64,000 nt of DNA, taken from a virus. The stretch lies in IMG/VR virus record IMGVR_UViG_3300045988_150026, positions 1-64,000 of that record; one strand, 5' to 3'. The position numbers were made by a program, and so were the translations under genes. The notes beneath the pieces were generated by a model. That model was not told the DNA's origin. It worked only from the letters and a program-made list of their open reading frames with translations, and did no database searches. The number at the start of each line of letters is the position of its first letter. The first letter of the stretch is position 1. This document shows positions 1-64,000 of the stretch, in pieces.

Positions 1-183
1 ACAAGTCTGCCTGCTTATAGGCAATAAAAAATATGTGGTAGCTTGCGACATTGTAATAGTTAGGTCTGTTCAATCCTTCATAGTGTGTATAAAGCACACT
101 GTAAAAATCAAAAAAAAATAAGAAATAAGGGCGAACTGTACGATTCTCGTCCAATAATACAAGGTACAGAGGAAGGAGCCACC

Positions 184-774
184 ATGGCAAACAATCAGAT
201 TAATTTCAGTAAAATAACAAAAGAGGCAATGAGCCTCGTAAAAACTTTTAAAGAAACCGCCTTGAGAATGGCAGAGGAAGACATCCGGTATAAAGCTGAA
301 ATAAAACCCTTAAAAATAAAATTAGAGAAAATTCTGGCAGACCGCCAAAACGATCTCGATCAGGGCTTAGACCCTGACGAGGTAGCTCAAAAATACCCAC
401 GTCTTGAGGTGGATAATGCCCTTCGTAGGGCGGAACTCCGCCATAAAGAGGTTGTAGAACCTCTTAATAAAGCACTCCGGGATACATATGTTTTCATCCC
501 GGAAGGTCTTTATGAGGCTTATTGCCTCAAAATAAGAGAGGGTAAAAGGGGGGATTTTTTAAATTGCATTAAGCAGTTCCTCGAATCCCTCGGAATAGAG
601 GGCTGTCGACAGGGGCAAGTTTCCAAGTTTGCGGAATCAATGTCCGATAAACTGGGAGCAAAGTATGCCTCCAGTAAAAAAATTGTAAACGACGGTGTTT
701 TTGTCGTCGCCATGAATAAGAACGGTTTCAATAAACTGTTCATGGCAATCTTCTGTGACACGTTTGTAAAATAG
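184..774 (+). CDS. hypothetical protein
   Basis: 196 aa. ATG 184 preferred to track start 85 because GGAAGGAG lies just upstream. No motif recognised. Locally higher GC. Confidence 0.6.
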   Translation: MANNQINFSKITKEAMSLVKTFKETALRMAEEDIRYKAEIKPLKIKLEKILADRQNDLDQGLDPDEVAQKYPRLEVDNALRRAELRHKEVVEPLNKALRDTYVFIPEGLYEAYCLKIREGKRGDFLNCIKQFLESLGIEGCRQGQVSKFAESMSDKLGAKYASSKKIVNDGVFVVAMNKNGFNKLFMAIFCDTFVK

Positions 775-815
775 CGTGTCGCAATGAAAACTCCTAGGTA
801 CGAGTATAAACTGCC

Positions 816-869
816 TTTTCTGTCTTGCGGTGGAAGTCCGCAACTGATGAGCATAAGCGAAACAGAAAG
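816..869 (+). ncRNA. type III hammerhead ribozyme, predicted cleavage after C824
   Basis: TTTTCTGTC|TTGCGG-TGGAAGT-CCGCAA-CTGATGA-GC-ATAA-GC-GAA-ACAGAAAG. GUC site, CUGAUGA and GAA cores, G10.1-C11.1 and A15.1-U16.1 are present. Stem I 6 bp, stem II 2 bp, stem III 8 bp. Confidence 0.8.
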
Positions 870-946
870 CCTGGAGAATCAAGGGTTTGAAATAGAATAA
901 AAATATGGTAAAATAAAGAAAGGAGATGAAAAAAGGAGGAAAAGAG

Positions 947-1231
947 ATGATCGTATATTATAAGCTTAAAAAAGTCCTGGAATCACAGGGGAAAAGTTTC
1001 TCTGATTTATGTGAAGCAGGACTTTCCATAAATATGCCAAAAAGGTTGGAGACAAATAAGAACGTAAGTATGGATACAATAGACAAAATCTGTACTTATT
1101 TAAAAGTCCAGCCAGGGGATATTATGGAGTGGATTGATGAGAGCAAAGCAGAAGAGTCAAAAATTCAAAATGAGATTCAAGCTCTTCAGGCAAAAATAAA
1201 AGAACTTGAAAGAGCAAAAGGAAAGTTATAA
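947..1231 (+). CDS. XRE/Cro-type HTH protein with C-terminal coiled coil
   Basis: 94 aa. RBS AAAGGAGG before ATG 947. HTH-like DTIDKICTYLKVQPGDIMEWI. Paralogous to 1440..1724. Confidence 0.65.
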   Translation: MIVYYKLKKVLESQGKSFSDLCEAGLSINMPKRLETNKNVSMDTIDKICTYLKVQPGDIMEWIDESKAEESKIQNEIQALQAKIKELERAKGKL

Positions 1232-1244
1232 GGAGGAGAGGATT

Positions 1245-1421
1245 ATGACAGAAAAAGAAATCAGAATTTTTAAATCTAATGCAGAAGCAATCTGCAATAT
1301 ATATAAACGCATTGTAGAAGACCCTGTAATTAGAAAGGAGTGTATAGACTCAGAACTTGAGTCTATAAATCACCTTGTTAAGGTGAATGAAGCCTTGGCA
1401 TTGGGAAAGGAATTGAAATAA
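1245..1421 (+). CDS. hypothetical protein
   Basis: 58 aa. GGAGGAGAGG RBS before ATG 1245. Confidence 0.5.
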   Translation: MTEKEIRIFKSNAEAICNIYKRIVEDPVIRKECIDSELESINHLVKVNEALALGKELK

Positions 1422-1439
1422 AATTAAAGGAGGAAAATT

Positions 1440-1724
1440 ATGAAAACAAATTTTTCTCGCCTTTTTTCAAAGATAACTTCTGAGGGCTTAACCCAAAAGG
1501 AGTTTAAAGAAGAGGCGTGTATAAGTTCTGGGACTCTTATGAAAATGCTTCACAACGAGTCCGTGACTACAGATAGTATCTGTAGGATTTGCGATTTCTT
1601 CAAGTGTATGCCGGAAGAAATTATGGAATGGATTCCGGATGAAAACTATGAAGAAATCACAAGAGAGAAAGAGGCGGTTCAGGCACAAATAGCCGAACTG
1701 CAAAAGAAACTGAAAAAGATGTAA
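1440..1724 (+). CDS. XRE/Cro-type HTH protein, paralog of 947..1231
   Basis: 94 aa. AAGGAGG RBS. DSICRICDFFKCMPEEIMEWI matches the paralog. Coiled-coil tail. Confidence 0.65.
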   Translation: MKTNFSRLFSKITSEGLTQKEFKEEACISSGTLMKMLHNESVTTDSICRICDFFKCMPEEIMEWIPDENYEEITREKEAVQAQIAELQKKLKKM

Positions 1725-1727
1725 AAA

Positions 1728-1770
1728 ATAGCACCAGCAGATAGAAAAATCTGTTTAGGTGCTATTTTTA
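1728..1770 (+). terminator. rho-independent terminator
   Basis: ATAGCACC (1728-1735) pairs with GGTGCTAT (1758-1765), followed by a T run. Confidence 0.7.
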
Positions 1771-1808
1771 TACCCAAAAAACAAAAAAAGATAAGGAGAA
1801 TAAAAATT

Positions 1809-2045
1809 ATGAAGAAAAAAATTACAGAGTTATACTACACATTCAAGAACCATTTAAACAAAGAAGAAAAAGCAGAAATTAAATGCATGCTTTTTCAGTT
1901 CAAAGGAAAACAACGGATAACTCACCGCCCATATATCACGGGCAGTGAGAGAGTCCGTGACACAGCCTATGAATTAGGCTATCAAGTCACAACAAAAAGA
2001 AACAATCTCGGGTACTATGAAGTATATCCGAACACAGTATTTTAG
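1809..2045 (+). CDS. hypothetical protein
   Basis: 78 aa. AAGGAGAATAA RBS. Confidence 0.6.
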   Translation: MKKKITELYYTFKNHLNKEEKAEIKCMLFQFKGKQRITHRPYITGSERVRDTAYELGYQVTTKRNNLGYYEVYPNTVF

Positions 2046-2062
2046 GAAGGGAGAACAGCATT

Positions 2063-2248
2063 ATGGAAAGTCTGACACTCATATATTCCCGGTCAAGAAC
2101 ACCGAGAAAACACCCAAAGCCGAAATCAGAAAAATACTATTTCCGGAAAGCGGCAAGAGAAATGGTCAAATATTTTTTAATCTTTCTTTTGTTTATTGGA
2201 TTGTATATTGTATTGCTGATTCTACTTTCAGCATTCAATGTGCTGTAA
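2063..2248 (+). CDS. small basic protein with C-terminal transmembrane helix
   Basis: 61 aa. GGGAG RBS. Hydrophobic stretch YFLIFLLFIGLYIVLLILL. Overlaps an alternative-frame ORF 2017..2280. Confidence 0.4.
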   Translation: MESLTLIYSRSRTPRKHPKPKSEKYYFRKAAREMVKYFLIFLLFIGLYIVLLILLSAFNVL

Positions 2249-2339
2249 ACAGAACTGATAAAATAAAAAACAAAACATAAGATTCAAAGGGAACTGTGCA
2301 AATTCTCCCAACGCAAAGGCACAGAGAAAAGGAGATATT

Positions 2340-2684
2340 ATGAAGAAAATGAAAAAGGTGTTCTGGTTCAGCAGACATGAAATGACAGAAGAACAGAGAG
2401 CAGCACTTGGAGACTGCGAAATTATCCAGTGCAACCGCTCAATTAATTCTGCCTTTGAGGTACAGGAAGAAGCAAGGGAATGTGACATTTTAGCGATTGT
2501 TGCACCTATAAATTTACAGAAGCAATTTTTAAAAATTGCAGAAGGCAGACCTGTAATAATGGCTGTTAATGACCGGGTTCTGATTCCGCAGGAAGACGGA
2601 AGCGAAGGCAAGGTTGCTTTCCGTTTCGTAAAATGGGAACAACTTATTAAGATCGAAGTTGTAAAGAAAGACTTCAAGATTTAA
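2340..2684 (+). CDS. hypothetical protein
   Basis: 114 aa. AAAGGAG RBS. Confidence 0.6.
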   Translation: MKKMKKVFWFSRHEMTEEQRAALGDCEIIQCNRSINSAFEVQEEARECDILAIVAPINLQKQFLKIAEGRPVIMAVNDRVLIPQEDGSEGKVAFRFVKWEQLIKIEVVKKDFKI

Positions 2685-2704
2685 AAGGGAAAGGAGCAAG
2701 GGAA

Positions 2705-2953
2705 ATGAAAAAAGAACGGATCTTTATTATTTCAAACGCAAAGGCAGACTTGTTCAAAGAGTACTGTCGGCAGTTGCAGATTGATACAATAACTACTGCA
2801 TATGATGAGAAGAATAGATATTTTTCTTGTCTTATGACAGATCAGGAACTTTCGGAAGCGAAAGCGTTCTGTGATATGTGGTGTAGACCGGAACGGAAAG
2901 AAAACCCGTGTTTGATTTACATTATTATAGAAGAAACTCGGATTCTTCTGTAA
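2705..2953 (+). CDS. hypothetical protein
   Basis: 82 aa. AAAGGAG RBS. Confidence 0.55.
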   Translation: MKKERIFIISNAKADLFKEYCRQLQIDTITTAYDEKNRYFSCLMTDQELSEAKAFCDMWCRPERKENPCLIYIIIEETRILL

Positions 2954-2960
2954 ATACATA

Positions 2961-2989
2961 TTGAAAATACAACAAATATGATGTATAAT
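2961..2989 (+). promoter_or_regulatory. sigma-A-type promoter of the toxin-antitoxin operon
   Basis: TTGAAA (2961-2966), 17-nt spacer, TATAAT (2984-2989), about 30 nt before the HigB-like gene. Confidence 0.6.
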
Positions 2990-3020
2990 ATGTATATACA
3001 AAAGAGAAAGGTAAAAGAAT

Positions 3021-3356
3021 ATGAATAGAACTTTTATTGAAATACCAGCGTTTACTAAAAAATGGCGTGAACTTGGATTAACTGATGAGAATTTAAGAGC
3101 ATTGGAGAATATTTTATTAGAAGATCCAAAGGCAGGAGATGCAATTAAAGGAACTGGTGGATTAAGGAAATTACGTGTGCCAATGGAAAGCAAAGGAAAA
3201 GGCAAGCGTGGAGGAGCAAGAGTGTTATATGTAGATATTGAACTAAAAGAAAAAATCTATTTTATCAATGTATACAGCAAGGATGAAAAATCCGACATTA
3301 CGCCAGATGAGAAAAAAGCATTTAAAGCAGTAGTTAATTTCTTAAAGGAGGAGTGA
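3021..3356 (+). CDS. higB: RelE/ParE-superfamily toxin, HigB / Gp49-like
   Basis: 111 aa. GTGGLRKLRV...KGKRGGARVLY...INVYSKDEKSDIT pattern typical of HigB/Gp49-like killer proteins. Toxin-first order with the XRE gene downstream. Confidence 0.75.
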   Translation: MNRTFIEIPAFTKKWRELGLTDENLRALENILLEDPKAGDAIKGTGGLRKLRVPMESKGKGKRGGARVLYVDIELKEKIYFINVYSKDEKSDITPDEKKAFKAVVNFLKEE

Positions 3357-3359
3357 ACT

Positions 3360-3689
3360 ATGAGTAAATTTTTTGAAGAGACAATGAGAGGCTTGCTTGA
3401 AGCTGTTGAAATTGAAAAAGGAAATGTAAAACTCACAGAAAGAAAAGGAATGCCAGCTCCTACTTATTATGTAGCAGAAGATAATAATGAACTCATTGAT
3501 AAAATTATTGAGATTCGTAAAAGCGAAAACATTTCTCAAGCGGAACTTGCAGAAATGACCGGAAATAGTCAACAGGCAATATCACGATTTGAAAAAAAAT
3601 CTCATAATGCATCAATGAATATGTTTTCAAGCATTATAAATGCTTTAGGGTATGAAGTTCAACTTGTAAAGAAGGCAAATGCAAATTAA
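3360..3689 (+). CDS. higA: XRE-family HTH antitoxin, HigA-like
   Basis: 109 aa. HTH ISQAELAEMTGNSQQAISRFE. Starts 4 nt after the toxin stop. Confidence 0.7.
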   Translation: MSKFFEETMRGLLEAVEIEKGNVKLTERKGMPAPTYYVAEDNNELIDKIIEIRKSENISQAELAEMTGNSQQAISRFEKKSHNASMNMFSSIINALGYEVQLVKKANAN

Positions 3690-3704
3690 AACAAGGAGGC
3701 GATT

Positions 3705-3953
3705 ATGCCATTTATACAGGTAAATGTAAAACAGCAGATTGAAGAGAGAAAACAGAGTAATCCTGAATTTAAAAAATTATGGGATGAAATGAAAAGCGAA
3801 AGGGAAGAGAATAAAAGAACATTGGAACCAAGTGAATTTCAAAAATTTCTTGAAGAACAGTTAAATGATCCTGAATTTAAGAAGGAATGGGATTTATTAG
3901 AACCTGAGAGAATCAAAGTCAGAAAAGAAATTGAGTCTCAAAAAATTAAATAA
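3705..3953 (+). CDS. hypothetical charged protein
   Basis: 82 aa. AAGGAGG RBS. K/E-rich. Confidence 0.55.
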   Translation: MPFIQVNVKQQIEERKQSNPEFKKLWDEMKSEREENKRTLEPSEFQKFLEEQLNDPEFKKEWDLLEPERIKVRKEIESQKIK

Positions 3954-3963
3954 CTGAAAATCA

Positions 3964-3996
3964 ATAACACCTTACACAAGTAGGGTGTTATTTTTA
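3964..3996 (+). terminator. rho-independent terminator
   Basis: ATAACACC pairs with GGTGTTAT, followed by TTTTT. Confidence 0.7.
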
Positions 3997-4012
3997 TGCA
4001 GAAAATTCTGCA
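3997..4012. promoter_or_regulatory. inverted repeat TGCAGAA-AA-TTCTGCA, candidate operator
   Basis: Perfect 7-bp arms, 45 nt upstream of the HTH-ParB-like gene. Confidence 0.35.
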
Positions 4013-4057
4013 AGAGAAACACAAAACAAAATAAAAAAGAAAGAAGAGGTAGATATT

Positions 4058-5173
4058 ATGTGTAGAATCAACGGAAAGAAACTGGAAGAAGCTAGAACAA
4101 ATGCAGGAATGAGCCAGAGAAAACTGGCTGAATTGTCAGGAGTTTCACAGAATGTGATCTCACGTTATGAAACTGGAAAGACAAACCCATCTGACGAAAC
4201 TGTAGAACGGATTTGTATGATCTTAAAGGTTTCTAAGGATTCAATAGAAATCAAAAATGTAGGTTATGACTTCCTGAATGGTGAGGGAAATACAACTGCA
4301 AGAGTAAGAAAGGAAAAAGGATTTCAGCGGTATATGTCTCCGATTGAAACAGAAAAATGGATTGAAAGTAGAAGAGATTCAGAAAAAGAGTCAACGGAAA
4401 TTGCAAATGCTTTGAACAGTGCAATTACTTTCGGATCAAAGAAATATATCATTATTGATCCAACATATATTCATGTTCCGGTATGGCAGAGACATACAGA
4501 TATAGCGAAAGCAACGGAAATTGCGGAGAACTATGAAGAACGCAAATTCGACCCAGTAAAAGCTTATATTTCAGATGGCAAATTAATGGGAACGGACGGA
4601 ATGCATAGAACAGTTGCCCGGATTAAGAGAAACGAAAGTCTGAAAGAAAAAGGAATGCCAACGGAAAAAGTCCTTGTAGAAATCTTAAACTGCACAGAAG
4701 AAGAGGCAATTAATACTTTTCTTGGTCAGCAGTCAGGAAGAAAAACTATGACAATCGGAGATACATACAGAGCTGCGATTAAAGCAGGACTTCCGGAATA
4801 TATAAAATTCAAACAGATTTTTGAAGATAATCGGATTCAGATTTCGGAGGAATTAACGGAAATCAAAAATCCTATTGGTGTAGTAAGACCATCAGGAACC
4901 ATGTTAAGGCTTTCAAACAGAAAAGAGGAGGTTTTAAAAGAAGCATTGAATCTTATTAAAGATCTTAATTGGTGTGGATCGACAAGCAAAAACGCTTACA
5001 CACTTAGGAACGTAAACGTACTGATCAGAATGATCACAGTTTATGGTTCGGATGTAAAAGCGAAACTGTTAAAGCATTGTAGCGGTGCAGTTTATTTTGA
5101 AAGTAGCGTTGCACCGATTAAGAGCAATGCAGAATTGTACGATTTCCTTATAAGCGAAATTAACAAGAAATAA
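4058..5173 (+). CDS. XRE HTH fused to a ParB-like nuclease domain
   Basis: 371 aa. N-terminal HTH MSQRKLAELSGVSQNVISRYE. Central KLMGTDGMHRTVA resembles the ParB/Srx DGxHR motif. Confidence 0.55.
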   Translation: MCRINGKKLEEARTNAGMSQRKLAELSGVSQNVISRYETGKTNPSDETVERICMILKVSKDSIEIKNVGYDFLNGEGNTTARVRKEKGFQRYMSPIETEKWIESRRDSEKESTEIANALNSAITFGSKKYIIIDPTYIHVPVWQRHTDIAKATEIAENYEERKFDPVKAYISDGKLMGTDGMHRTVARIKRNESLKEKGMPTEKVLVEILNCTEEEAINTFLGQQSGRKTMTIGDTYRAAIKAGLPEYIKFKQIFEDNRIQISEELTEIKNPIGVVRPSGTMLRLSNRKEEVLKEALNLIKDLNWCGSTSKNAYTLRNVNVLIRMITVYGSDVKAKLLKHCSGAVYFESSVAPIKSNAELYDFLISEINKK

Positions 5174-5181
5174 TACATACA

Positions 5182-5240
5182 TAATAGTTAGACAGTGCAG
5201 ACAAGAGAATAAAATCTTGTCTGTATTAATGTAACTATTA
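5182..5240 (+). terminator. nested hairpin, probable terminator
   Basis: Outer arms TAATAGTTA/TAACTATTA (5182-5190/5232-5240). Inner arms CAGACAAGA/TCTTGTCTG (5198-5206/5215-5223). No clean T run. Confidence 0.45.
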
Positions 5241-5279
5241 GTTGCAAATTCAAAAACAGAAAGGTAGGTAGATACAATA

Positions 5280-5462
5280 ATGAGACAGACAAAGAACACA
5301 AGACATTTTGTGAAACGGTTAGAAAAGAACGGGTATAGATATGACCGTTCAAACGGTTCACACAGAATCTATGTGAACGCAAACGGTGAAATCATCAGCG
5401 TTCCTAGATCTGGAAATAAGATGGTGTTAAAAAGAGAAGCGAAAAAGCACTGCTTAAGATAG
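5280..5462 (+). CDS. hicA: HicA-family toxin, no recognisable HicB neighbour
   Basis: 60 aa. FVKRLEKNGYRYDRSNGSHRIY....ISVPRSGNK fits the HicA/YcfA pattern with the GSH motif. Confidence 0.7.
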   Translation: MRQTKNTRHFVKRLEKNGYRYDRSNGSHRIYVNANGEIISVPRSGNKMVLKREAKKHCLR

Positions 5463-5493
5463 CAAAAGGAAAGTATTGAAGGGAGAATGAAAA

Positions 5494-5769
5494 ATGTTAA
5501 AAGTAAATAACAAAATTATAGTTCATATCTTTGGAACTGACGGAAAAGAAATTAAAACACTAGATTCCAATACTGCATATACAGTATGCGAAAAAAATGG
5601 AAAGCTTGGAATCAATTACAATACAGAACGGAAACAGACAACTTCTGACGGAGATGTGTTTGTTCCGTTTGAATCATTCTCATATACAGTTGTATTTGAA
5701 AATGTAGAAAATGGAAAGAAGTATTATTGGAGCAACGCAGAGAATGCGATCGTAGAAAAGGAGGTGTAA
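5494..5769 (+). CDS. hypothetical protein
   Basis: 91 aa. GGGAG RBS. Does not resemble HicB. Confidence 0.6.
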   Translation: MLKVNNKIIVHIFGTDGKEIKTLDSNTAYTVCEKNGKLGINYNTERKQTTSDGDVFVPFESFSYTVVFENVENGKKYYWSNAENAIVEKEV

Positions 5770-5771
5770 TT

Positions 5772-6041
5772 ATGGCTTGGTTATATGATCCTAAGACAGA
5801 TGAGCGGAACGGAAAAGAATTTGAGTACAATCTGCCAATTCATGAGAATGACACATTATTATATGGATTCTCATATAGAGAAGTTATGGATGTTATGATT
5901 GCAAATTATGGACATGACATCACAGAAAAGCAGTTTGATAAAACACTTAAAGAATTGCTCAATGAGAGCGTCGAAAACATGAAAGAAAACTTAATGTTAT
6001 GCAAGAAGGGAATGCTGAAAGAAATCAGAAAGGAACGGTGA
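5772..6041 (+). CDS. hypothetical protein
   Basis: 89 aa. AAGGAGG RBS before ATG 5772. Track start 5727 rejected. Confidence 0.6.
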   Translation: MAWLYDPKTDERNGKEFEYNLPIHENDTLLYGFSYREVMDVMIANYGHDITEKQFDKTLKELLNESVENMKENLMLCKKGMLKEIRKER

Positions 6042-6045
6042 TAAT

Positions 6046-6318
6046 ATGACACGGGCAGAATTTGAACGGAAATCTTTCCCGGAAGTTATGATGCAACTTA
6101 ATGAAGAATTCGACGAAATAACAACCCTTGAAACTTTGCGGGAATATGCAAAGCAGCAGATAGAAGAGGGGAGATATTTTATTGCAAAGAACATTATTGA
6201 TGCTCTGAATAATGGAAATGAAGAAGAATGGTGGGATTATGATTTCTGTCTCGGAACATTGGACAAACCAACTCCGATTATAGAAAAGAAAGACGTTGAA
6301 CACTTGATTGAAAATTAG
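6046..6318 (+). CDS. hypothetical protein
   Basis: 90 aa ORF in the gene train. Confidence 0.55.
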   Translation: MTRAEFERKSFPEVMMQLNEEFDEITTLETLREYAKQQIEEGRYFIAKNIIDALNNGNEEEWWDYDFCLGTLDKPTPIIEKKDVEHLIEN

Positions 6319-6337
6319 AAAGGCAGGTAGATGGAAT

Positions 6338-6781
6338 ATGTTAAGAGTAAAATACATTGGATTTGGCGGAGTCTTTATTGAATATCCGTGTTATGAAGAT
6401 GAAAAAGGGAAAATTTATTTTGACTTAAATGATGGTCGAAACAGATTAGATCTTCATACAGGAGCTTACAGAGATGAATGTGATGAAATCTGTGGAGAAC
6501 CTTGCAAGAGAATTACAGAAGAAATCGAATGTGAAAATCCATTTGTCCGTCATCCAAGAGAATTTGATTATATGCTTTTGGGTAGAATGAAAAGTGATTG
6601 TAACTATTTCCTCGGAAATGGAAATGGTTACGAAGGTCATCTGTATGGTGGAAGCGTAGAAGTGATTTGTGACGAAATGGAACGGATTTTGAACTCATTT
6701 GCCGAAGACGAAAAGCCGGAATGGTTGACAATGGAACAAATTAAAGACTATAGAAAAAGAATGATGGAAGCGAGGAGATAA
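6338..6781 (+). CDS. hypothetical protein
   Basis: 147 aa. ATG 6338 follows AAAGGCAGG. Cys-rich N-terminus. Confidence 0.55.
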   Translation: MLRVKYIGFGGVFIEYPCYEDEKGKIYFDLNDGRNRLDLHTGAYRDECDEICGEPCKRITEEIECENPFVRHPREFDYMLLGRMKSDCNYFLGNGNGYEGHLYGGSVEVICDEMERILNSFAEDEKPEWLTMEQIKDYRKRMMEARR

Positions 6782-6783
6782 TT

Positions 6784-7305
6784 ATGTTACCACAGATTAA
6801 TTATGACAGAAAGTTTCTTGCAAAGTTAAAAAGCAATTACTTCAATGCAAAAGCATTATATGAAACGGTAAAAGAAAATGCAGAAGAGATCGAAAGAAAG
6901 ATTCTTGCAGAAAATGAATTCTACGAAACGGAAGAAGTTGCAGAAATGATGGAGAAAAGAGGTGGGAATGGAAAGCCAAAACGGATTCTTGAGCCAAGTA
7001 TGACTTATATGATGGATTTGGATAATGAGTTACCACGATTTATTGATTTATGTTATCCAGAATATGTCAAAGCAGGAATTGCAGATCCAAGAGGAAAGGG
7101 ATATTGTCCTGATGCACAGTCAAGAGAATTGTTACTTGAAGCAACAAAGCAGCTTGTAGAATATGGGATTGAAATTATTCCAGATGAACTTGAAGAAAAG
7201 AAAACGTTGCGAAAGGCAGTTCAATATATCAAATGGAGAGATAAAGTACTTGATTTAGTATTAAGTTTAGAAAGCGATGAGGTGGAAAGTTATGCAGATT
7301 ATTGA
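6784..7305 (+). CDS. hypothetical protein
   Basis: 173 aa. GAGGAG RBS. Confidence 0.6.
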   Translation: MLPQINYDRKFLAKLKSNYFNAKALYETVKENAEEIERKILAENEFYETEEVAEMMEKRGGNGKPKRILEPSMTYMMDLDNELPRFIDLCYPEYVKAGIADPRGKGYCPDAQSRELLLEATKQLVEYGIEIIPDELEEKKTLRKAVQYIKWRDKVLDLVLSLESDEVESYADY

Positions 7306-7636
7306 TAGAACAGTAATGGCAGATGGAACAAAGATACAGCTTGAAGATTGGCATAGTGAAAATTCAGAAAAATATCCAGATTTACATGGATATACAATTG
7401 GTGCTTATCCGATAGCTAAAAATACAAGTAGGTTTGGTTGGATAAGAAAAGGTGAAACGTTCAGACTTGGTATTGCCAGAAGTGAATTTGCAAATTACAC
7501 AGATGATATGGTGCTTGCAGATTATGAAGCGTTGAAGAATGGAACTAAATCGCTTGCTGATTTGCGAGAACATTTTTGGAACAGAGAAAAAGATGCGTTT
7601 TACTTAGGTTTGACTGATAAAGAACCTGAGTGGTAA
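7292..7636 (+). CDS. hypothetical protein
   Basis: 114 aa. GAGGTGG RBS before ATG 7292. Confidence 0.6.
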   Translation: MQIIDRTVMADGTKIQLEDWHSENSEKYPDLHGYTIGAYPIAKNTSRFGWIRKGETFRLGIARSEFANYTDDMVLADYEALKNGTKSLADLREHFWNREKDAFYLGLTDKEPEW

Positions 7637-7672
7637 TTAAGAGAAATTGTAATTTCAGAATGGAGAATTATC

Positions 7673-7867
7673 ATGTGGATATTTATAGCGACATATGAAA
7701 ATATGGATCTCGATAGTTCTATCAAATCGGTAAAACGGAAAATCGAATTTGATGGTGATAACTTTTTTAATACCGGAGATGAATGTTACCGTTATGCGTT
7801 AGAACAAGCATTGAAAATGAAACAGGAAAATGAATGTTTGGGTTGTTTGGAATTTATAGCATGTTAG
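7673..7867 (+). CDS. hypothetical protein
   Basis: 64 aa. TGGAGAA RBS. Confidence 0.5.
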   Translation: MWIFIATYENMDLDSSIKSVKRKIEFDGDNFFNTGDECYRYALEQALKMKQENECLGCLEFIAC

Positions 7868-7883
7868 AAGGGAAGGCAAAAAA

Positions 7884-8030
7884 ATGAAGAAAAATAAACC
7901 ACGGTGGAAAAATCTTGATATGTGGGAACGGTTAGCAAGAAGATGCAAGCAGAACGGAGCTTCTGAAGATACTGTCGAACGTATCAGAGAGCATGGAAAA
8001 CAGAGAGAAATCGAAAAAAATAGCAAATGA
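7884..8030 (+). CDS. hypothetical small basic protein
   Basis: 48 aa, below the track cutoff. GGGAAGG RBS. Fills an otherwise empty gap. Confidence 0.4.
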   Translation: MKKNKPRWKNLDMWERLARRCKQNGASEDTVERIREHGKQREIEKNSK

Positions 8031-8044
8031 AATATTAGTTTCAA
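8027..8044 (+). repeat. intercistronic motif copy ATGAAA-TATTAG-TTTCAA
   Basis: Overlaps the TGA stop of ORF 7884..8030. RBS follows. Confidence 0.5.
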
Positions 8045-8068
8045 TTTAAGAAAGGATGGTTGATTTAT

Positions 8069-8443
8069 ATGTTAAAGGCAATAAATATTAAATGGGATAC
8101 AGATGGAGACAAGGATGTATACAATGAACTCCCAACAGAACTTATTGTTCCTGATGAATTTGAGGAAATGTATAAAGAAGACGAAGAATATGTACTTGAT
8201 GAGATTTCAGATTGGTTATCAGATGAAACAGGATTTTGTCATGCAGGATTTGAGATTGAAAAGGTAATTACAAAAGAATCTGTTGAGAATGATTTATATG
8301 ATTTCTTTAATGACAAAATGGAAACTGGAGATGCACCTGAAATTGAAAGTGTGTGGAAACAATACGATCCTACAAACGGTAATATTATTACTATTGATTG
8401 TGTAGGTGGAAAGCAGATCAGATTGATTATTCAAGTAGATTAA
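8069..8443 (+). CDS. hypothetical acidic protein
   Basis: 124 aa. ATG 8069 after AAAGGATGG. Track start 8060 is a TTG. Confidence 0.6.
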   Translation: MLKAINIKWDTDGDKDVYNELPTELIVPDEFEEMYKEDEEYVLDEISDWLSDETGFCHAGFEIEKVITKESVENDLYDFFNDKMETGDAPEIESVWKQYDPTNGNIITIDCVGGKQIRLIIQVD

Positions 8444-8456
8444 GGAACGATGAGAA

Positions 8457-8612
8457 ATGTTAAAAATTAAGTTCAAATACAGAGATGAAATGAGCAACTG
8501 GAAATGGAGAACGTAAAGCTGTGTGGTTGAATCCGTAGAAGAATGTAAGAGAATTTATGGTCTTGGAATTGATTGTGACTATGAAATTCTTGAAGTAACA
8601 GAAACTAAATAA
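8457..8612 (+). pseudogene. small Cys-containing ORF interrupted by in-frame TAA at 8514
   Basis: MLKIKFKYRDEMSNWKWRT-TAA-SCVVESVEECKRIYGLGIDCDYEILEVTETK in a single frame. Reading checked codon by codon. Confidence 0.45.
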
Positions 8613-8620
8613 AGAGAATA

Positions 8621-8656
8621 ATAAGACAGATGCAGAAATGTATCTGTCTTATTTAT
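8621..8656 (+). terminator. rho-independent terminator
   Basis: ATAAGACAGAT pairs with ATCTGTCTTAT, followed by a T-rich tail. Confidence 0.65.
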
Positions 8657-8672
8657 TAGGAAGGAGAGCAGA

Positions 8673-9311
8673 ATGGGACTTGTATATTTGAAGAACGAAG
8701 AGAAACGGATTTATGAAGCGTATGGAATGATTGTGTATGGAATACAAGATAGATACACATGGAGTATTTACACAGATAGACCGGATGAAAATGTATATAC
8801 ATCATTACGGATTGAAAGAGATGAAAAGAACATTTTAGACGTTCATCTTGGAAATTTGTGTATTTTTGAAGAGAATTTTAATAGAACGATTGATAACTTT
8901 TTATGGTGGATTGATAAAGATAATCCAAATTCCTACGACATTAGACATGCTGTGTTTAAAAGTCTGACGAAAACGGATTCATTATTCAATCATCTGATTG
9001 GAAATCGTAAGCGAAAAGAACAGGCAGAAGCTAATGAAAAGGCAAGAGTTGCAGCAATAAGAGAAGAGGAACAGAGACAGATCGACTTGATCAAGCAGTA
9101 TTGCGAAAAGGAAAATCTTTTATTCAAACAGTATTATGAGAAAGCTTATCTGATTAAGTTGTATAACGAAAATGTAAAACAGATGATTGAAAATGCAGAC
9201 AACAAGCAGTTTGAAGGATTGAGAGATTTTATGAATGAACATCCTGACAATACAGATGCAGTGATTGTAATGAATGGAAATATTGAAGATATAGCAAGGC
9301 AGATAGCGTAG
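8673..9311 (+). CDS. hypothetical protein
   Basis: 212 aa. GGAAGGAG RBS. Confidence 0.65.
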   Translation: MGLVYLKNEEKRIYEAYGMIVYGIQDRYTWSIYTDRPDENVYTSLRIERDEKNILDVHLGNLCIFEENFNRTIDNFLWWIDKDNPNSYDIRHAVFKSLTKTDSLFNHLIGNRKRKEQAEANEKARVAAIREEEQRQIDLIKQYCEKENLLFKQYYEKAYLIKLYNENVKQMIENADNKQFEGLRDFMNEHPDNTDAVIVMNGNIEDIARQIA

Positions 9312-9324
9312 GAGGTTGATTGAT

Positions 9325-9687
9325 ATGAGAGATAACATTAAAGAGATTAGTAAGGCAGAATTTGTTAGAAGAATTACAAGTGGTAAGTCATTATTCATTG
9401 GGATTAGCCCTGCTATGGATGATGGAGAAATTGGTGCTGTAAGACAGAGAAGGCTTGAAAATTATAAATCACATGCAAGAACATGTGTGGCAAAATCAAA
9501 TAATCATTTAGTATTTGATGGAGATAGTCATTTGGAACTCAAAGATGTAAAACCACATACCTTTATAAAGTGCTATGCAACAGATGACAATATCCTAGTT
9601 GTAGAACAAAAATGGCTTGATATTGATTGGAATGGAAATGTGGATGATACAAGATACAAATATTTGTATTACACAATGGAGGAATAG
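9325..9687 (+). CDS. hypothetical protein
   Basis: 120 aa. TAGGAGG RBS before ATG 9325. Confidence 0.6.
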   Translation: MRDNIKEISKAEFVRRITSGKSLFIGISPAMDDGEIGAVRQRRLENYKSHARTCVAKSNNHLVFDGDSHLELKDVKPHTFIKCYATDDNILVVEQKWLDIDWNGNVDDTRYKYLYYTMEE

Positions 9688-9689
9688 TT

Positions 9690-9938
9690 ATGATAATTGA
9701 AAAATTATCTGGCGATTTTATCAGAGGATATACTAAGGCAATTCAAGATATTTCTGAAGTGTTTGACTATGTTAACAATGATTTGAAATGTCATAAAAAA
9801 CGACTGAATGACAAGTTAGCAAAAGAATTGCTCAAATGTATATTAGAAAATCGTGAAAATATAAGAGAAGATAAAAATGGATTTATTAGATGGAATTGTG
9901 TAACAAATAAATTTGAGTGGTTTAAAAGGAGCGAGTGA
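9690..9938 (+). CDS. hypothetical protein
   Basis: 82 aa. GGAGG RBS. Confidence 0.6.
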   Translation: MIIEKLSGDFIRGYTKAIQDISEVFDYVNNDLKCHKKRLNDKLAKELLKCILENRENIREDKNGFIRWNCVTNKFEWFKRSE

Positions 9939-9940
9939 AT

Positions 9941-10210
9941 ATGACATATAAATTTGCTTTTGAAAAGAGAGATTATGCGAGAATTGATAAACTTACAAAT
10001 GCTGAAACATTTTATGATGAAGCTCGTAAACTTGTTAAGAATGTAAAGAGTGACCACGGAATTAAAAGCTGGCAAGTTTTGGCAGATCAGAGATATGCAG
10101 AACTTATTACAGGTTGCGAAGATGTTAGAAGAAATATTGATTATGTGGATGGAAAATTTCACGAAAGATATTTTGATACAAATGGAAATGAAGTATTTGT
10201 GACAGCATAA
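9941..10210 (+). CDS. hypothetical protein
   Basis: 89 aa. AAAGGAG RBS. ATG 9941. Confidence 0.6.
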   Translation: MTYKFAFEKRDYARIDKLTNAETFYDEARKLVKNVKSDHGIKSWQVLADQRYAELITGCEDVRRNIDYVDGKFHERYFDTNGNEVFVTA

Positions 10211-10223
10211 AGGAGTGATGTAA

Positions 10224-10493
10224 ATGGAAGGCAACTATATTATAGTTGATTTTAATGGCACAACTCATGTATTAATATTGACAAAGACAAAAGAACTTTT
10301 GGGAAAGGTAAAACCAAAGGGTTGTCCATTCTGTAATTATTCGATGTTTAACTTATTAAGTGATTGGATACAGATGTACTCATGGCAAATGGAAAGAAAT
10401 AAAAGAATTCCACTTGTAGAATTTGTAAAAGAAATAAGAACAGACGGAAAACAGATTTATAAGGATTCAATGATAAATATTTTGGAATTATAG
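10224..10493 (+). CDS. hypothetical protein
   Basis: 89 aa. AAAGGAG RBS. Confidence 0.6.
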   Translation: MEGNYIIVDFNGTTHVLILTKTKELLGKVKPKGCPFCNYSMFNLLSDWIQMYSWQMERNKRIPLVEFVKEIRTDGKQIYKDSMINILEL

Positions 10494-10508
10494 ATTGTAC
10501 AACATCTA

Positions 10509-10526
10509 ATGAAAGAACGATTTCAA
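10509..10526 (+). repeat. intercistronic motif copy ATGAAA-GAACGA-TTTCAA
   Basis: Intergenic, 16 nt after stop 10493. Confidence 0.5.
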
Positions 10527-10568
10527 GAATTGAAGATGGGAAATATATAAATAGAAAGGAATAAAAAT

Positions 10569-10763
10569 ATGGAAGAAAAAGATATGAGAATTTGTCCAGT
10601 GTGCGGAAAAGAAGTAGAAAGAAATGATATGAATTTTACAAGAGACTGTCACGGGATTACTTTTAGATTGGTATGCTATAGTTGCTGGGAGAAATTAATG
10701 GAAAAAGGATATGATGGTCAATATTATAGTGAAGCAGACGAATGTATTGATGAAGACTATTAG
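10569..10763 (+). CDS. zinc-ribbon protein
   Basis: 64 aa. CPVC...CYSC cysteine pairs. Confidence 0.55.
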   Translation: MEEKDMRICPVCGKEVERNDMNFTRDCHGITFRLVCYSCWEKLMEKGYDGQYYSEADECIDEDY

Positions 10764-10775
10764 AAGGTGAAAAAT

Positions 10776-11090
10776 ATGATTAGTACATTGGAAAGAGAAA
10801 ATAGCATTGATGGAATGTTGTTTGGAAAAATGAAAGAACTTCCGAACTGGTATGGAATTGATGGCATCGGATTTACATGGCATGGCGAATGGAGTGATCC
10901 TGAAATTGAATATAAAGGAAAGCGAATCAACGCAAATATCATTGAAGATTCAATGTGGGATCGTTGGATTCGTGATGATGACGGAAAATTAATTGACGGA
11001 AGAGAAAACGATGATGATGGATTTACACAGTTTATGTTAGATAACAAGGATGAAGTTTATGAATTAATTGAATTAGCAATGGAGGAATAA
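10776..11090 (+). CDS. hypothetical acidic protein
   Basis: 104 aa. AGAAGGTG RBS before ATG 10776. Confidence 0.6.
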   Translation: MISTLERENSIDGMLFGKMKELPNWYGIDGIGFTWHGEWSDPEIEYKGKRINANIIEDSMWDRWIRDDDGKLIDGRENDDDGFTQFMLDNKDEVYELIELAMEE

Positions 11091-11092
11091 AA

Positions 11093-11284
11093 GTGGGAAT
11101 TAATGTATTGAGAGTTGAACTGGTAAGAGAAATTGGTAATTTAAAGACGTATAAAATTACATACCAAGAAGAAACAGAAGTTGAAACAACACTTGTTGGA
11201 AATACATTCAATTACAGTGAAGAACCTAACCTTCCTGAAGCTGTACTTGATTTTGCAGAGCAATGGATTCTTGGAAATATTTAG
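11093..11284 (+). CDS. hypothetical protein
   Basis: 63 aa. GTG start preceded by GGAGG. Confidence 0.5.
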   Translation: MGINVLRVELVREIGNLKTYKITYQEETEVETTLVGNTFNYSEEPNLPEAVLDFAEQWILGNI

Positions 11285-11296
11285 AAAGGTGGTTTT

Positions 11297-11524
11297 ATGA
11301 AGACGGTCGTAAAAGTATATAGGAATAAACGGAATAATAATAAGTATATTGAGGTTCATAATGATGGACATTATCACAATTCTGTTCGTCAGTATATAGA
11401 ACATAATCAGAAGGTTGCAGGTCGAAAGGTTGGAGTTGTGCGGAACTACACTGGTGATGGATCGTTGCATCGGTGGAGAAAATACAATTTGAAAGAATTG
11501 TTGGAAGACTATAAAGAGGTGTGA
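11297..11524 (+). CDS. hypothetical basic protein
   Basis: 75 aa. AAAGGTGG RBS. Confidence 0.55.
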   Translation: MKTVVKVYRNKRNNNKYIEVHNDGHYHNSVRQYIEHNQKVAGRKVGVVRNYTGDGSLHRWRKYNLKELLEDYKEV

Positions 11525-11525
11525 T

Positions 11526-11726
11526 ATGAAACTGCATGGAGAAAGTTTTATATTAAAACAAGATTTAATGGATACAATAGCATCCTATATGGATGATGAT
11601 ATAAGAGAGGATTTACATTTCAGGATTGCGCCATGCAGTCCTGATTTATTTTTAAGAGAATATATAAAGAGAGATCCTGATTTTGTTGATCTTCTCAAAA
11701 GCGAATTTGGTATAGAAATGGAGTGA
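11526..11726 (+). CDS. hypothetical protein
   Basis: 66 aa. AGAGGTG RBS. Confidence 0.55.
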   Translation: MKLHGESFILKQDLMDTIASYMDDDIREDLHFRIAPCSPDLFLREYIKRDPDFVDLLKSEFGIEME

Positions 11727-11731
11727 TCAGA

Positions 11732-11860
11732 GTGGACACAAGGGAACTTGTAGAAAAAGTTGTTGATTGCTTATCTGATGGATATGACGATGAAGAGAAC
11801 AGAGATGAAACTGAAAATCTTCTTTATGATAGCTTTCCTTATAGTGAATTGGAATTATAG
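11732..11860 (+). CDS. hypothetical small acidic protein
   Basis: 42 aa. GTG start 8 nt after GGAG. Below the track cutoff. Confidence 0.3.
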   Translation: MDTRELVEKVVDCLSDGYDDEENRDETENLLYDSFPYSELEL

Positions 11861-11879
11861 AAAGTTAGGAGGATTGAAT

Positions 11880-12062
11880 ATGTGCAGAATAGCAGGGATT
11901 GTATTTGAACATGGTAATGATGATTTTGGATATTGGAATGGATTTACGTTAACAGAAGAAGAGGAAAATATTATTCAAGAAATCCTTTTACGGCACGATA
12001 CAGAGGGATGTTCTGTAAGAGGAAGTAAAGAAGAAATTTTAGAAGATTTGTTGGCAATTTAA
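11880..12062 (+). CDS. hypothetical protein
   Basis: 60 aa. TAGGAGG RBS before ATG 11880. Track start 11760 rejected. Confidence 0.55.
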   Translation: MCRIAGIVFEHGNDDFGYWNGFTLTEEEENIIQEILLRHDTEGCSVRGSKEEILEDLLAI

Positions 12063-12106
12063 AAGAACGGAAAGGAAAAATTATTAAAGAAAAGAGGTTG
12101 TCGAGT

Positions 12107-12361
12107 ATGAATAAGAAAAAATATTATGCAATTACAACGGAAATGGTTTTTAAGAAAACTGTTTTAGTTCCAATTGAAGAAGCAAAAGATATTGAGCAAG
12201 CAGAAAGAATTGTAGATGCTGCTGTAGAAGATTGTACTGTTATGGTACTTGATGAAGATGCAGAGTGTAACACATATACAAGTGAATATGCAGATGAAAA
12301 CGGAATGTACGAATTGACAGAAAAAGAGTCCGAATGTTATCAGATTATTTGTGAAAATTAA
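12107..12361 (+). CDS. hypothetical acidic protein
   Basis: 84 aa. AGAGG RBS. ATG 12107. Confidence 0.55.
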   Translation: MNKKKYYAITTEMVFKKTVLVPIEEAKDIEQAERIVDAAVEDCTVMVLDEDAECNTYTSEYADENGMYELTEKESECYQIICEN

Positions 12362-12400
12362 TGAAACAAGATTGCAGAATTGGAAATGTGGGAGGTACAT

Positions 12401-12625
12401 ATGGATATTACAAATTTATACGCATACAGAATTGATGAATTGGCTATTGGTATGGTAAAGGCAGAATCTTATGAAGATGCAAGAGAAAAAGTAAAAACAG
12501 CTTATTTAAAACACAATGATTGTTTCAATTCTGAAAGAGATTCCATCGAATTGAAAAAGATTATGGAAAATGATTCATGGTTTAGTGATAATCCAGACAT
12601 AATTGAGATTGATGATTTGATATAG
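12401..12625 (+). CDS. hypothetical protein
   Basis: 74 aa. GGGAGG RBS before ATG 12401. Confidence 0.55.
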   Translation: MDITNLYAYRIDELAIGMVKAESYEDAREKVKTAYLKHNDCFNSERDSIELKKIMENDSWFSDNPDIIEIDDLI

Positions 12626-12644
12626 AAATGGAGATGTAGAAATT

Positions 12645-12926
12645 ATGAAAGAATTTATAGTTAGATGGACAGCAGACGGATATTGTGTTGAGTTTCATTA
12701 TCTAGTTATTGCTGAATCGTTAGATAATGCAAAAGAATTATGGGATGAATATATAAAAACACATGAGAAAATTCAGTATTCATGGGATAAAGCGGTAAAA
12801 GCAGTTAAGCATCATTATGGTGGATATATTTCATGGAAAGATAATGGAGATACGAATAGATCTAAAGGTTGTTATGAAATGGAAAGTGAGAATATCTTTA
12901 CTGGTAGCGACCATTTAAGAGATTAA
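12645..12926 (+). CDS. hypothetical protein
   Basis: 93 aa. TGGAGA RBS. Confidence 0.6.
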   Translation: MKEFIVRWTADGYCVEFHYLVIAESLDNAKELWDEYIKTHEKIQYSWDKAVKAVKHHYGGYISWKDNGDTNRSKGCYEMESENIFTGSDHLRD

Positions 12927-12943
12927 TGAAACAAGATTTTCAT
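12926..12943 (+). repeat. intercistronic motif copy ATGAAA-CAAGAT-TTTCAT, perfect arms
   Basis: Overlaps TAA 12924-12926 as TAATGAAA. A degenerate copy with the same spacer lies at 12361-12378. Confidence 0.6.
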
Positions 12944-13102
12944 TGAGAAGAATGGAGAAAGATATGGAAAATCTAGCTAATGAATGGTGTAAAAAGCATC
13001 ATGCAATATTACTTAGATGTTGCAAGAACGGGTTTTTATTATATGAATGCAAATGGAGATTGGTATATCTCTTATAATGAAATGTAGAAAGTAGGTAAAA
13101 AA

Positions 13103-13318
13103 ATGTCAACTATTGAAAAGTCAAAAGAGGACGCATGGAACTTAAATGAACTTATGGATCATTTGATCAAATTGATTGAATCAGATGACAAGCGGTTTTC
13201 ATTTGAATTTTGTGCAGGTGGTACAATGGAAATTTACGACAAAGAAAAAGAAATCGGGTACGCCGTTCATATTGCATCGATTGAATATGACGAGAACGGA
13301 AACGCAACAAATTTATAA
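13103..13318 (+). CDS. hypothetical protein
   Basis: 71 aa. Weak RBS. Confidence 0.5.
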   Translation: MSTIEKSKEDAWNLNELMDHLIKLIESDDKRFSFEFCAGGTMEIYDKEKEIGYAVHIASIEYDENGNATNL

Positions 13319-13396
13319 AGAAGACGAAGTGAATTACTTGTGGCAGTCATGCTTCGTGTGAAAGAGAAGATATCTAATTGAATGGAGAAAAGATAC

Positions 13397-13573
13397 ATGG
13401 AAAATATTTGTGTAATAATTACATACAAAACAGGGAGATATGTACCTATTCATGAAAATAAAGAAACAGTTATATCATGTTCAATTGAACAGGCAATACA
13501 TGATCTTGCTGTTAGGTTTTTACATAATAACCCAGGAATGAAAATAGAAATTGTAAAAGCAGAATCAGTATAA
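13397..13573 (+). CDS. hypothetical protein
   Basis: 58 aa. GGAGAAAAG before ATG 13397. Confidence 0.5.
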   Translation: MENICVIITYKTGRYVPIHENKETVISCSIEQAIHDLAVRFLHNNPGMKIEIVKAESV

Positions 13574-13609
13574 CAATGAAATAATGATTTCAGAAACGGA
13601 GGAAATATT

Positions 13610-13807
13610 ATGAGAGAAGAATTAAAGCGGTTAATTAGAAATTATTTTAATGAAAACGGTTTTGATGTATCAAAGGCAGATGATTTGATTGACGAGTACG
13701 AATCAGAACAGACATTTACAGAATTAAAAGATGGAAATTTTGAAATGGTCACAGGAAATACATACGAAGAAGTATCAGAATGGTTGCATAAGAAGGGTAT
13801 CAATTAG
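13610..13807 (+). CDS. hypothetical protein
   Basis: 65 aa. ACGGAGG RBS. Confidence 0.55.
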   Translation: MREELKRLIRNYFNENGFDVSKADDLIDEYESEQTFTELKDGNFEMVTGNTYEEVSEWLHKKGIN

Positions 13808-13808
13808 C

Positions 13809-13826
13809 ATGAAACGTAGATTTCAA
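13809..13826 (+). repeat. intercistronic motif copy ATGAAA-CGTAGA-TTTCAA
   Basis: Starts 2 nt after stop 13807. Same CGTAGA spacer as the copy at 15128. Confidence 0.55.
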
Positions 13827-13847
13827 AAGTGGATTGGGAGATGCAAA

Positions 13848-14135
13848 ATGAGATTACCACAAGAAATATTTGCAGAAGCATTATGGGTAGAATGGTTTGT
13901 TAATTACGGTAATATTTGTAAAAAGAAATTGCCGGATTTATTGAGGCGGTATAATTTAAAACTCAAAAAAGAGAAAATCTTAGATGATGTTAAATTATCA
14001 ATAGGTAGAGCTTTTAAAAATACTCCTTGTGTTTCTTCTAAGCAAATAGAACGCATTGCAGAGGAAATAGACAAGGTTTGTATCATAGCTAACTGGAAAA
14101 TGCAGTTGCAAAATATAAGGTATGATTGTCTGTAA
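13848..14135 (+). CDS. hypothetical protein
   Basis: 95 aa. GGGAGA RBS before ATG 13848. The upstream part of the track ORF is the hairpin motif. Confidence 0.5.
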   Translation: MRLPQEIFAEALWVEWFVNYGNICKKKLPDLLRRYNLKLKKEKILDDVKLSIGRAFKNTPCVSSKQIERIAEEIDKVCIIANWKMQLQNIRYDCL

Positions 14136-14171
14136 CGATAATTTCTTAGTTTAGAAAGGTAGGCAAATAAT

Positions 14172-14372
14172 ATGAAAGTATTAAGTGATGATTTAATGAC
14201 TAGAATGGAATATCACAAATATATATTATCTGAATGTGAAAGACAGTGGAAAAAATGTCAAGAAGAAAAATATGGATCTTGGGATAGTCAGTCCGATGAT
14301 GAAAAAGCCGATTATTATAATTCGCTTTATAGCGAATATGCAGACTTACTTGGCAAGAAATCGAGAGAATAA
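14172..14372 (+). CDS. hypothetical protein
   Basis: 66 aa. AAAGGTAGG RBS. Confidence 0.55.
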   Translation: MKVLSDDLMTRMEYHKYILSECERQWKKCQEEKYGSWDSQSDDEKADYYNSLYSEYADLLGKKSRE

Positions 14373-14544
14373 CACCATTAAACAATGCAATAGAAATTAT
14401 ATTGAAATGGCACTTTTAAAAAGGAGTAGATAAGGATGTTTAGAAAAAAGCATAGTAAAGGAGAGTAATTTCAAGAATGGGAATTTAAGGTTAAATGTAC
14501 TTGGATTCCTGTTCTTTTTATCTTTGTAGAAAGGGTGGTGTTAT

Positions 14545-15015
14545 ATGGGTATATTTTTACAAGATACAGAATTAGTTCATTTAATGAATAAACGAGACAT
14601 TATGTTAGACGAGTGTGTAAGTTCATATGTCAACGGTGATTTTCCAAATTTGAGAAATCAGCTTGAAGAATCTAAGGATATTAGGAAAGAATTTAGAGAA
14701 ACATCACATTCCTGTTCTGATTCCGACAGGCTCGTCATATTAGCAAGTCAATTTGTAGAAACTTGTGATATTTTTGAAAGGCTGTTGCACGAAGAATTAG
14801 TTAGAAAGGAAATGAGATAGATATACAGAAAAATAAAAGAATTACTACAAGGTCTTAAAAGGCGATATTTATACGACGCATGTTACACTCAGCGAGAAAA
14901 AGAGGGTTATGCTATATTTGAAAAGTGTGGTGGATGGGTAGGAGGTACATGGACGACAGGCTATTTATCTGAGAGATGTATAGATTGCCCATACTACATT
15001 GAACTGGAGGATTGA
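14545..15015 (+). pseudogene. ORF with in-frame TAG at 14818: nonsense-interrupted or read-through gene
   Basis: A 91-aa ORF ends at TAG 14818-14820. The same frame stays open for 64 more codons (IYRKIKELL...KCGGWVGG...CIDCPYYIELED) with no in-frame ATG, GTG or TTG. Confidence 0.5.
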
Positions 15016-15022
15016 TATTTTT

Positions 15023-15166
15023 ATGAAATACATAGATAAAGTAGAAGCGTGGTTATATCGGTTTGTTGATGGGGAATTGAGAAATTTACACCGGATTTAT
15101 ATGATGGTGTCTTATGTTTTTATTAGGATGAACGTAGATTTCAAAATTAGGAGTGGTATTATATGA
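15023..15166 (+). CDS. hypothetical small protein
   Basis: 47 aa. GGAGG RBS 10 nt upstream. ATGA overlap with the next gene. Confidence 0.4.
   Translation: MKYIDKVEAWLYRFVDGELRNLHRIYMMVSYVFIRMNVDFKIRSGII
15128..15144 (+). repeat. intercistronic motif copy ATGAA-CGTAGA-TTTCAA
   Basis: Immediately before the TAGGAG RBS of 15163. Confidence 0.5.
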
Positions 15167-15528
15167 GAAATAGTTATGAAAGATTGAAGAGTGTTCAAAC
15201 ATCATTGTCTGAATTATCAAACAGTCTTGAGGAACAGTATTATAAAATGCGTCAGGAATGTATGGATGAAATTATTGAAGATAAAAAAGAACGGACGATA
15301 AAGAAAAATGAAATGTACTTGCTTTATGAGAAAATTTTAGATAGCGATTCTATGAGAATGACATGGATTAAGAATAAGCTGCCATGGTATATTACAAGAT
15401 TTTGTAAAATTACAAGCACAGAAATGTCTTTAAGAGATACAAGTATTTTTATTGGTGTAAATTTCGGTAAATCATGCAAACCAAATTGTTATGTAGAAAT
15501 TACGCCTAGAGATATTGGATGGATATAA
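15163..15528 (+). CDS. hypothetical protein
   Basis: 121 aa. TAGGAG RBS. Confidence 0.6.
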   Translation: MRNSYERLKSVQTSLSELSNSLEEQYYKMRQECMDEIIEDKKERTIKKNEMYLLYEKILDSDSMRMTWIKNKLPWYITRFCKITSTEMSLRDTSIFIGVNFGKSCKPNCYVEITPRDIGWI

Positions 15529-15560
15529 CCGTGAAACAGAAAGTATCAGGAGGAAATGTT

Positions 15561-15863
15561 ATGGCAGTATATCAGTTAAATAGACCAAGTATTGATACAG
15601 TTATTGATTATTGTAATGACCTTGCTGCAAATGAAAAACTTGAGGTATATGAGTTTGGGAAAAACAATGATTTGGTATTACATATCTATAAGGATGAAGA
15701 ATTTAACCCATTATCTGATAAAGACAGTTTTAACATTGTAACAGTTAGTACGGCACAAAATGGAAATTGGGTAGATGATACTGGTGATGCATATGTGACA
15801 GATGGTTCTCTCTTAAGAGAATTGGAAAGAATTAATAATTACGAAAAATTTTCTATATTATAA
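15561..15863 (+). CDS. hypothetical protein
   Basis: 100 aa. CAGGAGG RBS before ATG 15561. Confidence 0.6.
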   Translation: MAVYQLNRPSIDTVIDYCNDLAANEKLEVYEFGKNNDLVLHIYKDEEFNPLSDKDSFNIVTVSTAQNGNWVDDTGDAYVTDGSLLRELERINNYEKFSIL

Positions 15864-15878
15864 ACGGAGGTAGATTTT

Positions 15879-16145
15879 ATGAAAAAATATGCAGTAGTTG
15901 TTTATTACACATTTGATTCTGAAACGTGTGTATATTTATTTGATACATATGAAGAAGCTTGTGATTATTTACAGAGAATGTGGCAATATTGTTTCAATTC
16001 AGAATTTTCAAGTGATGAAAGTGAAATTGATTTCGAGATGACGTATCATGAAGATGATTATGCACAGATTAAGTGGATCGGAAATGATAACCCAATGAGG
16101 ATATGGCAAGTAACAGCAGTAAGCGAGCCAATGAAAATTAATTAG
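15879..16145 (+). CDS. hypothetical acidic protein
   Basis: 88 aa. ACGGAGG RBS. Confidence 0.6.
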   Translation: MKKYAVVVYYTFDSETCVYLFDTYEEACDYLQRMWQYCFNSEFSSDESEIDFEMTYHEDDYAQIKWIGNDNPMRIWQVTAVSEPMKIN

Positions 16146-16178
16146 ATGAAAAGCACATTTTATCAGGAGGTAAAAATT

Positions 16179-16439
16179 ATGAATAAAAGTGGTTTTAATA
16201 AAAGGGAACTTGAATTGATTGAGAATATACAAGCTGCTGAAAGCTATGTATCAGGAGACAATGATTTAGAAATTGATTCTTATAATGATGGATGGTATGC
16301 ATGTGAATATAATGGGGATGAATCAAGAATAATGGATAGTTATTCTAGTGAACCATTAATTACAGAAGAAGAAATAGAAAAACATAATGTGAATATCTAT
16401 AAGGTACTTGACTACTGCAATGTGTACTATTGTGGATAG
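16179..16439 (+). CDS. hypothetical acidic protein
   Basis: 86 aa. CAGGAGG RBS before ATG 16179. Confidence 0.6.
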   Translation: MNKSGFNKRELELIENIQAAESYVSGDNDLEIDSYNDGWYACEYNGDESRIMDSYSSEPLITEEEIEKHNVNIYKVLDYCNVYYCG

Positions 16440-16456
16440 AACAGAGGTGATTAATT

Positions 16457-16870
16457 ATGCTAGAAATGAGAAATGGATTTGTAGTAACAGATAATGATTG
16501 TATGCAGTGCCGGAAAGATTTAGGAGAAAGAAAATTTTTATTCATTCAGTCAATTTTGATGGATGGAGATAATAAATATTGTGTAGTAGCCAATGCGGAA
16601 GATTTAAAAGAAATGTCATTGGACGATATTAAAATGGCAATTTGTGGTTACTACGGCAATATAAATGCAATGGAAGAATCTTGCAAGTTGCCGTTAGGAC
16701 AATTGGATGAACTTGTTGCAGAATGTTCTTTTGAGAATCATCCATATTGTGATTGGGAGTATGAAAGCGAAATCGTAACATGGGAAAGAGCAGAAGAAAT
16801 TATTCAGAAGTTTATTGATACAAATGGAGAAGCCTTTGAGGAAAATAATATGGAAAATATTAAAGATTGA
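16457..16870 (+). CDS. hypothetical protein
   Basis: 137 aa. AGAGGTG RBS. Confidence 0.6.
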   Translation: MLEMRNGFVVTDNDCMQCRKDLGERKFLFIQSILMDGDNKYCVVANAEDLKEMSLDDIKMAICGYYGNINAMEESCKLPLGQLDELVAECSFENHPYCDWEYESEIVTWERAEEIIQKFIDTNGEAFEENNMENIKD

Positions 16871-16886
16871 TTGGAGGTTAATGAGT

Positions 16887-17126
16887 ATGAAGATTGTAGA
16901 AGTAGAACTTAATTCGGAAGAATCAAAAAAATATAACTTTGAGATGTACGCAGAATATAAGGATGGGTATTCATGTTACATATACGGTGAGGATGAAGAA
17001 GAGTGTATGTATAAAATTGGAGTGTTAGTTGATAGACACAAAGAATGTATATATTATACCGCTGTTAATGATGAAGATAGAACAGATGGAGAATGGATTG
17101 GAAGAGAAAATTATATTTATGAGTAG
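16887..17126 (+). CDS. hypothetical protein
   Basis: 79 aa. TGGAGG 9 nt before ATG 16887. Confidence 0.55.
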   Translation: MKIVEVELNSEESKKYNFEMYAEYKDGYSCYIYGEDEEECMYKIGVLVDRHKECIYYTAVNDEDRTDGEWIGRENYIYE

Positions 17127-17144
17127 ATGAAAACCGAATTTCAA
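17127..17144 (+). repeat. intercistronic motif copy ATGAAA-ACCGAA-TTTCAA
   Basis: Directly follows TAG 17124-17126. Confidence 0.55.
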
Positions 17145-17157
17145 AGGAGTTTAAAGA

Positions 17158-17340
17158 ATGAAGATTAAAGACTTGTTAGAAAAATTTTATGGTAATGATG
17201 TGTGGATAGAAATCAGAGACGAGAGGTTATGTCAAATCAATGCATGGAGAAAAGGCACGGCAATAGAAAAGTACGGATATTGTCATGTGATTTGTTGGAC
17301 GGTTAAGGACAATAATATTATTATCAATACGCGTTCTTAA
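17158..17340 (+). CDS. hypothetical protein
   Basis: 60 aa. AAAGGAG RBS. Confidence 0.5.
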   Translation: MKIKDLLEKFYGNDVWIEIRDERLCQINAWRKGTAIEKYGYCHVICWTVKDNNIIINTRS

Positions 17341-17384
17341 TTTCAAATAAGATGAAAATCGTATTTTATGATTGGAGAGTAAAA

Positions 17385-17600
17385 ATGAAAAAATCAACAA
17401 CTGTAAAAACAAGAACAATGGGATATGTATGGATTGATACTTGTAACACATTCGATCGTGGATGGGAAACAATGGTATTCCGTTGTGATGAAAATGGAAA
17501 AGTATTAGATTAGATGGATTTAGACAGTGAACTTTACATAAACGAAAATAATGCAGCTAAAGGACATGATAAAATGGTTGAAAAATGGAAATTTATGTAA
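17385..17600 (+). pseudogene. small ORF interrupted by in-frame TAG at 17511
   Basis: MKKSTTVKTRTMGYVWIDTCNTFDRGWETMVFRCDENGKVLD-TAG-MDLDSELYINENNAAKGHDKMVEKWKFM in one frame. TGGAGAG RBS before ATG 17385. Confidence 0.45.
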
Positions 17601-17616
17601 ACAAGGAGGGGAAACA

Positions 17617-18015
17617 ATGATTACATTAAAAGAATCAGTACAAGAGCAAGCATGGAACAATGCGACAGACCTTCAGATAATCAAGGCATATTTTGAGTTA
17701 AATGACTTAGAAGCTGATGGAATTGATATTATTAGCAAATTAACAAAGTCAAAAATAAACAAAATAAAAAATAAATATGCAGTAGCAGAAACATGGGTGT
17801 GTATGTTGCCATCAAAATATCTGTATGAGAATTATAGTTTGGATATAGCTGATCGATTACACGGATTGGAACTAGATTATCTGATGAATGGCTGCGAATT
17901 ATCTGATAAACAGCTTAAGTGGGCGGAAGAAAATGTTCCTAATATTAAAATGCCAAAGTGTTATTTCCATCCATTGATTGTATGGTTGGAAGAAAAAGGA
18001 ATTAAGTTCAAGTAA
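17617..18015 (+). CDS. hypothetical protein
   Basis: 132 aa. AAGGAGGGG RBS before ATG 17617. Confidence 0.6.
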   Translation: MITLKESVQEQAWNNATDLQIIKAYFELNDLEADGIDIISKLTKSKINKIKNKYAVAETWVCMLPSKYLYENYSLDIADRLHGLELDYLMNGCELSDKQLKWAEENVPNIKMPKCYFHPLIVWLEEKGIKFK

Positions 18016-18063
18016 CAATAATGTCAATATTACAAACATAATTGAATATACGAAGAGAGAATA

Positions 18064-18095
18064 AAGAGTTAGGAGATATCCCTAGCTCTTTTATA
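18064..18095 (+). terminator. rho-independent terminator
   Basis: AAGAGTTAGG pairs with CCTAGCTCTT (one G-U), followed by a T-rich tail. Confidence 0.6.
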
Positions 18096-18129
18096 TTACA
18101 ACAAAAAAGGCAAACGAAAGGAGAAAAAT

Positions 18130-18330
18130 ATGAAAGTATTAGCGGATTTTGGAGATTTTCAAGTAGTAGAATCAAAAACAGGAATTGACTTGATCGATAT
18201 TAGAAGAAGTTATAAATTGGAGGAATACAAAGAAATGAAAAAGCGAAAGAATAATCGAGAAAGAAAAGAAATTGTTTATACGATATTAATATTAGGAATT
18301 TGCATAGTTTATCATTATTTTAGATTTTAG
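18130..18330 (+). CDS. hypothetical protein with C-terminal transmembrane helix
   Basis: 66 aa. AAAGGAG RBS. Hydrophobic stretch IVYTILILGICIVYHYF. Confidence 0.55.
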   Translation: MKVLADFGDFQVVESKTGIDLIDIRRSYKLEEYKEMKKRKNNRERKEIVYTILILGICIVYHYFRF

Positions 18331-18341
18331 AAAGGGAAATT

Positions 18342-18527
18342 ATGGACAGTAGATTAAATCCGCTTCTAGTTTCCGGCACATTTAAGCCGGGGAAGGAAGT
18401 AATTGTTAGTTATAATAATGCATTATATCAATGTATTGTGTTTTGGAATAAAGAAAAAGAAAAGTCTTATATAAGTATAAACGGAAATCAATTTGATCAG
18501 TTTGACTGTTTATTGAGAGGTTGGTGA
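18342..18527 (+). CDS. hypothetical protein
   Basis: 61 aa. AAAGGGA RBS. Confidence 0.5.
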   Translation: MDSRLNPLLVSGTFKPGKEVIVSYNNALYQCIVFWNKEKEKSYISINGNQFDQFDCLLRGW

Positions 18528-18531
18528 TATT

Positions 18532-18699
18532 ATGAATTGGATAAAAGGAAAATGCCCGAACCGATCTGCGGTAGTTGTCGTTAAAGAAATGCATGGGAAT
18601 ATAACAAAACTTTCTGTAGCAGTTTACGATGAATACGAAAAGGTATTCTTTAAAAATGGAAAAGCTATTAAAAATATACAGGCATGGCGATACAAATAA
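18532..18699 (+). CDS. hypothetical protein
   Basis: 55 aa, below the track cutoff. GAGGTTGGTG upstream. Confidence 0.45.
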   Translation: MNWIKGKCPNRSAVVVVKEMHGNITKLSVAVYDEYEKVFFKNGKAIKNIQAWRYK

Positions 18700-18710
18700 T
18701 GCTATAATAA

Positions 18711-19013
18711 ATGCAAATGAGGAGGTATGCGAGGGTGCGAAGAAGTAAGATTGGAAAACCTAAAAATGCAAGTAAATTTATCTGTCTAAAATGCCTAAGT
18801 TCAACAGGAACTATTCCAGGAATACAAAGGTATTTTGGATTAAAAGAAGAAAACCATGTCAAAGATTTATGGTGTTGTAATTGTAAGGAGACAACAAAGT
18901 GTCTTGAGGTAAGAAGCAAAGATCTTTTCTATGAAAAAATGGAAAAGGCAAAAGAGATTCGGGAAAATTATTATTCAGGTGGTGACAATAATGTTGATTG
19001 TAAAGAAGATTAG
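18711..19013 (+). CDS. zinc-ribbon protein
   Basis: Up to 100 aa. The more likely start is GTG 18735, 8 nt after AGGAGG. Cysteine pairs CLKC...CCNC. Confidence 0.55.
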   Translation: MQMRRYARVRRSKIGKPKNASKFICLKCLSSTGTIPGIQRYFGLKEENHVKDLWCCNCKETTKCLEVRSKDLFYEKMEKAKEIRENYYSGGDNNVDCKED

Positions 19014-19155
19014 TGATTTTAAGCTACAAGATGGAACGAAAATGATTACGTTCCGATCAGAACATGGAATCCATTCGGTTCCTAAAACGGAGTTTCGGTG
19101 GATGCAAGAAAAAGACCGAAAAGAATTAAAAAGATTAGTACGTCAACAGATGTGA
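18991..19155 (+). CDS. hypothetical protein
   Basis: 54 aa. GGTGGTGA RBS before ATG 18991. Confidence 0.45.
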   Translation: MLIVKKISDFKLQDGTKMITFRSEHGIHSVPKTEFRWMQEKDRKELKRLVRQQM

Positions 19156-19209
19156 TATTTATGGTACAGCAAATATTGTATCATATATAAAAAGAAAGGA
19201 GATTTTAAC

Positions 19210-19290
19210 ATGAAAGCAATGATTATTTTAACAATTTTAGTAGGAGTTATCCCAGCAACAATTAAAACATTAAATGATTGGTTTGGCTAA
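19210..19290 (+). CDS. 26-aa hydrophobic peptide
   Basis: MKAMIILTILVGVIPATIKTLNDWFG. AAAGGAG RBS 8 nt upstream. Confidence 0.4.
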   Translation: MKAMIILTILVGVIPATIKTLNDWFG

Positions 19291-19330
19291 GATTATGAAA
19301 GAATTGTAAATGCAAAGGAGGTGTAGATGT

Positions 19331-19393
19331 ATGTATGGACCGTTTTTAGCAATTTGCTTCATTTTTTGGCTTTTCTTTGGTAATAAAAAATAA
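19331..19393 (+). CDS. 20-aa hydrophobic peptide
   Basis: MYGPFLAICFIFWLFFGNKK. AAGGAGG RBS upstream. An alternative ATG lies at 19327 in another frame. Confidence 0.3.
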   Translation: MYGPFLAICFIFWLFFGNKK

Positions 19394-19449
19394 GAAAAAC
19401 TATTAAAATAACTGAAAATCATGTATAATTATAGAGAAGGAACTGAATT

Positions 19450-19674
19450 ATGAATAAGGAAAGAAGAAATAGAATATCTGTTGTAAACAGTAGATTGAAT
19501 GTTCTTGCAGAGGAGCTTGAACATATAAAGGAAGAAGAGGGATATTATTATGACAACATTCCTGAAAATCTACAAGGGTCAATGAGAGCGGAAGAATCAG
19601 AAGATATTATTGATATTTTAGATGAGGTCACAGAACATATAAGAGAAGTTGTAGATCAATTAAGAGAAATTTAG
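19450..19674 (+). CDS. hypothetical acidic coiled-coil protein
   Basis: 74 aa. Confidence 0.55.
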   Translation: MNKERRNRISVVNSRLNVLAEELEHIKEEEGYYYDNIPENLQGSMRAEESEDIIDILDEVTEHIREVVDQLREI

Positions 19675-19690
19675 ATTGGAGGTAGATATT

Positions 19691-19936
19691 ATGACAAATT
19701 ACGAAAAAGCAAAAATATTGCTTGATGACGGGGTTGCAGAAAAACATTACAGCTATGATTATGCCGGAGTCATAGTGATCAATCTGGAAGATGATTTGTG
19801 TGGCTATGCGTATCCAAAAGAAAAGCGAATTGAAGTGGTTAAAAATGGATCATGTATTTGGCATGGTGATATTTCGGATGATTTGAAAAAAATTATCAGA
19901 AAAGATTTAAAAGAATTTGATATTTTACAGTGGTAA
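19691..19936 (+). CDS. hypothetical protein
   Basis: 81 aa. TGGAGG RBS before ATG 19691. Confidence 0.55.
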   Translation: MTNYEKAKILLDDGVAEKHYSYDYAGVIVINLEDDLCGYAYPKEKRIEVVKNGSCIWHGDISDDLKKIIRKDLKEFDILQW

Positions 19937-19956
19937 CAAAAAAAGGAGGTAACATC

Positions 19957-20244
19957 ATGTTTGAGCTTAAAAAAAATACAGTGGAAGTAAAACCGAATGA
20001 TTTAAAAGAAGGGTGTGCTGCCGTAGACGATATGAATGCAGATCCTGAAATAATAAAAAGTTTTGATAATAAAGAAGATGCGTTAGAAGAGCTTGAAAAA
20101 TATAAAACAGAAATTCGTAAATTTTCCTCCTCAATTGGAAGTATGTACTCTGTTACAGAGTACTATATTCAGGAAGTTGAATATGACGAAGACGGAGATT
20201 GGATTTCTGGCGGAGACGTTTGGGAAATTAGTAAGATGGAATGA
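19957..20244 (+). CDS. hypothetical acidic protein
   Basis: 95 aa. AAGGAGG RBS before ATG 19957. Confidence 0.6.
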   Translation: MFELKKNTVEVKPNDLKEGCAAVDDMNADPEIIKSFDNKEDALEELEKYKTEIRKFSSSIGSMYSVTEYYIQEVEYDEDGDWISGGDVWEISKME

Positions 20245-20274
20245 AAGAATTGATTCATTGGAAAGGAGAGCAAT

Positions 20275-20694
20275 ATGGAAGTCAAGGAACTTAAAGAATT
20301 AAACTATTATGCCGAAGTTACGCAGTGGAATGAAGATGGTATATGTGAAGCACACTGGGGCTTTCATGTTAGAAAAGAAGGCAGAGATATTTTTACGTTT
20401 CAATTAGCAAATGAATTAATTGATTTTGCGAATAAAGAATATGAAAAGAGATTTAACAAAAAAGTAGATTTTAATGTTGTAAAATTAGATATGACAAATT
20501 CTTATGAGGATGAAGATTATGTTTTAGATGATGGAGTCTCACATCCTTGCTATACTGTTGGAAAGAGAAAGATTGGCAAGTACGATAAAAGAAAAAATCT
20601 ACTTAGGATTTTCGAAGATGGGATTCCGGTATATGAGAACAATGATGGAAAAATTTGTAGAGATTCTGCTGCATTAGCAGACAGTTTAATGTAA
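20275..20694 (+). CDS. hypothetical protein
   Basis: 139 aa. AAAGGAGAG RBS. Confidence 0.6.
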   Translation: MEVKELKELNYYAEVTQWNEDGICEAHWGFHVRKEGRDIFTFQLANELIDFANKEYEKRFNKKVDFNVVKLDMTNSYEDEDYVLDDGVSHPCYTVGKRKIGKYDKRKNLLRIFEDGIPVYENNDGKICRDSAALADSLM

Positions 20695-20754
20695 ATAATT
20701 AATGGAATAATAGATCCATTTGGAATGGAATTGTCACAAAGGCAGTTCCATTTC

Positions 20755-20763
20755 TGGTATAAT
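20755..20763 (+). promoter_or_regulatory. extended -10 element TGGTATAAT
   Basis: TGnTATAAT match, 28 nt before ATG 20791. No good -35. The AATGGAA/TTCCATT inverted repeat lies just upstream. Confidence 0.4.
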
Positions 20764-20790
20764 AGAGAATATAATATTGAGGTGACATAA

Positions 20791-20991
20791 ATGTATTACA
20801 TAAAATGTGGAACAGATTATATTTGCAAAGGCTCTAATATTGCAAATGGCGAAAAATATAAAGTCGTTGGAACAATTGAAGAAGCGAGAGCATTTAAAAC
20901 ATATTTGGGCGCACAAATAGCATTGGATGTACTTGAAGATGCTAATGCTTACGACAATATAATTGATTGTGAAATAATTGAGGTGATATAG
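20791..20991 (+). CDS. hypothetical protein
   Basis: 66 aa. TGAGGTGA RBS. Confidence 0.55.
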   Translation: MYYIKCGTDYICKGSNIANGEKYKVVGTIEEARAFKTYLGAQIALDVLEDANAYDNIIDCEIIEVI

Positions 20992-21186
20992 ATGAACAAG
21001 TTACAAAAAGTATGGAATGATTTGGATAAAGCATATGAACATATGGAAAATGCAATTGAGACATTATCAAAAATGAATGCAGTGACAACTGAATTAGAAA
21101 ATGCGATCGAAAAATTTGACATGTCGGAGATTTCATATATGAAGCAACTTGTGGAAGAGATGATGGAGAATATAACATTGAGGTGA
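20992..21186 (+). CDS. hypothetical protein
   Basis: 64 aa. TGAGGTGA RBS. Confidence 0.55.
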   Translation: MNKLQKVWNDLDKAYEHMENAIETLSKMNAVTTELENAIEKFDMSEISYMKQLVEEMMENITLR

Positions 21187-21193
21187 TAATTGA

Positions 21194-21616
21194 ATGGGAA
21201 AGTATTTGGATCAGTGTGCTGATGATGCATGGGAAGTTATTAGTGGCAGAAAAAAGATTGTTGGAAATAAAATCATTGATTCTGAGATAAAAATAAACAG
21301 AGAAGATTATGGTTGGCTTGCGCCAAATGGAGAATTCTTTCTTGTCGAATTTGGTAATCACCAAGCATGGGCATCAAAATATCTTTTAGATGAATATAGA
21401 AAGGGAAAACTTGAATTAGCATGTGGCAAAAATCCAGGAGATAAATTATGCGAACTTGGATTCATCCTTATTCATAATCCACATGGATATCATTTATCCA
21501 TTACAAGAGATTCGTCAAAAAGAATAACACTTAGACAGAAGGATTTTTTATTAGATTACTTTGAGAAAAATGGATTAACAGAGTGGAGTTATAAGTTGTT
21601 AGAAGACAAAATGTAA
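21194..21616 (+). CDS. hypothetical protein
   Basis: 140 aa. TGAGGTGA RBS. Confidence 0.6.
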   Translation: MGKYLDQCADDAWEVISGRKKIVGNKIIDSEIKINREDYGWLAPNGEFFLVEFGNHQAWASKYLLDEYRKGKLELACGKNPGDKLCELGFILIHNPHGYHLSITRDSSKRITLRQKDFLLDYFEKNGLTEWSYKLLEDKM

Positions 21617-21633
21617 TGAAACCAAGTTTTCAT
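21616..21633 (+). repeat. intercistronic motif copy ATGAAA-CCAAGT-TTTCAT, perfect arms
   Basis: Overlaps TAA 21614-21616. Confidence 0.6.
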
Positions 21634-21708
21634 AAAACGGTAACGATGTCCGTAGGCAGAAAATCTCTGATGTGTTATAGTTAATTAAAAACACAAGGAG
21701 AATTTAGT

Positions 21709-21951
21709 ATGAAGAATATTGATAGAATGAAGCTGGCTCTTATAGATCAGATTACAAATATGACGACGGAACAATTCAAAAGATTGAACGATATATTGTG
21801 TGAAGAATATGACTTTGATCCTAGGTATATTAATAAAGCTGCAATATTTACTTGTGAAGATTGCAGGAGATTATATGGGAAATGTATTAAATCTGAACAA
21901 ACAAAAGAATGTGATGAGCGATTTATGAAGTATTTGGAAAGCGAAGTGTAA
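21709..21951 (+). CDS. hypothetical protein
   Basis: 80 aa. AAGGAGA RBS. Confidence 0.6.
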   Translation: MKNIDRMKLALIDQITNMTTEQFKRLNDILCEEYDFDPRYINKAAIFTCEDCRRLYGKCIKSEQTKECDERFMKYLESEV

Positions 21952-21956
21952 TTTAA

Positions 21957-21974
21957 ATGGAATCTAAGTTTCAA
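21957..21974 (+). repeat. intercistronic motif copy ATGGAA-TCTAAG-TTTCAA
   Basis: 6 nt after stop 21951. One arm mismatch. Confidence 0.45.
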
Positions 21975-21996
21975 AAACGGAACGGAGAATGATATT

Positions 21997-22479
21997 ATGG
22001 AAAATAAAAATTTAAACTGTTATGGATATTTATTAAATTGTCCAGAAGAAATGCTCGTAGATATCAATGAAACAATGAAAGATAAACAAACAACTATAAA
22101 TTGGAACAATTTTAAGGCGGGTAATGCTTTTTATGCAGAAAATACTTACAGATGTGTAATGGTAGATCACGTCATGAAAAGAATCGTATTTACAACAGAA
22201 GAAGAATATAAAAATGAGTTAGAGTTAAAACACAATGACAAATCAGTTGATGAATTGAAAATAAATTATAGAATAAGTAAAAATGCAATTGAAAATATGA
22301 TGTTGGCATACATTGATCATAAACAAGTTCTTATTGAATATGAATCAGAAATGGATGAACAAGAAATGGAAGAAGATGCAAATTATAATTTTCATAAAGG
22401 ATGTTGTGAAACAGCGGAGTGCTGGATGAGATCAATCGGTGTTAGTCCAGATTGTGAGTTTATTAGAGAAAGGTTATGA
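21997..22479 (+). CDS. hypothetical protein
   Basis: 160 aa. ACGGAGA RBS. Confidence 0.6.
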   Translation: MENKNLNCYGYLLNCPEEMLVDINETMKDKQTTINWNNFKAGNAFYAENTYRCVMVDHVMKRIVFTTEEEYKNELELKHNDKSVDELKINYRISKNAIENMMLAYIDHKQVLIEYESEMDEQEMEEDANYNFHKGCCETAECWMRSIGVSPDCEFIRERL

Positions 22480-22483
22480 TTAT

Positions 22484-22906
22484 ATGAAATATGGAGATAT
22501 CGTTGTATATAATAATCAAATTGGAACGGTAGTAAAAAGTGAAAATGATTTTAAATTTCATTCTTGTAATCGTGGATGCTGTTCGTTTAGTCTATTGGAT
22601 ACAATTACAGATAACGATGTAAGAGAAGCGACACATGATGAGAAATTGGAGTTAATAGAGAAAGAATTTACATGGGGCAATGTGTTTCAAATTCATTGCA
22701 TTGGAGAATACCAGATTGTAGAATATATTGGTAAAAGGGATAGTAAAAAACATTATCATGGATACATTAATTATAGTGATACAAATCATTCGTATTATTC
22801 TTTGGATTCTGCATTGATTGGATGTATCGGATATAAACATGAAGGTTGTAACGGAAAAGCAGCAATGTATTTTGAGAAGATGATTGGTATGGGTAATGAA
22901 ATCTAG
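22484..22906 (+). CDS. hypothetical protein
   Basis: 140 aa. ATG 22484 after GAAAGG. Confidence 0.55.
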   Translation: MKYGDIVVYNNQIGTVVKSENDFKFHSCNRGCCSFSLLDTITDNDVREATHDEKLELIEKEFTWGNVFQIHCIGEYQIVEYIGKRDSKKHYHGYINYSDTNHSYYSLDSALIGCIGYKHEGCNGKAAMYFEKMIGMGNEI

Positions 22907-22913
22907 GTTTACT
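22896..22913 (+). repeat. intercistronic motif copy ATGAAA-TCTAGG-TTTACT, degenerate right arm
   Basis: Spans the stop codon of 22484..22906. Confidence 0.4.
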
Positions 22914-22929
22914 ATGGAAGGATGATATT

Positions 22930-23139
22930 ATGAAAAAAATGAGTGGATGGAACATATATTCAAAAGAAGAATTAAAGAATTTGGATAATACAGTAATGGT
23001 TATAACTGAAATGATTCAAAACAACCATCAGGAATTAACAAGATGGAAAAAAGATAGTGGAATGTACGAATTAATTGAATGTCAGACAAATGCTTTGTAT
23101 AATGCTTTGTCAGCACTTAGAAAAGCAGTTGAAATTTAA
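22930..23139 (+). CDS. hypothetical protein
   Basis: 69 aa. GGAAGGA RBS. Confidence 0.55.
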   Translation: MKKMSGWNIYSKEELKNLDNTVMVITEMIQNNHQELTRWKKDSGMYELIECQTNALYNALSALRKAVEI

Positions 23140-23162
23140 CTTTCATGGGTAATAAGATGATT

Positions 23163-23268
23163 GTGGGTACAAGGTGTTTTCTTTATGCATATAAGAAGTC
23201 TGATTTCGAGAATCAGTTTGATAGTGCTGGACTACTGGTAAGAATGGGTTCGAGTCCCATCGCCCACA
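23163..23268 (+). tRNA. tRNA-like element, non-canonical length; candidate anticodon loop TTCGAGA (CGA, Ser)
   Basis: Canonical T-arm ATGGG-TTCGAGT-CCCAT (23244-23260). Acceptor GTGGGTA/CGCCCAC has 5 Watson-Crick pairs, a G-U and one mismatch. 5-7-5 stem-loop CTGAT-TTCGAGA-ATCAG (23200-23216). The D region (about 30 nt) and variable region (27 nt) are too long for a standard tRNA. Confidence 0.4.
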
Positions 23269-23344
23269 ACACACTGAATCAAGATTGAATGCAATAATCG
23301 AAGTAAGGAATGATTTACTTGGTAGATTGGAAGAGGTGATATAA

Positions 23345-23512
23345 ATGGCAAGAATAATAGATAAGCCAAATAAAATAAAAGCGAAACTCATTGTAGAAGT
23401 AGAAGCAGAATTCTATGATGATGAGTCATCAGAAGAAACATTAAGATATTGTGTTGAACAAGACTTAGAAGATGCAGGATTCAATGTTATTGATGTTTCA
23501 GTCATGAATTGA
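23345..23512 (+). CDS. hypothetical acidic protein
   Basis: 55 aa, below the track cutoff. AGAGGTGA RBS. Confidence 0.5.
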   Translation: MARIIDKPNKIKAKLIVEVEAEFYDDESSEETLRYCVEQDLEDAGFNVIDVSVMN

Positions 23513-23536
23513 CGATTTCATCATAGTTTATAATCT

Positions 23537-23586
23537 ATATATAGTGTATCAATGCTAATGCACATACTATATATAGTATTTTTATG
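23537..23586 (+). terminator. AT-rich hairpin, terminator or operator
   Basis: CTATATATAGT (23537-23547) pairs with ACTATATATAG (23568-23578), followed by TATTTTTA. Confidence 0.4.
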
Positions 23587-23598
23587 GAGGCGTAAAAT

Positions 23599-24294
23599 AT
23601 GGAAAATGAATATAAAGTAGAAGAGACAGATTTTGGAACAAGAACAAGTCATCCGGCGTATGGAACGATCATGTTTAATAGATCTAACGGTTGTAGAAGA
23701 AGTTTATTTGGAAGCAGTATTGAACATAGTAATGTAATTACAATGGAAGTAAAACATGCTGATATAGAACGTGGATTAAATAGCGATTGGGTTTATGGTA
23801 AAAGTCCTATTGTAGAAATAGAGATGAGTTATTCACAGTTTGCAGAAGCAATTATATCTTTTGGTCAAGGAAGTGGAATACCTTGCACTATTAGATATAC
23901 AGAAAAAGATGGTAAAATTCCTGAATGTGATTTTATCAGTAAAAGGAAACAGTTCACTGATGAATTCAAAAGTAAAACAGAAGATACGATGAATGAGTCG
24001 CAGCAGTTAATCCAAGATGTAACCGATTTATTTTCTCAGAAAAAAGCACTAACAAAGGCAGATAAAGAATCTATAATATCTAAGCTTAGAAAATTAAGCA
24101 TGGATCTTGGATGTAATTTGGATTTTATTGCAGAACAGTTTAATGTACAGATGGATAAAACGGTTATGGAGGCAAAGGGAGAAATCGAATCGTTCTGCCA
24201 GAACAAAATAAACTCTATTGCTAGTGCAGCATTAGCAGAAAATAGAAAAGAGTTTTTAAAATTGGAAAATCCAGTTGATATTGAACAAGAATAA
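23599..24294 (+). CDS. hypothetical protein
   Basis: 231 aa. TGGAGG RBS. Confidence 0.65.
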   Translation: MENEYKVEETDFGTRTSHPAYGTIMFNRSNGCRRSLFGSSIEHSNVITMEVKHADIERGLNSDWVYGKSPIVEIEMSYSQFAEAIISFGQGSGIPCTIRYTEKDGKIPECDFISKRKQFTDEFKSKTEDTMNESQQLIQDVTDLFSQKKALTKADKESIISKLRKLSMDLGCNLDFIAEQFNVQMDKTVMEAKGEIESFCQNKINSIASAALAENRKEFLKLENPVDIEQE

Positions 24295-24298
24295 ATAA

Positions 24299-24637
24299 AT
24301 GAAAAATTGCTTTCAAGCAGATTGGGATGAGAATATGAGTAACATGGGATATAGACCGAAAGTTTATGATTGTACTATAGACGGAATAAAAAGTGTCAAA
24401 GGTAAAAATTTATTTGTCTTACATTGGAAAGATTCAAAAGGTGATGGAAGTATGCCGATTAAGGTAGATCAACCATCAGAATTAATTCTTAATAGAATGA
24501 AAGAGATTGTAAATGGAAAGCGAGATAAATTATACTTAACAAGAGGAATGAGAGATATTGATGTTTTGTATCTCGGTGATAATAAATGGCAACTATATGA
24601 TGAATTTGATTTTTATGAATTTGAAATGGTGGTGTGA
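24299..24637 (+). CDS. hypothetical protein
   Basis: 112 aa. No clear RBS, so the start is uncertain. Confidence 0.5.
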   Translation: MKNCFQADWDENMSNMGYRPKVYDCTIDGIKSVKGKNLFVLHWKDSKGDGSMPIKVDQPSELILNRMKEIVNGKRDKLYLTRGMRDIDVLYLGDNKWQLYDEFDFYEFEMVV

Positions 24638-24640
24638 AAC

Positions 24641-24793
24641 ATGGTAGAAAAATGGAAAGCACAGGAGATTGTACAATATCTGGAAGAACAGCTTTCTAAT
24701 TCATTACTCAATGATGATCTTTTTGAAGCTATGGAAAATGGATATAGATGTGCAATCAATGATATTAAAGAGAAATATATTGAAGAGGATTAA
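24641..24793 (+). CDS. hypothetical protein
   Basis: 50 aa, below the track cutoff. Tight packing between neighbouring genes. Confidence 0.45.
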   Translation: MVEKWKAQEIVQYLEEQLSNSLLNDDLFEAMENGYRCAINDIKEKYIEED

Positions 24794-24795
24794 TT

Positions 24796-25077
24796 ATGAT
24801 TTGCTTAGATTGTGGTAATAGAGATATTAGATATGACGAAAAAGAGAAATCATATCATTGTAATAACTGCGGATCACGGAATCTTGGATCAATTACTTAT
24901 TCTTTCAGAAAAGGAGATAGAGTAAGGAAATTTTTTAATGATGGATGTAAAGACGGAATTGTAATTAAAGGTGCAAGTGATAAATCTGACATTCCAGTAT
25001 ATGTAAAATGGGATGATTCAGATATTATTGATATGAATGTGAAAGTTATGGAAATTGTAAAGTTGAAAGGGATGTAA
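24796..25077 (+). CDS. zinc-ribbon protein
   Basis: 93 aa. Cysteine pairs CLDC...CNNC. AGAGGA RBS. Confidence 0.6.
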   Translation: MICLDCGNRDIRYDEKEKSYHCNNCGSRNLGSITYSFRKGDRVRKFFNDGCKDGIVIKGASDKSDIPVYVKWDDSDIIDMNVKVMEIVKLKGM

Positions 25078-25079
25078 TT

Positions 25080-25286
25080 ATGAAATATAAAGTACAAATG
25101 TTAGTCACAGGGACAATAACAAAAACAATTGATGGTGCTAATTCACCTGAAGAAGCAAAAGAACTTGCAAGTGAAGAATATGGTGATAGAAGCATTGCGT
25201 TATGTTCGTATTGTGCAGGAGAAGTTGGAGGTTTATCAATTTCTGAAGATCCGGATACCTATGAAGTTGAGTTAGTGGAAGAGTAA
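25080..25286 (+). CDS. hypothetical protein
   Basis: 68 aa. AAAGGGA RBS. Confidence 0.55.
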   Translation: MKYKVQMLVTGTITKTIDGANSPEEAKELASEEYGDRSIALCSYCAGEVGGLSISEDPDTYEVELVEE

Positions 25287-25304
25287 ATGAAAGATTGTTT
25301 TCAA
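25287..25304 (+). repeat. intercistronic motif copy ATGAAA-GATTGT-TTTCAA
   Basis: Directly follows TAA 25284-25286. Confidence 0.55.
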
Positions 25305-25324
25305 TAGAAAAATGAGGTGATAAT

Positions 25325-25468
25325 ATGCAGCTTGTAACATTTAATACACAAGAAAAAGCAGAGAAATGTATCTTTGCTCTTGGAAAGAGAAAGAAAAGTT
25401 GGAGAAAGATTGAGAGCCAATTTACAGATGAAGTAAAATATCTGGTTTGGTATGAGCCTATAATGTAG
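25325..25468 (+). CDS. hypothetical protein
   Basis: 47 aa. TGAGGTGA RBS. Confidence 0.45.
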   Translation: MQLVTFNTQEKAEKCIFALGKRKKSWRKIESQFTDEVKYLVWYEPIM

Positions 25469-25483
25469 AAAGGGTGATATTTT

Positions 25484-25687
25484 ATGGACAAATCAGAAAT
25501 GACAACAAATGAAGTTGTAAATCTTCTAATGAATAAAGGAAACGAGATTGATAACAAAATTATTAATACTATATCAGAAGTTCTTAGACTTGGATATGAA
25601 ACTGATAGAGGCAAGGAATGCGTAAAAAACCTAAGGGGTTCGATAGAGTATAGTCTTGATGAAATGACAAGGATTCTAAATCGATAA
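25484..25687 (+). CDS. hypothetical protein
   Basis: 67 aa. AAAGGGTGA RBS. Confidence 0.55.
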   Translation: MDKSEMTTNEVVNLLMNKGNEIDNKIINTISEVLRLGYETDRGKECVKNLRGSIEYSLDEMTRILNR

Positions 25688-25700
25688 GGTGGAAGAAATT

Positions 25701-25922
25701 ATGGAAATTAAAAAAGATACTATGGTATTTTGTAAGAAAAATAAAAAGGTTGGAAAGTTTGTTGGATATGCTGACGAATCAAAAGAAAAATGTTTTATAG
25801 ATTTTTCATCGTCAGGTGATAATAGAGAATTGTATTGTATATTTGTGAAAGAGTTAAAAATTGAACCAACGAGGGAAGAAACAAACAGACTTGTCAAAAC
25901 GTATAACACAATGAAAATTTAG
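25701..25922 (+). CDS. hypothetical protein
   Basis: 73 aa. AAGGTGGA RBS before ATG 25701. Confidence 0.55.
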   Translation: MEIKKDTMVFCKKNKKVGKFVGYADESKEKCFIDFSSSGDNRELYCIFVKELKIEPTREETNRLVKTYNTMKI

Positions 25923-25928
25923 TTTCAT
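25911..25928 (+). repeat. intercistronic motif copy ATGAAA-ATTTAG-TTTCAT, perfect arms
   Basis: Contains the TAG stop of 25701..25922 in its spacer. Confidence 0.6.
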
Positions 25929-25940
25929 TAATTATAATAG

Positions 25941-25971
25941 AAGGAATTAGTTAAATGCTAGTTCCTTTTTT
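25941..25971 (+). terminator. rho-independent terminator
   Basis: AAGGAATTAG pairs with CTAGTTCCTT (one G-U), followed by TTTTTT. Confidence 0.7.
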
Positions 25972-26014
25972 GTTGCAAAAATTTATGAGAATAATATGTT
26001 AGGAGGTTGATTTT

Positions 26015-26845
26015 ATGAACACAAACTTAGCAACAGTAATTCCGTTTTATAAGAAAAAGAATAACGGCTTACATGTAGCAAATTTTGATAAAGCAAATGT
26101 AAAAGATTTTATAAAGAAACCACCAGTGTCAACAAAAATGGAATGCTTAAGATCACGAGACGAAATATTATCTGTATATAAGATTTTGCTTCAGAGAGTA
26201 AAATCTGCACAAACAGAAAATAAAGAAAAGAATGCAATGCGTAATCTAACGATGTATTTATGTGCAATCAATATTGGATTGAGAGGTGGGGACTTCTGTA
26301 AGCTAAAATGGAAAGATGTGTATGACGATAATTGGAACATCAGAAAGCAACAACAGTTTGTTCCAGAAAAAACAACTTACAGAGATAATGAAGGACATGT
26401 TATAAAAAGAAAATATATAACACTAAGATATGACGGAGATTTTCGGTTCGCAATATCAAATTGGAAAAGGTGGTTAGATTCACATAACATGAGTCCAAGT
26501 TTAAATGACTTCTTATTCCCGTCAAACAAACAAGATGCAATATCCGAAAAATCATGGTATGATATTGTGGAAGAAGTAAGAATTGAAGCCGGCATCAAAA
26601 GAAAGATAGGAACGCATGGACTCAGGAAGACGTATGGACATTCCTATTATAAAGCGTCTTCGGACAAAGAAAAGGCACTGATCCAATTAATGCTTATCTT
26701 TGGACATTCCGATATGAGAATTACATTAAGGTATATTTGCATATCAGATGAAGAGATTATGGAAGCACAGGAAAGAATGTGTATTTTTTCAAATGAGTCA
26801 AATTTTTCTGAAGATGTGGAAATAATAACTGGAAACGGAGATTGA
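26015..26845 (+). CDS. tyrosine recombinase / phage integrase
   Basis: 276 aa. GLRGGD (Arg box), HGLRKT (HxxR), GHSDMRITLRY (His...Tyr) catalytic pattern. Confidence 0.85.
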   Translation: MNTNLATVIPFYKKKNNGLHVANFDKANVKDFIKKPPVSTKMECLRSRDEILSVYKILLQRVKSAQTENKEKNAMRNLTMYLCAINIGLRGGDFCKLKWKDVYDDNWNIRKQQQFVPEKTTYRDNEGHVIKRKYITLRYDGDFRFAISNWKRWLDSHNMSPSLNDFLFPSNKQDAISEKSWYDIVEEVRIEAGIKRKIGTHGLRKTYGHSYYKASSDKEKALIQLMLIFGHSDMRITLRYICISDEEIMEAQERMCIFSNESNFSEDVEIITGNGD

Positions 26846-26848
26846 AAA

Positions 26849-27016
26849 ATGGAAGGATTTATGAACGAGCCTGAAAATATAAAATGGAACGATGAAGATA
26901 TTATAAAAGATCTTGGCGTATACAACGACAAAAGGATTGTAGCAAAGAGATATAATATCACGGTGAAAGAAATAACAGAAATCATACGGAGGCACGAGAA
27001 TGTTTCAAAGAGGTGA
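26849..27016 (+). CDS. small HTH-like protein, possible excisionase or recombination directionality factor
   Basis: 55 aa. IVAKRYNITVKEITEIIRRH looks helix-turn-helix. Sits immediately after the integrase. The function is inference only. Confidence 0.35.
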   Translation: MEGFMNEPENIKWNDEDIIKDLGVYNDKRIVAKRYNITVKEITEIIRRHENVSKR

Positions 27017-27278
27017 TGTTGTTTACATTTTGGAAAACAACTTAAGTGTGAAGCAAGCAAAGGTGATGAACAGACAAGGGGATTTATATACGATTCAACT
27101 AATTGGCTCCTGTGGAGCATTCAGGGTTTCAGAAAGCAGATTGTTTGAATCTGAAGATGCAGCCATAAAAAGTAAAAAGATATATGACAGAGTAAATGCG
27201 GACGAGGTTGGATATTTGGATTCTCAGAAAAATCAACATCCAACTTTATATGATTATGATACAGGGAAGAAAAAATAA
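27000..27278 (+). CDS. hypothetical protein
   Basis: 92 aa. CGGAGG RBS. Confidence 0.55.
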   Translation: MFQRGDVVYILENNLSVKQAKVMNRQGDLYTIQLIGSCGAFRVSESRLFESEDAAIKSKKIYDRVNADEVGYLDSQKNQHPTLYDYDTGKKK

Positions 27279-27284
27279 TAAAGC

Positions 27285-27320
27285 AAAGACGATACTTATT
27301 TTGTATCGTCTTTTTTATTT
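27285..27320. terminator. bidirectional terminator between convergent genes
   Basis: AAAGACGATAC pairs with GTATCGTCTTT, flanked by A and T runs. Overlaps the stop of the minus-strand repressor gene. Confidence 0.7.
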
Positions 27321-27619
27321 TCCAGATCTTCAATTGTGTTCTTGATTAATTCAATAAACTCATCAGAGGAGATAAGAGAATTAAGATAAATCTGTGTCTT
27401 TCTGAGATCCACGCCATTAGAAGCATTTTCAAATTTAAATAAATCATTTGGTGTGCAATCTAATATGATACATAATTTTTCAAGAACATCAAAATTAATG
27501 CTATTTGCTGTGCCATTGCATAATTTCAAAACTGTCGGTTTGGATACTCCTAACAGTTTTGCAAGACTTGATTTGGAAATATGCTTGTCTTTTAATGCAT
27601 CGTTTAATAAAAAATCCAT
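27296..27619 (-). CDS. XRE-family CI-like repressor; only credible minus-strand gene
   Basis: 107 aa. HTH ISKSSLAKLLGVSKPTVLKLCNG. AGGAGGA RBS. Divergent from the operator-rich region. Confidence 0.75.
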   Translation of the reverse strand: MDFLLNDALKDKHISKSSLAKLLGVSKPTVLKLCNGTANSINFDVLEKLCIILDCTPNDLFKFENASNGVDLRKTQIYLNSLISSDEFIELIKNTIEDLENKKDDTK

Positions 27620-27678
27620 GAAAGTTATCCTCCTTGTTGTATATGTAAAGGATATAATATATCATATCATAAAATATA

Positions 27679-27748
27679 TTTTACTGGTAGTAAAAAATAA
27701 TTTACCAAAATGTAAAAATAACTTGACTTATGGTAAAAGATATTTTAC
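27679..27748. promoter_or_regulatory. three operator-like inverted repeats sharing TTTAC/GTAAA half-sites
   Basis: TTTTACT-GGT-AGTAAAA (27679-27695), TTTAC-CAAAAT-GTAAA (27701-27716), GTAAAA-GATA-TTTTAC (27733-27748). Confidence 0.6.
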
Positions 27749-27751
27749 AAT
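27723..27751 (+). promoter_or_regulatory. rightward early promoter
   Basis: TTGACT, 17-nt spacer, TACAAT. The third operator lies in the spacer. Confidence 0.6.
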
Positions 27752-27797
27752 AAGAGCATAAAAGGTTAGCAATACATAAGAGAAAGGAGGTATACAT

Positions 27798-28202
27798 ATG
27801 GAAAAAGCAAAAAATTCTTTACATCGGTACGATGTAGTAGAGGCAGAAATAGTTTTACAAGAACCTACTGGTCATAGGCAGAAAAAGAAACGTCCATATG
27901 TAATTGTTGGCAATGAGTTAGGCACAACAACAGCTCCTACAGTGATTGCAATGCCTTTAACTCATGTGATTAAAAGAAAGAATATGCCAGTTCACGGTTG
28001 CATTCAAGCTAGAAGCGAAACTGGTTTGTCTCTATATTCAATGGTATTGGGCGAGCAACCTTGTACCCTAGATAAAGAGCATGAGATTCTTCGAAAGCTT
28101 GGAACAATTGAAAATAAAGAAGAAAGGAATCTTGTAAATCGAGTTTGCTTCAATACAATGTTCTATGGTGAAAATATTGATTGGAAGGAGGTACTGGCAT
28201 GA
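27798..28202 (+). CDS. MazF/PemK-family toxin-like protein
   Basis: 134 aa. YDVVEAEI...KKRPYVIVGNE...VIAMPLTH...MVLGEQPCTLDK fits the PemK/MazF pattern. Confidence 0.65.
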   Translation: MEKAKNSLHRYDVVEAEIVLQEPTGHRQKKKRPYVIVGNELGTTTAPTVIAMPLTHVIKRKNMPVHGCIQARSETGLSLYSMVLGEQPCTLDKEHEILRKLGTIENKEERNLVNRVCFNTMFYGENIDWKEVLA

Positions 28203-28474
28203 AGGTAATAGGAATCACTGTTAGTAAGGAAACGGCAAAGAGAATGATTGACGAAGCTCCTGGAGATACAGTCAAAATTTTTTATATGAACCGTGATAAT
28301 TATGTTCATAAAGAGACAATTACAAAAGAGAAATCAGAGGGGAAACGTCTGGTGGATCTTGCAAAAGACATTTCTTATGATGATATGGAAATGTTTGGGA
28401 TACTGTCGCTTTATGGAGAGATTACAAGCGAACGTGATATTTTGAGGAATATTGCATTCCCCAAAATAGAATAA
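28199..28474 (+). CDS. hypothetical protein translationally coupled to the MazF-like gene, candidate antitoxin
   Basis: 91 aa. ATGA overlap and GGAAGGAGG RBS. No motif recognised. Confidence 0.5.
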   Translation: MKVIGITVSKETAKRMIDEAPGDTVKIFYMNRDNYVHKETITKEKSEGKRLVDLAKDISYDDMEMFGILSLYGEITSERDILRNIAFPKIE

Positions 28475-28483
28475 CAGAACGGA

Positions 28484-28526
28484 TGTTCGTAAAGATATTG
28501 ACACGAACAAATGTTTGGAATATAAT
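28484..28526 (+). promoter_or_regulatory. consensus sigma-A promoter bracketed by an inverted repeat
   Basis: TTGACA (28498-28503), exactly 17 nt, TATAAT (28521-28526). TGTTCGT (28484-28490) and ACGAACA (28503-28509) flank the -35. Confidence 0.7.
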
Positions 28527-28532
28527 TGGTTA

Positions 28533-28866
28533 ATATAAGGGAATAAAAAAAGAAGAAAGTTGATAAGGACGGCAATCCACAACTTTCTTCCCAATACATA
28601 TATCACATAGAGAAGTCGGCAAACTTAACTATGCGACTACATTATTACATAAATGTATAAGCATAGTCAAGTTATTGTTGGTGTTTCTACCAATATTTCC
28701 CTGTAACTACAAACAACAGAATATGGGTCGATTCTTGTTCTATAGACATAGAGCATACATCAAAAACCATTTTATTTTGAAATGAGAATTTCAAGGTCTT
28801 TTTTGTGTACCCTTTTTTACAAACTCATGAGAATAAGTTGGTATCAGGAGAAAGGAGTGATCAATT
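28533..28866 (+). ncRNA. long untranslated leader or candidate ncRNA
   Basis: About 330 nt after the promoter with no convincing ORF. 11-bp perfect hairpin GAAGAAAGTTG/CAACTTTCTTC (28552-28562/28580-28590). TGAAAT-GAGA-ATTTCA hairpin (28778-28793) followed by T runs. Confidence 0.4.
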
Positions 28867-29466
28867 TTGGATTACATGATTTGCAACCACAAAAATGTGT
28901 ACATCAAGCTTTCGCCCAACGGAAGACCAGATACATGTGGCGAAAACGAAAAGGGAGAATTCGAATATTCAAAAGCCAGAAATATTTTGGACAATCTTCC
29001 AAAGACTCTCAAGAAGTTAAATTTTAAAGTAGAGGCAATTCCACAGATAGAAAATAAAGCAACACATAACCTAATAGATAAAGCCGTTATTAAAGATTTA
29101 TCTTCAAATATTACTTGCTGGATAGAAAAATTTGGAACTTGTGAAGACGTGCTGAATGAAGCACAGCAGCGTTATACAGAATTAATTAAAAGGCTTAAGA
29201 ATGTAGACAACGATATTCTCAATATCTTGCATACAATCGAACTAGAGAAGACAAAGGATATGTACAAAGGATGGTTGCTATACAAAGATATTAAAATTAA
29301 TCGAGAAAAGAGAAGAGAAATCAAAGATGAGTTATTGATTATTGAGAATGTAATTTCCGAAATAAATCCAAAATTAGTCTCAAGAGAACGAACAAGAAAA
29401 GCAATCGCTGGGTTATTAGGAAGAAAGTATAAATTTAGAATTGTAGAAGATGAGGAAGAAAGTTAG
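28867..29466 (+). CDS. hypothetical coiled-coil protein
   Basis: 199 aa. TTG start 8 nt after AGGAGTG, or ATG 28876. Confidence 0.55.
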   Translation: MDYMICNHKNVYIKLSPNGRPDTCGENEKGEFEYSKARNILDNLPKTLKKLNFKVEAIPQIENKATHNLIDKAVIKDLSSNITCWIEKFGTCEDVLNEAQQRYTELIKRLKNVDNDILNILHTIELEKTKDMYKGWLLYKDIKINREKRREIKDELLIIENVISEINPKLVSRERTRKAIAGLLGRKYKFRIVEDEEES

Positions 29467-29477
29467 AGGTGGTAACG

Positions 29478-30164
29478 ATGTATTTCACACAACAACAGTA
29501 TGACAGGATGATCATGACGCAAGAAGAAGCTGAAAAGATTGGGGAGAAATATCTGTCAAATAACATGGCAGAACTTAACAGTATTTTAAATGAGTTGATT
29601 AAGAAAAAACGGATGCCTAGGTTTTTTAATGATGATTTAAAAAGTCTTGGGTATTTAGTATTTACTCAGAGCATTGATACATACGATCCAAACCAAACTG
29701 CCTCTTTCAAAACCTATTTATGGGGAAATATTTGGAAAAAATTTTGGACATACTCAAGAGATTTAACAAATCCTATGAGATGTGCAAGAGAAATGCAATG
29801 GAACGAAGATGAAAAACGTTGGGAAGAAACCCCCGTATTTGACATTTCAATATTCGCTAGAATAAATGAGGATGATTCAAAGGAACTTTGGGAAAATTTC
29901 TCGGAAGACGTATCAATCGAAGACGAAGTAATGCAAGACCTTTTTTCAGATAGCTATAATGACTTCTCAAATGAAATGAAAACTTATTTGGATGGTCTTT
30001 CTGGTCTACAAAAAGAAATATTATACATGCTTGCGGATGGCTTTTCGCAAACAGAAATTGAGGATATCTTACATATTAATAAGGATATATACAATGACAG
30101 CACAAGTGCGATTAAAAATAATATAAGAACAAGAGAATTAAGGAGAAAATACAATGTTAAATGA
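29478..30164 (+). CDS. sigma-70-family RNA polymerase sigma factor
   Basis: 228 aa. Region 2-like SLGYLVFTQSIDTYDPNQTASFKTYLWGNIW. Region 4 HTH LSGLQKEILYMLADGFSQTEIEDIL. Confidence 0.6.
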   Translation: MYFTQQQYDRMIMTQEEAEKIGEKYLSNNMAELNSILNELIKKKRMPRFFNDDLKSLGYLVFTQSIDTYDPNQTASFKTYLWGNIWKKFWTYSRDLTNPMRCAREMQWNEDEKRWEETPVFDISIFARINEDDSKELWENFSEDVSIEDEVMQDLFSDSYNDFSNEMKTYLDGLSGLQKEILYMLADGFSQTEIEDILHINKDIYNDSTSAIKNNIRTRELRRKYNVK

Positions 30165-31635
30165 ATACAGATTAGAAACACTAAATATATCACAGTATAT
30201 GGAATCAGTAGAAGACGGTGACATTAAAGTAGATCAGGCAGTACAGCGTGCCTTCTGCTGGAGCAATGAAATGATTAACAATCTAATTTACTCAACAGTT
30301 GCAACGAAGAGAGTGTATATCCCAAATATAATTCTCGCAGAAGAAAACCATGACGATGGAACAACTCAAACTTATGTAGTGGATGGTGGTCAAAGAACAG
30401 AAGCAATCAGACGTTTTATTTTTGACGGATATAAAATTACCAGATCGATTAGAAATCGTTACATTGAATATCAGGATAATAAGATTGATGAAAATGGAAA
30501 AGTAGTTCGTGATGAAAATGGTGACATTGTAAAAGAGATTAAGGTTTTTGACCTCGTAAATAAGACGTATGATGATTTTCCAAAAGAGTTAAAGAAAAGG
30601 ATGGGCAAATGCAAGCTTGCTGCGGCAGTTTATCAGGACTGTACCCCAGAAGAAACTAGTGATCTCGTACTGTTATACAACTCAACTGTGAGCATGTCAC
30701 CGTCACAGAAAGCATTGACATATATTGGTGCTTTCGCTGAAAGAATTAAGAATATTACAACTCATGACTTTTTAATTAATGGGACAACCCTTTCCGAGAC
30801 AGATAAAAAGAAAGGAAACTGGGAGCGAACAATATCCGAGTGTGTTATGGCAGCGAGATATTTTGACGACTGGAAAAAGAACCCAAAAGATATTTGTAAA
30901 TATTTAAACGACAATGCGAAAGAGAAAGATTTTTCTGTGGTTGAAGGGTATTTTGATAAACTTAGTCGGTTTTCTAATAAGCTTCAGAATATGAAGATCG
31001 TAGAACTATTCTCGGCAAAAAATTTGCCAGCATGGATGTTGGTGATGAAAGAATTAGAGAATAAGGAAGTATCAGATAAAACATTTAGAGAATTCTTGTT
31101 GTCATTTGATTCAGCCAAAGGAACAGAAATAGATGGAAGCACGTGGTATGAATTAGAAAATAATAAACATACAAAAGACAAAAAGTTAATTTTAGCAAAA
31201 GCAAATTACATAAACAAACTCCTTTCAGATTACATAAACGGAAATCCTGAAGTTGACGAAGAAAAAAATTTTGAAAAAATAAATTCAGATGATTCTGAAA
31301 TGGAAACCATTGATTTTGTGAAACAGTTCGTTGATCCGGATTGTACAGACGAAGATATTGATGATTATTTTGGATATCTTGAATCATGCATAAAAGATCT
31401 CAGAATTGTGAAGGCTGATTCTCCTGTAGTTGCACCAGAAAATGAAAATGCAATTATCGCAGTTGTTGCTTATGCATATAAACATGATATTGATATGGAT
31501 TTGTGGTTGCAGAGGTATTCAATTAGCCATAAAACTTTCCCAGAAGAAATGTCGCAAGGAGATAGATATAAAACTATGTTACATAGTCTAGTAAATTTTC
31601 TTAAAATGCAAAAGAAAGTGGGTACAAAAGTATGA
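30154..31635 (+). CDS. DUF262 (ParB-like / GmrSD N-terminal-type) domain protein
   Basis: 493 aa. VDQAVQRAFCWS...YVVDGGQRTEAI corresponds to the QR...DGQQR motifs. No HNH or DUF1524 motif seen in the C-terminus. Confidence 0.65.
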   Translation: MLNEYRLETLNISQYMESVEDGDIKVDQAVQRAFCWSNEMINNLIYSTVATKRVYIPNIILAEENHDDGTTQTYVVDGGQRTEAIRRFIFDGYKITRSIRNRYIEYQDNKIDENGKVVRDENGDIVKEIKVFDLVNKTYDDFPKELKKRMGKCKLAAAVYQDCTPEETSDLVLLYNSTVSMSPSQKALTYIGAFAERIKNITTHDFLINGTTLSETDKKKGNWERTISECVMAARYFDDWKKNPKDICKYLNDNAKEKDFSVVEGYFDKLSRFSNKLQNMKIVELFSAKNLPAWMLVMKELENKEVSDKTFREFLLSFDSAKGTEIDGSTWYELENNKHTKDKKLILAKANYINKLLSDYINGNPEVDEEKNFEKINSDDSEMETIDFVKQFVDPDCTDEDIDDYFGYLESCIKDLRIVKADSPVVAPENENAIIAVVAYAYKHDIDMDLWLQRYSISHKTFPEEMSQGDRYKTMLHSLVNFLKMQKKVGTKV

Positions 31636-32264
31636 GTTATTGGACATACATACAAGGAACAATAGTTGTTTCTCCTATGGGAAGAACACAAGCAGAGAAA
31701 ACTTACATATTAAATACTGTGCTTGATCATCTTCCTAATGTTACAGGATCAGAAAGAGACATGCATATTACCTTCATGCAAATGCCAGGAACTAATAGCA
31801 GCTCATCCCGAGATGAATTCGGAATGAGAACGAATAATCTTAGAACAAGATATGGAAATCGGTCGTATGAAAAAGGTTGGTTGGAAGTACAGGATGACTA
31901 CATGATTATTGTAAACGGCAGTCTCAGAGATAGAGAACTTGAAGAAACGTATAGAGAATTCATGAACTGGATCTGTCGGTTAGCAAAGAGAGTGGATGTC
32001 TGGAATGTTCTTGTGAGAATCAAAGGATATGAAAAGGAAAAGGTCATCAATTATAGTGATTCTAACAATCCATTCTTACAGATGTTTGAAGATACTAGCT
32101 GGGTAAAATGTAGAAATGGAGAAGAACATCCTGAACCTAACTGGTGTGAATATCTCATGTGGAATCGAGGTAAGAACACAGATATGCCAGCATTATTAGC
32201 ATATAAGTATTACGAAGATGAAGAAAATGACAAATATGTGGAATCAATTTTGAAAGGAGAATAA
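31632..32264 (+). CDS. hypothetical protein
   Basis: 210 aa. ATGA overlap with the DUF262 gene. Confidence 0.6.
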   Translation: MSYWTYIQGTIVVSPMGRTQAEKTYILNTVLDHLPNVTGSERDMHITFMQMPGTNSSSSRDEFGMRTNNLRTRYGNRSYEKGWLEVQDDYMIIVNGSLRDRELEETYREFMNWICRLAKRVDVWNVLVRIKGYEKEKVINYSDSNNPFLQMFEDTSWVKCRNGEEHPEPNWCEYLMWNRGKNTDMPALLAYKYYEDEENDKYVESILKGE

Positions 32265-32269
32265 AAGAC

Positions 32270-32569
32270 ATGCGGAAATATTTTAATACTCAGTTCGACA
32301 TTGGTGATGCTGTTTGGACAGTAGAGCTTGGAAGTCATTCCGGAAGATATCATGTATGTAAAAGATATGTGGAATATTTCAAGCTGGTCACAGGCGATGT
32401 GCTTTATGGATTTACTTACAATATTGAAGTTTCAAAATGTCAGTGTTTTCATACAGAAGAAATGGCAGAGCATTGTGCTGAAGTTTGGAATAAGAAGTTA
32501 GAAAAGATCGAAGAACAACACAATTCGGAGAATAAAGACTTGGAAGAAAGGAGTGGCTGTTATGCCTGA
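32270..32569 (+). CDS. hypothetical protein
   Basis: 99 aa. GGAGAATAA junction RBS. Confidence 0.6.
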   Translation: MRKYFNTQFDIGDAVWTVELGSHSGRYHVCKRYVEYFKLVTGDVLYGFTYNIEVSKCQCFHTEEMAEHCAEVWNKKLEKIEEQHNSENKDLEERSGCYA

Positions 32570-32786
32570 TATTACAATGTGTTTATGTACAGAATGCAAA
32601 ATGAAAGCTACTTGCTACAGAGCAAGGGCTAATCCAGATTTCTTCTATCAGAGCTATGCGGATTTTACGGAGTTCTGCAAGAGGGAAGAATATAAATACT
32701 ACATAGAAGATCGTAAAAAAGAAACAAGCTGTTGGAGTGTTGTGAAGAAATCGATCTTTCATAAAACGGAAAAGAAGGTGAATTAA
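32562..32786 (+). CDS. Cys-rich hypothetical protein
   Basis: 74 aa. AAGGAG RBS before ATG 32562. Confidence 0.55.
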   Translation: MPDITMCLCTECKMKATCYRARANPDFFYQSYADFTEFCKREEYKYYIEDRKKETSCWSVVKKSIFHKTEKKVN

Positions 32787-32798
32787 TTAAGTGATTGG

Positions 32799-33065
32799 AT
32801 GCTAATTTTATTGATTACATACGCTATGATCAGTCTTTGCTTGTCACTTTGTTGGCTCATTCTCCATGGAGGAGAATTCATTTCTTTTATCAAGAGTTGG
32901 ACGAGTAATAAAAATTGGTTTGGCAAGTTATACATGACACCTATAATTATTTTCTGTCTTCCGGCAATTATTTTGACATTTTTATTTGAAATAATTGTAC
33001 TGATTGTAGCAGAAATTGCTTTACTCGGAATAAAGAAAGAATATAGGAATGATAAAAAAGGGTGA
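32799..33065 (+). CDS. membrane protein, about 3 transmembrane helices
   Basis: 88 aa, strongly hydrophobic. Confidence 0.55.
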   Translation: MLILLITYAMISLCLSLCWLILHGGEFISFIKSWTSNKNWFGKLYMTPIIIFCLPAIILTFLFEIIVLIVAEIALLGIKKEYRNDKKG

Positions 33066-33073
33066 TGAAAACA

Positions 33074-33238
33074 ATGATTCAAACGAAAATTTTACAGGCG
33101 GTGCTGTATGCACTTACAACAATTTTTAGTGTAATATTCATGATTAGAACAAAAGAGAAGGAAAATAAATATATTTGGTTTGGCATGGCTTTATGTTGGA
33201 TCGGAGCATTTATTGGAAAGATTGGAGAAATAATCTAG
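33074..33238 (+). CDS. small membrane protein
   Basis: 54 aa. Two hydrophobic segments. Below the track cutoff. Confidence 0.45.
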   Translation: MIQTKILQAVLYALTTIFSVIFMIRTKEKENKYIWFGMALCWIGAFIGKIGEII

Positions 33239-33304
33239 ATTAAAGCAAGCAAATTAGCCAATTAGAAGAAAGTCACATTTCAAATGAGAAAGGAGAATAA
33301 AATA

Positions 33305-33688
33305 ATGGCAACATTGAAAAATTATTACGCAGTAGCAGAAACAGTACAGAGATACGGAGGTAGGTATTATTACGCAATTTACAATGATGGTAATACATAT
33401 ACAGTAGGAGATAAGGTGATTGTGTCTGGAGCTTGTGATGATGTTCTTGAGATTACTAATATTCTTACACCAGAAGAAATTTCAAGAAATATCACAGCCG
33501 AAGGAATCTGTAAAGTCGATACGTCAGCTTATGATGCCCGTGTTCAGAGACGTAAAAAAGCAGATAAGCTTAAGAAAGAAATGGACAAAATGATCAAGGC
33601 AATGGATGAATCTAAGAAATACGAAATGTATGCAGAAGAGAGCCCTGCTTTAGCGGAGAAGCTGAATGAATATAAGACACTTGTGTAA
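33305..33688 (+). CDS. hypothetical protein
   Basis: 127 aa. GGAGAATAA RBS before ATG 33305. Confidence 0.6.
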   Translation: MATLKNYYAVAETVQRYGGRYYYAIYNDGNTYTVGDKVIVSGACDDVLEITNILTPEEISRNITAEGICKVDTSAYDARVQRRKKADKLKKEMDKMIKAMDESKKYEMYAEESPALAEKLNEYKTLV

Positions 33689-33702
33689 GGAGAATATTAT
33701 AT

Positions 33703-34647
33703 ATGAAGTATAAAGTTGGAGATAAAGTTAGAGTCAGAAGCGATTTGACAGAAGGTAAAGAATATGGTGGAGTTTTTGTTATTTCGGATATGTCTGAATT
33801 GCGTGGAAAAATAGTAACCATTGCACGAATATTATATGATGATTGTACGCCTTTAAAGTCGTGCTATACAATTAAAGAAATGGAATGTTGTTGGACAGAT
33901 GACATGTTTGAACCTGTGCCTTATGATGGCATAATGGATGCTATTAGATATAGTGAAGATATACAGAAAATGATCGATGATATGCATAAATTCTTTTTTC
34001 ATAGCGTAATTAAAGATTTGACAAATGAGATAAAAGGAGAGGGCAAAAATAAAATGAACGACAAGAAGACGAATAATAAGAAAAAGAAGATGACACAGAG
34101 AGAAAGACTTGAAATGAAACTTGAAGAGTGTAGAAATAAATCTATTGTACATTCAGTGGAAGTTGTCGTGCCAGACAAAGTTGTAAAGGTTGCAATTGAA
34201 AGATGGTATGAATTGGAAGAATATAAACTTGTATGTGATCCACAGGACACATTTAGTGTTGAAAGAGCTGTAATCCTTGCTTTAGTAAAAAACGATAATT
34301 CAGATCTTACGGCTGAAGGTATTGAGCATGAAGCTGATCAGTTTAAATTCTACAAGAGTAAGATGGAAGTTCTTAAAAATGCAATGAAAGTATATAAAGC
34401 ACAGCTTGCCATTAAAGAATATGATGAAAAAGAAAAAGTCGAGAGGGAAAGAATCCGAGAGAATAAGAAAAAAAATAAAATTGCTCAGAAGAAGAGAAGA
34501 GCTGAAAGACTTGCGGAAGAAAAACTGAAAGAAACAAAGGAAGCAGCGAAGATTTATGCTGAAGCACTGAAATCAGCTTTGTGTGGTTATGAAATTTCAG
34601 AAGATACGGTTGAGAACATGGCAAAAGATATGAATATAAGAGTGTAA
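33703..34647 (+). CDS. hypothetical protein with K/E-rich coiled-coil C-terminus
   Basis: 314 aa. AAGGAGAA RBS. Confidence 0.65.
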   Translation: MKYKVGDKVRVRSDLTEGKEYGGVFVISDMSELRGKIVTIARILYDDCTPLKSCYTIKEMECCWTDDMFEPVPYDGIMDAIRYSEDIQKMIDDMHKFFFHSVIKDLTNEIKGEGKNKMNDKKTNNKKKKMTQRERLEMKLEECRNKSIVHSVEVVVPDKVVKVAIERWYELEEYKLVCDPQDTFSVERAVILALVKNDNSDLTAEGIEHEADQFKFYKSKMEVLKNAMKVYKAQLAIKEYDEKEKVERERIRENKKKNKIAQKKRRAERLAEEKLKETKEAAKIYAEALKSALCGYEISEDTVENMAKDMNIRV

Positions 34648-34654
34648 GTGGTAG

Positions 34655-34696
34655 CAGGTGCGTAGAGAATAAGTAATATACAACTCTGCGCACCTG
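34655..34696 (+). terminator. GC-rich hairpin, probable terminator
   Basis: CAGGTGCGTAGAG pairs with CTCTGCGCACCTG (one mismatch). Weak T tail. Confidence 0.5.
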
Positions 34697-34748
34697 TGTA
34701 AAAATGGATGTATTAATTATAGCATGTATTACAGCAGAAAGGAAGTAG

Positions 34749-35006
34749 GTGATTACTATAGAATTCGTTTATGTTTTGATTATTTTGGCATATATTTGTG
34801 TCATTATGATTAGCTTCGTGGACTTTATGAATTGTAATTTCACATACTTTAGTTATAAGGCAAATTATGAAAGATGGAATAAACTAAATTGGTTTGGCAT
34901 CGTATTTATAACTTCTGTGATTTGTATTTTGTTCTTTCCGTTGTCGATCGGATATGGTATTTGCAGATTTATTCGTTGGGTTTTCACGGTTGGAAGGAAA
35001 GATTAA
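34749..35006 (+). CDS. membrane protein
   Basis: 85 aa. GTG start after AAAGGAAG. Two hydrophobic segments. Confidence 0.5.
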   Translation: MITIEFVYVLIILAYICVIMISFVDFMNCNFTYFSYKANYERWNKLNWFGIVFITSVICILFFPLSIGYGICRFIRWVFTVGRKD

Positions 35007-35008
35007 TT

Positions 35009-35221
35009 ATGAAAATCAAATTCTCAAATGGAAGTAGTTTGGAATCAATCGAATCAACAGATAGTAAAAGAAGTAAACGTGCAGAAAAGATTTTGTATTA
35101 CAAAAAGAATCCATATAAATTAATAAAATATTTATACGGAGAGAACTTACATTTATATCAAAAGTTATGGATAAAATTTATTATACTTGCAGAGAAATGG
35201 AGACAATTATGGAAAATGTAG
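35009..35221 (+). CDS. hypothetical protein
   Basis: 70 aa. GGAAGGAAAG RBS before ATG 35009. Confidence 0.5.
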   Translation: MKIKFSNGSSLESIESTDSKRSKRAEKILYYKKNPYKLIKYLYGENLHLYQKLWIKFIILAEKWRQLWKM

Positions 35222-35469
35222 AAGAGAAGACTGTAGAAGTAAAAAGAAAAATTCATAAATTCTATTGCGATAAATGTGGAGAATATTTAGGTGAGAGTGA
35301 AGAGTTTGATGATGAATATTATGAGGAAATCGGATATGTTACTCAACGTGTTGTTGTAAATGGAAAACAATACATCTATAAAAGACATCTGTGTAGCAAA
35401 TGTAAAGAAAATTTCTATAAAGATCTAGGCAATGTTTTGGAAATTGTTGGTTTTGTAAATGTTGGATAA
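35209..35469 (+). CDS. zinc-ribbon protein
   Basis: 86 aa. Cysteine pairs CDKC...CSKC. GGAGA RBS before ATG 35209. Confidence 0.55.
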   Translation: MENVEEKTVEVKRKIHKFYCDKCGEYLGESEEFDDEYYEEIGYVTQRVVVNGKQYIYKRHLCSKCKENFYKDLGNVLEIVGFVNVG

Positions 35470-35471
35470 TT

Positions 35472-35780
35472 ATGCAGATTATTAGTATGCCAAGATGTTC
35501 TGGAAAAACAATGCTTGCAATTAAGAGGACGAGAGATATGAAAAGAAGAGAAAGGATACAGTTGACCAAATGGGCAGATAAATTGTCTGATAAAGACTTG
35601 GAAGATGCATATTATGATGCAGTTTATGACTGTTTAGGAAGTGAAACAGAAGAAATGTATGAACTAGGTTATGATCCAATAGATATTGCAGAACAAGAAA
35701 AATGTGAAAAGTATCTTAGCGAAAAGGCTGATGTGTTGGAAGAACTATGTGAAAGACGAGGAATTAAGTTATGGGAATAA
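35472..35780 (+). CDS. hypothetical protein
   Basis: 102 aa. N-terminal PRCSGKT looks like a P-loop remnant. Confidence 0.5.
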   Translation: MQIISMPRCSGKTMLAIKRTRDMKRRERIQLTKWADKLSDKDLEDAYYDAVYDCLGSETEEMYELGYDPIDIAEQEKCEKYLSEKADVLEELCERRGIKLWE

Positions 35781-35801
35781 AGAATAAAGGAGTATAGACC
35801 A

Positions 35802-36362
35802 ATGGGAACTAAAGATAATACTTATGCAAACACAGGAAAGAGATTATATTTTCTATCAGACGATGTAGATAATGAATCAATTGGACAACTTACATGGAAC
35901 ATATTGCATCAGCTTGCAGAAGATGATGAGAAAGATAAGAAAGAAAAGGATTATAAACGTGAACCAATTAAAATCTACATCAATTCGTATGGTGGAGTAG
36001 TTTATGACATGTGGGGATTGATTGACATTATTGTAAATAGCAAAACACCAATTTATACATATTGTACCGGTTATGCCATGAGTGCAGCTTTCAAGATTTT
36101 CTTAGCAGGGCATAAGCGATATTGTTACAAGCACTCCACATTCATGATTCATCAACCTGTTTGTTGGATTAGTGGAAAATATACAGATATTAAAGAAAAC
36201 ATGGCAGAACATGATCGAATGAATGAATATATTATCCAGTATATTCTTGATAGAACATATTTTAAAAAAGAAGAACTGGATAATATTTGGGAAAAGAAAC
36301 AAGACTTTTATATTAATTCAGAAGATGCTGAGAAATATGGAATTGTTAATGAAGTTTTGTAA
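35802..36362 (+). CDS. clpP: ClpP-family serine protease
   Basis: 186 aa. INSYGGVVYDMWGLIDII...CTGYAMSAAFKIFLAG...MIHQP matches the ClpP Ser/His core. Confidence 0.8.
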   Translation: MGTKDNTYANTGKRLYFLSDDVDNESIGQLTWNILHQLAEDDEKDKKEKDYKREPIKIYINSYGGVVYDMWGLIDIIVNSKTPIYTYCTGYAMSAAFKIFLAGHKRYCYKHSTFMIHQPVCWISGKYTDIKENMAEHDRMNEYIIQYILDRTYFKKEELDNIWEKKQDFYINSEDAEKYGIVNEVL

Positions 36363-36380
36363 AACGAATGTGGTGATTAA

Positions 36381-37511
36381 ATGAGAGTATATAAAGATAA
36401 ACAATTTCTTGTCTTTGATTTTGAAGACGGAAGAAATGTTAAGTATGATTTTGCGACCAAGACAGCGATCGGAATCAAAGGAAAACCTGTAAAAGATTTG
36501 CGAAGTCAGTTAAGTGGAATTTCAATGAACCGAGTAATTGAAAATTGTGACGATAAGAAGTATGCAAAATTCTTGAATTTTGTAATGAGAGCAGAATCTT
36601 CATATCATGAAATTTGGAATATCGGAACTGTACTTGATAGAGTTCCATTTTATTCAAGATTTGAGCAATTATTTTCTGCTGGTATAGATGATATTGTTGA
36701 CGTAAGAGAACAAAACTTGAAAAGTTTTAAATATTCTATTGAAGACATTCCAAAATCACTTCTTAAAATATGTAGAAAATATTCTATAAAAATTTCCAAC
36801 GACACTATTAGATTTTATAAAGAAAACCCAAACGCATATTGTATTGCCTATAAGTTAGATTATTTAAGTTTGGATTATTACGACATCTATAAAATATGGA
36901 AAACATCAGAAAACATGTATGATGCAAACGCAAAATCATATTTTAACATCCTTGTAAATGAGTACGGATATAATGCAAAAGATTTATGGCTATACATAGA
37001 TAGAATAAAGACATTTGAAGCAATTGAAGATATGGCTTTTCTTATTCGTGAATTATGTGATTATGCGGACATGATGAGGCAGCTTAGTAATAAGTACGAC
37101 AAGTATCCAAGACATTTTCTTACAACTCATAAAATTGCATGTAGAAATTATGACAGAATGAAGAAAGAATTTTCAGAAGAGTTATTTAGAAAAAGAATTA
37201 AAAAAGAATATGAATGTTCATTTGGAGAATATGTATTTATTTATCCTAAGTCTACTCAAGATATCAAGGATGAGGCAGCCTGCCAAAGTAATTGTGTTAG
37301 TTCTTATATAGATAAGGTTATTGATGGATACTGTCATATATTATTCTTGAGAAAAAAGAACAGTCCAAAAGAAAGTCTTGTAACAATAGAGGTTAGAAAT
37401 GATCAGATTGTCCAGGCTAAAAGAAGATTCAACGATGATGTAACAGAAGAACAGAAAGAAGTAATTGATAAGTTCAATAAGAAATTTGGAAAGGAGATTA
37501 AGGCAGCATGA
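36381..37511 (+). CDS. PcfJ-like protein
   Basis: 376 aa. C-terminal CQSNCVSSYIDKV..GYCHILFLRKK...LVTIEV resembles the PcfJ-like family, from memory. Confidence 0.5.
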   Translation: MRVYKDKQFLVFDFEDGRNVKYDFATKTAIGIKGKPVKDLRSQLSGISMNRVIENCDDKKYAKFLNFVMRAESSYHEIWNIGTVLDRVPFYSRFEQLFSAGIDDIVDVREQNLKSFKYSIEDIPKSLLKICRKYSIKISNDTIRFYKENPNAYCIAYKLDYLSLDYYDIYKIWKTSENMYDANAKSYFNILVNEYGYNAKDLWLYIDRIKTFEAIEDMAFLIRELCDYADMMRQLSNKYDKYPRHFLTTHKIACRNYDRMKKEFSEELFRKRIKKEYECSFGEYVFIYPKSTQDIKDEAACQSNCVSSYIDKVIDGYCHILFLRKKNSPKESLVTIEVRNDQIVQAKRRFNDDVTEEQKEVIDKFNKKFGKEIKAA

Positions 37512-37963
37512 TTAAGGGTGATAAGATAAGACTTAAAGCAAAAATGGGTGTGTTTGATAACATCGGAGAAATCTGTGAAGTAATAGATATAAGTGATGGT
37601 GGAGTGATTTGTTTTAAATTTGGTAATGGAAGTCATCTTGGTTGTATGTCATTCGATGAATACGAGAAGTATTTTGAATTGGTTGAGGAAGAAAAAGAAC
37701 CAGTAAAAAGAGTTTGGAGTAAGTGGAAGCTTGGTTATATTACTTTTTATAACCAAACTGGAGAATGTATTGAAGAGGATATTTATTATAGAGAAAACAG
37801 AAAACGTGTGCAAGTAAAACTAAAAGATGGAAGTTTAAGAGCGAATGCATCTTGTTGTAAAGAAGACGAGTTCGATTTTTCCAAGGGAAGAGAATTAGCG
37901 GAAAAACGACTGATTATGAAATATCTTGCCAGAGAAGTAAAGGAATATGCAGATTCATTGTAG
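37508..37963 (+). CDS. hypothetical protein
   Basis: 151 aa. ATGA overlap with the upstream gene. Confidence 0.6.
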   Translation: MIKGDKIRLKAKMGVFDNIGEICEVIDISDGGVICFKFGNGSHLGCMSFDEYEKYFELVEEEKEPVKRVWSKWKLGYITFYNQTGECIEEDIYYRENRKRVQVKLKDGSLRANASCCKEDEFDFSKGRELAEKRLIMKYLAREVKEYADSL

Positions 37964-37983
37964 AAGATAGGAGAATAAAATAA

Positions 37984-38445
37984 ATGATTATATTACTTAT
38001 TATAATTTCAATCATAGGATTTATTATAGCTTATGTAATTGATGAAGATTTTGCTGGTTTTTTCTCAGTATGTTTCTGTGTATTACTTGTCATTGGTATG
38101 TTTTTAGGGATTTCTGTAAGTAATGGAAAAACCATAGACGAAAAAATTGTAATGTACCAAGAAGAGAATAACAAAATAGAGAAACAAATCGACACATTGG
38201 TTTCTAATTATATGAACTATGAATCTGATACATATGAAAAAATAAAATCAGAAAGTTCTATTACATTAGTTTCTATGTATCCAGAACTGAAATCAGATAA
38301 ATTAGTAGAAGAACAAATTTCCGTATATGAAGAAAACAATAAAAAGATCAGAGAATTCAAGGAAGATAAGATCAACCTGAAAGTTAAGAAGTGGTGGTTG
38401 TATTTTGGAGGTCGAATGAAATCGAACTTTCATAATGGAGAATAA
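37984..38445 (+). CDS. membrane-anchored coiled-coil protein
   Basis: 153 aa. Two N-terminal transmembrane segments. Confidence 0.6.
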   Translation: MIILLIIISIIGFIIAYVIDEDFAGFFSVCFCVLLVIGMFLGISVSNGKTIDEKIVMYQEENNKIEKQIDTLVSNYMNYESDTYEKIKSESSITLVSMYPELKSDKLVEEQISVYEENNKKIREFKEDKINLKVKKWWLYFGGRMKSNFHNGE

Positions 38446-38447
38446 CT

Positions 38448-38777
38448 ATGTGTAAGTATTGTGATGAAAATTCATACGAATGCGAAGTCTTTCGTGGAGA
38501 TAATGGCTATTACCTGGATGTAGAAACGTTGGAATGGGATAATTACTATGATGAAATTGTACATATCAGGTTGGATATAAACTATTGTCCGTACTGTGGA
38601 AGAAAGTTGGATGAAGAAGATGTAAAACCAATTATTCTGGATCAATCAAACGGAGATATCGAATATGAGTGTCCTATGTGTGGAATACAGGTTGTATCTA
38701 ATATTGGAACTAAAAGTAACTGTTGTGGCGAATGCGGTTGTAAATTTGATTGGAGTGAGATTGATGAGACCAATTGA
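38448..38777 (+). CDS. zinc-ribbon protein
   Basis: 109 aa. Several CxxC pairs. Confidence 0.6.
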   Translation: MCKYCDENSYECEVFRGDNGYYLDVETLEWDNYYDEIVHIRLDINYCPYCGRKLDEEDVKPIILDQSNGDIEYECPMCGIQVVSNIGTKSNCCGECGCKFDWSEIDETN

Positions 38778-39051
38778 TGCAGATTTATTAATGGAAAATT
38801 TAGGTTTTGATGATACAGAAGAAGAAAGAGAAGAAAATGTCGGAGAAATCATCACATGGGAAGGTGTTGATAGTCTGCCGACAGCGTTTGACGTGGAGCA
38901 AGTTGTAAGAGAGCTTAAAGAATTAAAAATGCGTTACTATATGACAATAGCAAACACAGGTGATGCGGATAAAGATTGTGCTTATCTCAATACTGCAAAT
39001 GCTATTGATAAAGCTATTGAAATTGTTAAGAGAGGTGGAAGAGAATGTTAG
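38764..39051 (+). CDS. hypothetical protein
   Basis: 95 aa. GGAGTGAG RBS before ATG 38764. Confidence 0.55.
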   Translation: MRPIDADLLMENLGFDDTEEEREENVGEIITWEGVDSLPTAFDVEQVVRELKELKMRYYMTIANTGDADKDCAYLNTANAIDKAIEIVKRGGREC

Positions 39052-39533
39052 TTCCGGCAATTTTATACAAAGAGCAAATCCAAAAAGAATTTCAAAAATA
39101 TTACTACACAACAGATATGATGTACGAGACAGGCTGCTTAGACAATTGGAGTCCAAACATAGAAGAAAACCCAGATGAACAAACATACCAATATGCAATT
39201 ATAGGAAATGATAATAAGTTGATTGGCTTTCTTGCTTTCAGAATAGATTGGTATTGCTCACGTGTTTATAATTTTGGCTTGTTTTCATTCGACAGAGGAA
39301 ATGCATTGATTGGAAGAGAAGTCTTTAAAAAATTAGATAAACTTGTTAATAGATTTCATAGAGTGGAGTGGAGAGCTGTTAGCGGTAATCCTGCTTGCAA
39401 AAGTTACGACAGTTTTATAGAAAAATATGATGGAAATAAGCACGTTCTTAAAGATGCAATTAGAGATAGAGCTGGTAATTATCACGATGATATTATTTAT
39501 GAGATTGTGAAGCGAGGCGGAAGAGATGAATGA
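39045..39533 (+). CDS. possible GNAT-fold acetyltransferase-like protein
   Basis: 162 aa. HRVEWRAVSGNPACKSYDSF weakly resembles the GNAT core. Low certainty. Confidence 0.45.
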   Translation: MLVPAILYKEQIQKEFQKYYYTTDMMYETGCLDNWSPNIEENPDEQTYQYAIIGNDNKLIGFLAFRIDWYCSRVYNFGLFSFDRGNALIGREVFKKLDKLVNRFHRVEWRAVSGNPACKSYDSFIEKYDGNKHVLKDAIRDRAGNYHDDIIYEIVKRGGRDE

Positions 39534-39747
39534 AAAAGAGTTATGTCTAATGTGCGAAAGTTACCAAGAAGACACAAAATGTGAACAACGTGATAACTGT
39601 AAGCTCATGGCAATACTACAAGAAAACATAGAACTAAAGAAAAAAGTAAGTCGATTAAAACATCAATTGGACGAATCGGAATTAAAACGATCATATATGA
39701 TAGATCCGAATGCAATTGGTGATAGACACGAAATGGGTTGCTGGTAG
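39526..39747 (+). CDS. hypothetical Cys-containing protein
   Basis: 73 aa. Conserved GGCGGAAGAGATG junction. Confidence 0.55.
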   Translation: MNEKELCLMCESYQEDTKCEQRDNCKLMAILQENIELKKKVSRLKHQLDESELKRSYMIDPNAIGDRHEMGCW

Positions 39748-39760
39748 AGGGGTGGAAGAG

Positions 39761-39910
39761 ATGAGGAATAAACTGGATGATGTGTTAAGCCGAATACAGT
39801 TATATTCATACTTGTTGCCAACAGTAAAAATTGGAAATGCGATCATGGATTTCAGAGAAAAGTATACACTTCTGGATTGTAAGAAAGAGAGATGTCGAAG
39901 AGATGATTGA
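39761..39910 (+). CDS. hypothetical protein
   Basis: 49 aa. Conserved GGTGGAAGAGATG junction. Confidence 0.45.
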   Translation: MRNKLDDVLSRIQLYSYLLPTVKIGNAIMDFREKYTLLDCKKERCRRDD

Positions 39911-40187
39911 AATTGTAAAAAACATTTTAATAGTGGTTGGGATGGTAACAATCGCTTGTGTAATTATATGTTTTGCAATTGAATTTAAAGAAAAATTCAA
40001 GAGTTGGAGAAAAAATGGCTGTAAGATTAAGTTCCTATGCAGGCATGAATATGATGTTGAATTTACAAGCAGTTTATTTGGCGAAATATCATTGAAATGC
40101 AGAAAATGCGGAAAGAAAAAAATAATCAAGAATTTGAGTAGTGAATTGGTAGATAAACTTTGGTGGGGTGGAAGAGATGAAGAATAA
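39903..40187 (+). CDS. membrane-anchored zinc-ribbon protein
   Basis: 94 aa. Transmembrane helix, then C..H...CRKC. Junction GTCGAAGAGATG. Confidence 0.5.
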   Translation: MIEIVKNILIVVGMVTIACVIICFAIEFKEKFKSWRKNGCKIKFLCRHEYDVEFTSSLFGEISLKCRKCGKKKIIKNLSSELVDKLWWGGRDEE

Positions 40188-40638
40188 AGAGAAGTACGCA
40201 AGTGAGATTGTTGAAATTGCTTGTAATGGTGATAGCATTGCAATAACAAGCGATGGTGGTAAGTTGGTGCAGTGTAATCATATTAGCTGTTGTGAATGCT
40301 TGTTTGAGAATAGTAAAGATTGCCATGAGAAAGTAAAAAAATGGGCAGAATCCGAATACATAGAAAAGCCAGTGATTTCTAAAAAAGATAAAGCTTTTTT
40401 GGAGTATATCAAAGAAGAGTTTAAGTATATTGCAAGGGATGGTAGAAATGAGAATTTGTTTGCGTGGAGTGCAAAGCCCGAAAGAGGACTTACCATAAAC
40501 GAATGGCTGGATACGGGAAGTGATGCGATAGGACTTTACGGATTTAACCTAGACCTCCCAATGGTTAAATGGTCAGACTCCGAACCGTGGCTTATCGAGG
40601 ACTTGAAGAAGTTGGAGGTAGTGGACAGTTATGAGTAA
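40177..40638 (+). CDS. hypothetical protein
   Basis: 153 aa. Junction GGTGGAAGAGATG. Confidence 0.6.
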   Translation: MKNKEKYASEIVEIACNGDSIAITSDGGKLVQCNHISCCECLFENSKDCHEKVKKWAESEYIEKPVISKKDKAFLEYIKEEFKYIARDGRNENLFAWSAKPERGLTINEWLDTGSDAIGLYGFNLDLPMVKWSDSEPWLIEDLKKLEVVDSYE

Positions 40639-40909
40639 AATTCCAAAAGAAATAGTAGACAAAATTGAGCAAAGAAATAAACTCAACGAAGAAATAGAGG
40701 CATGGTGCAAAGAAAACCTTGATATGGATGGAATGTGCTCGGACTGTGCCGATATCACAGACCATCACACCGGCAAGGAGCAAGGAAATGATGAATGCAA
40801 AGAATGGTGCGAGCAGTGGACAGGATATTGTGAAGATGACTATTACGGTCATTATTACTGGGAAACAGAGTATCCAGAAAAGTATTTGCATATGGATTTT
40901 TGGGTTTAA
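40631..40909 (+). CDS. hypothetical Cys-rich protein
   Basis: 92 aa. TGGAGG RBS. Confidence 0.55.
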   Translation: MSKIPKEIVDKIEQRNKLNEEIEAWCKENLDMDGMCSDCADITDHHTGKEQGNDECKEWCEQWTGYCEDDYYGHYYWETEYPEKYLHMDFWV

Positions 40910-40930
40910 AGGTGGAGGAATCATAGAAGC

Positions 40931-41434
40931 ATGAATAGAGAAATACTTTTTAGAGGGAAACGTGTAGATAATGGCAAGTGGATAGATGGATATTTGTTTG
41001 ACGATGGCTACCCAAAACCTAGGCACGTTTTTGTAGGTGGTTTGGTGATTAATGAATACAAAGGAACGGCTTGTGATGAATGGGATATTAATGCAATTGA
41101 TTTTGCGGATGTTAAACCGGATACGATTTGCCAGTACACAGGATTAACCGACAAGAACGGAAAGAAAATCTTTGAGGGAGATATATTAAGAGGATTTCAA
41201 TATCCATTCTGTCATGATGAAGAATACAACTATTACGCAGAGATTATTTTTGTGAATTGTTCTTTTATGACTTATACACACAAAAATCCATCATCTTGTG
41301 TTAGAGGAATATCTGATGGGAATACAGAATTGATGGAGTGTTGGGTAAGTGAGGATTGGGAAGTTATTGGCAACATCTATGACGATCCTGAACTGTTAGA
41401 AGATAAGGAGAATAGCAATGGCAAAGATATTTAA
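40931..41434 (+). CDS. YopX-family protein
   Basis: 167 aa. REILFRGKRVDNGKWIDGYL...QYTGLTDKNGKKIFEGDIL is the typical YopX pattern. Confidence 0.7.
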   Translation: MNREILFRGKRVDNGKWIDGYLFDDGYPKPRHVFVGGLVINEYKGTACDEWDINAIDFADVKPDTICQYTGLTDKNGKKIFEGDILRGFQYPFCHDEEYNYYAEIIFVNCSFMTYTHKNPSSCVRGISDGNTELMECWVSEDWEVIGNIYDDPELLEDKENSNGKDI

Positions 41435-41567
41435 AGTAAGCGGATATTTTGTGGATACAAATGGTAATTACTCAACGGAAGCTATCTATAATTTGATTTT
41501 TAATGGATGGGCAGAGCTTGAACTACGGCATGGACATACAGAACTGGAAGAAATATCCGATAGCTAA
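41418..41567 (+). CDS. hypothetical protein
   Basis: 49 aa. AAGGAGAA RBS. Overlaps the YopX gene end. Confidence 0.45.
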   Translation: MAKIFKVSGYFVDTNGNYSTEAIYNLIFNGWAELELRHGHTELEEISDS

Positions 41568-41597
41568 GCAAGTCGCAAGAATCGAATCAATAAGTCA

Positions 41598-41852
41598 ATG
41601 TATGATAAGACAAATGTTCCGAATCCATTTCAGGACACATTAAGATATGGAACGCTTGATTTGAAAGATTTATATGTTCGATGTGCTACGGATGTGATGA
41701 ATTTTGGAGACAAGAAATCAATTGCTATAACACACTGTAATGAATACAAAATTGATGTTAAGGAACTGGAAAATATCTTTGAAGGATGGAATATTTATTA
41801 TTCTAACGGAGAAACGCACGATGATATGAGGGAGGGTGATATATGGAATTAA
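41598..41852 (+). CDS. hypothetical protein
   Basis: 84 aa. No clear RBS. Confidence 0.45.
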   Translation: MYDKTNVPNPFQDTLRYGTLDLKDLYVRCATDVMNFGDKKSIAITHCNEYKIDVKELENIFEGWNIYYSNGETHDDMREGDIWN

Positions 41853-41952
41853 ATCAGGTAGTGTATGGTCTACGATTCGCAAAGTGCAGAAAGCCGGGAA
41901 GCAGATTATTTATGTGTATAAAAATAGAGAATAAATATTGGAGGATAAAAAA

Positions 41953-42246
41953 ATGAAATTATATGTGATGTCAGGAGCAGTTAATGGAATAGATAGTATT
42001 GATGGAATGTATTATCTTATAGCAGAAACAGGTGAATGCTTGGCAAGTCATTTTTGTTCCTGTAAATATTTTGCAAAAGGTGATTTATACGAAAGAAGAC
42101 CAGAAAGAATTGAAGAATTTACAAAAAGATTTGGCGACATCGAAGTGTTATATCTTGGAGAAGATGATATGACCGTTGATAAACTTCTGAATCTTAATAA
42201 AAAATGGGCTATAGAAAACGGTCTTTGCGAAGAAGATGGAGAATAA
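41953..42246 (+). CDS. hypothetical protein
   Basis: 97 aa. TGGAGGA RBS before ATG 41953. Confidence 0.55.
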   Translation: MKLYVMSGAVNGIDSIDGMYYLIAETGECLASHFCSCKYFAKGDLYERRPERIEEFTKRFGDIEVLYLGEDDMTVDKLLNLNKKWAIENGLCEEDGE

Positions 42247-42251
42247 TAATT

Positions 42252-42482
42252 ATGAAAAACGAAGAAATTATTGACTATCTAATGTCAACTAGGTTATATG
42301 AAAATACAGACGTTGATATGTTTTATGAAAAGAAAATGCTTGACGAAAATAAAACAGTCCCAATCAGAGATTTAATAGAGAGATTTGTTGATGTAGATAA
42401 AGAATTTCATGGAGAACCTTGGAACATTAGACAAATTCTAACGAACATAGATATGATTATTCCGGTAGAGGATAGAAATTAA
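42252..42482 (+). CDS. hypothetical protein
   Basis: 76 aa. GGAGAATAA junction. Confidence 0.55.
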   Translation: MKNEEIIDYLMSTRLYENTDVDMFYEKKMLDENKTVPIRDLIERFVDVDKEFHGEPWNIRQILTNIDMIIPVEDRN

Positions 42483-42486
42483 ACAG

Positions 42487-42504
42487 ATGAAAGCCGTGTT
42501 TCAT
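42487..42504 (+). repeat. intercistronic motif copy ATGAAA-GCCGTG-TTTCAT, perfect arms
   Basis: 5 nt after stop 42482. GGAGG RBS follows. Confidence 0.6.
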
Positions 42505-42521
42505 TAGTGGAGGTGATAGGC

Positions 42522-42791
42522 GTGGATCAGCTAAATAAAATAGATTACATGATTAAGTCATTATATCTTGCGAAAGATGAGATTAAGTATGCACAAGAAT
42601 ATAACTTGCGAAAAGAAAATGATAAAACAATGGGACGTGATTTCTATTCAAGTTATGTGGATAATCATAGAACTCCGAATGGAACTATTATCAGAGAGTC
42701 ATTGAGAATGGTATCAAGACTTGCTGCACAGGTTGCAAATGAATGCACGTTGAGTGTGTATTGTGATGAGGTATTCAGAGAAAAGGGTTAA
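42522..42791 (+). CDS. hypothetical protein
   Basis: 89 aa. GTG 42522, 8 nt after GGAGG. Track start 42507 is also a GTG. Confidence 0.5.
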   Translation: MDQLNKIDYMIKSLYLAKDEIKYAQEYNLRKENDKTMGRDFYSSYVDNHRTPNGTIIRESLRMVSRLAAQVANECTLSVYCDEVFREKG

Positions 42792-42793
42792 AT

Positions 42794-43039
42794 ATGGGTA
42801 AATCAGTATTAGTTATTAACACGCCAGATAAATGTATACATTGTCTATTATTAAATAGTGAAGATGAATGTATGGTACAAGATGACGATGCAAATTTCAA
42901 TGCTAATGATTCGTGGGATGAGTTAATGAAAGGGTGTCCATTAAAAGAAGTTCCAGAAAGAAGAAAATATGGCGAAGAATTTTTCAATGGAGATGTAAAA
43001 GGTTGGAATGACTGTTTAAAAACAATTTTAGGAGAATAA
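42794..43039 (+). CDS. hypothetical protein
   Basis: 81 aa. Confidence 0.55.
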   Translation: MGKSVLVINTPDKCIHCLLLNSEDECMVQDDDANFNANDSWDELMKGCPLKEVPERRKYGEEFFNGDVKGWNDCLKTILGE

Positions 43040-43041
43040 AG

Positions 43042-43647
43042 ATGTATAGATATATTGCAGATTTACATATTGGCTGCACAAACTCTTTTGAACATCGTAC
43101 TTTAGAGTATGATGAGATTCTTATTAAGAACTGGAACTCTGTAGTTAAGAATAATGATACAACATTCATTCTAGGTGATATTGGTAGATGTGGCAATAAT
43201 AAAGATAATGAATATTTGTGTTCTGTTATTTCAAGACTCAAATCTAAGAAAATTTTAGTGGTCGGAAACCATGATGAAGTTGGTCTAAAAGATTACAGGG
43301 TGAAACAACTATTTGAAACTGTGGTTGATTATTTTGAACTTACTGATAATTACAATGGAATCAGTCAAAAACTTGTGCTTTCGCATTATCCTATCTTTTC
43401 ATGGAATGGTTGTTACAAAGATACAGTTCTTCTCTATGGTCATACACATGGCAACTTCGATGATGTCATCTATCAGGAATCCCTGGAAAAACTCAGATAT
43501 AAGGTAAGACAATTAAATACGGAGAATAAAGAAGTGAAGAAGTTTAAGAATCTTCCTTATGCTTATAATGTTGGTGCAATGATGGATTGGATTAATTATT
43601 GTCCGAGAACGTGGGAAGAGATTAAGGATATTTATATTTTGAGGTAG
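43042..43647 (+). CDS. calcineurin-like metallophosphoesterase
   Basis: 201 aa. ADLHIG, GDIG, GNHD and GHTHG motifs in the canonical order. Confidence 0.75.
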   Translation: MYRYIADLHIGCTNSFEHRTLEYDEILIKNWNSVVKNNDTTFILGDIGRCGNNKDNEYLCSVISRLKSKKILVVGNHDEVGLKDYRVKQLFETVVDYFELTDNYNGISQKLVLSHYPIFSWNGCYKDTVLLYGHTHGNFDDVIYQESLEKLRYKVRQLNTENKEVKKFKNLPYAYNVGAMMDWINYCPRTWEEIKDIYILR

Positions 43648-43654
43648 GAGAATT

Positions 43655-43879
43655 ATGTTTGAGAGAATTATAAAATCAGAACCATTCAAGAGTGCAGCTA
43701 GAAAAACTGGTAATGTGGTCAAAGTAACATTATTAGTATATTTTGTTCCTATTATTATATCTGTTGCGCTGATTCCGGTGATACACGAATGGTTCTTTAT
43801 CTTAGCGATTGTTATGTTGTTTTCGACTTATCCATTTTCGAGATGGTTAATTAAGTTGCTAGAAGATGGGAGATTGTAA
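43655..43879 (+). CDS. membrane protein
   Basis: 74 aa. Two transmembrane segments. Confidence 0.55.
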   Translation: MFERIIKSEPFKSAARKTGNVVKVTLLVYFVPIIISVALIPVIHEWFFILAIVMLFSTYPFSRWLIKLLEDGRL

Positions 43880-43885
43880 CGTTCT

Positions 43886-44251
43886 ATGAAAATTGAGAAG
43901 TATCATTTTGCTAAAGGTGAAGCTCTAGTTGTTAATGGAAGTATCCATTTTGATTATAATTTTGCATTTTGTGGAAGACCCTATATTCATTTGAATGCTT
44001 ATTGTGGACGGAAATATCAAATTGGTGTAGGAATTCGTGACAATGATGACTTTGATATTGGTTGTATCTACACAGCAGAAAATGAAGAACAGTTTTTCAA
44101 TGTTCTACATGAGTTGATCAATTGGATGAATGACTTAGAACATGGTGTATGTTTTTGGGAAGAATTTATAGACGATATTAAAGGATTCTTTCCAGAGTTA
44201 GGATGTGAAAAAAGATATCAGTTTGGAGTGAAAAAGAGATGGAAAGGGTAA
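43886..44251 (+). CDS. hypothetical protein
   Basis: 121 aa. Confidence 0.6.
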   Translation: MKIEKYHFAKGEALVVNGSIHFDYNFAFCGRPYIHLNAYCGRKYQIGVGIRDNDDFDIGCIYTAENEEQFFNVLHELINWMNDLEHGVCFWEEFIDDIKGFFPELGCEKRYQFGVKKRWKG

Positions 44252-44406
44252 AGAGTAAAAGCAATTCTCCGGGAAACGTTGTTGGTTATGGTGACAAAGT
44301 TCATGATGGCATAGATTTTGATTGGATTAAAAAATTATCAGATAAAATGCAAAAGACAGTTAATGAACTCGCAGAAGCTATCGAATTAGCTAGTAATGGA
44401 GAATAA
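44239..44406 (+). CDS. hypothetical protein
   Basis: 55 aa. Below the track cutoff. Ends in the GGAGAATAA junction. Confidence 0.45.
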   Translation: MERVKSKSNSPGNVVGYGDKVHDGIDFDWIKKLSDKMQKTVNELAEAIELASNGE

Positions 44407-44409
44407 AAT

Positions 44410-44802
44410 ATGTTAGTTAGTTTTAGCAAAAACATCTTTTTGCAGTTGTATTGCAGAATTGAAAATAAAATCATAAACATAGACGGTAAAAGATGGAGAA
44501 ATGGCAGACATAAATGTAGATGTCATGTATGTGGCAAGGTTTTGGATTCTAAGAAAGACAAGTATAGTCCAAAAGAATGCGGTTGGATGAGATTAAAAGA
44601 CAGGAAAATTTACGATCCGTGGATTTGTCATTCATGTTTGGAACATTACAAACATGGCAAATGGAATGTTTTAGATAATTGTAGTAATGCTGGTGTATAT
44701 TGTTCTGAATGCGGAAAGAAAGTGTACAGGTCTGATTATGCAAATCAGAAAGTAAAATCAAACTTCTGTCCGAATTGTGGAGCAAAAATGGATGTGAATT
44801 GA
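44410..44802 (+). CDS. multi-CxxC zinc-finger protein
   Basis: 130 aa. Cysteine pairs CHVC, CHSC, CSEC, CPNC. Confidence 0.6.
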   Translation: MLVSFSKNIFLQLYCRIENKIINIDGKRWRNGRHKCRCHVCGKVLDSKKDKYSPKECGWMRLKDRKIYDPWICHSCLEHYKHGKWNVLDNCSNAGVYCSECGKKVYRSDYANQKVKSNFCPNCGAKMDVN

Positions 44803-44951
44803 TTGGAGGAATAACGATGGAGATCAAAGAGACAATTAGTCTTCTTAAGGGCATTCAAAAAAGAGCTGCAAGGAATCCCATTAGCTTTAGCTGATAGATA
44901 AAGAGCTGTACAAAACAGCGAATATACAAATGAAAGTGAGGTGATAAGTAA

Positions 44952-46067
44952 ATGTTAAAAGCTTACAAATATAGATTACATCCTAATAAACAACAGGAAA
45001 TTCAAATACAAAAAACTTTCGGATGTTGTAGGTTTGTTTACAATTATATGCTTAATTATAAACAGGAGTTGTATGAAACGAAGAAAGAATTTATGAGTAA
45101 GTTTGATTGTAATAATTATGTGAATCGTGTTCTTAAGAAAGAATATGAATGGTTAAAAAATGTAGACAAATTCGCTCTTACAAATGCAATTTATAATATG
45201 GATTCAGCTTATCAGAAATTTTTCAAAGAACATACTGGTTATCCAAGATTTAAAAGTAAAAAAGATAATAAAAAGTCTTATAAAACAAATAACAATGTAA
45301 ATAAGGGAATAGCAACTATTCGTATTGAAAAGAATAGATTAAGACTTCCTAAAATTGGAATGGTAAGAATTGTTTATTCAAGAGAAATAACAGAAAGGAT
45401 AAAATCTGCAACTATTTCACAAGATCCATCTGGAAAATATTTTGCATCAATATTATTTGAAGCAGAATACGAATATTTACCAAAGAGCAATAATTCAGTC
45501 GGTGTTGATTTAGGAATTAAGGATTTACTTATCACTTCGGATGGTGAGAAAATTAAAAACATTCTTACTACAAAGAAATATGAAAATAAATTAACAAAAG
45601 AGCAAAGAAAACTTGCTAAGAAACAAAGAGGTAGTGTCAACTATGGGAAACAGAGAATAAAAGTAGCTAAAATATATGAAAAAATTCGTAATATCAGACT
45701 ATATAATTTACATCAAATTTCTCACAAACTTATAATCGAAAACCAAGTGATAGTGAGTGAGAATTTAAATATAGAAAGTATGCGACAGAATCATAATCTT
45801 GCAAAATCTGTATCTGGTTGTAGTTGGTACGAATTAACTAGACAGTTATTTTATAAGGCTGAATGGTATGGAAGAGAATATATAAAAATAGATAGATTTT
45901 TTGCAAGTAGTCAGTTATGTAATTGTTGTGGTTATCAAAACAAAGAGGTTAAAGATTTATCTGTTAGAGAATGGATATGTCCGGAATGTGGAACTGTTCA
46001 TGATAGAGATGTAAACGCTGCGATTAATATTCTTAATGAAGGATTGAGATTGCTAGAAGTAGCTTAA
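44952..46067 (+). CDS. tnpB: TnpB (IS605 OrfB-type RNA-guided nuclease)
   Basis: 371 aa. N-terminal [13 protein letters not shown]. RuvC residues VGVDLGI, VSENL and [11 protein letters not shown]. Zinc finger CNCCG...CPECG. Confidence 0.9.
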
Positions 46068-46160
46068 ATATAAAACATACGGCAATATCTGTCGGAATTT
46101 ACGCCTGTGGAGATAGTAGGTTACGAGGTTTATGAAGCAGGAAGGTTTATAAAAACCAGA
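46068..46160 (+). ncRNA. putative omega-RNA scaffold / right end of the first element
   Basis: ACGGCAATATCTGTCGGAATTTACGCCTGTGGAG...GAAGCAGGAAGG is homologous to the 3' coding and right-end region of the second element. Extent not determined. Confidence 0.4.
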
Positions 46161-46222
46161 TAAAAACAATATTTCAAGTGGAGAATAAATAATATGTAGC
46201 ATATATAAAGGGAGGTAGTTTT

Positions 46223-47080
46223 ATGGATAGAAGTGATCTCGCAGAAAGAATGAAAGGCTATGAAAAAAGGAATAGATATTATCTTCAGCGAAGGATGCCA
46301 GTAATTTTGAGGCTAGACATGAGAGCTGGACATAGCTTCACAAAAGGATTTGAAAGACCGTTTGATGAAGTTTTTATTAAAGCAATACAAGAAACGGCAA
46401 AATATTTATGCGAAAATGTTCAAAATTGTAAGTTATCTTATCAACAAAGTGACGAAATTACATTATTACTTGTTGATTATGAAAAAATAAATACAGATTG
46501 TTTCTTTGAATATAGAGTAGATAAACTTTGTAGTATTGCAGCAAGTATGGCTACGATGAAATTTAATCAAGTTTTTAAAGAATTATCTTATAGAGAGTCA
46601 GAAAATTTGGAAATTATTTGTAGAAAAAATCCATATTTAGAAAACAGAGATTGTTTAACTAAAATTCCTAATGTACATACCAATTCAGCAGATAAAGGTG
46701 CAATGTTCGATTGCAGATGTTTCAATATTCCAAAGGAAGAAGTAACTAATAGCATTTATTGGCGACAACTTGACGCTACACGAAACTCTATTCAGATGGT
46801 AGGACAAGCTAATTTTTCGCACAAAGAATTGCAGAACAAGTCTTGCAACGATATTCAGGATATGCTTATGACTCAGAAAGGTATTAATTGGAATGATTTG
46901 CCGCTATATCAAAAACGTGGATCTTGTTGTATTAGAAATCATATGATTTCACTACCATATGGCGATTACCTGCTAGATGAAACCGCAGGTGAAAACGAAT
47001 GGATTATTGATAAAGATATTCCAATCTTCAAAGGTGAAGGTAGAAAATATATTGATAATCTTGTTTTCGTAGGAGAATAA
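46223..47080 (+). CDS. Thg1-like protein (tRNA-His guanylyltransferase family, 3'-5' nucleotidyl transferase)
   Basis: 285 aa. PVILRLDMRAGHSFTKGFERPFDE and YQQSDEITLLL correspond to the Thg1 RxDG..F...F.KP.D and SDE metal-binding motifs. Confidence 0.7.
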   Translation: MDRSDLAERMKGYEKRNRYYLQRRMPVILRLDMRAGHSFTKGFERPFDEVFIKAIQETAKYLCENVQNCKLSYQQSDEITLLLVDYEKINTDCFFEYRVDKLCSIAASMATMKFNQVFKELSYRESENLEIICRKNPYLENRDCLTKIPNVHTNSADKGAMFDCRCFNIPKEEVTNSIYWRQLDATRNSIQMVGQANFSHKELQNKSCNDIQDMLMTQKGINWNDLPLYQKRGSCCIRNHMISLPYGDYLLDETAGENEWIIDKDIPIFKGEGRKYIDNLVFVGE

Positions 47081-47085
47081 ATGTA

Positions 47086-47493
47086 ATGGATATTTTAAGG
47101 CGAGAAATTAAAAAGCAAATCGAATATTGCATAAAATTTGACAGATACAAAGCAGGATTTTTTGTTTCAGATGTGTCAAAGATTAACAAGATAAAAGAAA
47201 TCTTAGACGGAGTAAATAAAATAGTTGGGCAAATGATGCATGTTGTCAAATTAAAAGAGAATGAGTTGTATGTGGAGTTTTGGAATGGTAGTAGTATGAA
47301 AGTATTTGTACCTTCTGATAATTGTCGAGGATATAAGATCAATGGTTGTCTTATAGATGAAAATATAGCACAAGATGTAAAAGATTGTATTATATATCCA
47401 CGGATTATGCAGAGATATGTTGAAGTTGATGGCGTTCTTAAATTTGAAGATAGACTCGAAACAAATAAACGTATCGTGGAAGTAGAAATATAG
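47086..47493 (+). CDS. hypothetical protein
   Basis: 135 aa. FWNGSSMKVF....RGYKINGCLIDE is reminiscent of a terminase ATPase fragment, but the ORF is far too short. Confidence 0.55.
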   Translation: MDILRREIKKQIEYCIKFDRYKAGFFVSDVSKINKIKEILDGVNKIVGQMMHVVKLKENELYVEFWNGSSMKVFVPSDNCRGYKINGCLIDENIAQDVKDCIIYPRIMQRYVEVDGVLKFEDRLETNKRIVEVEI

Positions 47494-47505
47494 GGGAATA
47501 AACAG

Positions 47506-47781
47506 ATGAGTGTATACGAATTACAACAGCATGACGTTATTTCTTACAAGCCTCCACAGCCACATAAACAAAAGTATAAGATTGGAAAATATATTTCTGT
47601 TTACGAATTAGTTGAAGCAACATCTGGTTCACCTGCTTTAAGGTTGGAAAGAGATAAAAATGAAGACAAAATGCTTAGAGTTAATGGAATAAAATATGTA
47701 AAATTCCCGTGGTGGAAGTTTTGGAAGAAAAGAAAATATGTTGCTAAATATTATCTAGAGGTTATGTGGGGAAATAGATGA
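47506..47781 (+). CDS. hypothetical protein
   Basis: 91 aa. Confidence 0.55.
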   Translation: MSVYELQQHDVISYKPPQPHKQKYKIGKYISVYELVEATSGSPALRLERDKNEDKMLRVNGIKYVKFPWWKFWKKRKYVAKYYLEVMWGNR

Positions 47782-48128
47782 ATAAAGAAAATTTAATTCC
47801 GAATGTTACATATTCTTCCGAAGATGTTGGAAAAGCATTAAAACTAATTGTAAGAAGACTGAATGAAAGAAAAAATGAAAAAATAAAAATTTCGCACATA
47901 TGTAGTACGTGTAAACACAGATGTACAGAAACGTATTTGACGCAGGATTGGATGGTTGAAAAAGTTTGGCATAATTGGTGTGGTCTTAATAAAAAATATA
48001 TGGAAACAGAATATGGTCATGGCAATAACAAACATTTTTTAGAACCTTGCGAATATTGGGAAATGTCAGATTATTATAAAGATAAGGAAGATAGATATGA
48101 ACAATCGACAGAAAAAGAAATTTATTAA
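47778..48128 (+). CDS. hypothetical Cys-containing protein
   Basis: 116 aa. ATGA overlap with the upstream gene. Confidence 0.55.
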   Translation: MNKENLIPNVTYSSEDVGKALKLIVRRLNERKNEKIKISHICSTCKHRCTETYLTQDWMVEKVWHNWCGLNKKYMETEYGHGNNKHFLEPCEYWEMSDYYKDKEDRYEQSTEKEIY

Positions 48129-48381
48129 TAAAAACATGATTAAGCTGAAAAAGATTCATCCAGATGAAGGCGATGTAGTTATTATTCAGTTTGATCCTGG
48201 CAATGAATATATGAGTATTGGTACTGTTCTTGAGTTCTACGAAGCATGGGAAGGTGCTGGGATTTTTGATAACTGTAGAGTTGCTATTGTTCCATGCAAT
48301 GTAAAAGTTTTGGGCAAAGAAGCTGCACAAAAATGTTGTGATGCTTTGCAAGAAGTAATTAATGAGATGGATGACGATTGA
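48097..48381 (+). CDS. hypothetical protein
   Basis: 94 aa. N-terminal MNNRQKKKF is shared with 57253..57657. Confidence 0.55.
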   Translation: MNNRQKKKFINKNMIKLKKIHPDEGDVVIIQFDPGNEYMSIGTVLEFYEAWEGAGIFDNCRVAIVPCNVKVLGKEAAQKCCDALQEVINEMDDD

Positions 48382-48401
48382 TGAAAATGGATGGATAAAA
48401 A

Positions 48402-48679
48402 ATGATTAAAGAATATTGTGATATTTGTGGTAAAGAAGTTGTAACAGATAAATATTTTCTTCCGGTTATGAAAGACAGTTATGTAAGAGCAAACATGGCA
48501 TTCCTATGGTTGCAACAAAAGTAATGTCGTCTGAAAGAAAAGATGTGTGTCAAGACTGTGCAAGAAAAATACAATTTCTAATTGATTGCATTTTACTTGA
48601 TAAAGATATTTCAATAACATTTGAATCATCAGAAGCAGGTAAGTCATGTCGCATTGAGTATGTAGGAGACAAGTTATGA
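48402..48679 (+). pseudogene. zinc-ribbon gene split by a frameshift near 48489-48496
   Basis: Frame A gives MIKEYCDICGKEVV...YVRA, then stops at 48522. The frame shifted by one base continues KHGIPMVATKVMSSERKDVCQDCARKIQ... to TGA 48677-48679. The CxxC halves lie in different frames. GCAAACATGG could be a shortened A run. Confidence 0.5.
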
Positions 48680-48867
48680 TAATTGACGGTTTAGTGTACG
48701 GACTTGTAAGTGCGATGATATTATCAATATTCGGAGTAGATGATATTTTTATAGATTCATTACAACCATTTGTACATGGTATTAAATTAACTTCGGATCA
48801 TTTCTATCTCGCATTTGCATGTCTTGGGGCGATAGGAGCTATCTTAAAAGAGCTTGTAAGTTTATGA
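48676..48867 (+). CDS. small membrane protein
   Basis: 63 aa. Two hydrophobic segments. Confidence 0.5.
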   Translation: MIIDGLVYGLVSAMILSIFGVDDIFIDSLQPFVHGIKLTSDHFYLAFACLGAIGAILKELVSL

Positions 48868-48881
48868 AAGTTTTGTTTCAT
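48864..48881 (+). repeat. intercistronic motif copy ATGAAA-GTTTTG-TTTCAT, perfect arms
   Basis: Contains TGA stop 48865-48867. TAGGAGG RBS follows. Confidence 0.6.
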
Positions 48882-48903
48882 TAGGAGGATAAAAAAATAA
48901 ATA

Positions 48904-49065
48904 ATGACTACAAAAGAAAAAGAACTTAAAGAAAAATACGAAAAATTCATACAAACAAAAGAAGGTAAGGAATGGATAAATCATTGGCAGAAAATAATTG
49001 GTTCTGATACTGGCGGAGACTTTGGAGATTATTTATATGATTTCTATCCTGAAATGATTTCTTAG
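48904..49065 (+). CDS. hypothetical protein
   Basis: 53 aa. TAGGAGGA RBS. Below the track cutoff. Confidence 0.5.
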   Translation: MTTKEKELKEKYEKFIQTKEGKEWINHWQKIIGSDTGGDFGDYLYDFYPEMIS

Positions 49066-49077
49066 AAGGTAAATATT

Positions 49078-49584
49078 ATGAAGAAAACAAAAATTATTAG
49101 TGCATTTCCTGCTTGTGGCAAGACATATGCTTTTAAAAAATTAAACGAAAAAGGTTATAAGATTCTCGATAGCGATAGCAGTCAGTTCAGTTGGTGTTAT
49201 GATTATGATCCAACCAATTCAGATAAAATTGAAAAGTATCGTAATCCAGAATTTCCAAGTAATTATATTCAGCACATTAAGGAGAATATTGGAAAAGCTG
49301 ATTATATTTTTGTAAGCAGCCACAAAGAAGTAAGAGATGCTTTAATTGAAAATGGAATCTCTTTTACATTGGTTTATCCTGACAGAAGTATGAAAGCTGA
49401 GTGGATCGGTAGAATTTTCTTGCGTGGAAGCGGAGAAAAATTCTGTCAGCTCATTGCAAATAATTGGGATAGTTGGATTGATGAGATGGAAGAAATTGAG
49501 TGCGACAAATGGATTCTTGGAGATAAAGAATCAATTGACAAATACTATTACATTGGCGAATTGATAGAGAATAAATTGATTTGA
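49078..49584 (+). CDS. P-loop NTPase / kinase-like protein
   Basis: 168 aa. The N-terminus IISAFPACGKTY is Walker A-like. Confidence 0.5.
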   Translation: MKKTKIISAFPACGKTYAFKKLNEKGYKILDSDSSQFSWCYDYDPTNSDKIEKYRNPEFPSNYIQHIKENIGKADYIFVSSHKEVRDALIENGISFTLVYPDRSMKAEWIGRIFLRGSGEKFCQLIANNWDSWIDEMEEIECDKWILGDKESIDKYYYIGELIENKLI

Positions 49585-49599
49585 TAGGATGTGAAGATT

Positions 49600-50031
49600 A
49601 TGTATCAAAATTGTTGTAAAAAGTGTGGAGGTGCATCATTACATACAGAAGTAAAAGGAAGTAATACAGGATTATATTGTGATGATTGTGGAGCATGGCA
49701 ACGTTGGCTTGGGAAAGACGAATTGAGAGCGTTTGAATATTCGATGAGAGAAGCAACAAAAGAAGAAAAAGACTCTGTAAATAAATACATTGAAAGTATT
49801 TCTAAGCCAACAGGTGTAAATTTCTATGATAAAGAAGATGACGTTGCAAAAATTATTTATGATAATCTGAACTATATGTACTGTGACAACTGTAGATGTA
49901 ATAGTGAAATCAAAAAAGACAGTGATGAATGTGGTTGTGAAGATTGCCACAGAAAATATAATGGCTGGGGAATTTCTATGCAGACAAGTAAGCGTATTGC
50001 AAAAGAGATTCTTGAGAGTATTGGAGAATAA
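49600..50031 (+). CDS. zinc-ribbon protein
   Basis: 143 aa. Cysteine pairs CKKC...CDDC plus a C-rich C-terminus. Confidence 0.55.
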   Translation: MYQNCCKKCGGASLHTEVKGSNTGLYCDDCGAWQRWLGKDELRAFEYSMREATKEEKDSVNKYIESISKPTGVNFYDKEDDVAKIIYDNLNYMYCDNCRCNSEIKKDSDECGCEDCHRKYNGWGISMQTSKRIAKEILESIGE

Positions 50032-50033
50032 AT

Positions 50034-50249
50034 ATGTGTAAGTTACCTAAGACAAGTTGCGATATTCCGATGCCAGAAGTTGTAACAGTTAGCAAACCAA
50101 AAACAATTGCAAGAATTAAACTATGCGGTGGAGCGATGACTCTCACTGTCACAGATTACACGTCATGGGAAAAACCAACGGAAGAACAGATTAAAAATCT
50201 GCATGAGATGTTGTGTATTGATGTTGAAATTTTGGAAGATGGAGAATAA
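50034..50249 (+). CDS. hypothetical protein
   Basis: 71 aa. GGAGAATAA junctions on both sides. Confidence 0.55.
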   Translation: MCKLPKTSCDIPMPEVVTVSKPKTIARIKLCGGAMTLTVTDYTSWEKPTEEQIKNLHEMLCIDVEILEDGE

Positions 50250-50254
50250 GTATT

Positions 50255-50533
50255 ATGCGTATATGTAATATGGGATATGAAGTCGAAGAAGATTTAATAC
50301 CACCTGAAAGATGTCATTCTGATGGTCGCCCAGATTCTTGCAAAGAATGTCGTAATTATAACAGAGAATATGATCTTATAGAACAAGCTATTGAGTCTGC
50401 TAAATGCCGTATATATCGGTTAAAAGCTAATCCTGGCAGTACAGAAGCACATCAAAAGAAAGCAGAAAATCAGCAGGAATTAATGGAGATTACAATTAGA
50501 GCGTTGGAGTTTTATAGAGATGAGTACGAATAA
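50255..50533 (+). CDS. hypothetical protein
   Basis: 92 aa. Confidence 0.55.
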   Translation: MRICNMGYEVEEDLIPPERCHSDGRPDSCKECRNYNREYDLIEQAIESAKCRIYRLKANPGSTEAHQKKAENQQELMEITIRALEFYRDEYE

Positions 50534-50711
50534 TATTAAAAAAGATTCGAGAGGACTTAGGGCGGAGTTGAAATTTTACGACGATTTCATGTTTGACAAA
50601 GAAGAACTCGACAATGTTATAGAGATATTTGCGAACATACCTGAGAAGTATATTGTACCATGTGAAACATTGTTATATGCGAGTTCTGCATGGAAAGAGG
50701 GTGAAGAATAA
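50520..50711 (+). CDS. hypothetical protein
   Basis: 63 aa. Confidence 0.5.
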   Translation: MSTNNIKKDSRGLRAELKFYDDFMFDKEELDNVIEIFANIPEKYIVPCETLLYASSAWKEGEE

Positions 50712-51143
50712 ATGGAAGTATTAGCAAACACGGAGTATCAAGATGTTTATAGAATTGTAGATGGTGTGCTGCTTATTGTAAATAAATTTTTGTATAAGGA
50801 CTATTCTAAGAAAACAAATCGGACTGTGCATGTTCGTGATAGAGGAAGAGACTATTGTAAAACCTATCATAAAGGCTGTCAAAAATGGTTAAAAGAATTG
50901 AAGAAAGATTATCTCGACACATCTGCTACAGTTACAATTCCTAAAGGTACAGTTCTGTATCATGGTTATCCAGTAGAACCTACAAATAAACCAGAGAATT
51001 ACATTTACGAGATCAAAACCACAGGTGATGCATTTAGTGGTGATTATAATGAAGTAATGGATATGATTAAGAATATCCGTGAAGTTATGGATGGTAATAA
51101 TTTTGCAGATGATTCTTGTATGAGAGGTGAAAATAATGTCTGA
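50712..51143 (+). CDS. hypothetical protein
   Basis: 143 aa. Confidence 0.6.
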   Translation: MEVLANTEYQDVYRIVDGVLLIVNKFLYKDYSKKTNRTVHVRDRGRDYCKTYHKGCQKWLKELKKDYLDTSATVTIPKGTVLYHGYPVEPTNKPENYIYEIKTTGDAFSGDYNEVMDMIKNIREVMDGNNFADDSCMRGENNV

Positions 51144-51687
51144 TTTATATGTCTACTTAATTCGTTCAAGAAACAAAGACAACAAGGATGTTCCTAATTT
51201 CAAAGAACGAGCAAAGACTATCTTAGAATACAAAGAAAATGAAGAAAAAGTATTTGATGAATTTTATAAATTTGCAGCAGATGGAGTTCCTGGCGAACAG
51301 ACAAGATTGTATCGGTCTGTAAATTCTAGGAATGAAGAAAAGATAAGAGAAGAACTTATTATTAGATTGCTTAGAAATAAACCAAGTATGACAAAGCTGA
51401 ATCGTATATTGGCTTCAGTTACGCAGCAGGTGGAAAATCGTGATGAGGGTAAATGGTTATTTGATTTTGATGTGGATGATGAGATTATCGCAGATGATTT
51501 TATTGATGACATTTTTATCCAAACAGATATGGATTATCCAATAGAAAAAATTAAACGTTATAAAACTCCGCATGGTTATGCAATTGTAGTTCCACATGGA
51601 TTTGACACTAGAAAACTCATGGAGAAGTGGAAAGATTACGATATCACATTAAAGAAAGATGGATTGTTATTTTTGGATATGATTTAA
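51136..51687 (+). CDS. hypothetical protein
   Basis: 183 aa. GAGAGGTGA RBS before ATG 51136. Confidence 0.6.
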   Translation: MSDLYVYLIRSRNKDNKDVPNFKERAKTILEYKENEEKVFDEFYKFAADGVPGEQTRLYRSVNSRNEEKIREELIIRLLRNKPSMTKLNRILASVTQQVENRDEGKWLFDFDVDDEIIADDFIDDIFIQTDMDYPIEKIKRYKTPHGYAIVVPHGFDTRKLMEKWKDYDITLKKDGLLFLDMI

Positions 51688-51811
51688 AGGGTTTTGTCAG
51701 AAATTCCATTAACTTTAGCTGATGGGATGAATGACAGAGAATAACTGTATATGAGTAATAATTAGAAATCTAAAAAACAGAGAATATACAAATGAAAGGA
51801 AGTGATTGTAG

Positions 51812-52915
51812 ATGTTAGTAGCATATAAATATAGATTATATCCAAACAAAGAACAGCAAGCATACTTTGCGAAGTGTTTTGGATGTGTACGATTCATCTA
51901 CAATCGTATGCTTTCAGATAAGATTGATTATTATAAAGAAACAAAACAGAAATTAAACAATACACCAGCTCAATATAAGAAAGAATTTGAATGGTTAAAA
52001 GAGGTTGACTCTCTTGCATTGGCAAATGCACAGATGAATCTACAGGCAGCTTACAATAATTTTTTCAAAAGACCAGAAGTGGGCTTTCCTAAATTTAAAA
52101 GTAAGAAAAGTCATAAATTTTCTTATACAACTAATAATCAAGGTGGAAATATTTATGTATCTGATAGGTATATAAAACTTCCTAAAATTGGTTTGGTTAG
52201 AGTAAAGAAACATAGAGATTTTGATGGATTAATTAAGTCTGTTACTGTTTCTCAAAACCCTTCTGGTAAATATTATGTCTCTGTTTTGGTTAGCCAAGAA
52301 GACAAAGAAAAACTACCTATTAACAATAACGAAATAGGAATTGATCTTGGTATTAAAGAATTTGCAATTACTTCTGATGGAGAAATGATTGAGAATCCAA
52401 AATATCTTAGAAAGTCTGAAAAGAAATTAAGAAAATTACAAAAGAATTTATCTCGTTGCAAAAAAGGAAGTAAAAACAGAGAAAAATGTAGAATTGAAGT
52501 TGCAAAACAACATGAAAAGATTACAAATCAAAGAAAAGATTTTTTACATAAATTAGCTACGAGAATTATTCGTGAAAATCAAACAATAGTTCTTGAAGAT
52601 TTAAAAGTAAAAAATATGATGAGTAACCATAAATTAGCAAAATCAATTGCAGATGTATCTTGGAGTGAATTTGTAAGGCAATTGGAATATAAAGCTGATT
52701 GGTATGGACGAGAAATTATAAAAATTGATACTTGGTATCCATCTAGCCAGATATGTTCTAATTGTGGTCACAGAGATGGAAAGAAAGCATTGTCTATAAG
52801 AGAATGGACATGTCCTAATTGCGGAACGCATCATGAAAGAGATATTAATGCAGCAATAAATATTCTCAATGAAGGTTTGAGAATGAGAACGGCAGGAACT
52901 GTCGAGATAGCCTAA
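51812..52915 (+). CDS. tnpB: TnpB (IS605 OrfB-type RNA-guided nuclease)
   Basis: 367 aa. [13 protein letters not shown]. RuvC residues IGIDLGI, VLEDL and [11 protein letters not shown]. Zinc finger CSNCG...CPNCG. Confidence 0.9.
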
Positions 52916-52981
52916 GTAAACTTATCTCATTAGAGATATTGATTAGGAAGCCCAACGAGCTTTAGCTCGTGGGTAGTTCAC
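52916..52981 (+). ncRNA. putative omega-RNA 3' scaffold / right end of the second element
   Basis: GGAAGCCCAACGAGCTTTAGCTCGTGGGTAGTTCAC hairpin, as seen at IS605-family right ends. Confidence 0.45.
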
Positions 52982-52997
52982 AGATAATATTCCAAAG

Positions 52998-53234
52998 ATG
53001 CTAAAAGTAATTAGAGAATATATAGAAGAGTCTGAGTTATACAGGGAATGCATGGATAGAGTTGATAAGCTTCATTTCGACTCACAGAAAACAGCAATGA
53101 TAAACGGAGCGCACAGTCATCAAGAAAAAGCAGATGAACTGGCAGAAATTATGAATGATGGAATTAGTCCTTATGCTTGGTATTATCATGATGCTATGCA
53201 GTATGGGTATGTTGTGTATTTGGATAATATTTAA
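52998..53234 (+). CDS. hypothetical protein
   Basis: 78 aa. No RBS; the start lies 16 nt after the IS right end. Confidence 0.45.
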   Translation: MLKVIREYIEESELYRECMDRVDKLHFDSQKTAMINGAHSHQEKADELAEIMNDGISPYAWYYHDAMQYGYVVYLDNI

Positions 53235-53248
53235 GGAGGGAACTAATA

Positions 53249-53431
53249 ATGGCAGAAGTAACAAGATTATGTCCTGTTTGTAGGACAATTATGAAATCAG
53301 CAGCTTATAAAGTTGGAAAACAAGATGGTACTGAAAGATTAGAAAATAAGATTTTTACACCTGATGGTATTGGTATTATTGGAAAACTTTTAGTATGCCA
53401 GAAATGTGGAAATTTAGCAGTGGTGAAGTAG
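53249..53431 (+). CDS. zinc-ribbon protein
   Basis: 60 aa. Cysteine pairs CPVC...CQKC. AAGGAGGG RBS. Confidence 0.55.
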   Translation: MAEVTRLCPVCRTIMKSAAYKVGKQDGTERLENKIFTPDGIGIIGKLLVCQKCGNLAVVK

Positions 53432-53433
53432 TT

Positions 53434-53853
53434 ATGGAGAAAGTAATTAAGTATAAATGCGATGAATGTGGAGAATTATTTGACACACCTGAAATGGCAT
53501 TAGCACATGAAATAAGACACGAAAGAATTGAAAAAGCCAATGAAATGCTTAACGAAGGATGTACATTAAAACAAATAAATGATGAGTGTGAGATTTGGGC
53601 TTACGTACCAGAACATTTAGAGAATATAAATAAGGACAACTGTTTCAAAATAAGTTATTGGCAATGTTGTGACAAGCCAGCTTATCAAATTATTCGTATT
53701 TATTTCGATGGATATGTAAACGTAAGAGGATGTGGTTCGTGGAGTGGATATTATGGCAATCGGCTTAGAATAGACGATAGTGATTTAAGAAACCCAAGAC
53801 CAAAAGAAGAGTTATTTGTAGATCCGAGATATGAAGATTTATATAGATTTTAG
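53434..53853 (+). CDS. C2H2-type zinc-finger-like protein
   Basis: 139 aa. CDECGELF...LAHEIRH pattern. Confidence 0.5.
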   Translation: MEKVIKYKCDECGELFDTPEMALAHEIRHERIEKANEMLNEGCTLKQINDECEIWAYVPEHLENINKDNCFKISYWQCCDKPAYQIIRIYFDGYVNVRGCGSWSGYYGNRLRIDDSDLRNPRPKEELFVDPRYEDLYRF

Positions 53854-53865
53854 GAGGAAATAATT

Positions 53866-54276
53866 ATGGAATTAGTTAATATAAATTTATTCGCTGAAGG
53901 ATATTATTCAGGAAGAACATATGAAGATAATATTTGGATCAAAAAATCTTCATATGAAAAATTAATGGATATATTCCCAGAAGAAATATCATGTGGTGAA
54001 TTAGATGGAAAACACAGTGAAGTAATGGGAGAAGTTGATGTACAAGATTATTCCTATACAGATGAATATTACGCAAAGAATGCAGATATTGCGCACGATG
54101 GAGATTATCTTGAATGGTCTTTACGTGATTTGTACGAATCAAATGGACTTGATTGGGTTGAAGAACAGAATGAAATCAACGAATATTTAAGTCGTCTTGA
54201 TTTGCATGAAGAAGTAACTGTGTCAGTTCCGCATAGTAAAGTTAAAGAACTGATGAAGTTTGTTGATAATTTATAA
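53866..54276 (+). CDS. hypothetical acidic protein
   Basis: 136 aa. TAGGAGGA RBS. Confidence 0.6.
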   Translation: MELVNINLFAEGYYSGRTYEDNIWIKKSSYEKLMDIFPEEISCGELDGKHSEVMGEVDVQDYSYTDEYYAKNADIAHDGDYLEWSLRDLYESNGLDWVEEQNEINEYLSRLDLHEEVTVSVPHSKVKELMKFVDNL

Positions 54277-54375
54277 TTTGAAATTTTTCTTTCATTCAGT
54301 AGTCATGAATGCTGCGTGAAAGAAGAAAATAATCAACTACATATGGAGGAAAAGTAAAGTAATTCTAGATAATAT

Positions 54376-54387
54376 GCTTACGTAAGC
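54376..54387. promoter_or_regulatory. 12-bp perfect palindrome GCTTACGTAAGC upstream of the first methyltransferase gene
   Basis: Lies 6 nt after AATTCTAGATAAT and 18 nt before the start codon. Same position as the palindrome at 55430. Confidence 0.4.
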
Positions 54388-54404
54388 CTTGAAAATAAGG
54401 CAAT

Positions 54405-55334
54405 TTGAGCAATACAAATGAAAGAAAAACTTCTACAGATGGACTTAGAGTGTTAAGTCTCTGTGGTGGTGTAGAAACTGGATTATACGCATTACAGCAA
54501 TTGGATATTCCGGTGAAAGAGTATCATACATATGAGATTCTGCCTGAAGCTATTGCAGTTTCTCAGTACCATTTTCCGTTTGTGATACATCATGGTGATT
54601 TATATGAAGCGGATTTTAATCAATTCAAAGGATTTGACTTGTTATTAGCAGGAACTTGTTGCCAAAGTTTGAGTAAAGTCAGAATAGAAAATAAACAAGT
54701 CAACAATGGTTTAGATGGCAAATCAGGTATTTTCTTTAAAGCCATCGAATGTCTTAAGGTAATTCAGCCAAAATATTTCATGTTTGAAAATGTAATACCG
54801 AGTAGAGAAGAGGATCTAAATACAATGACAGAATGCATTGGTGTTGACCCCTTGCTTATTGACTCTGCAATTTTTAGCGCACAGTCGAGAGAAAGATATT
54901 ATTGGACAAACATTCCATTGGGTGAATTACCGGAAGAATCTCCATTAGTTTTAAAAGACGTGATGGAGAATAATGTAAATGAGAAATATTTCTATAAAAA
55001 AGATTTTGAAATCATCGACATGAATAAACGTGTTTGTGCAGAGTTAAAGGTTAATACGATGGAGATGGGTAGACGTATCTATAATCCTGAGTTTAAGTGT
55101 TGTACATTAACGTGTGTTGGTGGTGGATACAACGAAAAGAAAGTTATGGATCATGACAGACCACGAAAATTAACACCTGTTGAATATGAAAGATTACAGG
55201 GACTACCGGATAGATATACGGATGTATTAATAAATGGAAGAAAAATAAGTGATACGAAACGATATTCTATGATGGGTAATGGTTGGAATGAACCGACAGT
55301 AGAGTGGATATTAAGTGGATTGAAAAAAGTGTAA
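54405..55334 (+). CDS. DNA (cytosine-5) methyltransferase
   Basis: 309 aa. TTG start. Motifs LSLCGGVETG (I), GTCCQSLS (IV, PCQ variant), MFENV (VI), RERYYWTN, QGLPDRY, GNGWN (X). Confidence 0.8.
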   Translation: MSNTNERKTSTDGLRVLSLCGGVETGLYALQQLDIPVKEYHTYEILPEAIAVSQYHFPFVIHHGDLYEADFNQFKGFDLLLAGTCCQSLSKVRIENKQVNNGLDGKSGIFFKAIECLKVIQPKYFMFENVIPSREEDLNTMTECIGVDPLLIDSAIFSAQSRERYYWTNIPLGELPEESPLVLKDVMENNVNEKYFYKKDFEIIDMNKRVCAELKVNTMEMGRRIYNPEFKCCTLTCVGGGYNEKKVMDHDRPRKLTPVEYERLQGLPDRYTDVLINGRKISDTKRYSMMGNGWNEPTVEWILSGLKKV

Positions 55335-55429
55335 GAAATTTTCTTTTTACAGGCGTTTGCAACCGCCTTGAAAGCAAGGAGTTTTTTAAAATCAAGAAAG
55401 GTGAAAACAGGTAAATTCTAGAATAAAGA

Positions 55430-55441
55430 GATTGCGCAATC
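55430..55441. promoter_or_regulatory. 12-bp perfect palindrome GATTGCGCAATC upstream of the second methyltransferase gene
   Basis: Lies 8 nt after AATTCTAGAATAA and 25 nt before ATG 55466. Confidence 0.4.
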
Positions 55442-55465
55442 CCCTATAGATAAAGGATTTAAATA

Positions 55466-56443
55466 ATGATAAAAAGCATAAATTCATTCGGACTAACGGT
55501 ATTAAGTTTATGTGATGGAATGTCGTGTGGACAGATAGCGTTAGAACAGGCAGGTTTTAAAGTCGATAAATACTTTGCGTCAGAGATTAAAGACATTGCA
55601 ATTAAAGTAACCAAAGAAAATTATCCAAACACAATTCATATTGGTGATGTAAATAAAATTTTCTATAAAGATGGAATATTACATACTGAAGTCGGAGATT
55701 TTGAAACAAATATTGATGTAGTTATGTTTGGAAGTCCTTGTCAAAGTTTCTCGAGAGCAATGATTAAAGAAAGAAAAATTGGTTTGGATGATCCAAAGCG
55801 TTCAGGTTTGTTTTATGAATGTAATAGAGTACTAAGAGAAGTAAATCCAAAATATTTTCTCATGGAAAATGTTGTTATGAAAAAAGAAGATGAAGAAGTT
55901 ATCAGTAAAATGATTGGAGTAAAGCCTATTAGAATCAATTCTTCTCTTGTTGTTGGTCAACTTAGAGATAGGTATTATTGGACTAATATTCCAGAAGTTA
56001 CAGTACCGGAGGATAAGAAAATAACATTGCAAAGTATTTTAAATGATGGTTATACGCCTGACAAGAAAGCAAAATGTCTTCGTAGAAATGATTCACATGG
56101 ATTTTACAACGGATGCGGTTGGACTCCGATCAAAAGATTCCATAGGTTTTACTATAAATCTTTTGGAACAATGGTATTTCCATCAAAGGAATATTTTGAA
56201 AATTGTTTGGAAGTAACTAAGAAAATATTAAATGGGAGAAAGTCGTCAGCAAAAATGTATGATGATTACAATGGTCATGATTTTGATGATGCAAGATATT
56301 TATGGAAAGAAGAAAGAGCAAGGTTGCAGGGAGTTCCTGAAGAATATGTGAAATATATGTCTGAAAAAGACGCTGCTGACGTTCTTGGAGATGGTTGGAC
56401 AGTACCAGTAATTGCTCATATCTTTAGTTTTATGAAGTTTTAA
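55466..56443 (+). CDS. DNA (cytosine-5) methyltransferase
   Basis: 325 aa. Motifs LSLCDGMSCG (I), GSPCQSFS (IV), MENV (VI), RDRYYWTN, QGVPEEY, GDGWTVPV (X). Confidence 0.85.
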   Translation: MIKSINSFGLTVLSLCDGMSCGQIALEQAGFKVDKYFASEIKDIAIKVTKENYPNTIHIGDVNKIFYKDGILHTEVGDFETNIDVVMFGSPCQSFSRAMIKERKIGLDDPKRSGLFYECNRVLREVNPKYFLMENVVMKKEDEEVISKMIGVKPIRINSSLVVGQLRDRYYWTNIPEVTVPEDKKITLQSILNDGYTPDKKAKCLRRNDSHGFYNGCGWTPIKRFHRFYYKSFGTMVFPSKEYFENCLEVTKKILNGRKSSAKMYDDYNGHDFDDARYLWKEERARLQGVPEEYVKYMSEKDAADVLGDGWTVPVIAHIFSFMKF

Positions 56444-56459
56444 GGAGAGAATAAACATT

Positions 56460-56654
56460 ATGACAATTAAATTCATCAAAGATGTTATCTTCAAAGACCA
56501 AAAAGAAGACAGTGTAAAGATTAAAAAAGGAAAAATTCTTACAGCAAATGTTATAAGAAACGAAGATGGAAAAGAAGAATATGAGATTACTCATAAGAAA
56601 AATACGTTCATGATTCCATATTCTATGAAAGATGTAATGTTTGAGATTTTGTAA
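56460..56654 (+). CDS. hypothetical protein
   Basis: 64 aa. Confidence 0.55.
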   Translation: MTIKFIKDVIFKDQKEDSVKIKKGKILTANVIRNEDGKEEYEITHKKNTFMIPYSMKDVMFEIL

Positions 56655-56716
56655 ATTTATTCAGATTCTTTTGGAGAATAAGTAAATGTACAAATAATGA
56701 TTGAGAGGTATAAACA

Positions 56717-57226
56717 ATGCTTAACGAAAAACAAAAGAATCTGGTAGAAGAAAATTATAATCTAATCTACAAATATGCAAAAGACCACAAGTTAGATATA
56801 GAAGAATTCAGTGGATTGCTTTCTATTGGTTTGTGCAAAGCTGCATTAAATTATGATTCAGATAAAACAAAGTTCTCAACATTTGCTTTCAGATGTATGG
56901 GAAATGAAGTGAGTAATTATTTGAGGAAGATTAATGCAGGTAAGTATTTAAGACATGATGAAGTGTATTCTATGGAAGCATTAAGCGAAGATAACGATAG
57001 ACCTATTAGCGAAACTACATTAATGGTTTCTTCAGAGAATATTGAGGGAGAATATATATTTAAGACTAAGTTTCAAAAAGAATATGACAAGCTGAAAGAT
57101 CAAGTAAAAAATATTATTGCTCTCAAATATCGTGGTTACACAAACAATGAAGTTGCGGAGATTCTGGACATGAAAGCGTCCACTGTAAGTATGGCGTTAA
57201 AGAAATTCAAAATGGCTTTGGTATAG
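56717..57226 (+). CDS. sigma-70-family sigma factor, compact with regions 2 and 4
   Basis: 169 aa. LLSIGLCKAALNYDSDKTKFSTFAFRCMGNEVSNYLRK (region 2). YTNNEVAEILDMKASTVSMALKKF (region 4 HTH). Confidence 0.7.
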   Translation: MLNEKQKNLVEENYNLIYKYAKDHKLDIEEFSGLLSIGLCKAALNYDSDKTKFSTFAFRCMGNEVSNYLRKINAGKYLRHDEVYSMEALSEDNDRPISETTLMVSSENIEGEYIFKTKFQKEYDKLKDQVKNIIALKYRGYTNNEVAEILDMKASTVSMALKKFKMALV

Positions 57227-57252
57227 TGGAAGTATAGAAGTGGTGGTGACAA

Positions 57253-57657
57253 ATGAACAATCGACAAAGAAAGAAATGGCTGAAGAAACAGAATTCATAT
57301 GTAAATCCAAAGGAAACATGGTGCTTAGATGTTAATTTAGCCAAATATATCATTCCAAGATTGAAAAAATTCAAGAAGCTTAACAATGGTTATCCTGGCA
57401 GAGAAGAAATGGATACACCAGAAAAATGGGATGATGCATTAGATAAGATGATTCAAGCGTTTGAATACGTAATAGATTTTGATGAATATTGGTTAGATGA
57501 TCCAAGATATGACTATACGGATATTATGTTTGGCGATAACAAAGAACTTTACGAAAGTATAGTAGAGAATAAAAGAATGGAAGATATTCGCAGGCTCGAA
57601 GCAATTAATGATGGGTTACAGTTATTTGCTAAGTATTATATGAGTTTGTGGTGGTAA
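57253..57657 (+). CDS. hypothetical protein
   Basis: 134 aa. N-terminal MNNRQRKKW. Confidence 0.6.
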   Translation: MNNRQRKKWLKKQNSYVNPKETWCLDVNLAKYIIPRLKKFKKLNNGYPGREEMDTPEKWDDALDKMIQAFEYVIDFDEYWLDDPRYDYTDIMFGDNKELYESIVENKRMEDIRRLEAINDGLQLFAKYYMSLWW

Positions 57658-57745
57658 GAGAATAAATGGCGAGTTTCGTTGGAGAATGTTTCTTAGGAGG
57701 TAATGAAAATGTGCAAAAAAAAGTAACAAATCAAGATATAAGGGG

Positions 57746-58354
57746 TTGAGATTTAATTACAAGATAGATGGAAAAGTATTAATGGATAAATATCAAACGA
57801 TTGATGATTTTCTATCAACAGAATTTCCCAAGAACAATAATCCATTGTCTCCAATAGACGAAACAATATTGTTCAATATTAAGTGGAATAATAATCCAAT
57901 ATTATCGTGTTCTGGTGAACATAAATTAAGTGAAATAAAAAATATTTTAAAGAATTTTGATCCAAACCAACTGGAAAGAAAAGAGATTTATTCAATTGAA
58001 GAAGTTGAAGAAAAAGTAAAAGATGTGTTGTTTGAGAAAAAACGTAATTTGTCTAAAGTGGATTTTGATGGAGATATGATTAAGGGCAACAGTCAGAGGT
58101 ATCAGACATTCTTTACCAAAGGTTGTAGATGTGTAAAGTGTGGAATCGAAGGCAAGTATTTTGTAAAAGAGAAACATTTAAAAGATATAAGTTTCCATCT
58201 TAATCTATATGCCATTGATGAAAACGAAAAAGAAATCTTGATGACAAAAGACCATATTATCCCAAAATCAAAGGGTGGAACTAACGATATTAGCAATTAT
58301 CAGACAATGTGTAAAAAATGCAATGAAGCAAAAGAAAATAGATTAGAAGATTAA
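57746..58354 (+). CDS. HNH endonuclease
   Basis: 202 aa; start uncertain (TTG 57746 or ATG 57782). CVKCG...KDHIIPKSKGGTNDISNYQTMCKKCNEAK is the HNH motif. Confidence 0.75.
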   Translation: MRFNYKIDGKVLMDKYQTIDDFLSTEFPKNNNPLSPIDETILFNIKWNNNPILSCSGEHKLSEIKNILKNFDPNQLERKEIYSIEEVEEKVKDVLFEKKRNLSKVDFDGDMIKGNSQRYQTFFTKGCRCVKCGIEGKYFVKEKHLKDISFHLNLYAIDENEKEILMTKDHIIPKSKGGTNDISNYQTMCKKCNEAKENRLED

Positions 58355-58372
58355 AGAAAGGAAAAATAGAAA

Positions 58373-58420
58373 AGTTCCTATAGGATAAAACGTGCGTTAC
58401 TTACTACGGTAAGAGGAACT
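58373..58420 (+). promoter_or_regulatory. structured leader pairing with the RNA ligase RBS
   Basis: AGTTCCT (58373-58379) pairs with AGGAACT (58414-58420), which overlaps the AAGAGGA RBS. Inner hairpin CTTAC-TACG-GTAAG (58400-58413). Confidence 0.4.
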
Positions 58421-58421
58421 T

Positions 58422-59729
58422 ATGTATTGTGCTTATGTTACAACATTAAAAGGATTAAGAAAACATAGTAATGCAGATAGATTACAGTGTGTTGAAGTTT
58501 TTGGACAAAATGTAATTGTTGATTTGAGCTATAAAGATGGACAAAAGGTAGTTTTCTTTCCATCTGACGGACAATTATCAGAAGAGTATGCAAAAGATAA
58601 TAATCTCGTAAGAATGAAAGATGAAAATGGTAATAATATTGGCGGATATATGGACGCTGAAAAAAGAAATGTTACTGCGATTAGACTCAGAGGTGAAAAA
58701 TCAGAGGGTTTAGTATTGCCTATAGAATCACTTTCTAAGTATGTGGATGTTACAAAATTAAAAGATGGAGATCAGATTACCGTCATTGGTGGTCATGAAA
58801 TCTGTAGAAAATATATTCCAAAAAGTAGTAGAAGAAGCAACAACTCAAGAAAAAGTAGTGATAAGAAGAAAAAAGATAACTCGATTTCTTATCCATTCTT
58901 CGAAGAACACAAAGATACTGCACAGCTTGCGTATAATATGTCTGCGTTTAAACCCGGTGATACTGTATATATTACCCGTAAGCTTCACGGCACGTCAGCT
59001 CGTACCATGAAGACAATTAAAGTAACAAAGAAGAATAATGTATTTAGAAGATTTTTACATATGAAACCTAAATACGAAAAAGAAGTTTCTGTAGTTACAG
59101 GAAGTAGACGAGTTGTATTAAAAGATATGAATAGTACAGATGGTTATTATTCAGATAATACATTCAGAAAGAAATATCACGATTTGTTAAAAGACAAACT
59201 TCCGGAAGGATTTGAAATTTTCTATGAGATTGTTGGTTATGTAAACGAGACAACACCAATCATGGGAACTGTGTCAAACAGCAAAGTAAAAGATAAAGAA
59301 TTCAAGAAGAAATTTGGAGATACAACTGTATTTTCTTATGGCTGCAAACCAGGTGAAAACGAAATGTATGTGTATAGAATGACTGCAACAACAGCAGATG
59401 GTACAGTTGTGGAAATTCCTTGGGAGAATATAAAAGTATGGTGTGACAAACTTGGTGTAAAACATGTACCAGAATTGGAAAAATTTATCTATACAACGCC
59501 TGAAGACTTAAAAGAAAGAGTAAATAAGTATCTTGATGGTATGCCAGTTGATGAGATTGGTAAAACACATATTGCAGAAGGTGTAGTTGTTCGTATTGAC
59601 AATAGAGATTCATTTACTGCATATAAAGATAAAGTGTTCGAATTCAAGGTATGTGAAGGAATTATTAAAGACAATTCAGACGCACCAGACATGGAAGAAG
59701 CAGAAGAATTGCTTAAGGAGATTGTATAA
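58422..59729 (+). CDS. ATP-dependent RNA ligase, Rnl2/Rnl5-like with N-terminal OB-like domain
   Basis: 435 aa. Motif I RKLHGTS (KxHG lysine). The N-terminus NADRLQCVEVFGQNVIV...GQKVVFF resembles a tRNA-binding OB fold. Confidence 0.7.
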   Translation: MYCAYVTTLKGLRKHSNADRLQCVEVFGQNVIVDLSYKDGQKVVFFPSDGQLSEEYAKDNNLVRMKDENGNNIGGYMDAEKRNVTAIRLRGEKSEGLVLPIESLSKYVDVTKLKDGDQITVIGGHEICRKYIPKSSRRSNNSRKSSDKKKKDNSISYPFFEEHKDTAQLAYNMSAFKPGDTVYITRKLHGTSARTMKTIKVTKKNNVFRRFLHMKPKYEKEVSVVTGSRRVVLKDMNSTDGYYSDNTFRKKYHDLLKDKLPEGFEIFYEIVGYVNETTPIMGTVSNSKVKDKEFKKKFGDTTVFSYGCKPGENEMYVYRMTATTADGTVVEIPWENIKVWCDKLGVKHVPELEKFIYTTPEDLKERVNKYLDGMPVDEIGKTHIAEGVVVRIDNRDSFTAYKDKVFEFKVCEGIIKDNSDAPDMEEAEELLKEIV

Positions 59730-60619
59730 TGAATAAGCCAACATTATGGGTTATGGTCGGTTTGTCTGGAAGTGGTAAATCAAGTGTAGCAAAAGAAATC
59801 GCAGAGAATAATTCTAACACAATTATCGTATCATTAGACAATATTTGTGAAGAATTGACTGGTAAAGTAGAAGATCAATCTAAAAATGAAGAAGTATCTA
59901 AAGTATTTCACAAAAGAATTCGTGAGACATTGGAGAATAATACTAATGTAGTTGCTGATGCGACAAATATTACAATGAGGTCGAGACGAGCAATTATTGA
60001 AAATGTCAAAAGTATTGAATGTCATAAAATCGTTTATCTGATTCCAAAACCATTTAGACAATGCAAAATTGATAACCTGAATAGACAACATCCTGTGCCT
60101 GAAGAAGTATTAAATGGGCAGCTTAGAAAATTCCAGATTCCGTTCATGGAAGATGGTTTTGATGAAGGAATTATTTATTACATACATAATAAAAATAGAT
60201 TGGATGCGTTAAAAATGTTTGATAATATGGAAGGTTTTAATCAACAAAATCCGCATCATACTTCAACACTTGCAGACCATTGCAAGAATGCGCATGAATT
60301 GTTTTCAAGACATGGTTATCCGTCAAAATATAATTTGGCAGCGTTATTTCATGATTATGGGAAATTGTACTGTAAAGAATTAGATGATGATGGAATTGCA
60401 CGTTTTTACGGACATGATTCAATTGGTTCATATATGATTTTAGAAAATTTTGCAGAAATATTTTATAAAGATGTTGCCGATATGTGTTTTTTAATTAACT
60501 ATCACATGATGCCTTTTGATTGGACAACAGAAAAATCTAAGGAACGTTGGAAGAAAAGGTTTGGAGAATATAAATATCAGATGCTTTTGGATTTTCATGA
60601 ATGCGATAAAGCGAGGTGA
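59729..60619 (+). CDS. P-loop polynucleotide-kinase-like domain fused to an HD phosphohydrolase domain
   Basis: 296 aa. Walker A GLSGSGKSS. C-terminal NPHHTSTLADH...LFHDYGK (H..HD). ATGA-type overlap with the ligase stop. Confidence 0.7.
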   Translation: MNKPTLWVMVGLSGSGKSSVAKEIAENNSNTIIVSLDNICEELTGKVEDQSKNEEVSKVFHKRIRETLENNTNVVADATNITMRSRRAIIENVKSIECHKIVYLIPKPFRQCKIDNLNRQHPVPEEVLNGQLRKFQIPFMEDGFDEGIIYYIHNKNRLDALKMFDNMEGFNQQNPHHTSTLADHCKNAHELFSRHGYPSKYNLAALFHDYGKLYCKELDDDGIARFYGHDSIGSYMILENFAEIFYKDVADMCFLINYHMMPFDWTTEKSKERWKKRFGEYKYQMLLDFHECDKAR

Positions 60620-60625
60620 GACAAA

Positions 60626-60973
60626 ATGAGATGCAATACAGATTTAGAAACTTGGCTGCATGATTTCGAAGATGATATATTTCGTATCTTAATTTACAGA
60701 AAACCTGGTCAATATACTCCATACGAGATAGAGAATAAGTTTAGTGATGAATCATTGTATGTAGATAATGAGTACAAAAAAGTATTTATTGAAGATGTAA
60801 TAGAACTACCTGACAAAGATGTTCTGATTGGATTCAGAGAAGTTCTTGATGTGAATCAAAACGAAGATGGAGAATATGAATGCGAACTTGCAGATAGCAT
60901 TGAATATTATAAGTTATCAGAAATCAAACTGGAATGTTTCAAGTGTGATCAAGTGACAGGAGGTGAGTTTTAA
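60626..60973 (+). CDS. hypothetical acidic protein
   Basis: 115 aa. Confidence 0.6.
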   Translation: MRCNTDLETWLHDFEDDIFRILIYRKPGQYTPYEIENKFSDESLYVDNEYKKVFIEDVIELPDKDVLIGFREVLDVNQNEDGEYECELADSIEYYKLSEIKLECFKCDQVTGGEF

Positions 60974-60974
60974 T

Positions 60975-61397
60975 ATGGTATCAAGTCAAATTATTGATGT
61001 GATTAACGAATTATGTAGTAAGTTCGGAATTGCAATCGATTGGTCACAGAAAAACGTGCAGCCTTATTTGGAAAGTCTTGTGATAAAAGCTGTAAATTAT
61101 GAATTATATACGTCTATTATGTGGATTGTAATCGGAGCAATTCTATTCGGAATAGGTTTATTTTATTTATCAAAAGCCAACGAGTGTAAAAAGAGATATA
61201 TAAAATATAAAAGAGATTCTATGGTTGACACTGAAAGTGATTATATATGTAAAGATTTATACAGAATATTAGGTTGGTCTTTATTTATAGCTGCTATCCT
61301 TCTTATTATATACAATACAAATGATGTTATTAAATGTATTATATTTCCAGATAAAGTTGTGTTTGATATGATTTATAGTTATTTACCAACTAATTAA
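60975..61397 (+). CDS. membrane protein, 2 transmembrane helices
   Basis: 140 aa. CAGGAGGTGA RBS before ATG 60975. Confidence 0.6.
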   Translation: MVSSQIIDVINELCSKFGIAIDWSQKNVQPYLESLVIKAVNYELYTSIMWIVIGAILFGIGLFYLSKANECKKRYIKYKRDSMVDTESDYICKDLYRILGWSLFIAAILLIIYNTNDVIKCIIFPDKVVFDMIYSYLPTN

Positions 61398-61410
61398 ATG
61401 GAGGATGAAC

Positions 61411-61671
61411 ATGGAAGTATTTCAAAATATTATGATTATTTTCTTGACTGCACTACTACTAGGAATTTTAATTGCATTTTCAATTCTATTAGAGAAGTTC
61501 ATGAAGTTATCAGATGAAGTACATAAGAAACTCTTTGAAATGTCAGTAGAGAATAATACAAATGCGGATGACGGATTCATTCTTGGAGATGAGTTCTTGA
61601 CAGAAGACGAATTGACAAATAAAAGCGATGAAGATTCAAGAGAAGAATTCGGAATTTATTCTGAACGATAA
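61411..61671 (+). CDS. single-pass membrane protein with acidic tail
   Basis: 86 aa. TGGAGGA 7 nt before ATG 61411. Confidence 0.55.
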   Translation: MEVFQNIMIIFLTALLLGILIAFSILLEKFMKLSDEVHKKLFEMSVENNTNADDGFILGDEFLTEDELTNKSDEDSREEFGIYSER

Positions 61672-61837
61672 AAGAGTAATAGTATTATGGTTATACGTCA
61701 GATATGAGGACAAATTCTTGCCGTAATCGTTCAAGATTAACAATTGGATATTGAAAAATAAAGAACTGAATTTGCTCTTTATACATATCAAATAGTAAGC
61801 AATATATGATGTATTTTTAGATTGGTGGTGAGATTTT

Positions 61838-61981
61838 ATGTGGGTGATTTTCTTATTAAGTGCAATCGCATTTGGGCTGGTTGCAATGCTATTCACTTGG
61901 TTAGGGAATAAAATTTTTCTTAGTATGAAGAAGGATGAAGAAAAAACAAAAAGAGAATTAGAAAAGGAGAATAACAAATAG
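61838..61981 (+). CDS. small membrane protein upstream of the SPFH gene
   Basis: 47 aa. Transmembrane helix VIFLLSAIAFGLVAMLFTWL. Its stop overlaps the GTG start of the SPFH gene by 1 nt. Confidence 0.45.
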   Translation: MWVIFLLSAIAFGLVAMLFTWLGNKIFLSMKKDEEKTKRELEKENNK

Positions 61982-62841
61982 TGAAAAAAGGATTATTTAT
62001 TGGAATCATTGCAGTCGTAGCTGTAGTTGGAGGAATTTTTACAATCAAATCTTGTAAATTGATTGATACAGGAAAGGTTGGAATTGTTTATAGCTACAAA
62101 GGTGGAGTAGAAGATAAGGTATTACAGCCAGGATTAAACTTCATTTCACCAATTAAGAAAGTAAAACAGTTCTCAACAAGCAATGAGATTCTGGTTTTAT
62201 CAAAAGACAAGCGTGATGGAAGTGAGGATGACGATTCATTCAAAGTTGCAACGTCAGATGATGCAAGTATTGCATTGAGTTTTCAGATGTCTTACAGATA
62301 TGATCCAGATACAGTCATTGACACATACAAGAAATTCCGTGGAATGGACGGAGATGATATTGTAGAAAGTCGTGTAAAAACAGTTCTCAAATCAAAGATT
62401 TCTGAAGTCACAACAAATTATTCTATGATGGATATCTATTCCGGTAACAGATCAGCAATCAACAAAGAAATTACGGATGCTCTGAATACAGAATTCCATG
62501 AAAAATATGGTATCGAAGTTCTTGATGCTTCTATTATTGATGTTCATCCAGACAAAAAACTGAAAGAATCTATTGATAATCGTGTAAAAGCACTTCAGGA
62601 AAAGCAACAGGCAGAAGCAGAACAGCAGAAAATTCAGGTTCAGAAAGAGACTGAAAAGATGCAAGCTGAAGCAGATGCACAGATTGAGATTACGAAAGCA
62701 AAGGCTGAAGCTGAGTCGAACAAAATTGTCAGTGAATCAATCACTGATGAGCTTATCAGAATGAAAGAGGCAGAAGCAAGAAACAAATTCGGATGGGTTA
62801 CTGTTCAGGGAGCAGACACGGTTGTAACAGGCAATAAGTAA
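61981..62841 (+). CDS. SPFH / band-7 (prohibitin-like) membrane protein
   Basis: 286 aa. N-terminal transmembrane helix, then GKVGIVYSYKGGVEDKVLQPGLNFISPI and a Q/E/A-rich coiled coil typical of SPFH proteins. Confidence 0.75.
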   Translation: MKKGLFIGIIAVVAVVGGIFTIKSCKLIDTGKVGIVYSYKGGVEDKVLQPGLNFISPIKKVKQFSTSNEILVLSKDKRDGSEDDDSFKVATSDDASIALSFQMSYRYDPDTVIDTYKKFRGMDGDDIVESRVKTVLKSKISEVTTNYSMMDIYSGNRSAINKEITDALNTEFHEKYGIEVLDASIIDVHPDKKLKESIDNRVKALQEKQQAEAEQQKIQVQKETEKMQAEADAQIEITKAKAEAESNKIVSESITDELIRMKEAEARNKFGWVTVQGADTVVTGNK

Positions 62842-62870
62842 TCCATACATATAAAATAATATACATTTAA

Positions 62871-62905
62871 CTTTGCGTAGTGTCACAGCTACGCAGAGTA
62901 TTTTA
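62871..62905 (+). terminator. rho-independent terminator
   Basis: CTTTGCGTAG pairs with CTACGCAGAG, followed by TATTTTA. Confidence 0.65.
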
Positions 62906-62929
62906 AAAATATGATTGGAGAATATGTAC

Positions 62930-63148
62930 ATGGGAAAGAGGTTTAGATGGATTGATGCAATTAGAACAATGAGTATTGAGGAACTTGCGTCATATCTCAT
63001 AAAAGAGGACTTTACATTCAAGGACGGAATTTATTGGAAATCCCCAAGTGGAGAAAAATTTGATTATTACGATCTTGCTTTAGAAGATTGTATTAAATGG
63101 TTGAATTCTAAATATGACGGGAAGGAGAAATTTAATGGGATGGTATGA
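62930..63148 (+). CDS. hypothetical protein
   Basis: 72 aa. TGGAGAA 9 nt before ATG 62930. Confidence 0.5.
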   Translation: MGKRFRWIDAIRTMSIEELASYLIKEDFTFKDGIYWKSPSGEKFDYYDLALEDCIKWLNSKYDGKEKFNGMV

Positions 63149-63506
63149 GGAATACATGTCGAATACATATATAACAAATCTTGAGTCAGTTATAAAAGGT
63201 ATTAAAGAAAAAGATAAGCTAATTGATTTTTTACAAGAAGAGAATAAAAAATTGGAAAACGAACATTACAAAGACAATAAACTGAAAAAATTACAATATA
63301 AGATTGACCAGTTACAGGGTGATTGTAATAGAGGATTTCCGATTAGTTATAACGAGCAAGAAGTAATTGATGAACTTCGTGAAAAACATAAAAAGGTATG
63401 TCCTCGTTGCAGTTTTAAGTATGTGTTCGAACAATTTTCTATTGTGGAATTTGGGTATTTAAAATGCAATGTTTGCGGTGAAGAAATAAAATTTGCAGAA
63501 CGGTGA
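63135..63506 (+). CDS. coiled-coil / zinc-ribbon protein
   Basis: 123 aa. AAGGAGAA RBS. Cysteine pairs CPRC...CNVC. Confidence 0.55.
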   Translation: MGWYEEYMSNTYITNLESVIKGIKEKDKLIDFLQEENKKLENEHYKDNKLKKLQYKIDQLQGDCNRGFPISYNEQEVIDELREKHKKVCPRCSFKYVFEQFSIVEFGYLKCNVCGEEIKFAER

Positions 63507-63520
63507 TGGAGAATAATTAG

Positions 63521-63781
63521 ATGAAGGAACTATTGTTAGAGTATATGGATAGCATTAATGCTGAAGGAATAGACTTTGTTAGTCTTGGTTTTCCGCTTGA
63601 TGGTATTGTTTATAAGTCATACACAAGAGACGACTTTGAAAAGAATGGAATAATCCTTAAAACAAACAGAGTCATATGGAGAATAATCAATGGTGAGAAA
63701 CATTATTATTGTGGCGAGAATGATTCGGGACATGTGACGTGGAAAGATTTAGAAGGTTATAGAAAGGAATTTGCGAAATGA
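63521..63781 (+). CDS. hypothetical protein
   Basis: 86 aa. GGAGAATAA junction. Confidence 0.55.
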   Translation: MKELLLEYMDSINAEGIDFVSLGFPLDGIVYKSYTRDDFEKNGIILKTNRVIWRIINGEKHYYCGENDSGHVTWKDLEGYRKEFAK

Positions 63782-64000
63782 GATTTTCTGAAGCAATCGA
63801 ACATCTTCTTAACGGAGAATATATAAGAAGATCAGAATGGCGTAAAGATTTTTATATCAAACTTGAAGACGATGCAATTGTAGATTGTGATGGATCAGCA
63901 GAAGTGTTCTATAGCAAAGACATTTTTGCTAATGATTGGGAGATATATCAGCCTAAATTAGATGTAGGTACAGTTATTCAACATCATGACGGTACAATCG
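63778..64000 (+). CDS. DUF2829 (Tad2-like) domain protein, 3'-truncated by the window end
   Basis: MRFSEAIEHLLNGEYIRRSEWRKDFYIKL...IFANDWEIY matches the M.F.EA...L..G..v.R..W....yi....l.a.DWei pattern of DUF2829. The ORF continues beyond 64000. Confidence 0.6.
   Translation, partial: MRFSEAIEHLLNGEYIRRSEWRKDFYIKLEDDAIVDCDGSAEVFYSKDIFANDWEIYQPKLDVGTVIQHHDGTI

Follow-up and report, generated by a model that had tools for sequence, protein, structure and literature searches.

Phage RNA-repair modules have been known since T4, and later additions to the class came from RM378 PNK, HD-Pnk, Rnl5 and comparative surveys. The T4 pair Pnkp and Rnl1, which counters PrrC, combines a 5'-kinase, a 3'-phosphatase and a ligase; the kinase domain of Pnkp is N-terminal and its phosphatase domain, of the DxDxT acyl-phosphatase type, is C-terminal. 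In RM378 PNK (Rm378p110) and in the HD-Pnk proteins of Runella slithyformis and Deinococcus radiodurans, a P-loop kinase is joined to an HD domain in one bifunctional protein. The HD domain comes first both in HD-Pnk and in RM378 PNK (HD 35-94, kinase 189-325, by Pfam), and the Rnl1-type ligase of RM378 is encoded 6.5 kb from the PNK. RM378 PNK has 3'-phosphatase activity (PMC1997131, citing Blondal 2005). The Runella HD-Pnk gene overlaps the 3' end of a ligase ORF, and a title cited in the same paper describes its product as a DNA/RNA end-healing enzyme (PMC6097658). The Rnl5 ligases DraRnl and NgrRnl consist of an N-terminal OB-type domain and a nucleotidyltransferase domain, with no C-terminal appendage. 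The Rnl5 enzymes characterised so far act on nicks in duplexes, whereas breaks in anticodon loops are sealed by Rnl1 (PMC4408790). The systems of Clostridium thermocellum (Pnkp/Hen1) and Capnocytophaga (Pnkp1/Rnl/Hen1) use a calcineurin-type phosphatase, an Rnl4-type ligase domain and a Hen1 partner. Finally, a ligase gene adjoins a kinase-HD gene in Tsamsa-like Bacillus phages (Tyroviruses, vB_BcoS-136, PBC2, Kirov) and in Lysinibacillus phage LC76P1, and the Bacillus phage pair has already been annotated and discussed as T4-like RNA repair (PMC9703825).

The stretch of viral DNA analysed here (64,000 nucleotides, referred to as the window) carries both of these gene families, likewise adjacent and similarly ordered, and its ligase/kinase-HD module belongs to this already known kind of phage RNA repair. 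Three open reading frames were confirmed at 57746-58354, 58422-59729 and 59729-60619, all on the plus strand, as given by an initial annotation that had read them as adjacent HNH, RNA ligase and kinase-HD genes and had described the last two as translationally coupled. The coupling was borne out, as the ligase stop TAA (59727-59729) and the kinase ATG (59729-59731) overlap by one base behind a ribosome-binding site (Table 1). A similarly tight junction is seen in a relative, locus L007 (ligase end 6008, kinase start 6001). Coupling in one operon distinguishes the window genes from the T4 pair, as the adjacency of the ligase does from RM378. The window ligase is 53-56% identical to the annotated RNA ligases of vB_BcoS-136 and LC76P1, while the kinase-HD protein is 24-27% identical over its full length. 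The Bacillus and Lysinibacillus phage pairs differ in having no HNH gene beside the ligase, an intact kinase D-x-x-R motif and Bacillaceae hosts as opposed to gut Lachnospiraceae, and LC76P1 further differs in having a gene for RlaP between its ligase and kinase-HD genes, where the window has none. Promoter and terminator scans gave background levels only, and PADLOC returned no meaningful defence-system match for the cassette. We consider it probable that the locus is a healing and sealing module with an HD-type 3' step, a doubtful kinase and a homing HNH gene, in a large phage or prophage of gut Lachnospiraceae.

Table 1 Features of the repair locus and of related genes elsewhere in the window.
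Feature	Position	Strand	Remarks
Calcineurin-like metallophosphoesterase	43042..43647	+	PF00149 5.9e-7, phrog_547 3e-31
Thg1-like 3'-5' nucleotidyltransferase	46223..47080	+	PF04446 2.3e-27 (95.9 bits vs 29.2 cut-off), phrog_4717 1.1e-83
HNH endonuclease gene	57703..58354	+	Native ATG 57703 behind AGGAGG (57695-57700)
A8 homopolymer	57715..57722	+	A7 in nearest relative L060 and in L014
ATP-dependent RNA ligase, 435 aa, divergent Rnl5-like 'type A'	58422..59729	+	PF09414, phrog_968, TIGR02306
Ligase motif I, K187-L-H-G-T-S	58980..58997	+	Aligns with KLDGTS (type B ligases) and KLDGSS (NgrRnl)
Ligase motif V, K402-D-K404	59625..59633	+	Collinear alignment
Coupling signal	59715..59731	+	AAGGAG at 59715-59720, then TAATG
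Polynucleotide-kinase domain (aa 1-150)	59729..60178	+	AAA_33 1.4e-20
D-N-I-C, codons 37-40	59837..59848	+	GAC AAT ATT TGT; position of Asp-x-x-Arg motif, Arg replaced by Cys
HD phosphoesterase domain (aa ~165-296)	60221..60619	+	hhalign vs RM378 PNK HD domain

The ligase matches PF09414 (RNA_ligase) at 4.7e-11, with 43.6 bits against a cut-off of 27, and phrog_968 ('RNA ligase') over its full length at 3e-68. Its layout comprises an OB domain (aa 1-125), a basic low-complexity linker (aa 134-156), a nucleotidyltransferase domain (aa ~160-410) and a short acidic tail, such that only ~30 mostly acidic residues lie downstream of motif V. It is ~95 residues longer than Rnl5, with the basic linker and insertions in the nucleotidyltransferase domain. 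At the N-terminus, the OB-fold family PF21189 is matched at 7.7e-4, below its cut-off, and the N-domain of NgrRnl (residues 9-119) at E 1.6e-4 with profile A1. The DraRnl model TIGR02306 is matched at 4.8e-15 between aa 12-193 (model positions 11-172), although the score falls far short of the equivalog cut-off (55.3 vs 151 bits). We see K187LHGTS, YVYRM, EGVVVR and K402xK404 collinear with the corresponding motifs I, Ia, III, IV and V of NgrRnl and type B ligases, and these data uphold the KLHGTS motif I, the OB-like N-terminal domain and, on the Rnl5 side, the Rnl2/Rnl5-like architecture proposed initially. K187 is the predicted adenylylation site; this residue, motif V and the catalytic residues are invariant in 120/120 homologues. 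Motifs I (KLHGTS) and V (KxK) look closer to those of T4 Rnl2. Structure prediction, which the initial annotation had suggested, was successful for the kinase-HD protein (AF2 model, pLDDT 91), but for the ligase it gave an unusable model (pLDDT 41, with homologues of at least 80% identity), so its fold and the apparent lack of an appended C-terminal domain are predicted from sequence. The same phrog_968 family is common to the window ligase and to bona fide Rnl5 ligases of sister phages, and pairwise BLAST between the window type and these canonical enzymes gave no significant similarity. A profile-profile comparison of the two sets returned a probability of 0.9%, from alignments too shallow to be informative. 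On sequence criteria, the window ligase is a divergent sister subfamily of Rnl5.

The second gene of the pair encodes a P-loop kinase fused to an HD domain, as initially described, in the order kinase then HD. This is the reverse of RM378 PNK and HD-Pnk, and the same as the order of kinase and phosphatase in T4 Pnkp. The HD family PF01966 is matched at 5.9e-4, just under its cut-off. However, hhalign aligns the domain with the N-terminal HD domain of RM378 PNK (probability 96.4%, E 1.3e-9) and with HD domains of Bacillus and Lysinibacillus phages that pass the Pfam cut-off (97-98%), and this homology confirms the assignment. Residues H177, H184, H208-D209, H229, H259 and D293 are all present and are conserved in 141-150 of 150 family representatives, and the HD part of the model is all-helical. 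No match to the HAD (DxDxT) family was found in the C-terminal half, in agreement with the proposal of an HD-type rather than T4-type 3'-end domain. As the kinase half is also homologous to that of RM378 PNK (hhalign 97.2%), both halves of the fusion have a characterised relative and HD-type 3' healing in a phage is not new. The contrast with T4 drawn in the initial annotation is thus already represented by RM378 PNK and the bacterial HD-Pnk enzymes (PMC1997131, PMC6097658).

The wider distribution of the pair was assessed at 106 scored kinase-HD loci from viral, metagenome and genome collections. A ligase gene lies directly upstream of the kinase-HD gene in 91/106, and three families fill this slot, namely the window type, canonical Rnl5 (NgrRnl, E 4.7e-35) and T4 Rnl1-type ligases (PF09511, 1.8e-23). 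RlaP (PF10127), an RNA-ligase-associated Pol-beta nucleotidyltransferase, is encoded between ligase and kinase-HD in LC76P1, a Lacrimispora MAG and Konateibacter. Proteins with the kinase-then-HD order form about 1,240 clusters at E <= 1e-30. Homology and synteny mark the ligase and kinase-HD genes as a conserved pair for the healing and sealing of RNA ends. In the closest relatives, a 174-aa ORF (p174) stands in for HNH and ligase. We considered p174 as a possible new sealing enzyme and dropped it as a functional partner, since neither Pfam nor PDB yielded a match and its more distant homologues are unlinked to kinase-HD genes.

The HNH gene behaves differently from the pair. Its product matches PF14279 (2.3e-13) and PF01844 (1.5e-11), both over residues 162-201, as well as many PHROG HNH families, and the HNH/zinc-ribbon catalytic module (residues 125-201) is intact, with CxxC...DH...N...CxxC all in place. 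Relative to loci L060 and L014, one A too many in a homopolymer shifts the reading frame of the first 14 codons; the native ATG is thrown out of frame, so the ORF is called mechanically from a TTG (202 aa). The shift may be genuine, or the homopolymer may have been misread in sequencing. HNH homologues (55-66% identity) lie upstream of both Rnl5-type ligase families, at 59/87 such loci, and the gene is missing from the other 28/87, from all p174 loci (0/17), from all Rnl1-type loci (0/5) and from the Bacillus phage loci, a presence/absence polymorphism at an otherwise conserved locus. Genes for HNH-AP2 and GIY-YIG endonucleases have in turn been inserted into the cassette or have replaced parts of it (L022, L039-L043). 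Optional presence, invasion by other endonucleases and the frameshift against L060 all count for a mobile-looking gene, which is best read, from its sequence and distribution, as a freestanding homing endonuclease and not an RNA-repair enzyme. A functional link with the ligase is possible, because fusions of HNH domains to Rnl2 ligases have been described (PMC7824862) and because, in the phage clade examined, the HNH gene is never found apart from a ligase. Of the healing-and-sealing cassette first proposed, the coupled ligase/kinase-HD pair therefore stands, but not the HNH gene as a working member.

The kinase domain is likewise real, with its P-loop (G11-S18) and D77-A-T-N intact. CthPnk is the best PDB sequence match (1.2e-14 with a profile), and a Foldseek search with the model gave 4gp6 (CthPnk) as best match (4.9e-9, TM 0.77), together with mammalian PNKP, Pnkp1 and T4 Pnk (2ia5, E 2e-6). 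The closest solved kinases (4gp6/4gp7, 4xrp) thus come from the Clostridium and Capnocytophaga systems, with which the D-A-T-N and lid Arg are common; the phosphatase type, ligase type and Hen1 of those systems are not part of the window module. At position 40, however, the window has Cys where 143/150 family representatives have Arg, and D37-N-I-C40 fails the full D-x-x-R motif seen in 142/150, unlike the HD-Pnk/RM378 PNK class. This motif is essential in T4 Pnk and CthPnk (PMC3902929), so 5' phosphorylation is probably impaired, and the working 5'-kinase implied by the initial annotation is doubtful in the window copy. The 5'-kinase step is, judging by this substitution, probably weak or dead, though R40C might be compensated.

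Together with the A8 frameshift, R40C could suggest a decaying remnant that is no longer selected as a unit, and relatives show further erosion, with D37N and R40G/C/H substitutions, truncations (L021, L034) and endonuclease genes in place of cassette parts (L039-L043). Against this, the catalytic residues of ligase and HD domain are fully conserved. Comparison with L003 gave a dN/dS of 0.10 in the HD half and of 0.41 in the kinase half, and dN/dS values of 0.25-0.5 show that purifying selection continues to act on the kinase half. In addition, the changes cluster on two catalytic positions, unlike the spread of neutral decay. We therefore regard decay of the whole cassette as very unlikely.

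A separate observation is that two acceptor-site residues have been lost repeatedly in the phage clade, mostly at loci without a neighbouring ligase. A diversity-generating retroelement was rejected as the source of the kinase-site variation, since the changes are not adenine-specific. Deamination of 5-methylcytosine at the CGT codon could account for R to C/H. It would explain neither the change of R to G nor that of D to N, which is seen on two different codon backgrounds.

From the observed gene order, coupling, domain homologies, catalytic-residue conservation and synteny, we infer what the enzymes do, that their substrate is RNA and how they relate to host defence. Ends with 2',3'-cyclic phosphate (or 3'-phosphate) and 5'-OH would come from a ribonuclease of the host or of a competitor. 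The C-terminal HD domain would take off the 3'/2' phosphate and leave a 3'-OH, the P-loop domain at the N-terminus would use NTP to phosphorylate the 5'-OH, and the ligase, adenylylated on K187, would pass AMP to the 5'-phosphate and seal the break. With a kinase that is probably weak or dead, the module may repair only breaks with a 5'-phosphate or lean on another kinase. The HNH homing endonuclease would ride beside Rnl5-type ligase genes and promote their exchange.

A function against anticodon nucleases is plausible. The initial annotation went further, with a functional parallel to Pnkp/Rnl1 in which all three genes and a Thg1-like gene at 46.2 kb would form a complete counter-defence that rebuilds nuclease-cut tRNAs, with an active kinase and HNH as a partner. 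On paper the domain set is full, the HNH-Rnl2 fusions and the frequency of HNH genes at Rnl5-type ligases are in keeping with such a partnership, and the homologous Bacillus phage pair has been so interpreted (PMC9703825). However, the kinase carries R40C at an essential residue, and the HNH gene is an optional one that carries a frameshift in the window and has no counterpart in the Bacillus phage modules. The ligase, Rnl5-like where T4 has Rnl1, is of a nick-sealing class (PMC4408790); something other than an anticodon loop may therefore be its natural substrate, and this weakens the parallel. The Thg1-like gene is real, but it lies directly after a TnpB gene, 11 kb upstream of the cassette and outside the operon, where its product is possibly an accessory tRNA 5'-end repair enzyme. 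No tRNA genes were found in the window, nor was a target nuclease identified there. The complete system thus seems unlikely. One further candidate is the metallophosphoesterase, which is 34% identical to a phosphoesterase encoded immediately downstream of kinase-HD in other phages (tblastn 1.3e-24, L007 gene) and is for that reason a possible extra end-healing enzyme.

The ligase class also raises the possibility that the module works at DNA or RNA:DNA junctions, where it would heal and seal nicks with an RNA 3'-OH strand when the phage replicates or when host nucleases have attacked DNA, and does not repair tRNA. Rnl5 seals duplex nicks with an RNA 3'-OH strand and accepts a DNA 5'-phosphate strand, and a DNA-repair role has been proposed for these enzymes (PMC4408790). 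The DNA/RNA end-healing ascribed to Runella HD-Pnk in a cited title (PMC6097658) points the same way, as does the setting of the Bacillus phage pair, which has replication and repair genes around it and a DNA ligase gene nearby (PMC9703825). In the window, by contrast, the pair is flanked by genes for methyltransferases, for a sigma factor and for small accessory proteins, with replication genes not among them. RlaP is present in sister loci, and in sister phages the slot can hold a T4 Rnl1-type ligase, a class tailored to tRNA loop breaks (PMC4408790). A role at such junctions in place of tRNA repair is, on balance, decidedly unlikely, and we retain the reading of an RNA healing and sealing module with a doubtful kinase.

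Across the scored loci, D-x-x-R is broken in 11/15 ligase-less but only 7/91 ligase-adjacent cases (like all the locus counts, uncorrected for shared ancestry). Loss mostly in the absence of a ligase would be expected of a kinase that serves to supply the ligase, and it offers a natural genetic test of kinase-ligase coupling. Tentatively, the kinase of this clade may have been switched off repeatedly (D37N; R40G/C/H) with P-loop, HD domain, fold and ligase left intact, chiefly where the ligase was replaced, through selection against an unpartnered kinase; we see this as possible but more doubtful than not. If true, an unpartnered 5'-kinase would be harmful, for example through host degradation or sensing of 5'-phosphorylated fragments, turnover would be driven by homing-endonuclease-linked swapping among three RNA-ligase families, and recombination would have given the window a ligase again, beside a kinase-dead allele.

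For annotation, kinase-then-HD proteins can now be named as a permuted form of HD-Pnk, and the 435-aa ligases as a divergent Rnl5-like subfamily. An evolutionary by-product is the view of one slot in which three ligase families are exchanged, within a cassette invaded by homing endonucleases. To our knowledge, no RNA-targeting defence of gut Firmicutes has been linked to phage repair genes, and the module may provide a handle on such defences.

An ORF check of the window confirmed the three plus-strand ORFs of the cassette, together with the coupling proposed for the last two in the initial annotation: the ligase stop and kinase start codons overlap as TAATG, with AAGGAG nine bases before. The Thg1-like gene described alongside them is also real, and no tRNA genes were found in the window. 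Pfam matches of the HNH protein (PF14279 and PF01844) are confined to its last 40 residues. The 435-aa ligase scores above the Pfam RNA_ligase cut-off (PF09414, 4.7e-11) and shows a weak OB-fold match at its N-terminus (PF21189), while the 296-aa kinase-HD protein combines a P-loop kinase domain (AAA_33, 1.4e-20) with a borderline HD match (5.9e-4).

Synteny was scored for 106 loci fetched around kinase-HD homologues (L-numbers), and an RNA ligase lies immediately upstream of kinase-HD in 91 of these. We see three families filling this slot, namely the 435-aa family of the window (type A), a canonical Rnl5 of 387-389 aa found in sister phages (type B; NgrRnl match E 4.7e-35), and a T4 Rnl1-type ligase. 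In L068, the sole such case, an Rnl2-type 305-aa ligase sits just ahead of the Rnl1-type enzyme. Because ligase families swap at a fixed position beside the same healing enzyme, there is strong contextual evidence that ligase and kinase-HD act together on RNA ends. In Tsamsa-like Bacillus phages and Lysinibacillus phage LC76P1 both families are adjacent, ordered as in the window and annotated 'RNA ligase' and 'polynucleotide kinase', and the Bacillus phage pair was previously read as T4-like RNA repair (PMC9703825). At several loci, in LC76P1 and Lachnospiraceae genomes, ligase and kinase-HD flank an inserted gene for RlaP, the RNA-ligase-associated Pol-beta nucleotidyltransferase (PMC12776372, PMC7824862); the window has none.

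Pairwise similarity between type A and type B ligases was not significant. Both families nevertheless span phrog_968 'RNA ligase' end to end (window ligase 3e-68), the window ligase matches the DraRnl model TIGR02306 from the N-domain through motif I (4.8e-15), and a type A profile recovers the NgrRnl N-domain (1.6e-4). Together with a MAFFT alignment that is collinear over the OB domain, motif I (K187LHGTS), motif IV, motif V (EGVVVR) and K402xK404, these matches point to an Rnl5-like layout. As in Rnl5 (PMC4408790), an N-terminal domain and a nucleotidyltransferase domain are present, apparently without an appended C-domain, but the window ligase carries extra insertions and scores well below the equivalog cut-off. 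On sequence grounds, it is a divergent Rnl5-like enzyme. Characterised Rnl5 enzymes seal duplex nicks with RNA as the 3'-OH strand, loop breaks being the specialty of Rnl1/Rnl4 (PMC4408790). The parallel to T4 Pnkp/Rnl1 drawn previously thus holds for the logic of healing and sealing, by analogy with which the cassette would work like T4 Pnkp/Rnl and HD-Pnk/ligase operons, but is tempered by a ligase class of nick sealers.

The AlphaFold model of kinase-HD has a pLDDT of 91. Its kinase half is nearest to the Clostridium thermocellum Pnkp kinase domain (profile 1.2e-14; Foldseek 4.9e-9, TM 0.77), followed by mammalian PNKP, Pnkp1 and T4 Pnk, and full-length structural matches among phage proteins were Bacillus phage G gp264 and a protein of an uncultured siphovirus. 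RM378 PNK, a protein carrying the annotation 'probable poly A polymerase' (Rm378p110), has its HD domain N-terminal and its kinase C-terminal, the reverse of the window order. Kinase halves (hhalign probability 97.2%) and HD halves (96.4%, E 1.3e-9) are homologous, and the window family shares its HD motifs LHDxGK, GH(E/D), NYHM and CD. According to PMC1997131, 3'-phosphatase activity was demonstrated for the RM378 PNK HD domain, and a PNKP kinase/HD subfamily has been recognised since 2005; PMC6097658 describes Runella HD-Pnk as a 2',3'-phosphoesterase/5'-kinase whose ORF overlaps a ligase ORF upstream. The window protein is therefore a domain-order-permuted version of a known healing enzyme, and HD-type 3' healing is no new solution. 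It belongs to the kinase/HD group by homology, differing in domain order and, in this copy, in the D-x-x-R motif of the kinase half. The permuted form is common: a profile run against 1.84 billion representatives gave 1,242 clusters at E <= 1e-30, and among the best 150 of these, nearly all matched end to end.

The HNH gene had been counted as a working part of the cassette. Of 87 Rnl5-type ligase loci, type A and type B together, only 59 have a homologue of the gene (55-66% identity), which lies just upstream of the ligase, and none was found in Rnl1-type, Bacillus phage or p174 versions of the locus (p174 being a 174-aa ORF, described below). In the window, the native ATG at 57703 is disconnected by an extra A (A8; L014 and L060 have A7, and the kinase-HD of L060 is 99% identical to that of the window). 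HNH and ligase may form a functional partnership, as HNH-Rnl2 fusions have been reported (PMC7824862), but the gene is optional and frameshifted here at its 5' end, and our reading is a freestanding homing endonuclease in genetic linkage with the ligase gene. Other endonuclease genes invade the cassette frequently. At L039-L043 a GIY-YIG or other HNH gene stands in the place of kinase-HD, of which only 28 codons remain at either end, and in L022 an HNH-AP2 gene separates ligase and kinase-HD.

A large phage or prophage is the source of the window, which represents an accessory or early region with a G+C content of 30-37%. A single strand codes for all genes, and many small ORFs accompany those tabulated here. 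Contigs of 130-215 kb from human-gut metagenomes are its close relatives, and no close relative was found among deposited phage genomes. As kinase-HD homologues also occur in Eubacterium segne, Lacrimispora and Konateibacter genomes, a host from the Lachnospiraceae is probable. The integrase, GmrSD-N/DUF262, PcfJ-like and HTH-DUF6551 genes suggest a temperate or plasmid-like lifestyle with phage-borne defence genes. The first TnpB gene stops 155 nt short of the Thg1-like gene, and relatives carry a third copy downstream. In several relatives a homologue of the window's phosphoesterase directly follows kinase-HD, hinting at a third end-healing activity. In others the following gene is an 870-875-aa ORF that by eye looks like a P-type cation-transporting ATPase, which would be an unusual cargo gene for a phage.

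Positions of the cassette, its surroundings and related features at homologous loci
Feature	Position	Remark
HTH-DUF6551 protein	window 4058-5173	
Tyrosine integrase	window 26015-26845	
GmrSD-N/DUF262 protein	window 30154-31635	PADLOC NsnA, 5e-12
PcfJ-like protein	window 36381-37511	
Calcineurin-like phosphoesterase	window 43042-43647	phrog_547
TnpB genes (two; IS200/IS605 OrfB, Cas12f-like)	window 44952-46067, 51812-52915	
Thg1-like gene	window 46223-47080	
C5 cytosine DNA methyltransferases (two, tandem)	window 54405-55334, 55466-56443	directly upstream of cassette
Phage sigma-70-family factor	window 56717-57226	after methyltransferase pair, directly upstream of cassette
HNH ORF	window 57746-58354	
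Ligase	window 58422-59729	
Kinase-HD fusion	window 59729-60619	
SPFH/Band 7 membrane protein gene	window 61981-62841	downstream of cassette; 94-96% conserved in relatives
T4 Rnl1-type ligase	L066, L067, L068, L131, L135, about 1650-3010	slot upstream of kinase-HD; PF09511, 1.8e-23
RlaP-family gene (PF10127)	L002:4087-4974, L054:4244-4969, L055:4244-4894, L121:2158-2976	ligase/kinase-HD interval
p174	L003-L006, L016, L039, L040, L056-L059, L062-L064, L069, L070, L127	just upstream of kinase-HD
HNH-AP2 gene	L022:5265-6008	
GIY-YIG or other HNH gene	L039:6141-6974, L040, L042:6122-6835, L043	
Third TnpB copy	L003:10158-11273	
Phosphoesterase homologue	L007:6905-7462	
870-875-aa ORF	L009:6988-9615, L010, L029, L042	

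Finally, the kinase active site was compared across the family. Asp-x-x-Arg is essential and common to RNA-repair polynucleotide kinases, in which Asp serves as general base and the acceptor phosphodiester is bound by Arg; activity is abolished by T4 D35N and by changing CthPnk D38 or R41 to alanine (PMC3902929). The family consensus is S-S-D37-x-I-R40, with D-x-x-R intact in 142 of 150 representatives. The window instead reads D-N-I-C (59837-59848; C40 codon TGT), and the 5'-kinase step, initially assumed to be active, is therefore probably impaired.

This is a recurrent change. In a set of 113 close homologues of full length, with 56-99% identity, D-x-x-R is kept in only 62 and substituted in 51. 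Forty sequences have G, C, H, Y or Q in place of R40, and 19 have N or G in place of D37; a few show K17R, S18L or T79 changes as well. The seven HD residues are retained in all 51 variants, and catalytic residues of the neighbouring ligase are conserved in 120/120. On a neighbour-joining tree, column 40 requires 22 changes and column 37 requires 12, compared to a median of 1 over the 35 columns with 90% or higher conservation across the wider family. We see at least four different substitutions at D37/R40, on two codon backgrounds.

In the window's closest relatives p174, start-stop coupled to kinase-HD, replaces the HNH and ligase segment. No Pfam or PDB matches were found for p174, and its distant homologues lie elsewhere in other phages, away from any kinase-HD neighbour. 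Counting loci as independent, the motif is broken at 11/15 loci with p174 for ligase versus 7/91 ligase-adjacent loci (Fisher 1e-7), and at 11/14 versus 6/22 in a closer subclade (p = 0.005). This pattern fits a kinase activity that would matter only, or be tolerated only, with a ligase present. The window and L060 depart from it, having C40 beside the HNH-ligase A cassette. L003 and L004, phages that lack the ligase here, share this allele, and the combination suggests recombination. Measured against L005, L015 and L016 in turn, the kinase half and the HD half of the window gene differ strongly in divergence (for L005, pN 0.10 against 0.28), which indicates recombination within the kinase-HD gene.

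Phage RNA-repair surveys already include HD-like phosphatases, RlaP, HNH-ligase associations and sporadic Thg1 (PMC7824862). What adds slightly to the interest of this family beyond known healing and sealing modules is the recurrent loss of the kinase site together with turnover in the ligase slot.
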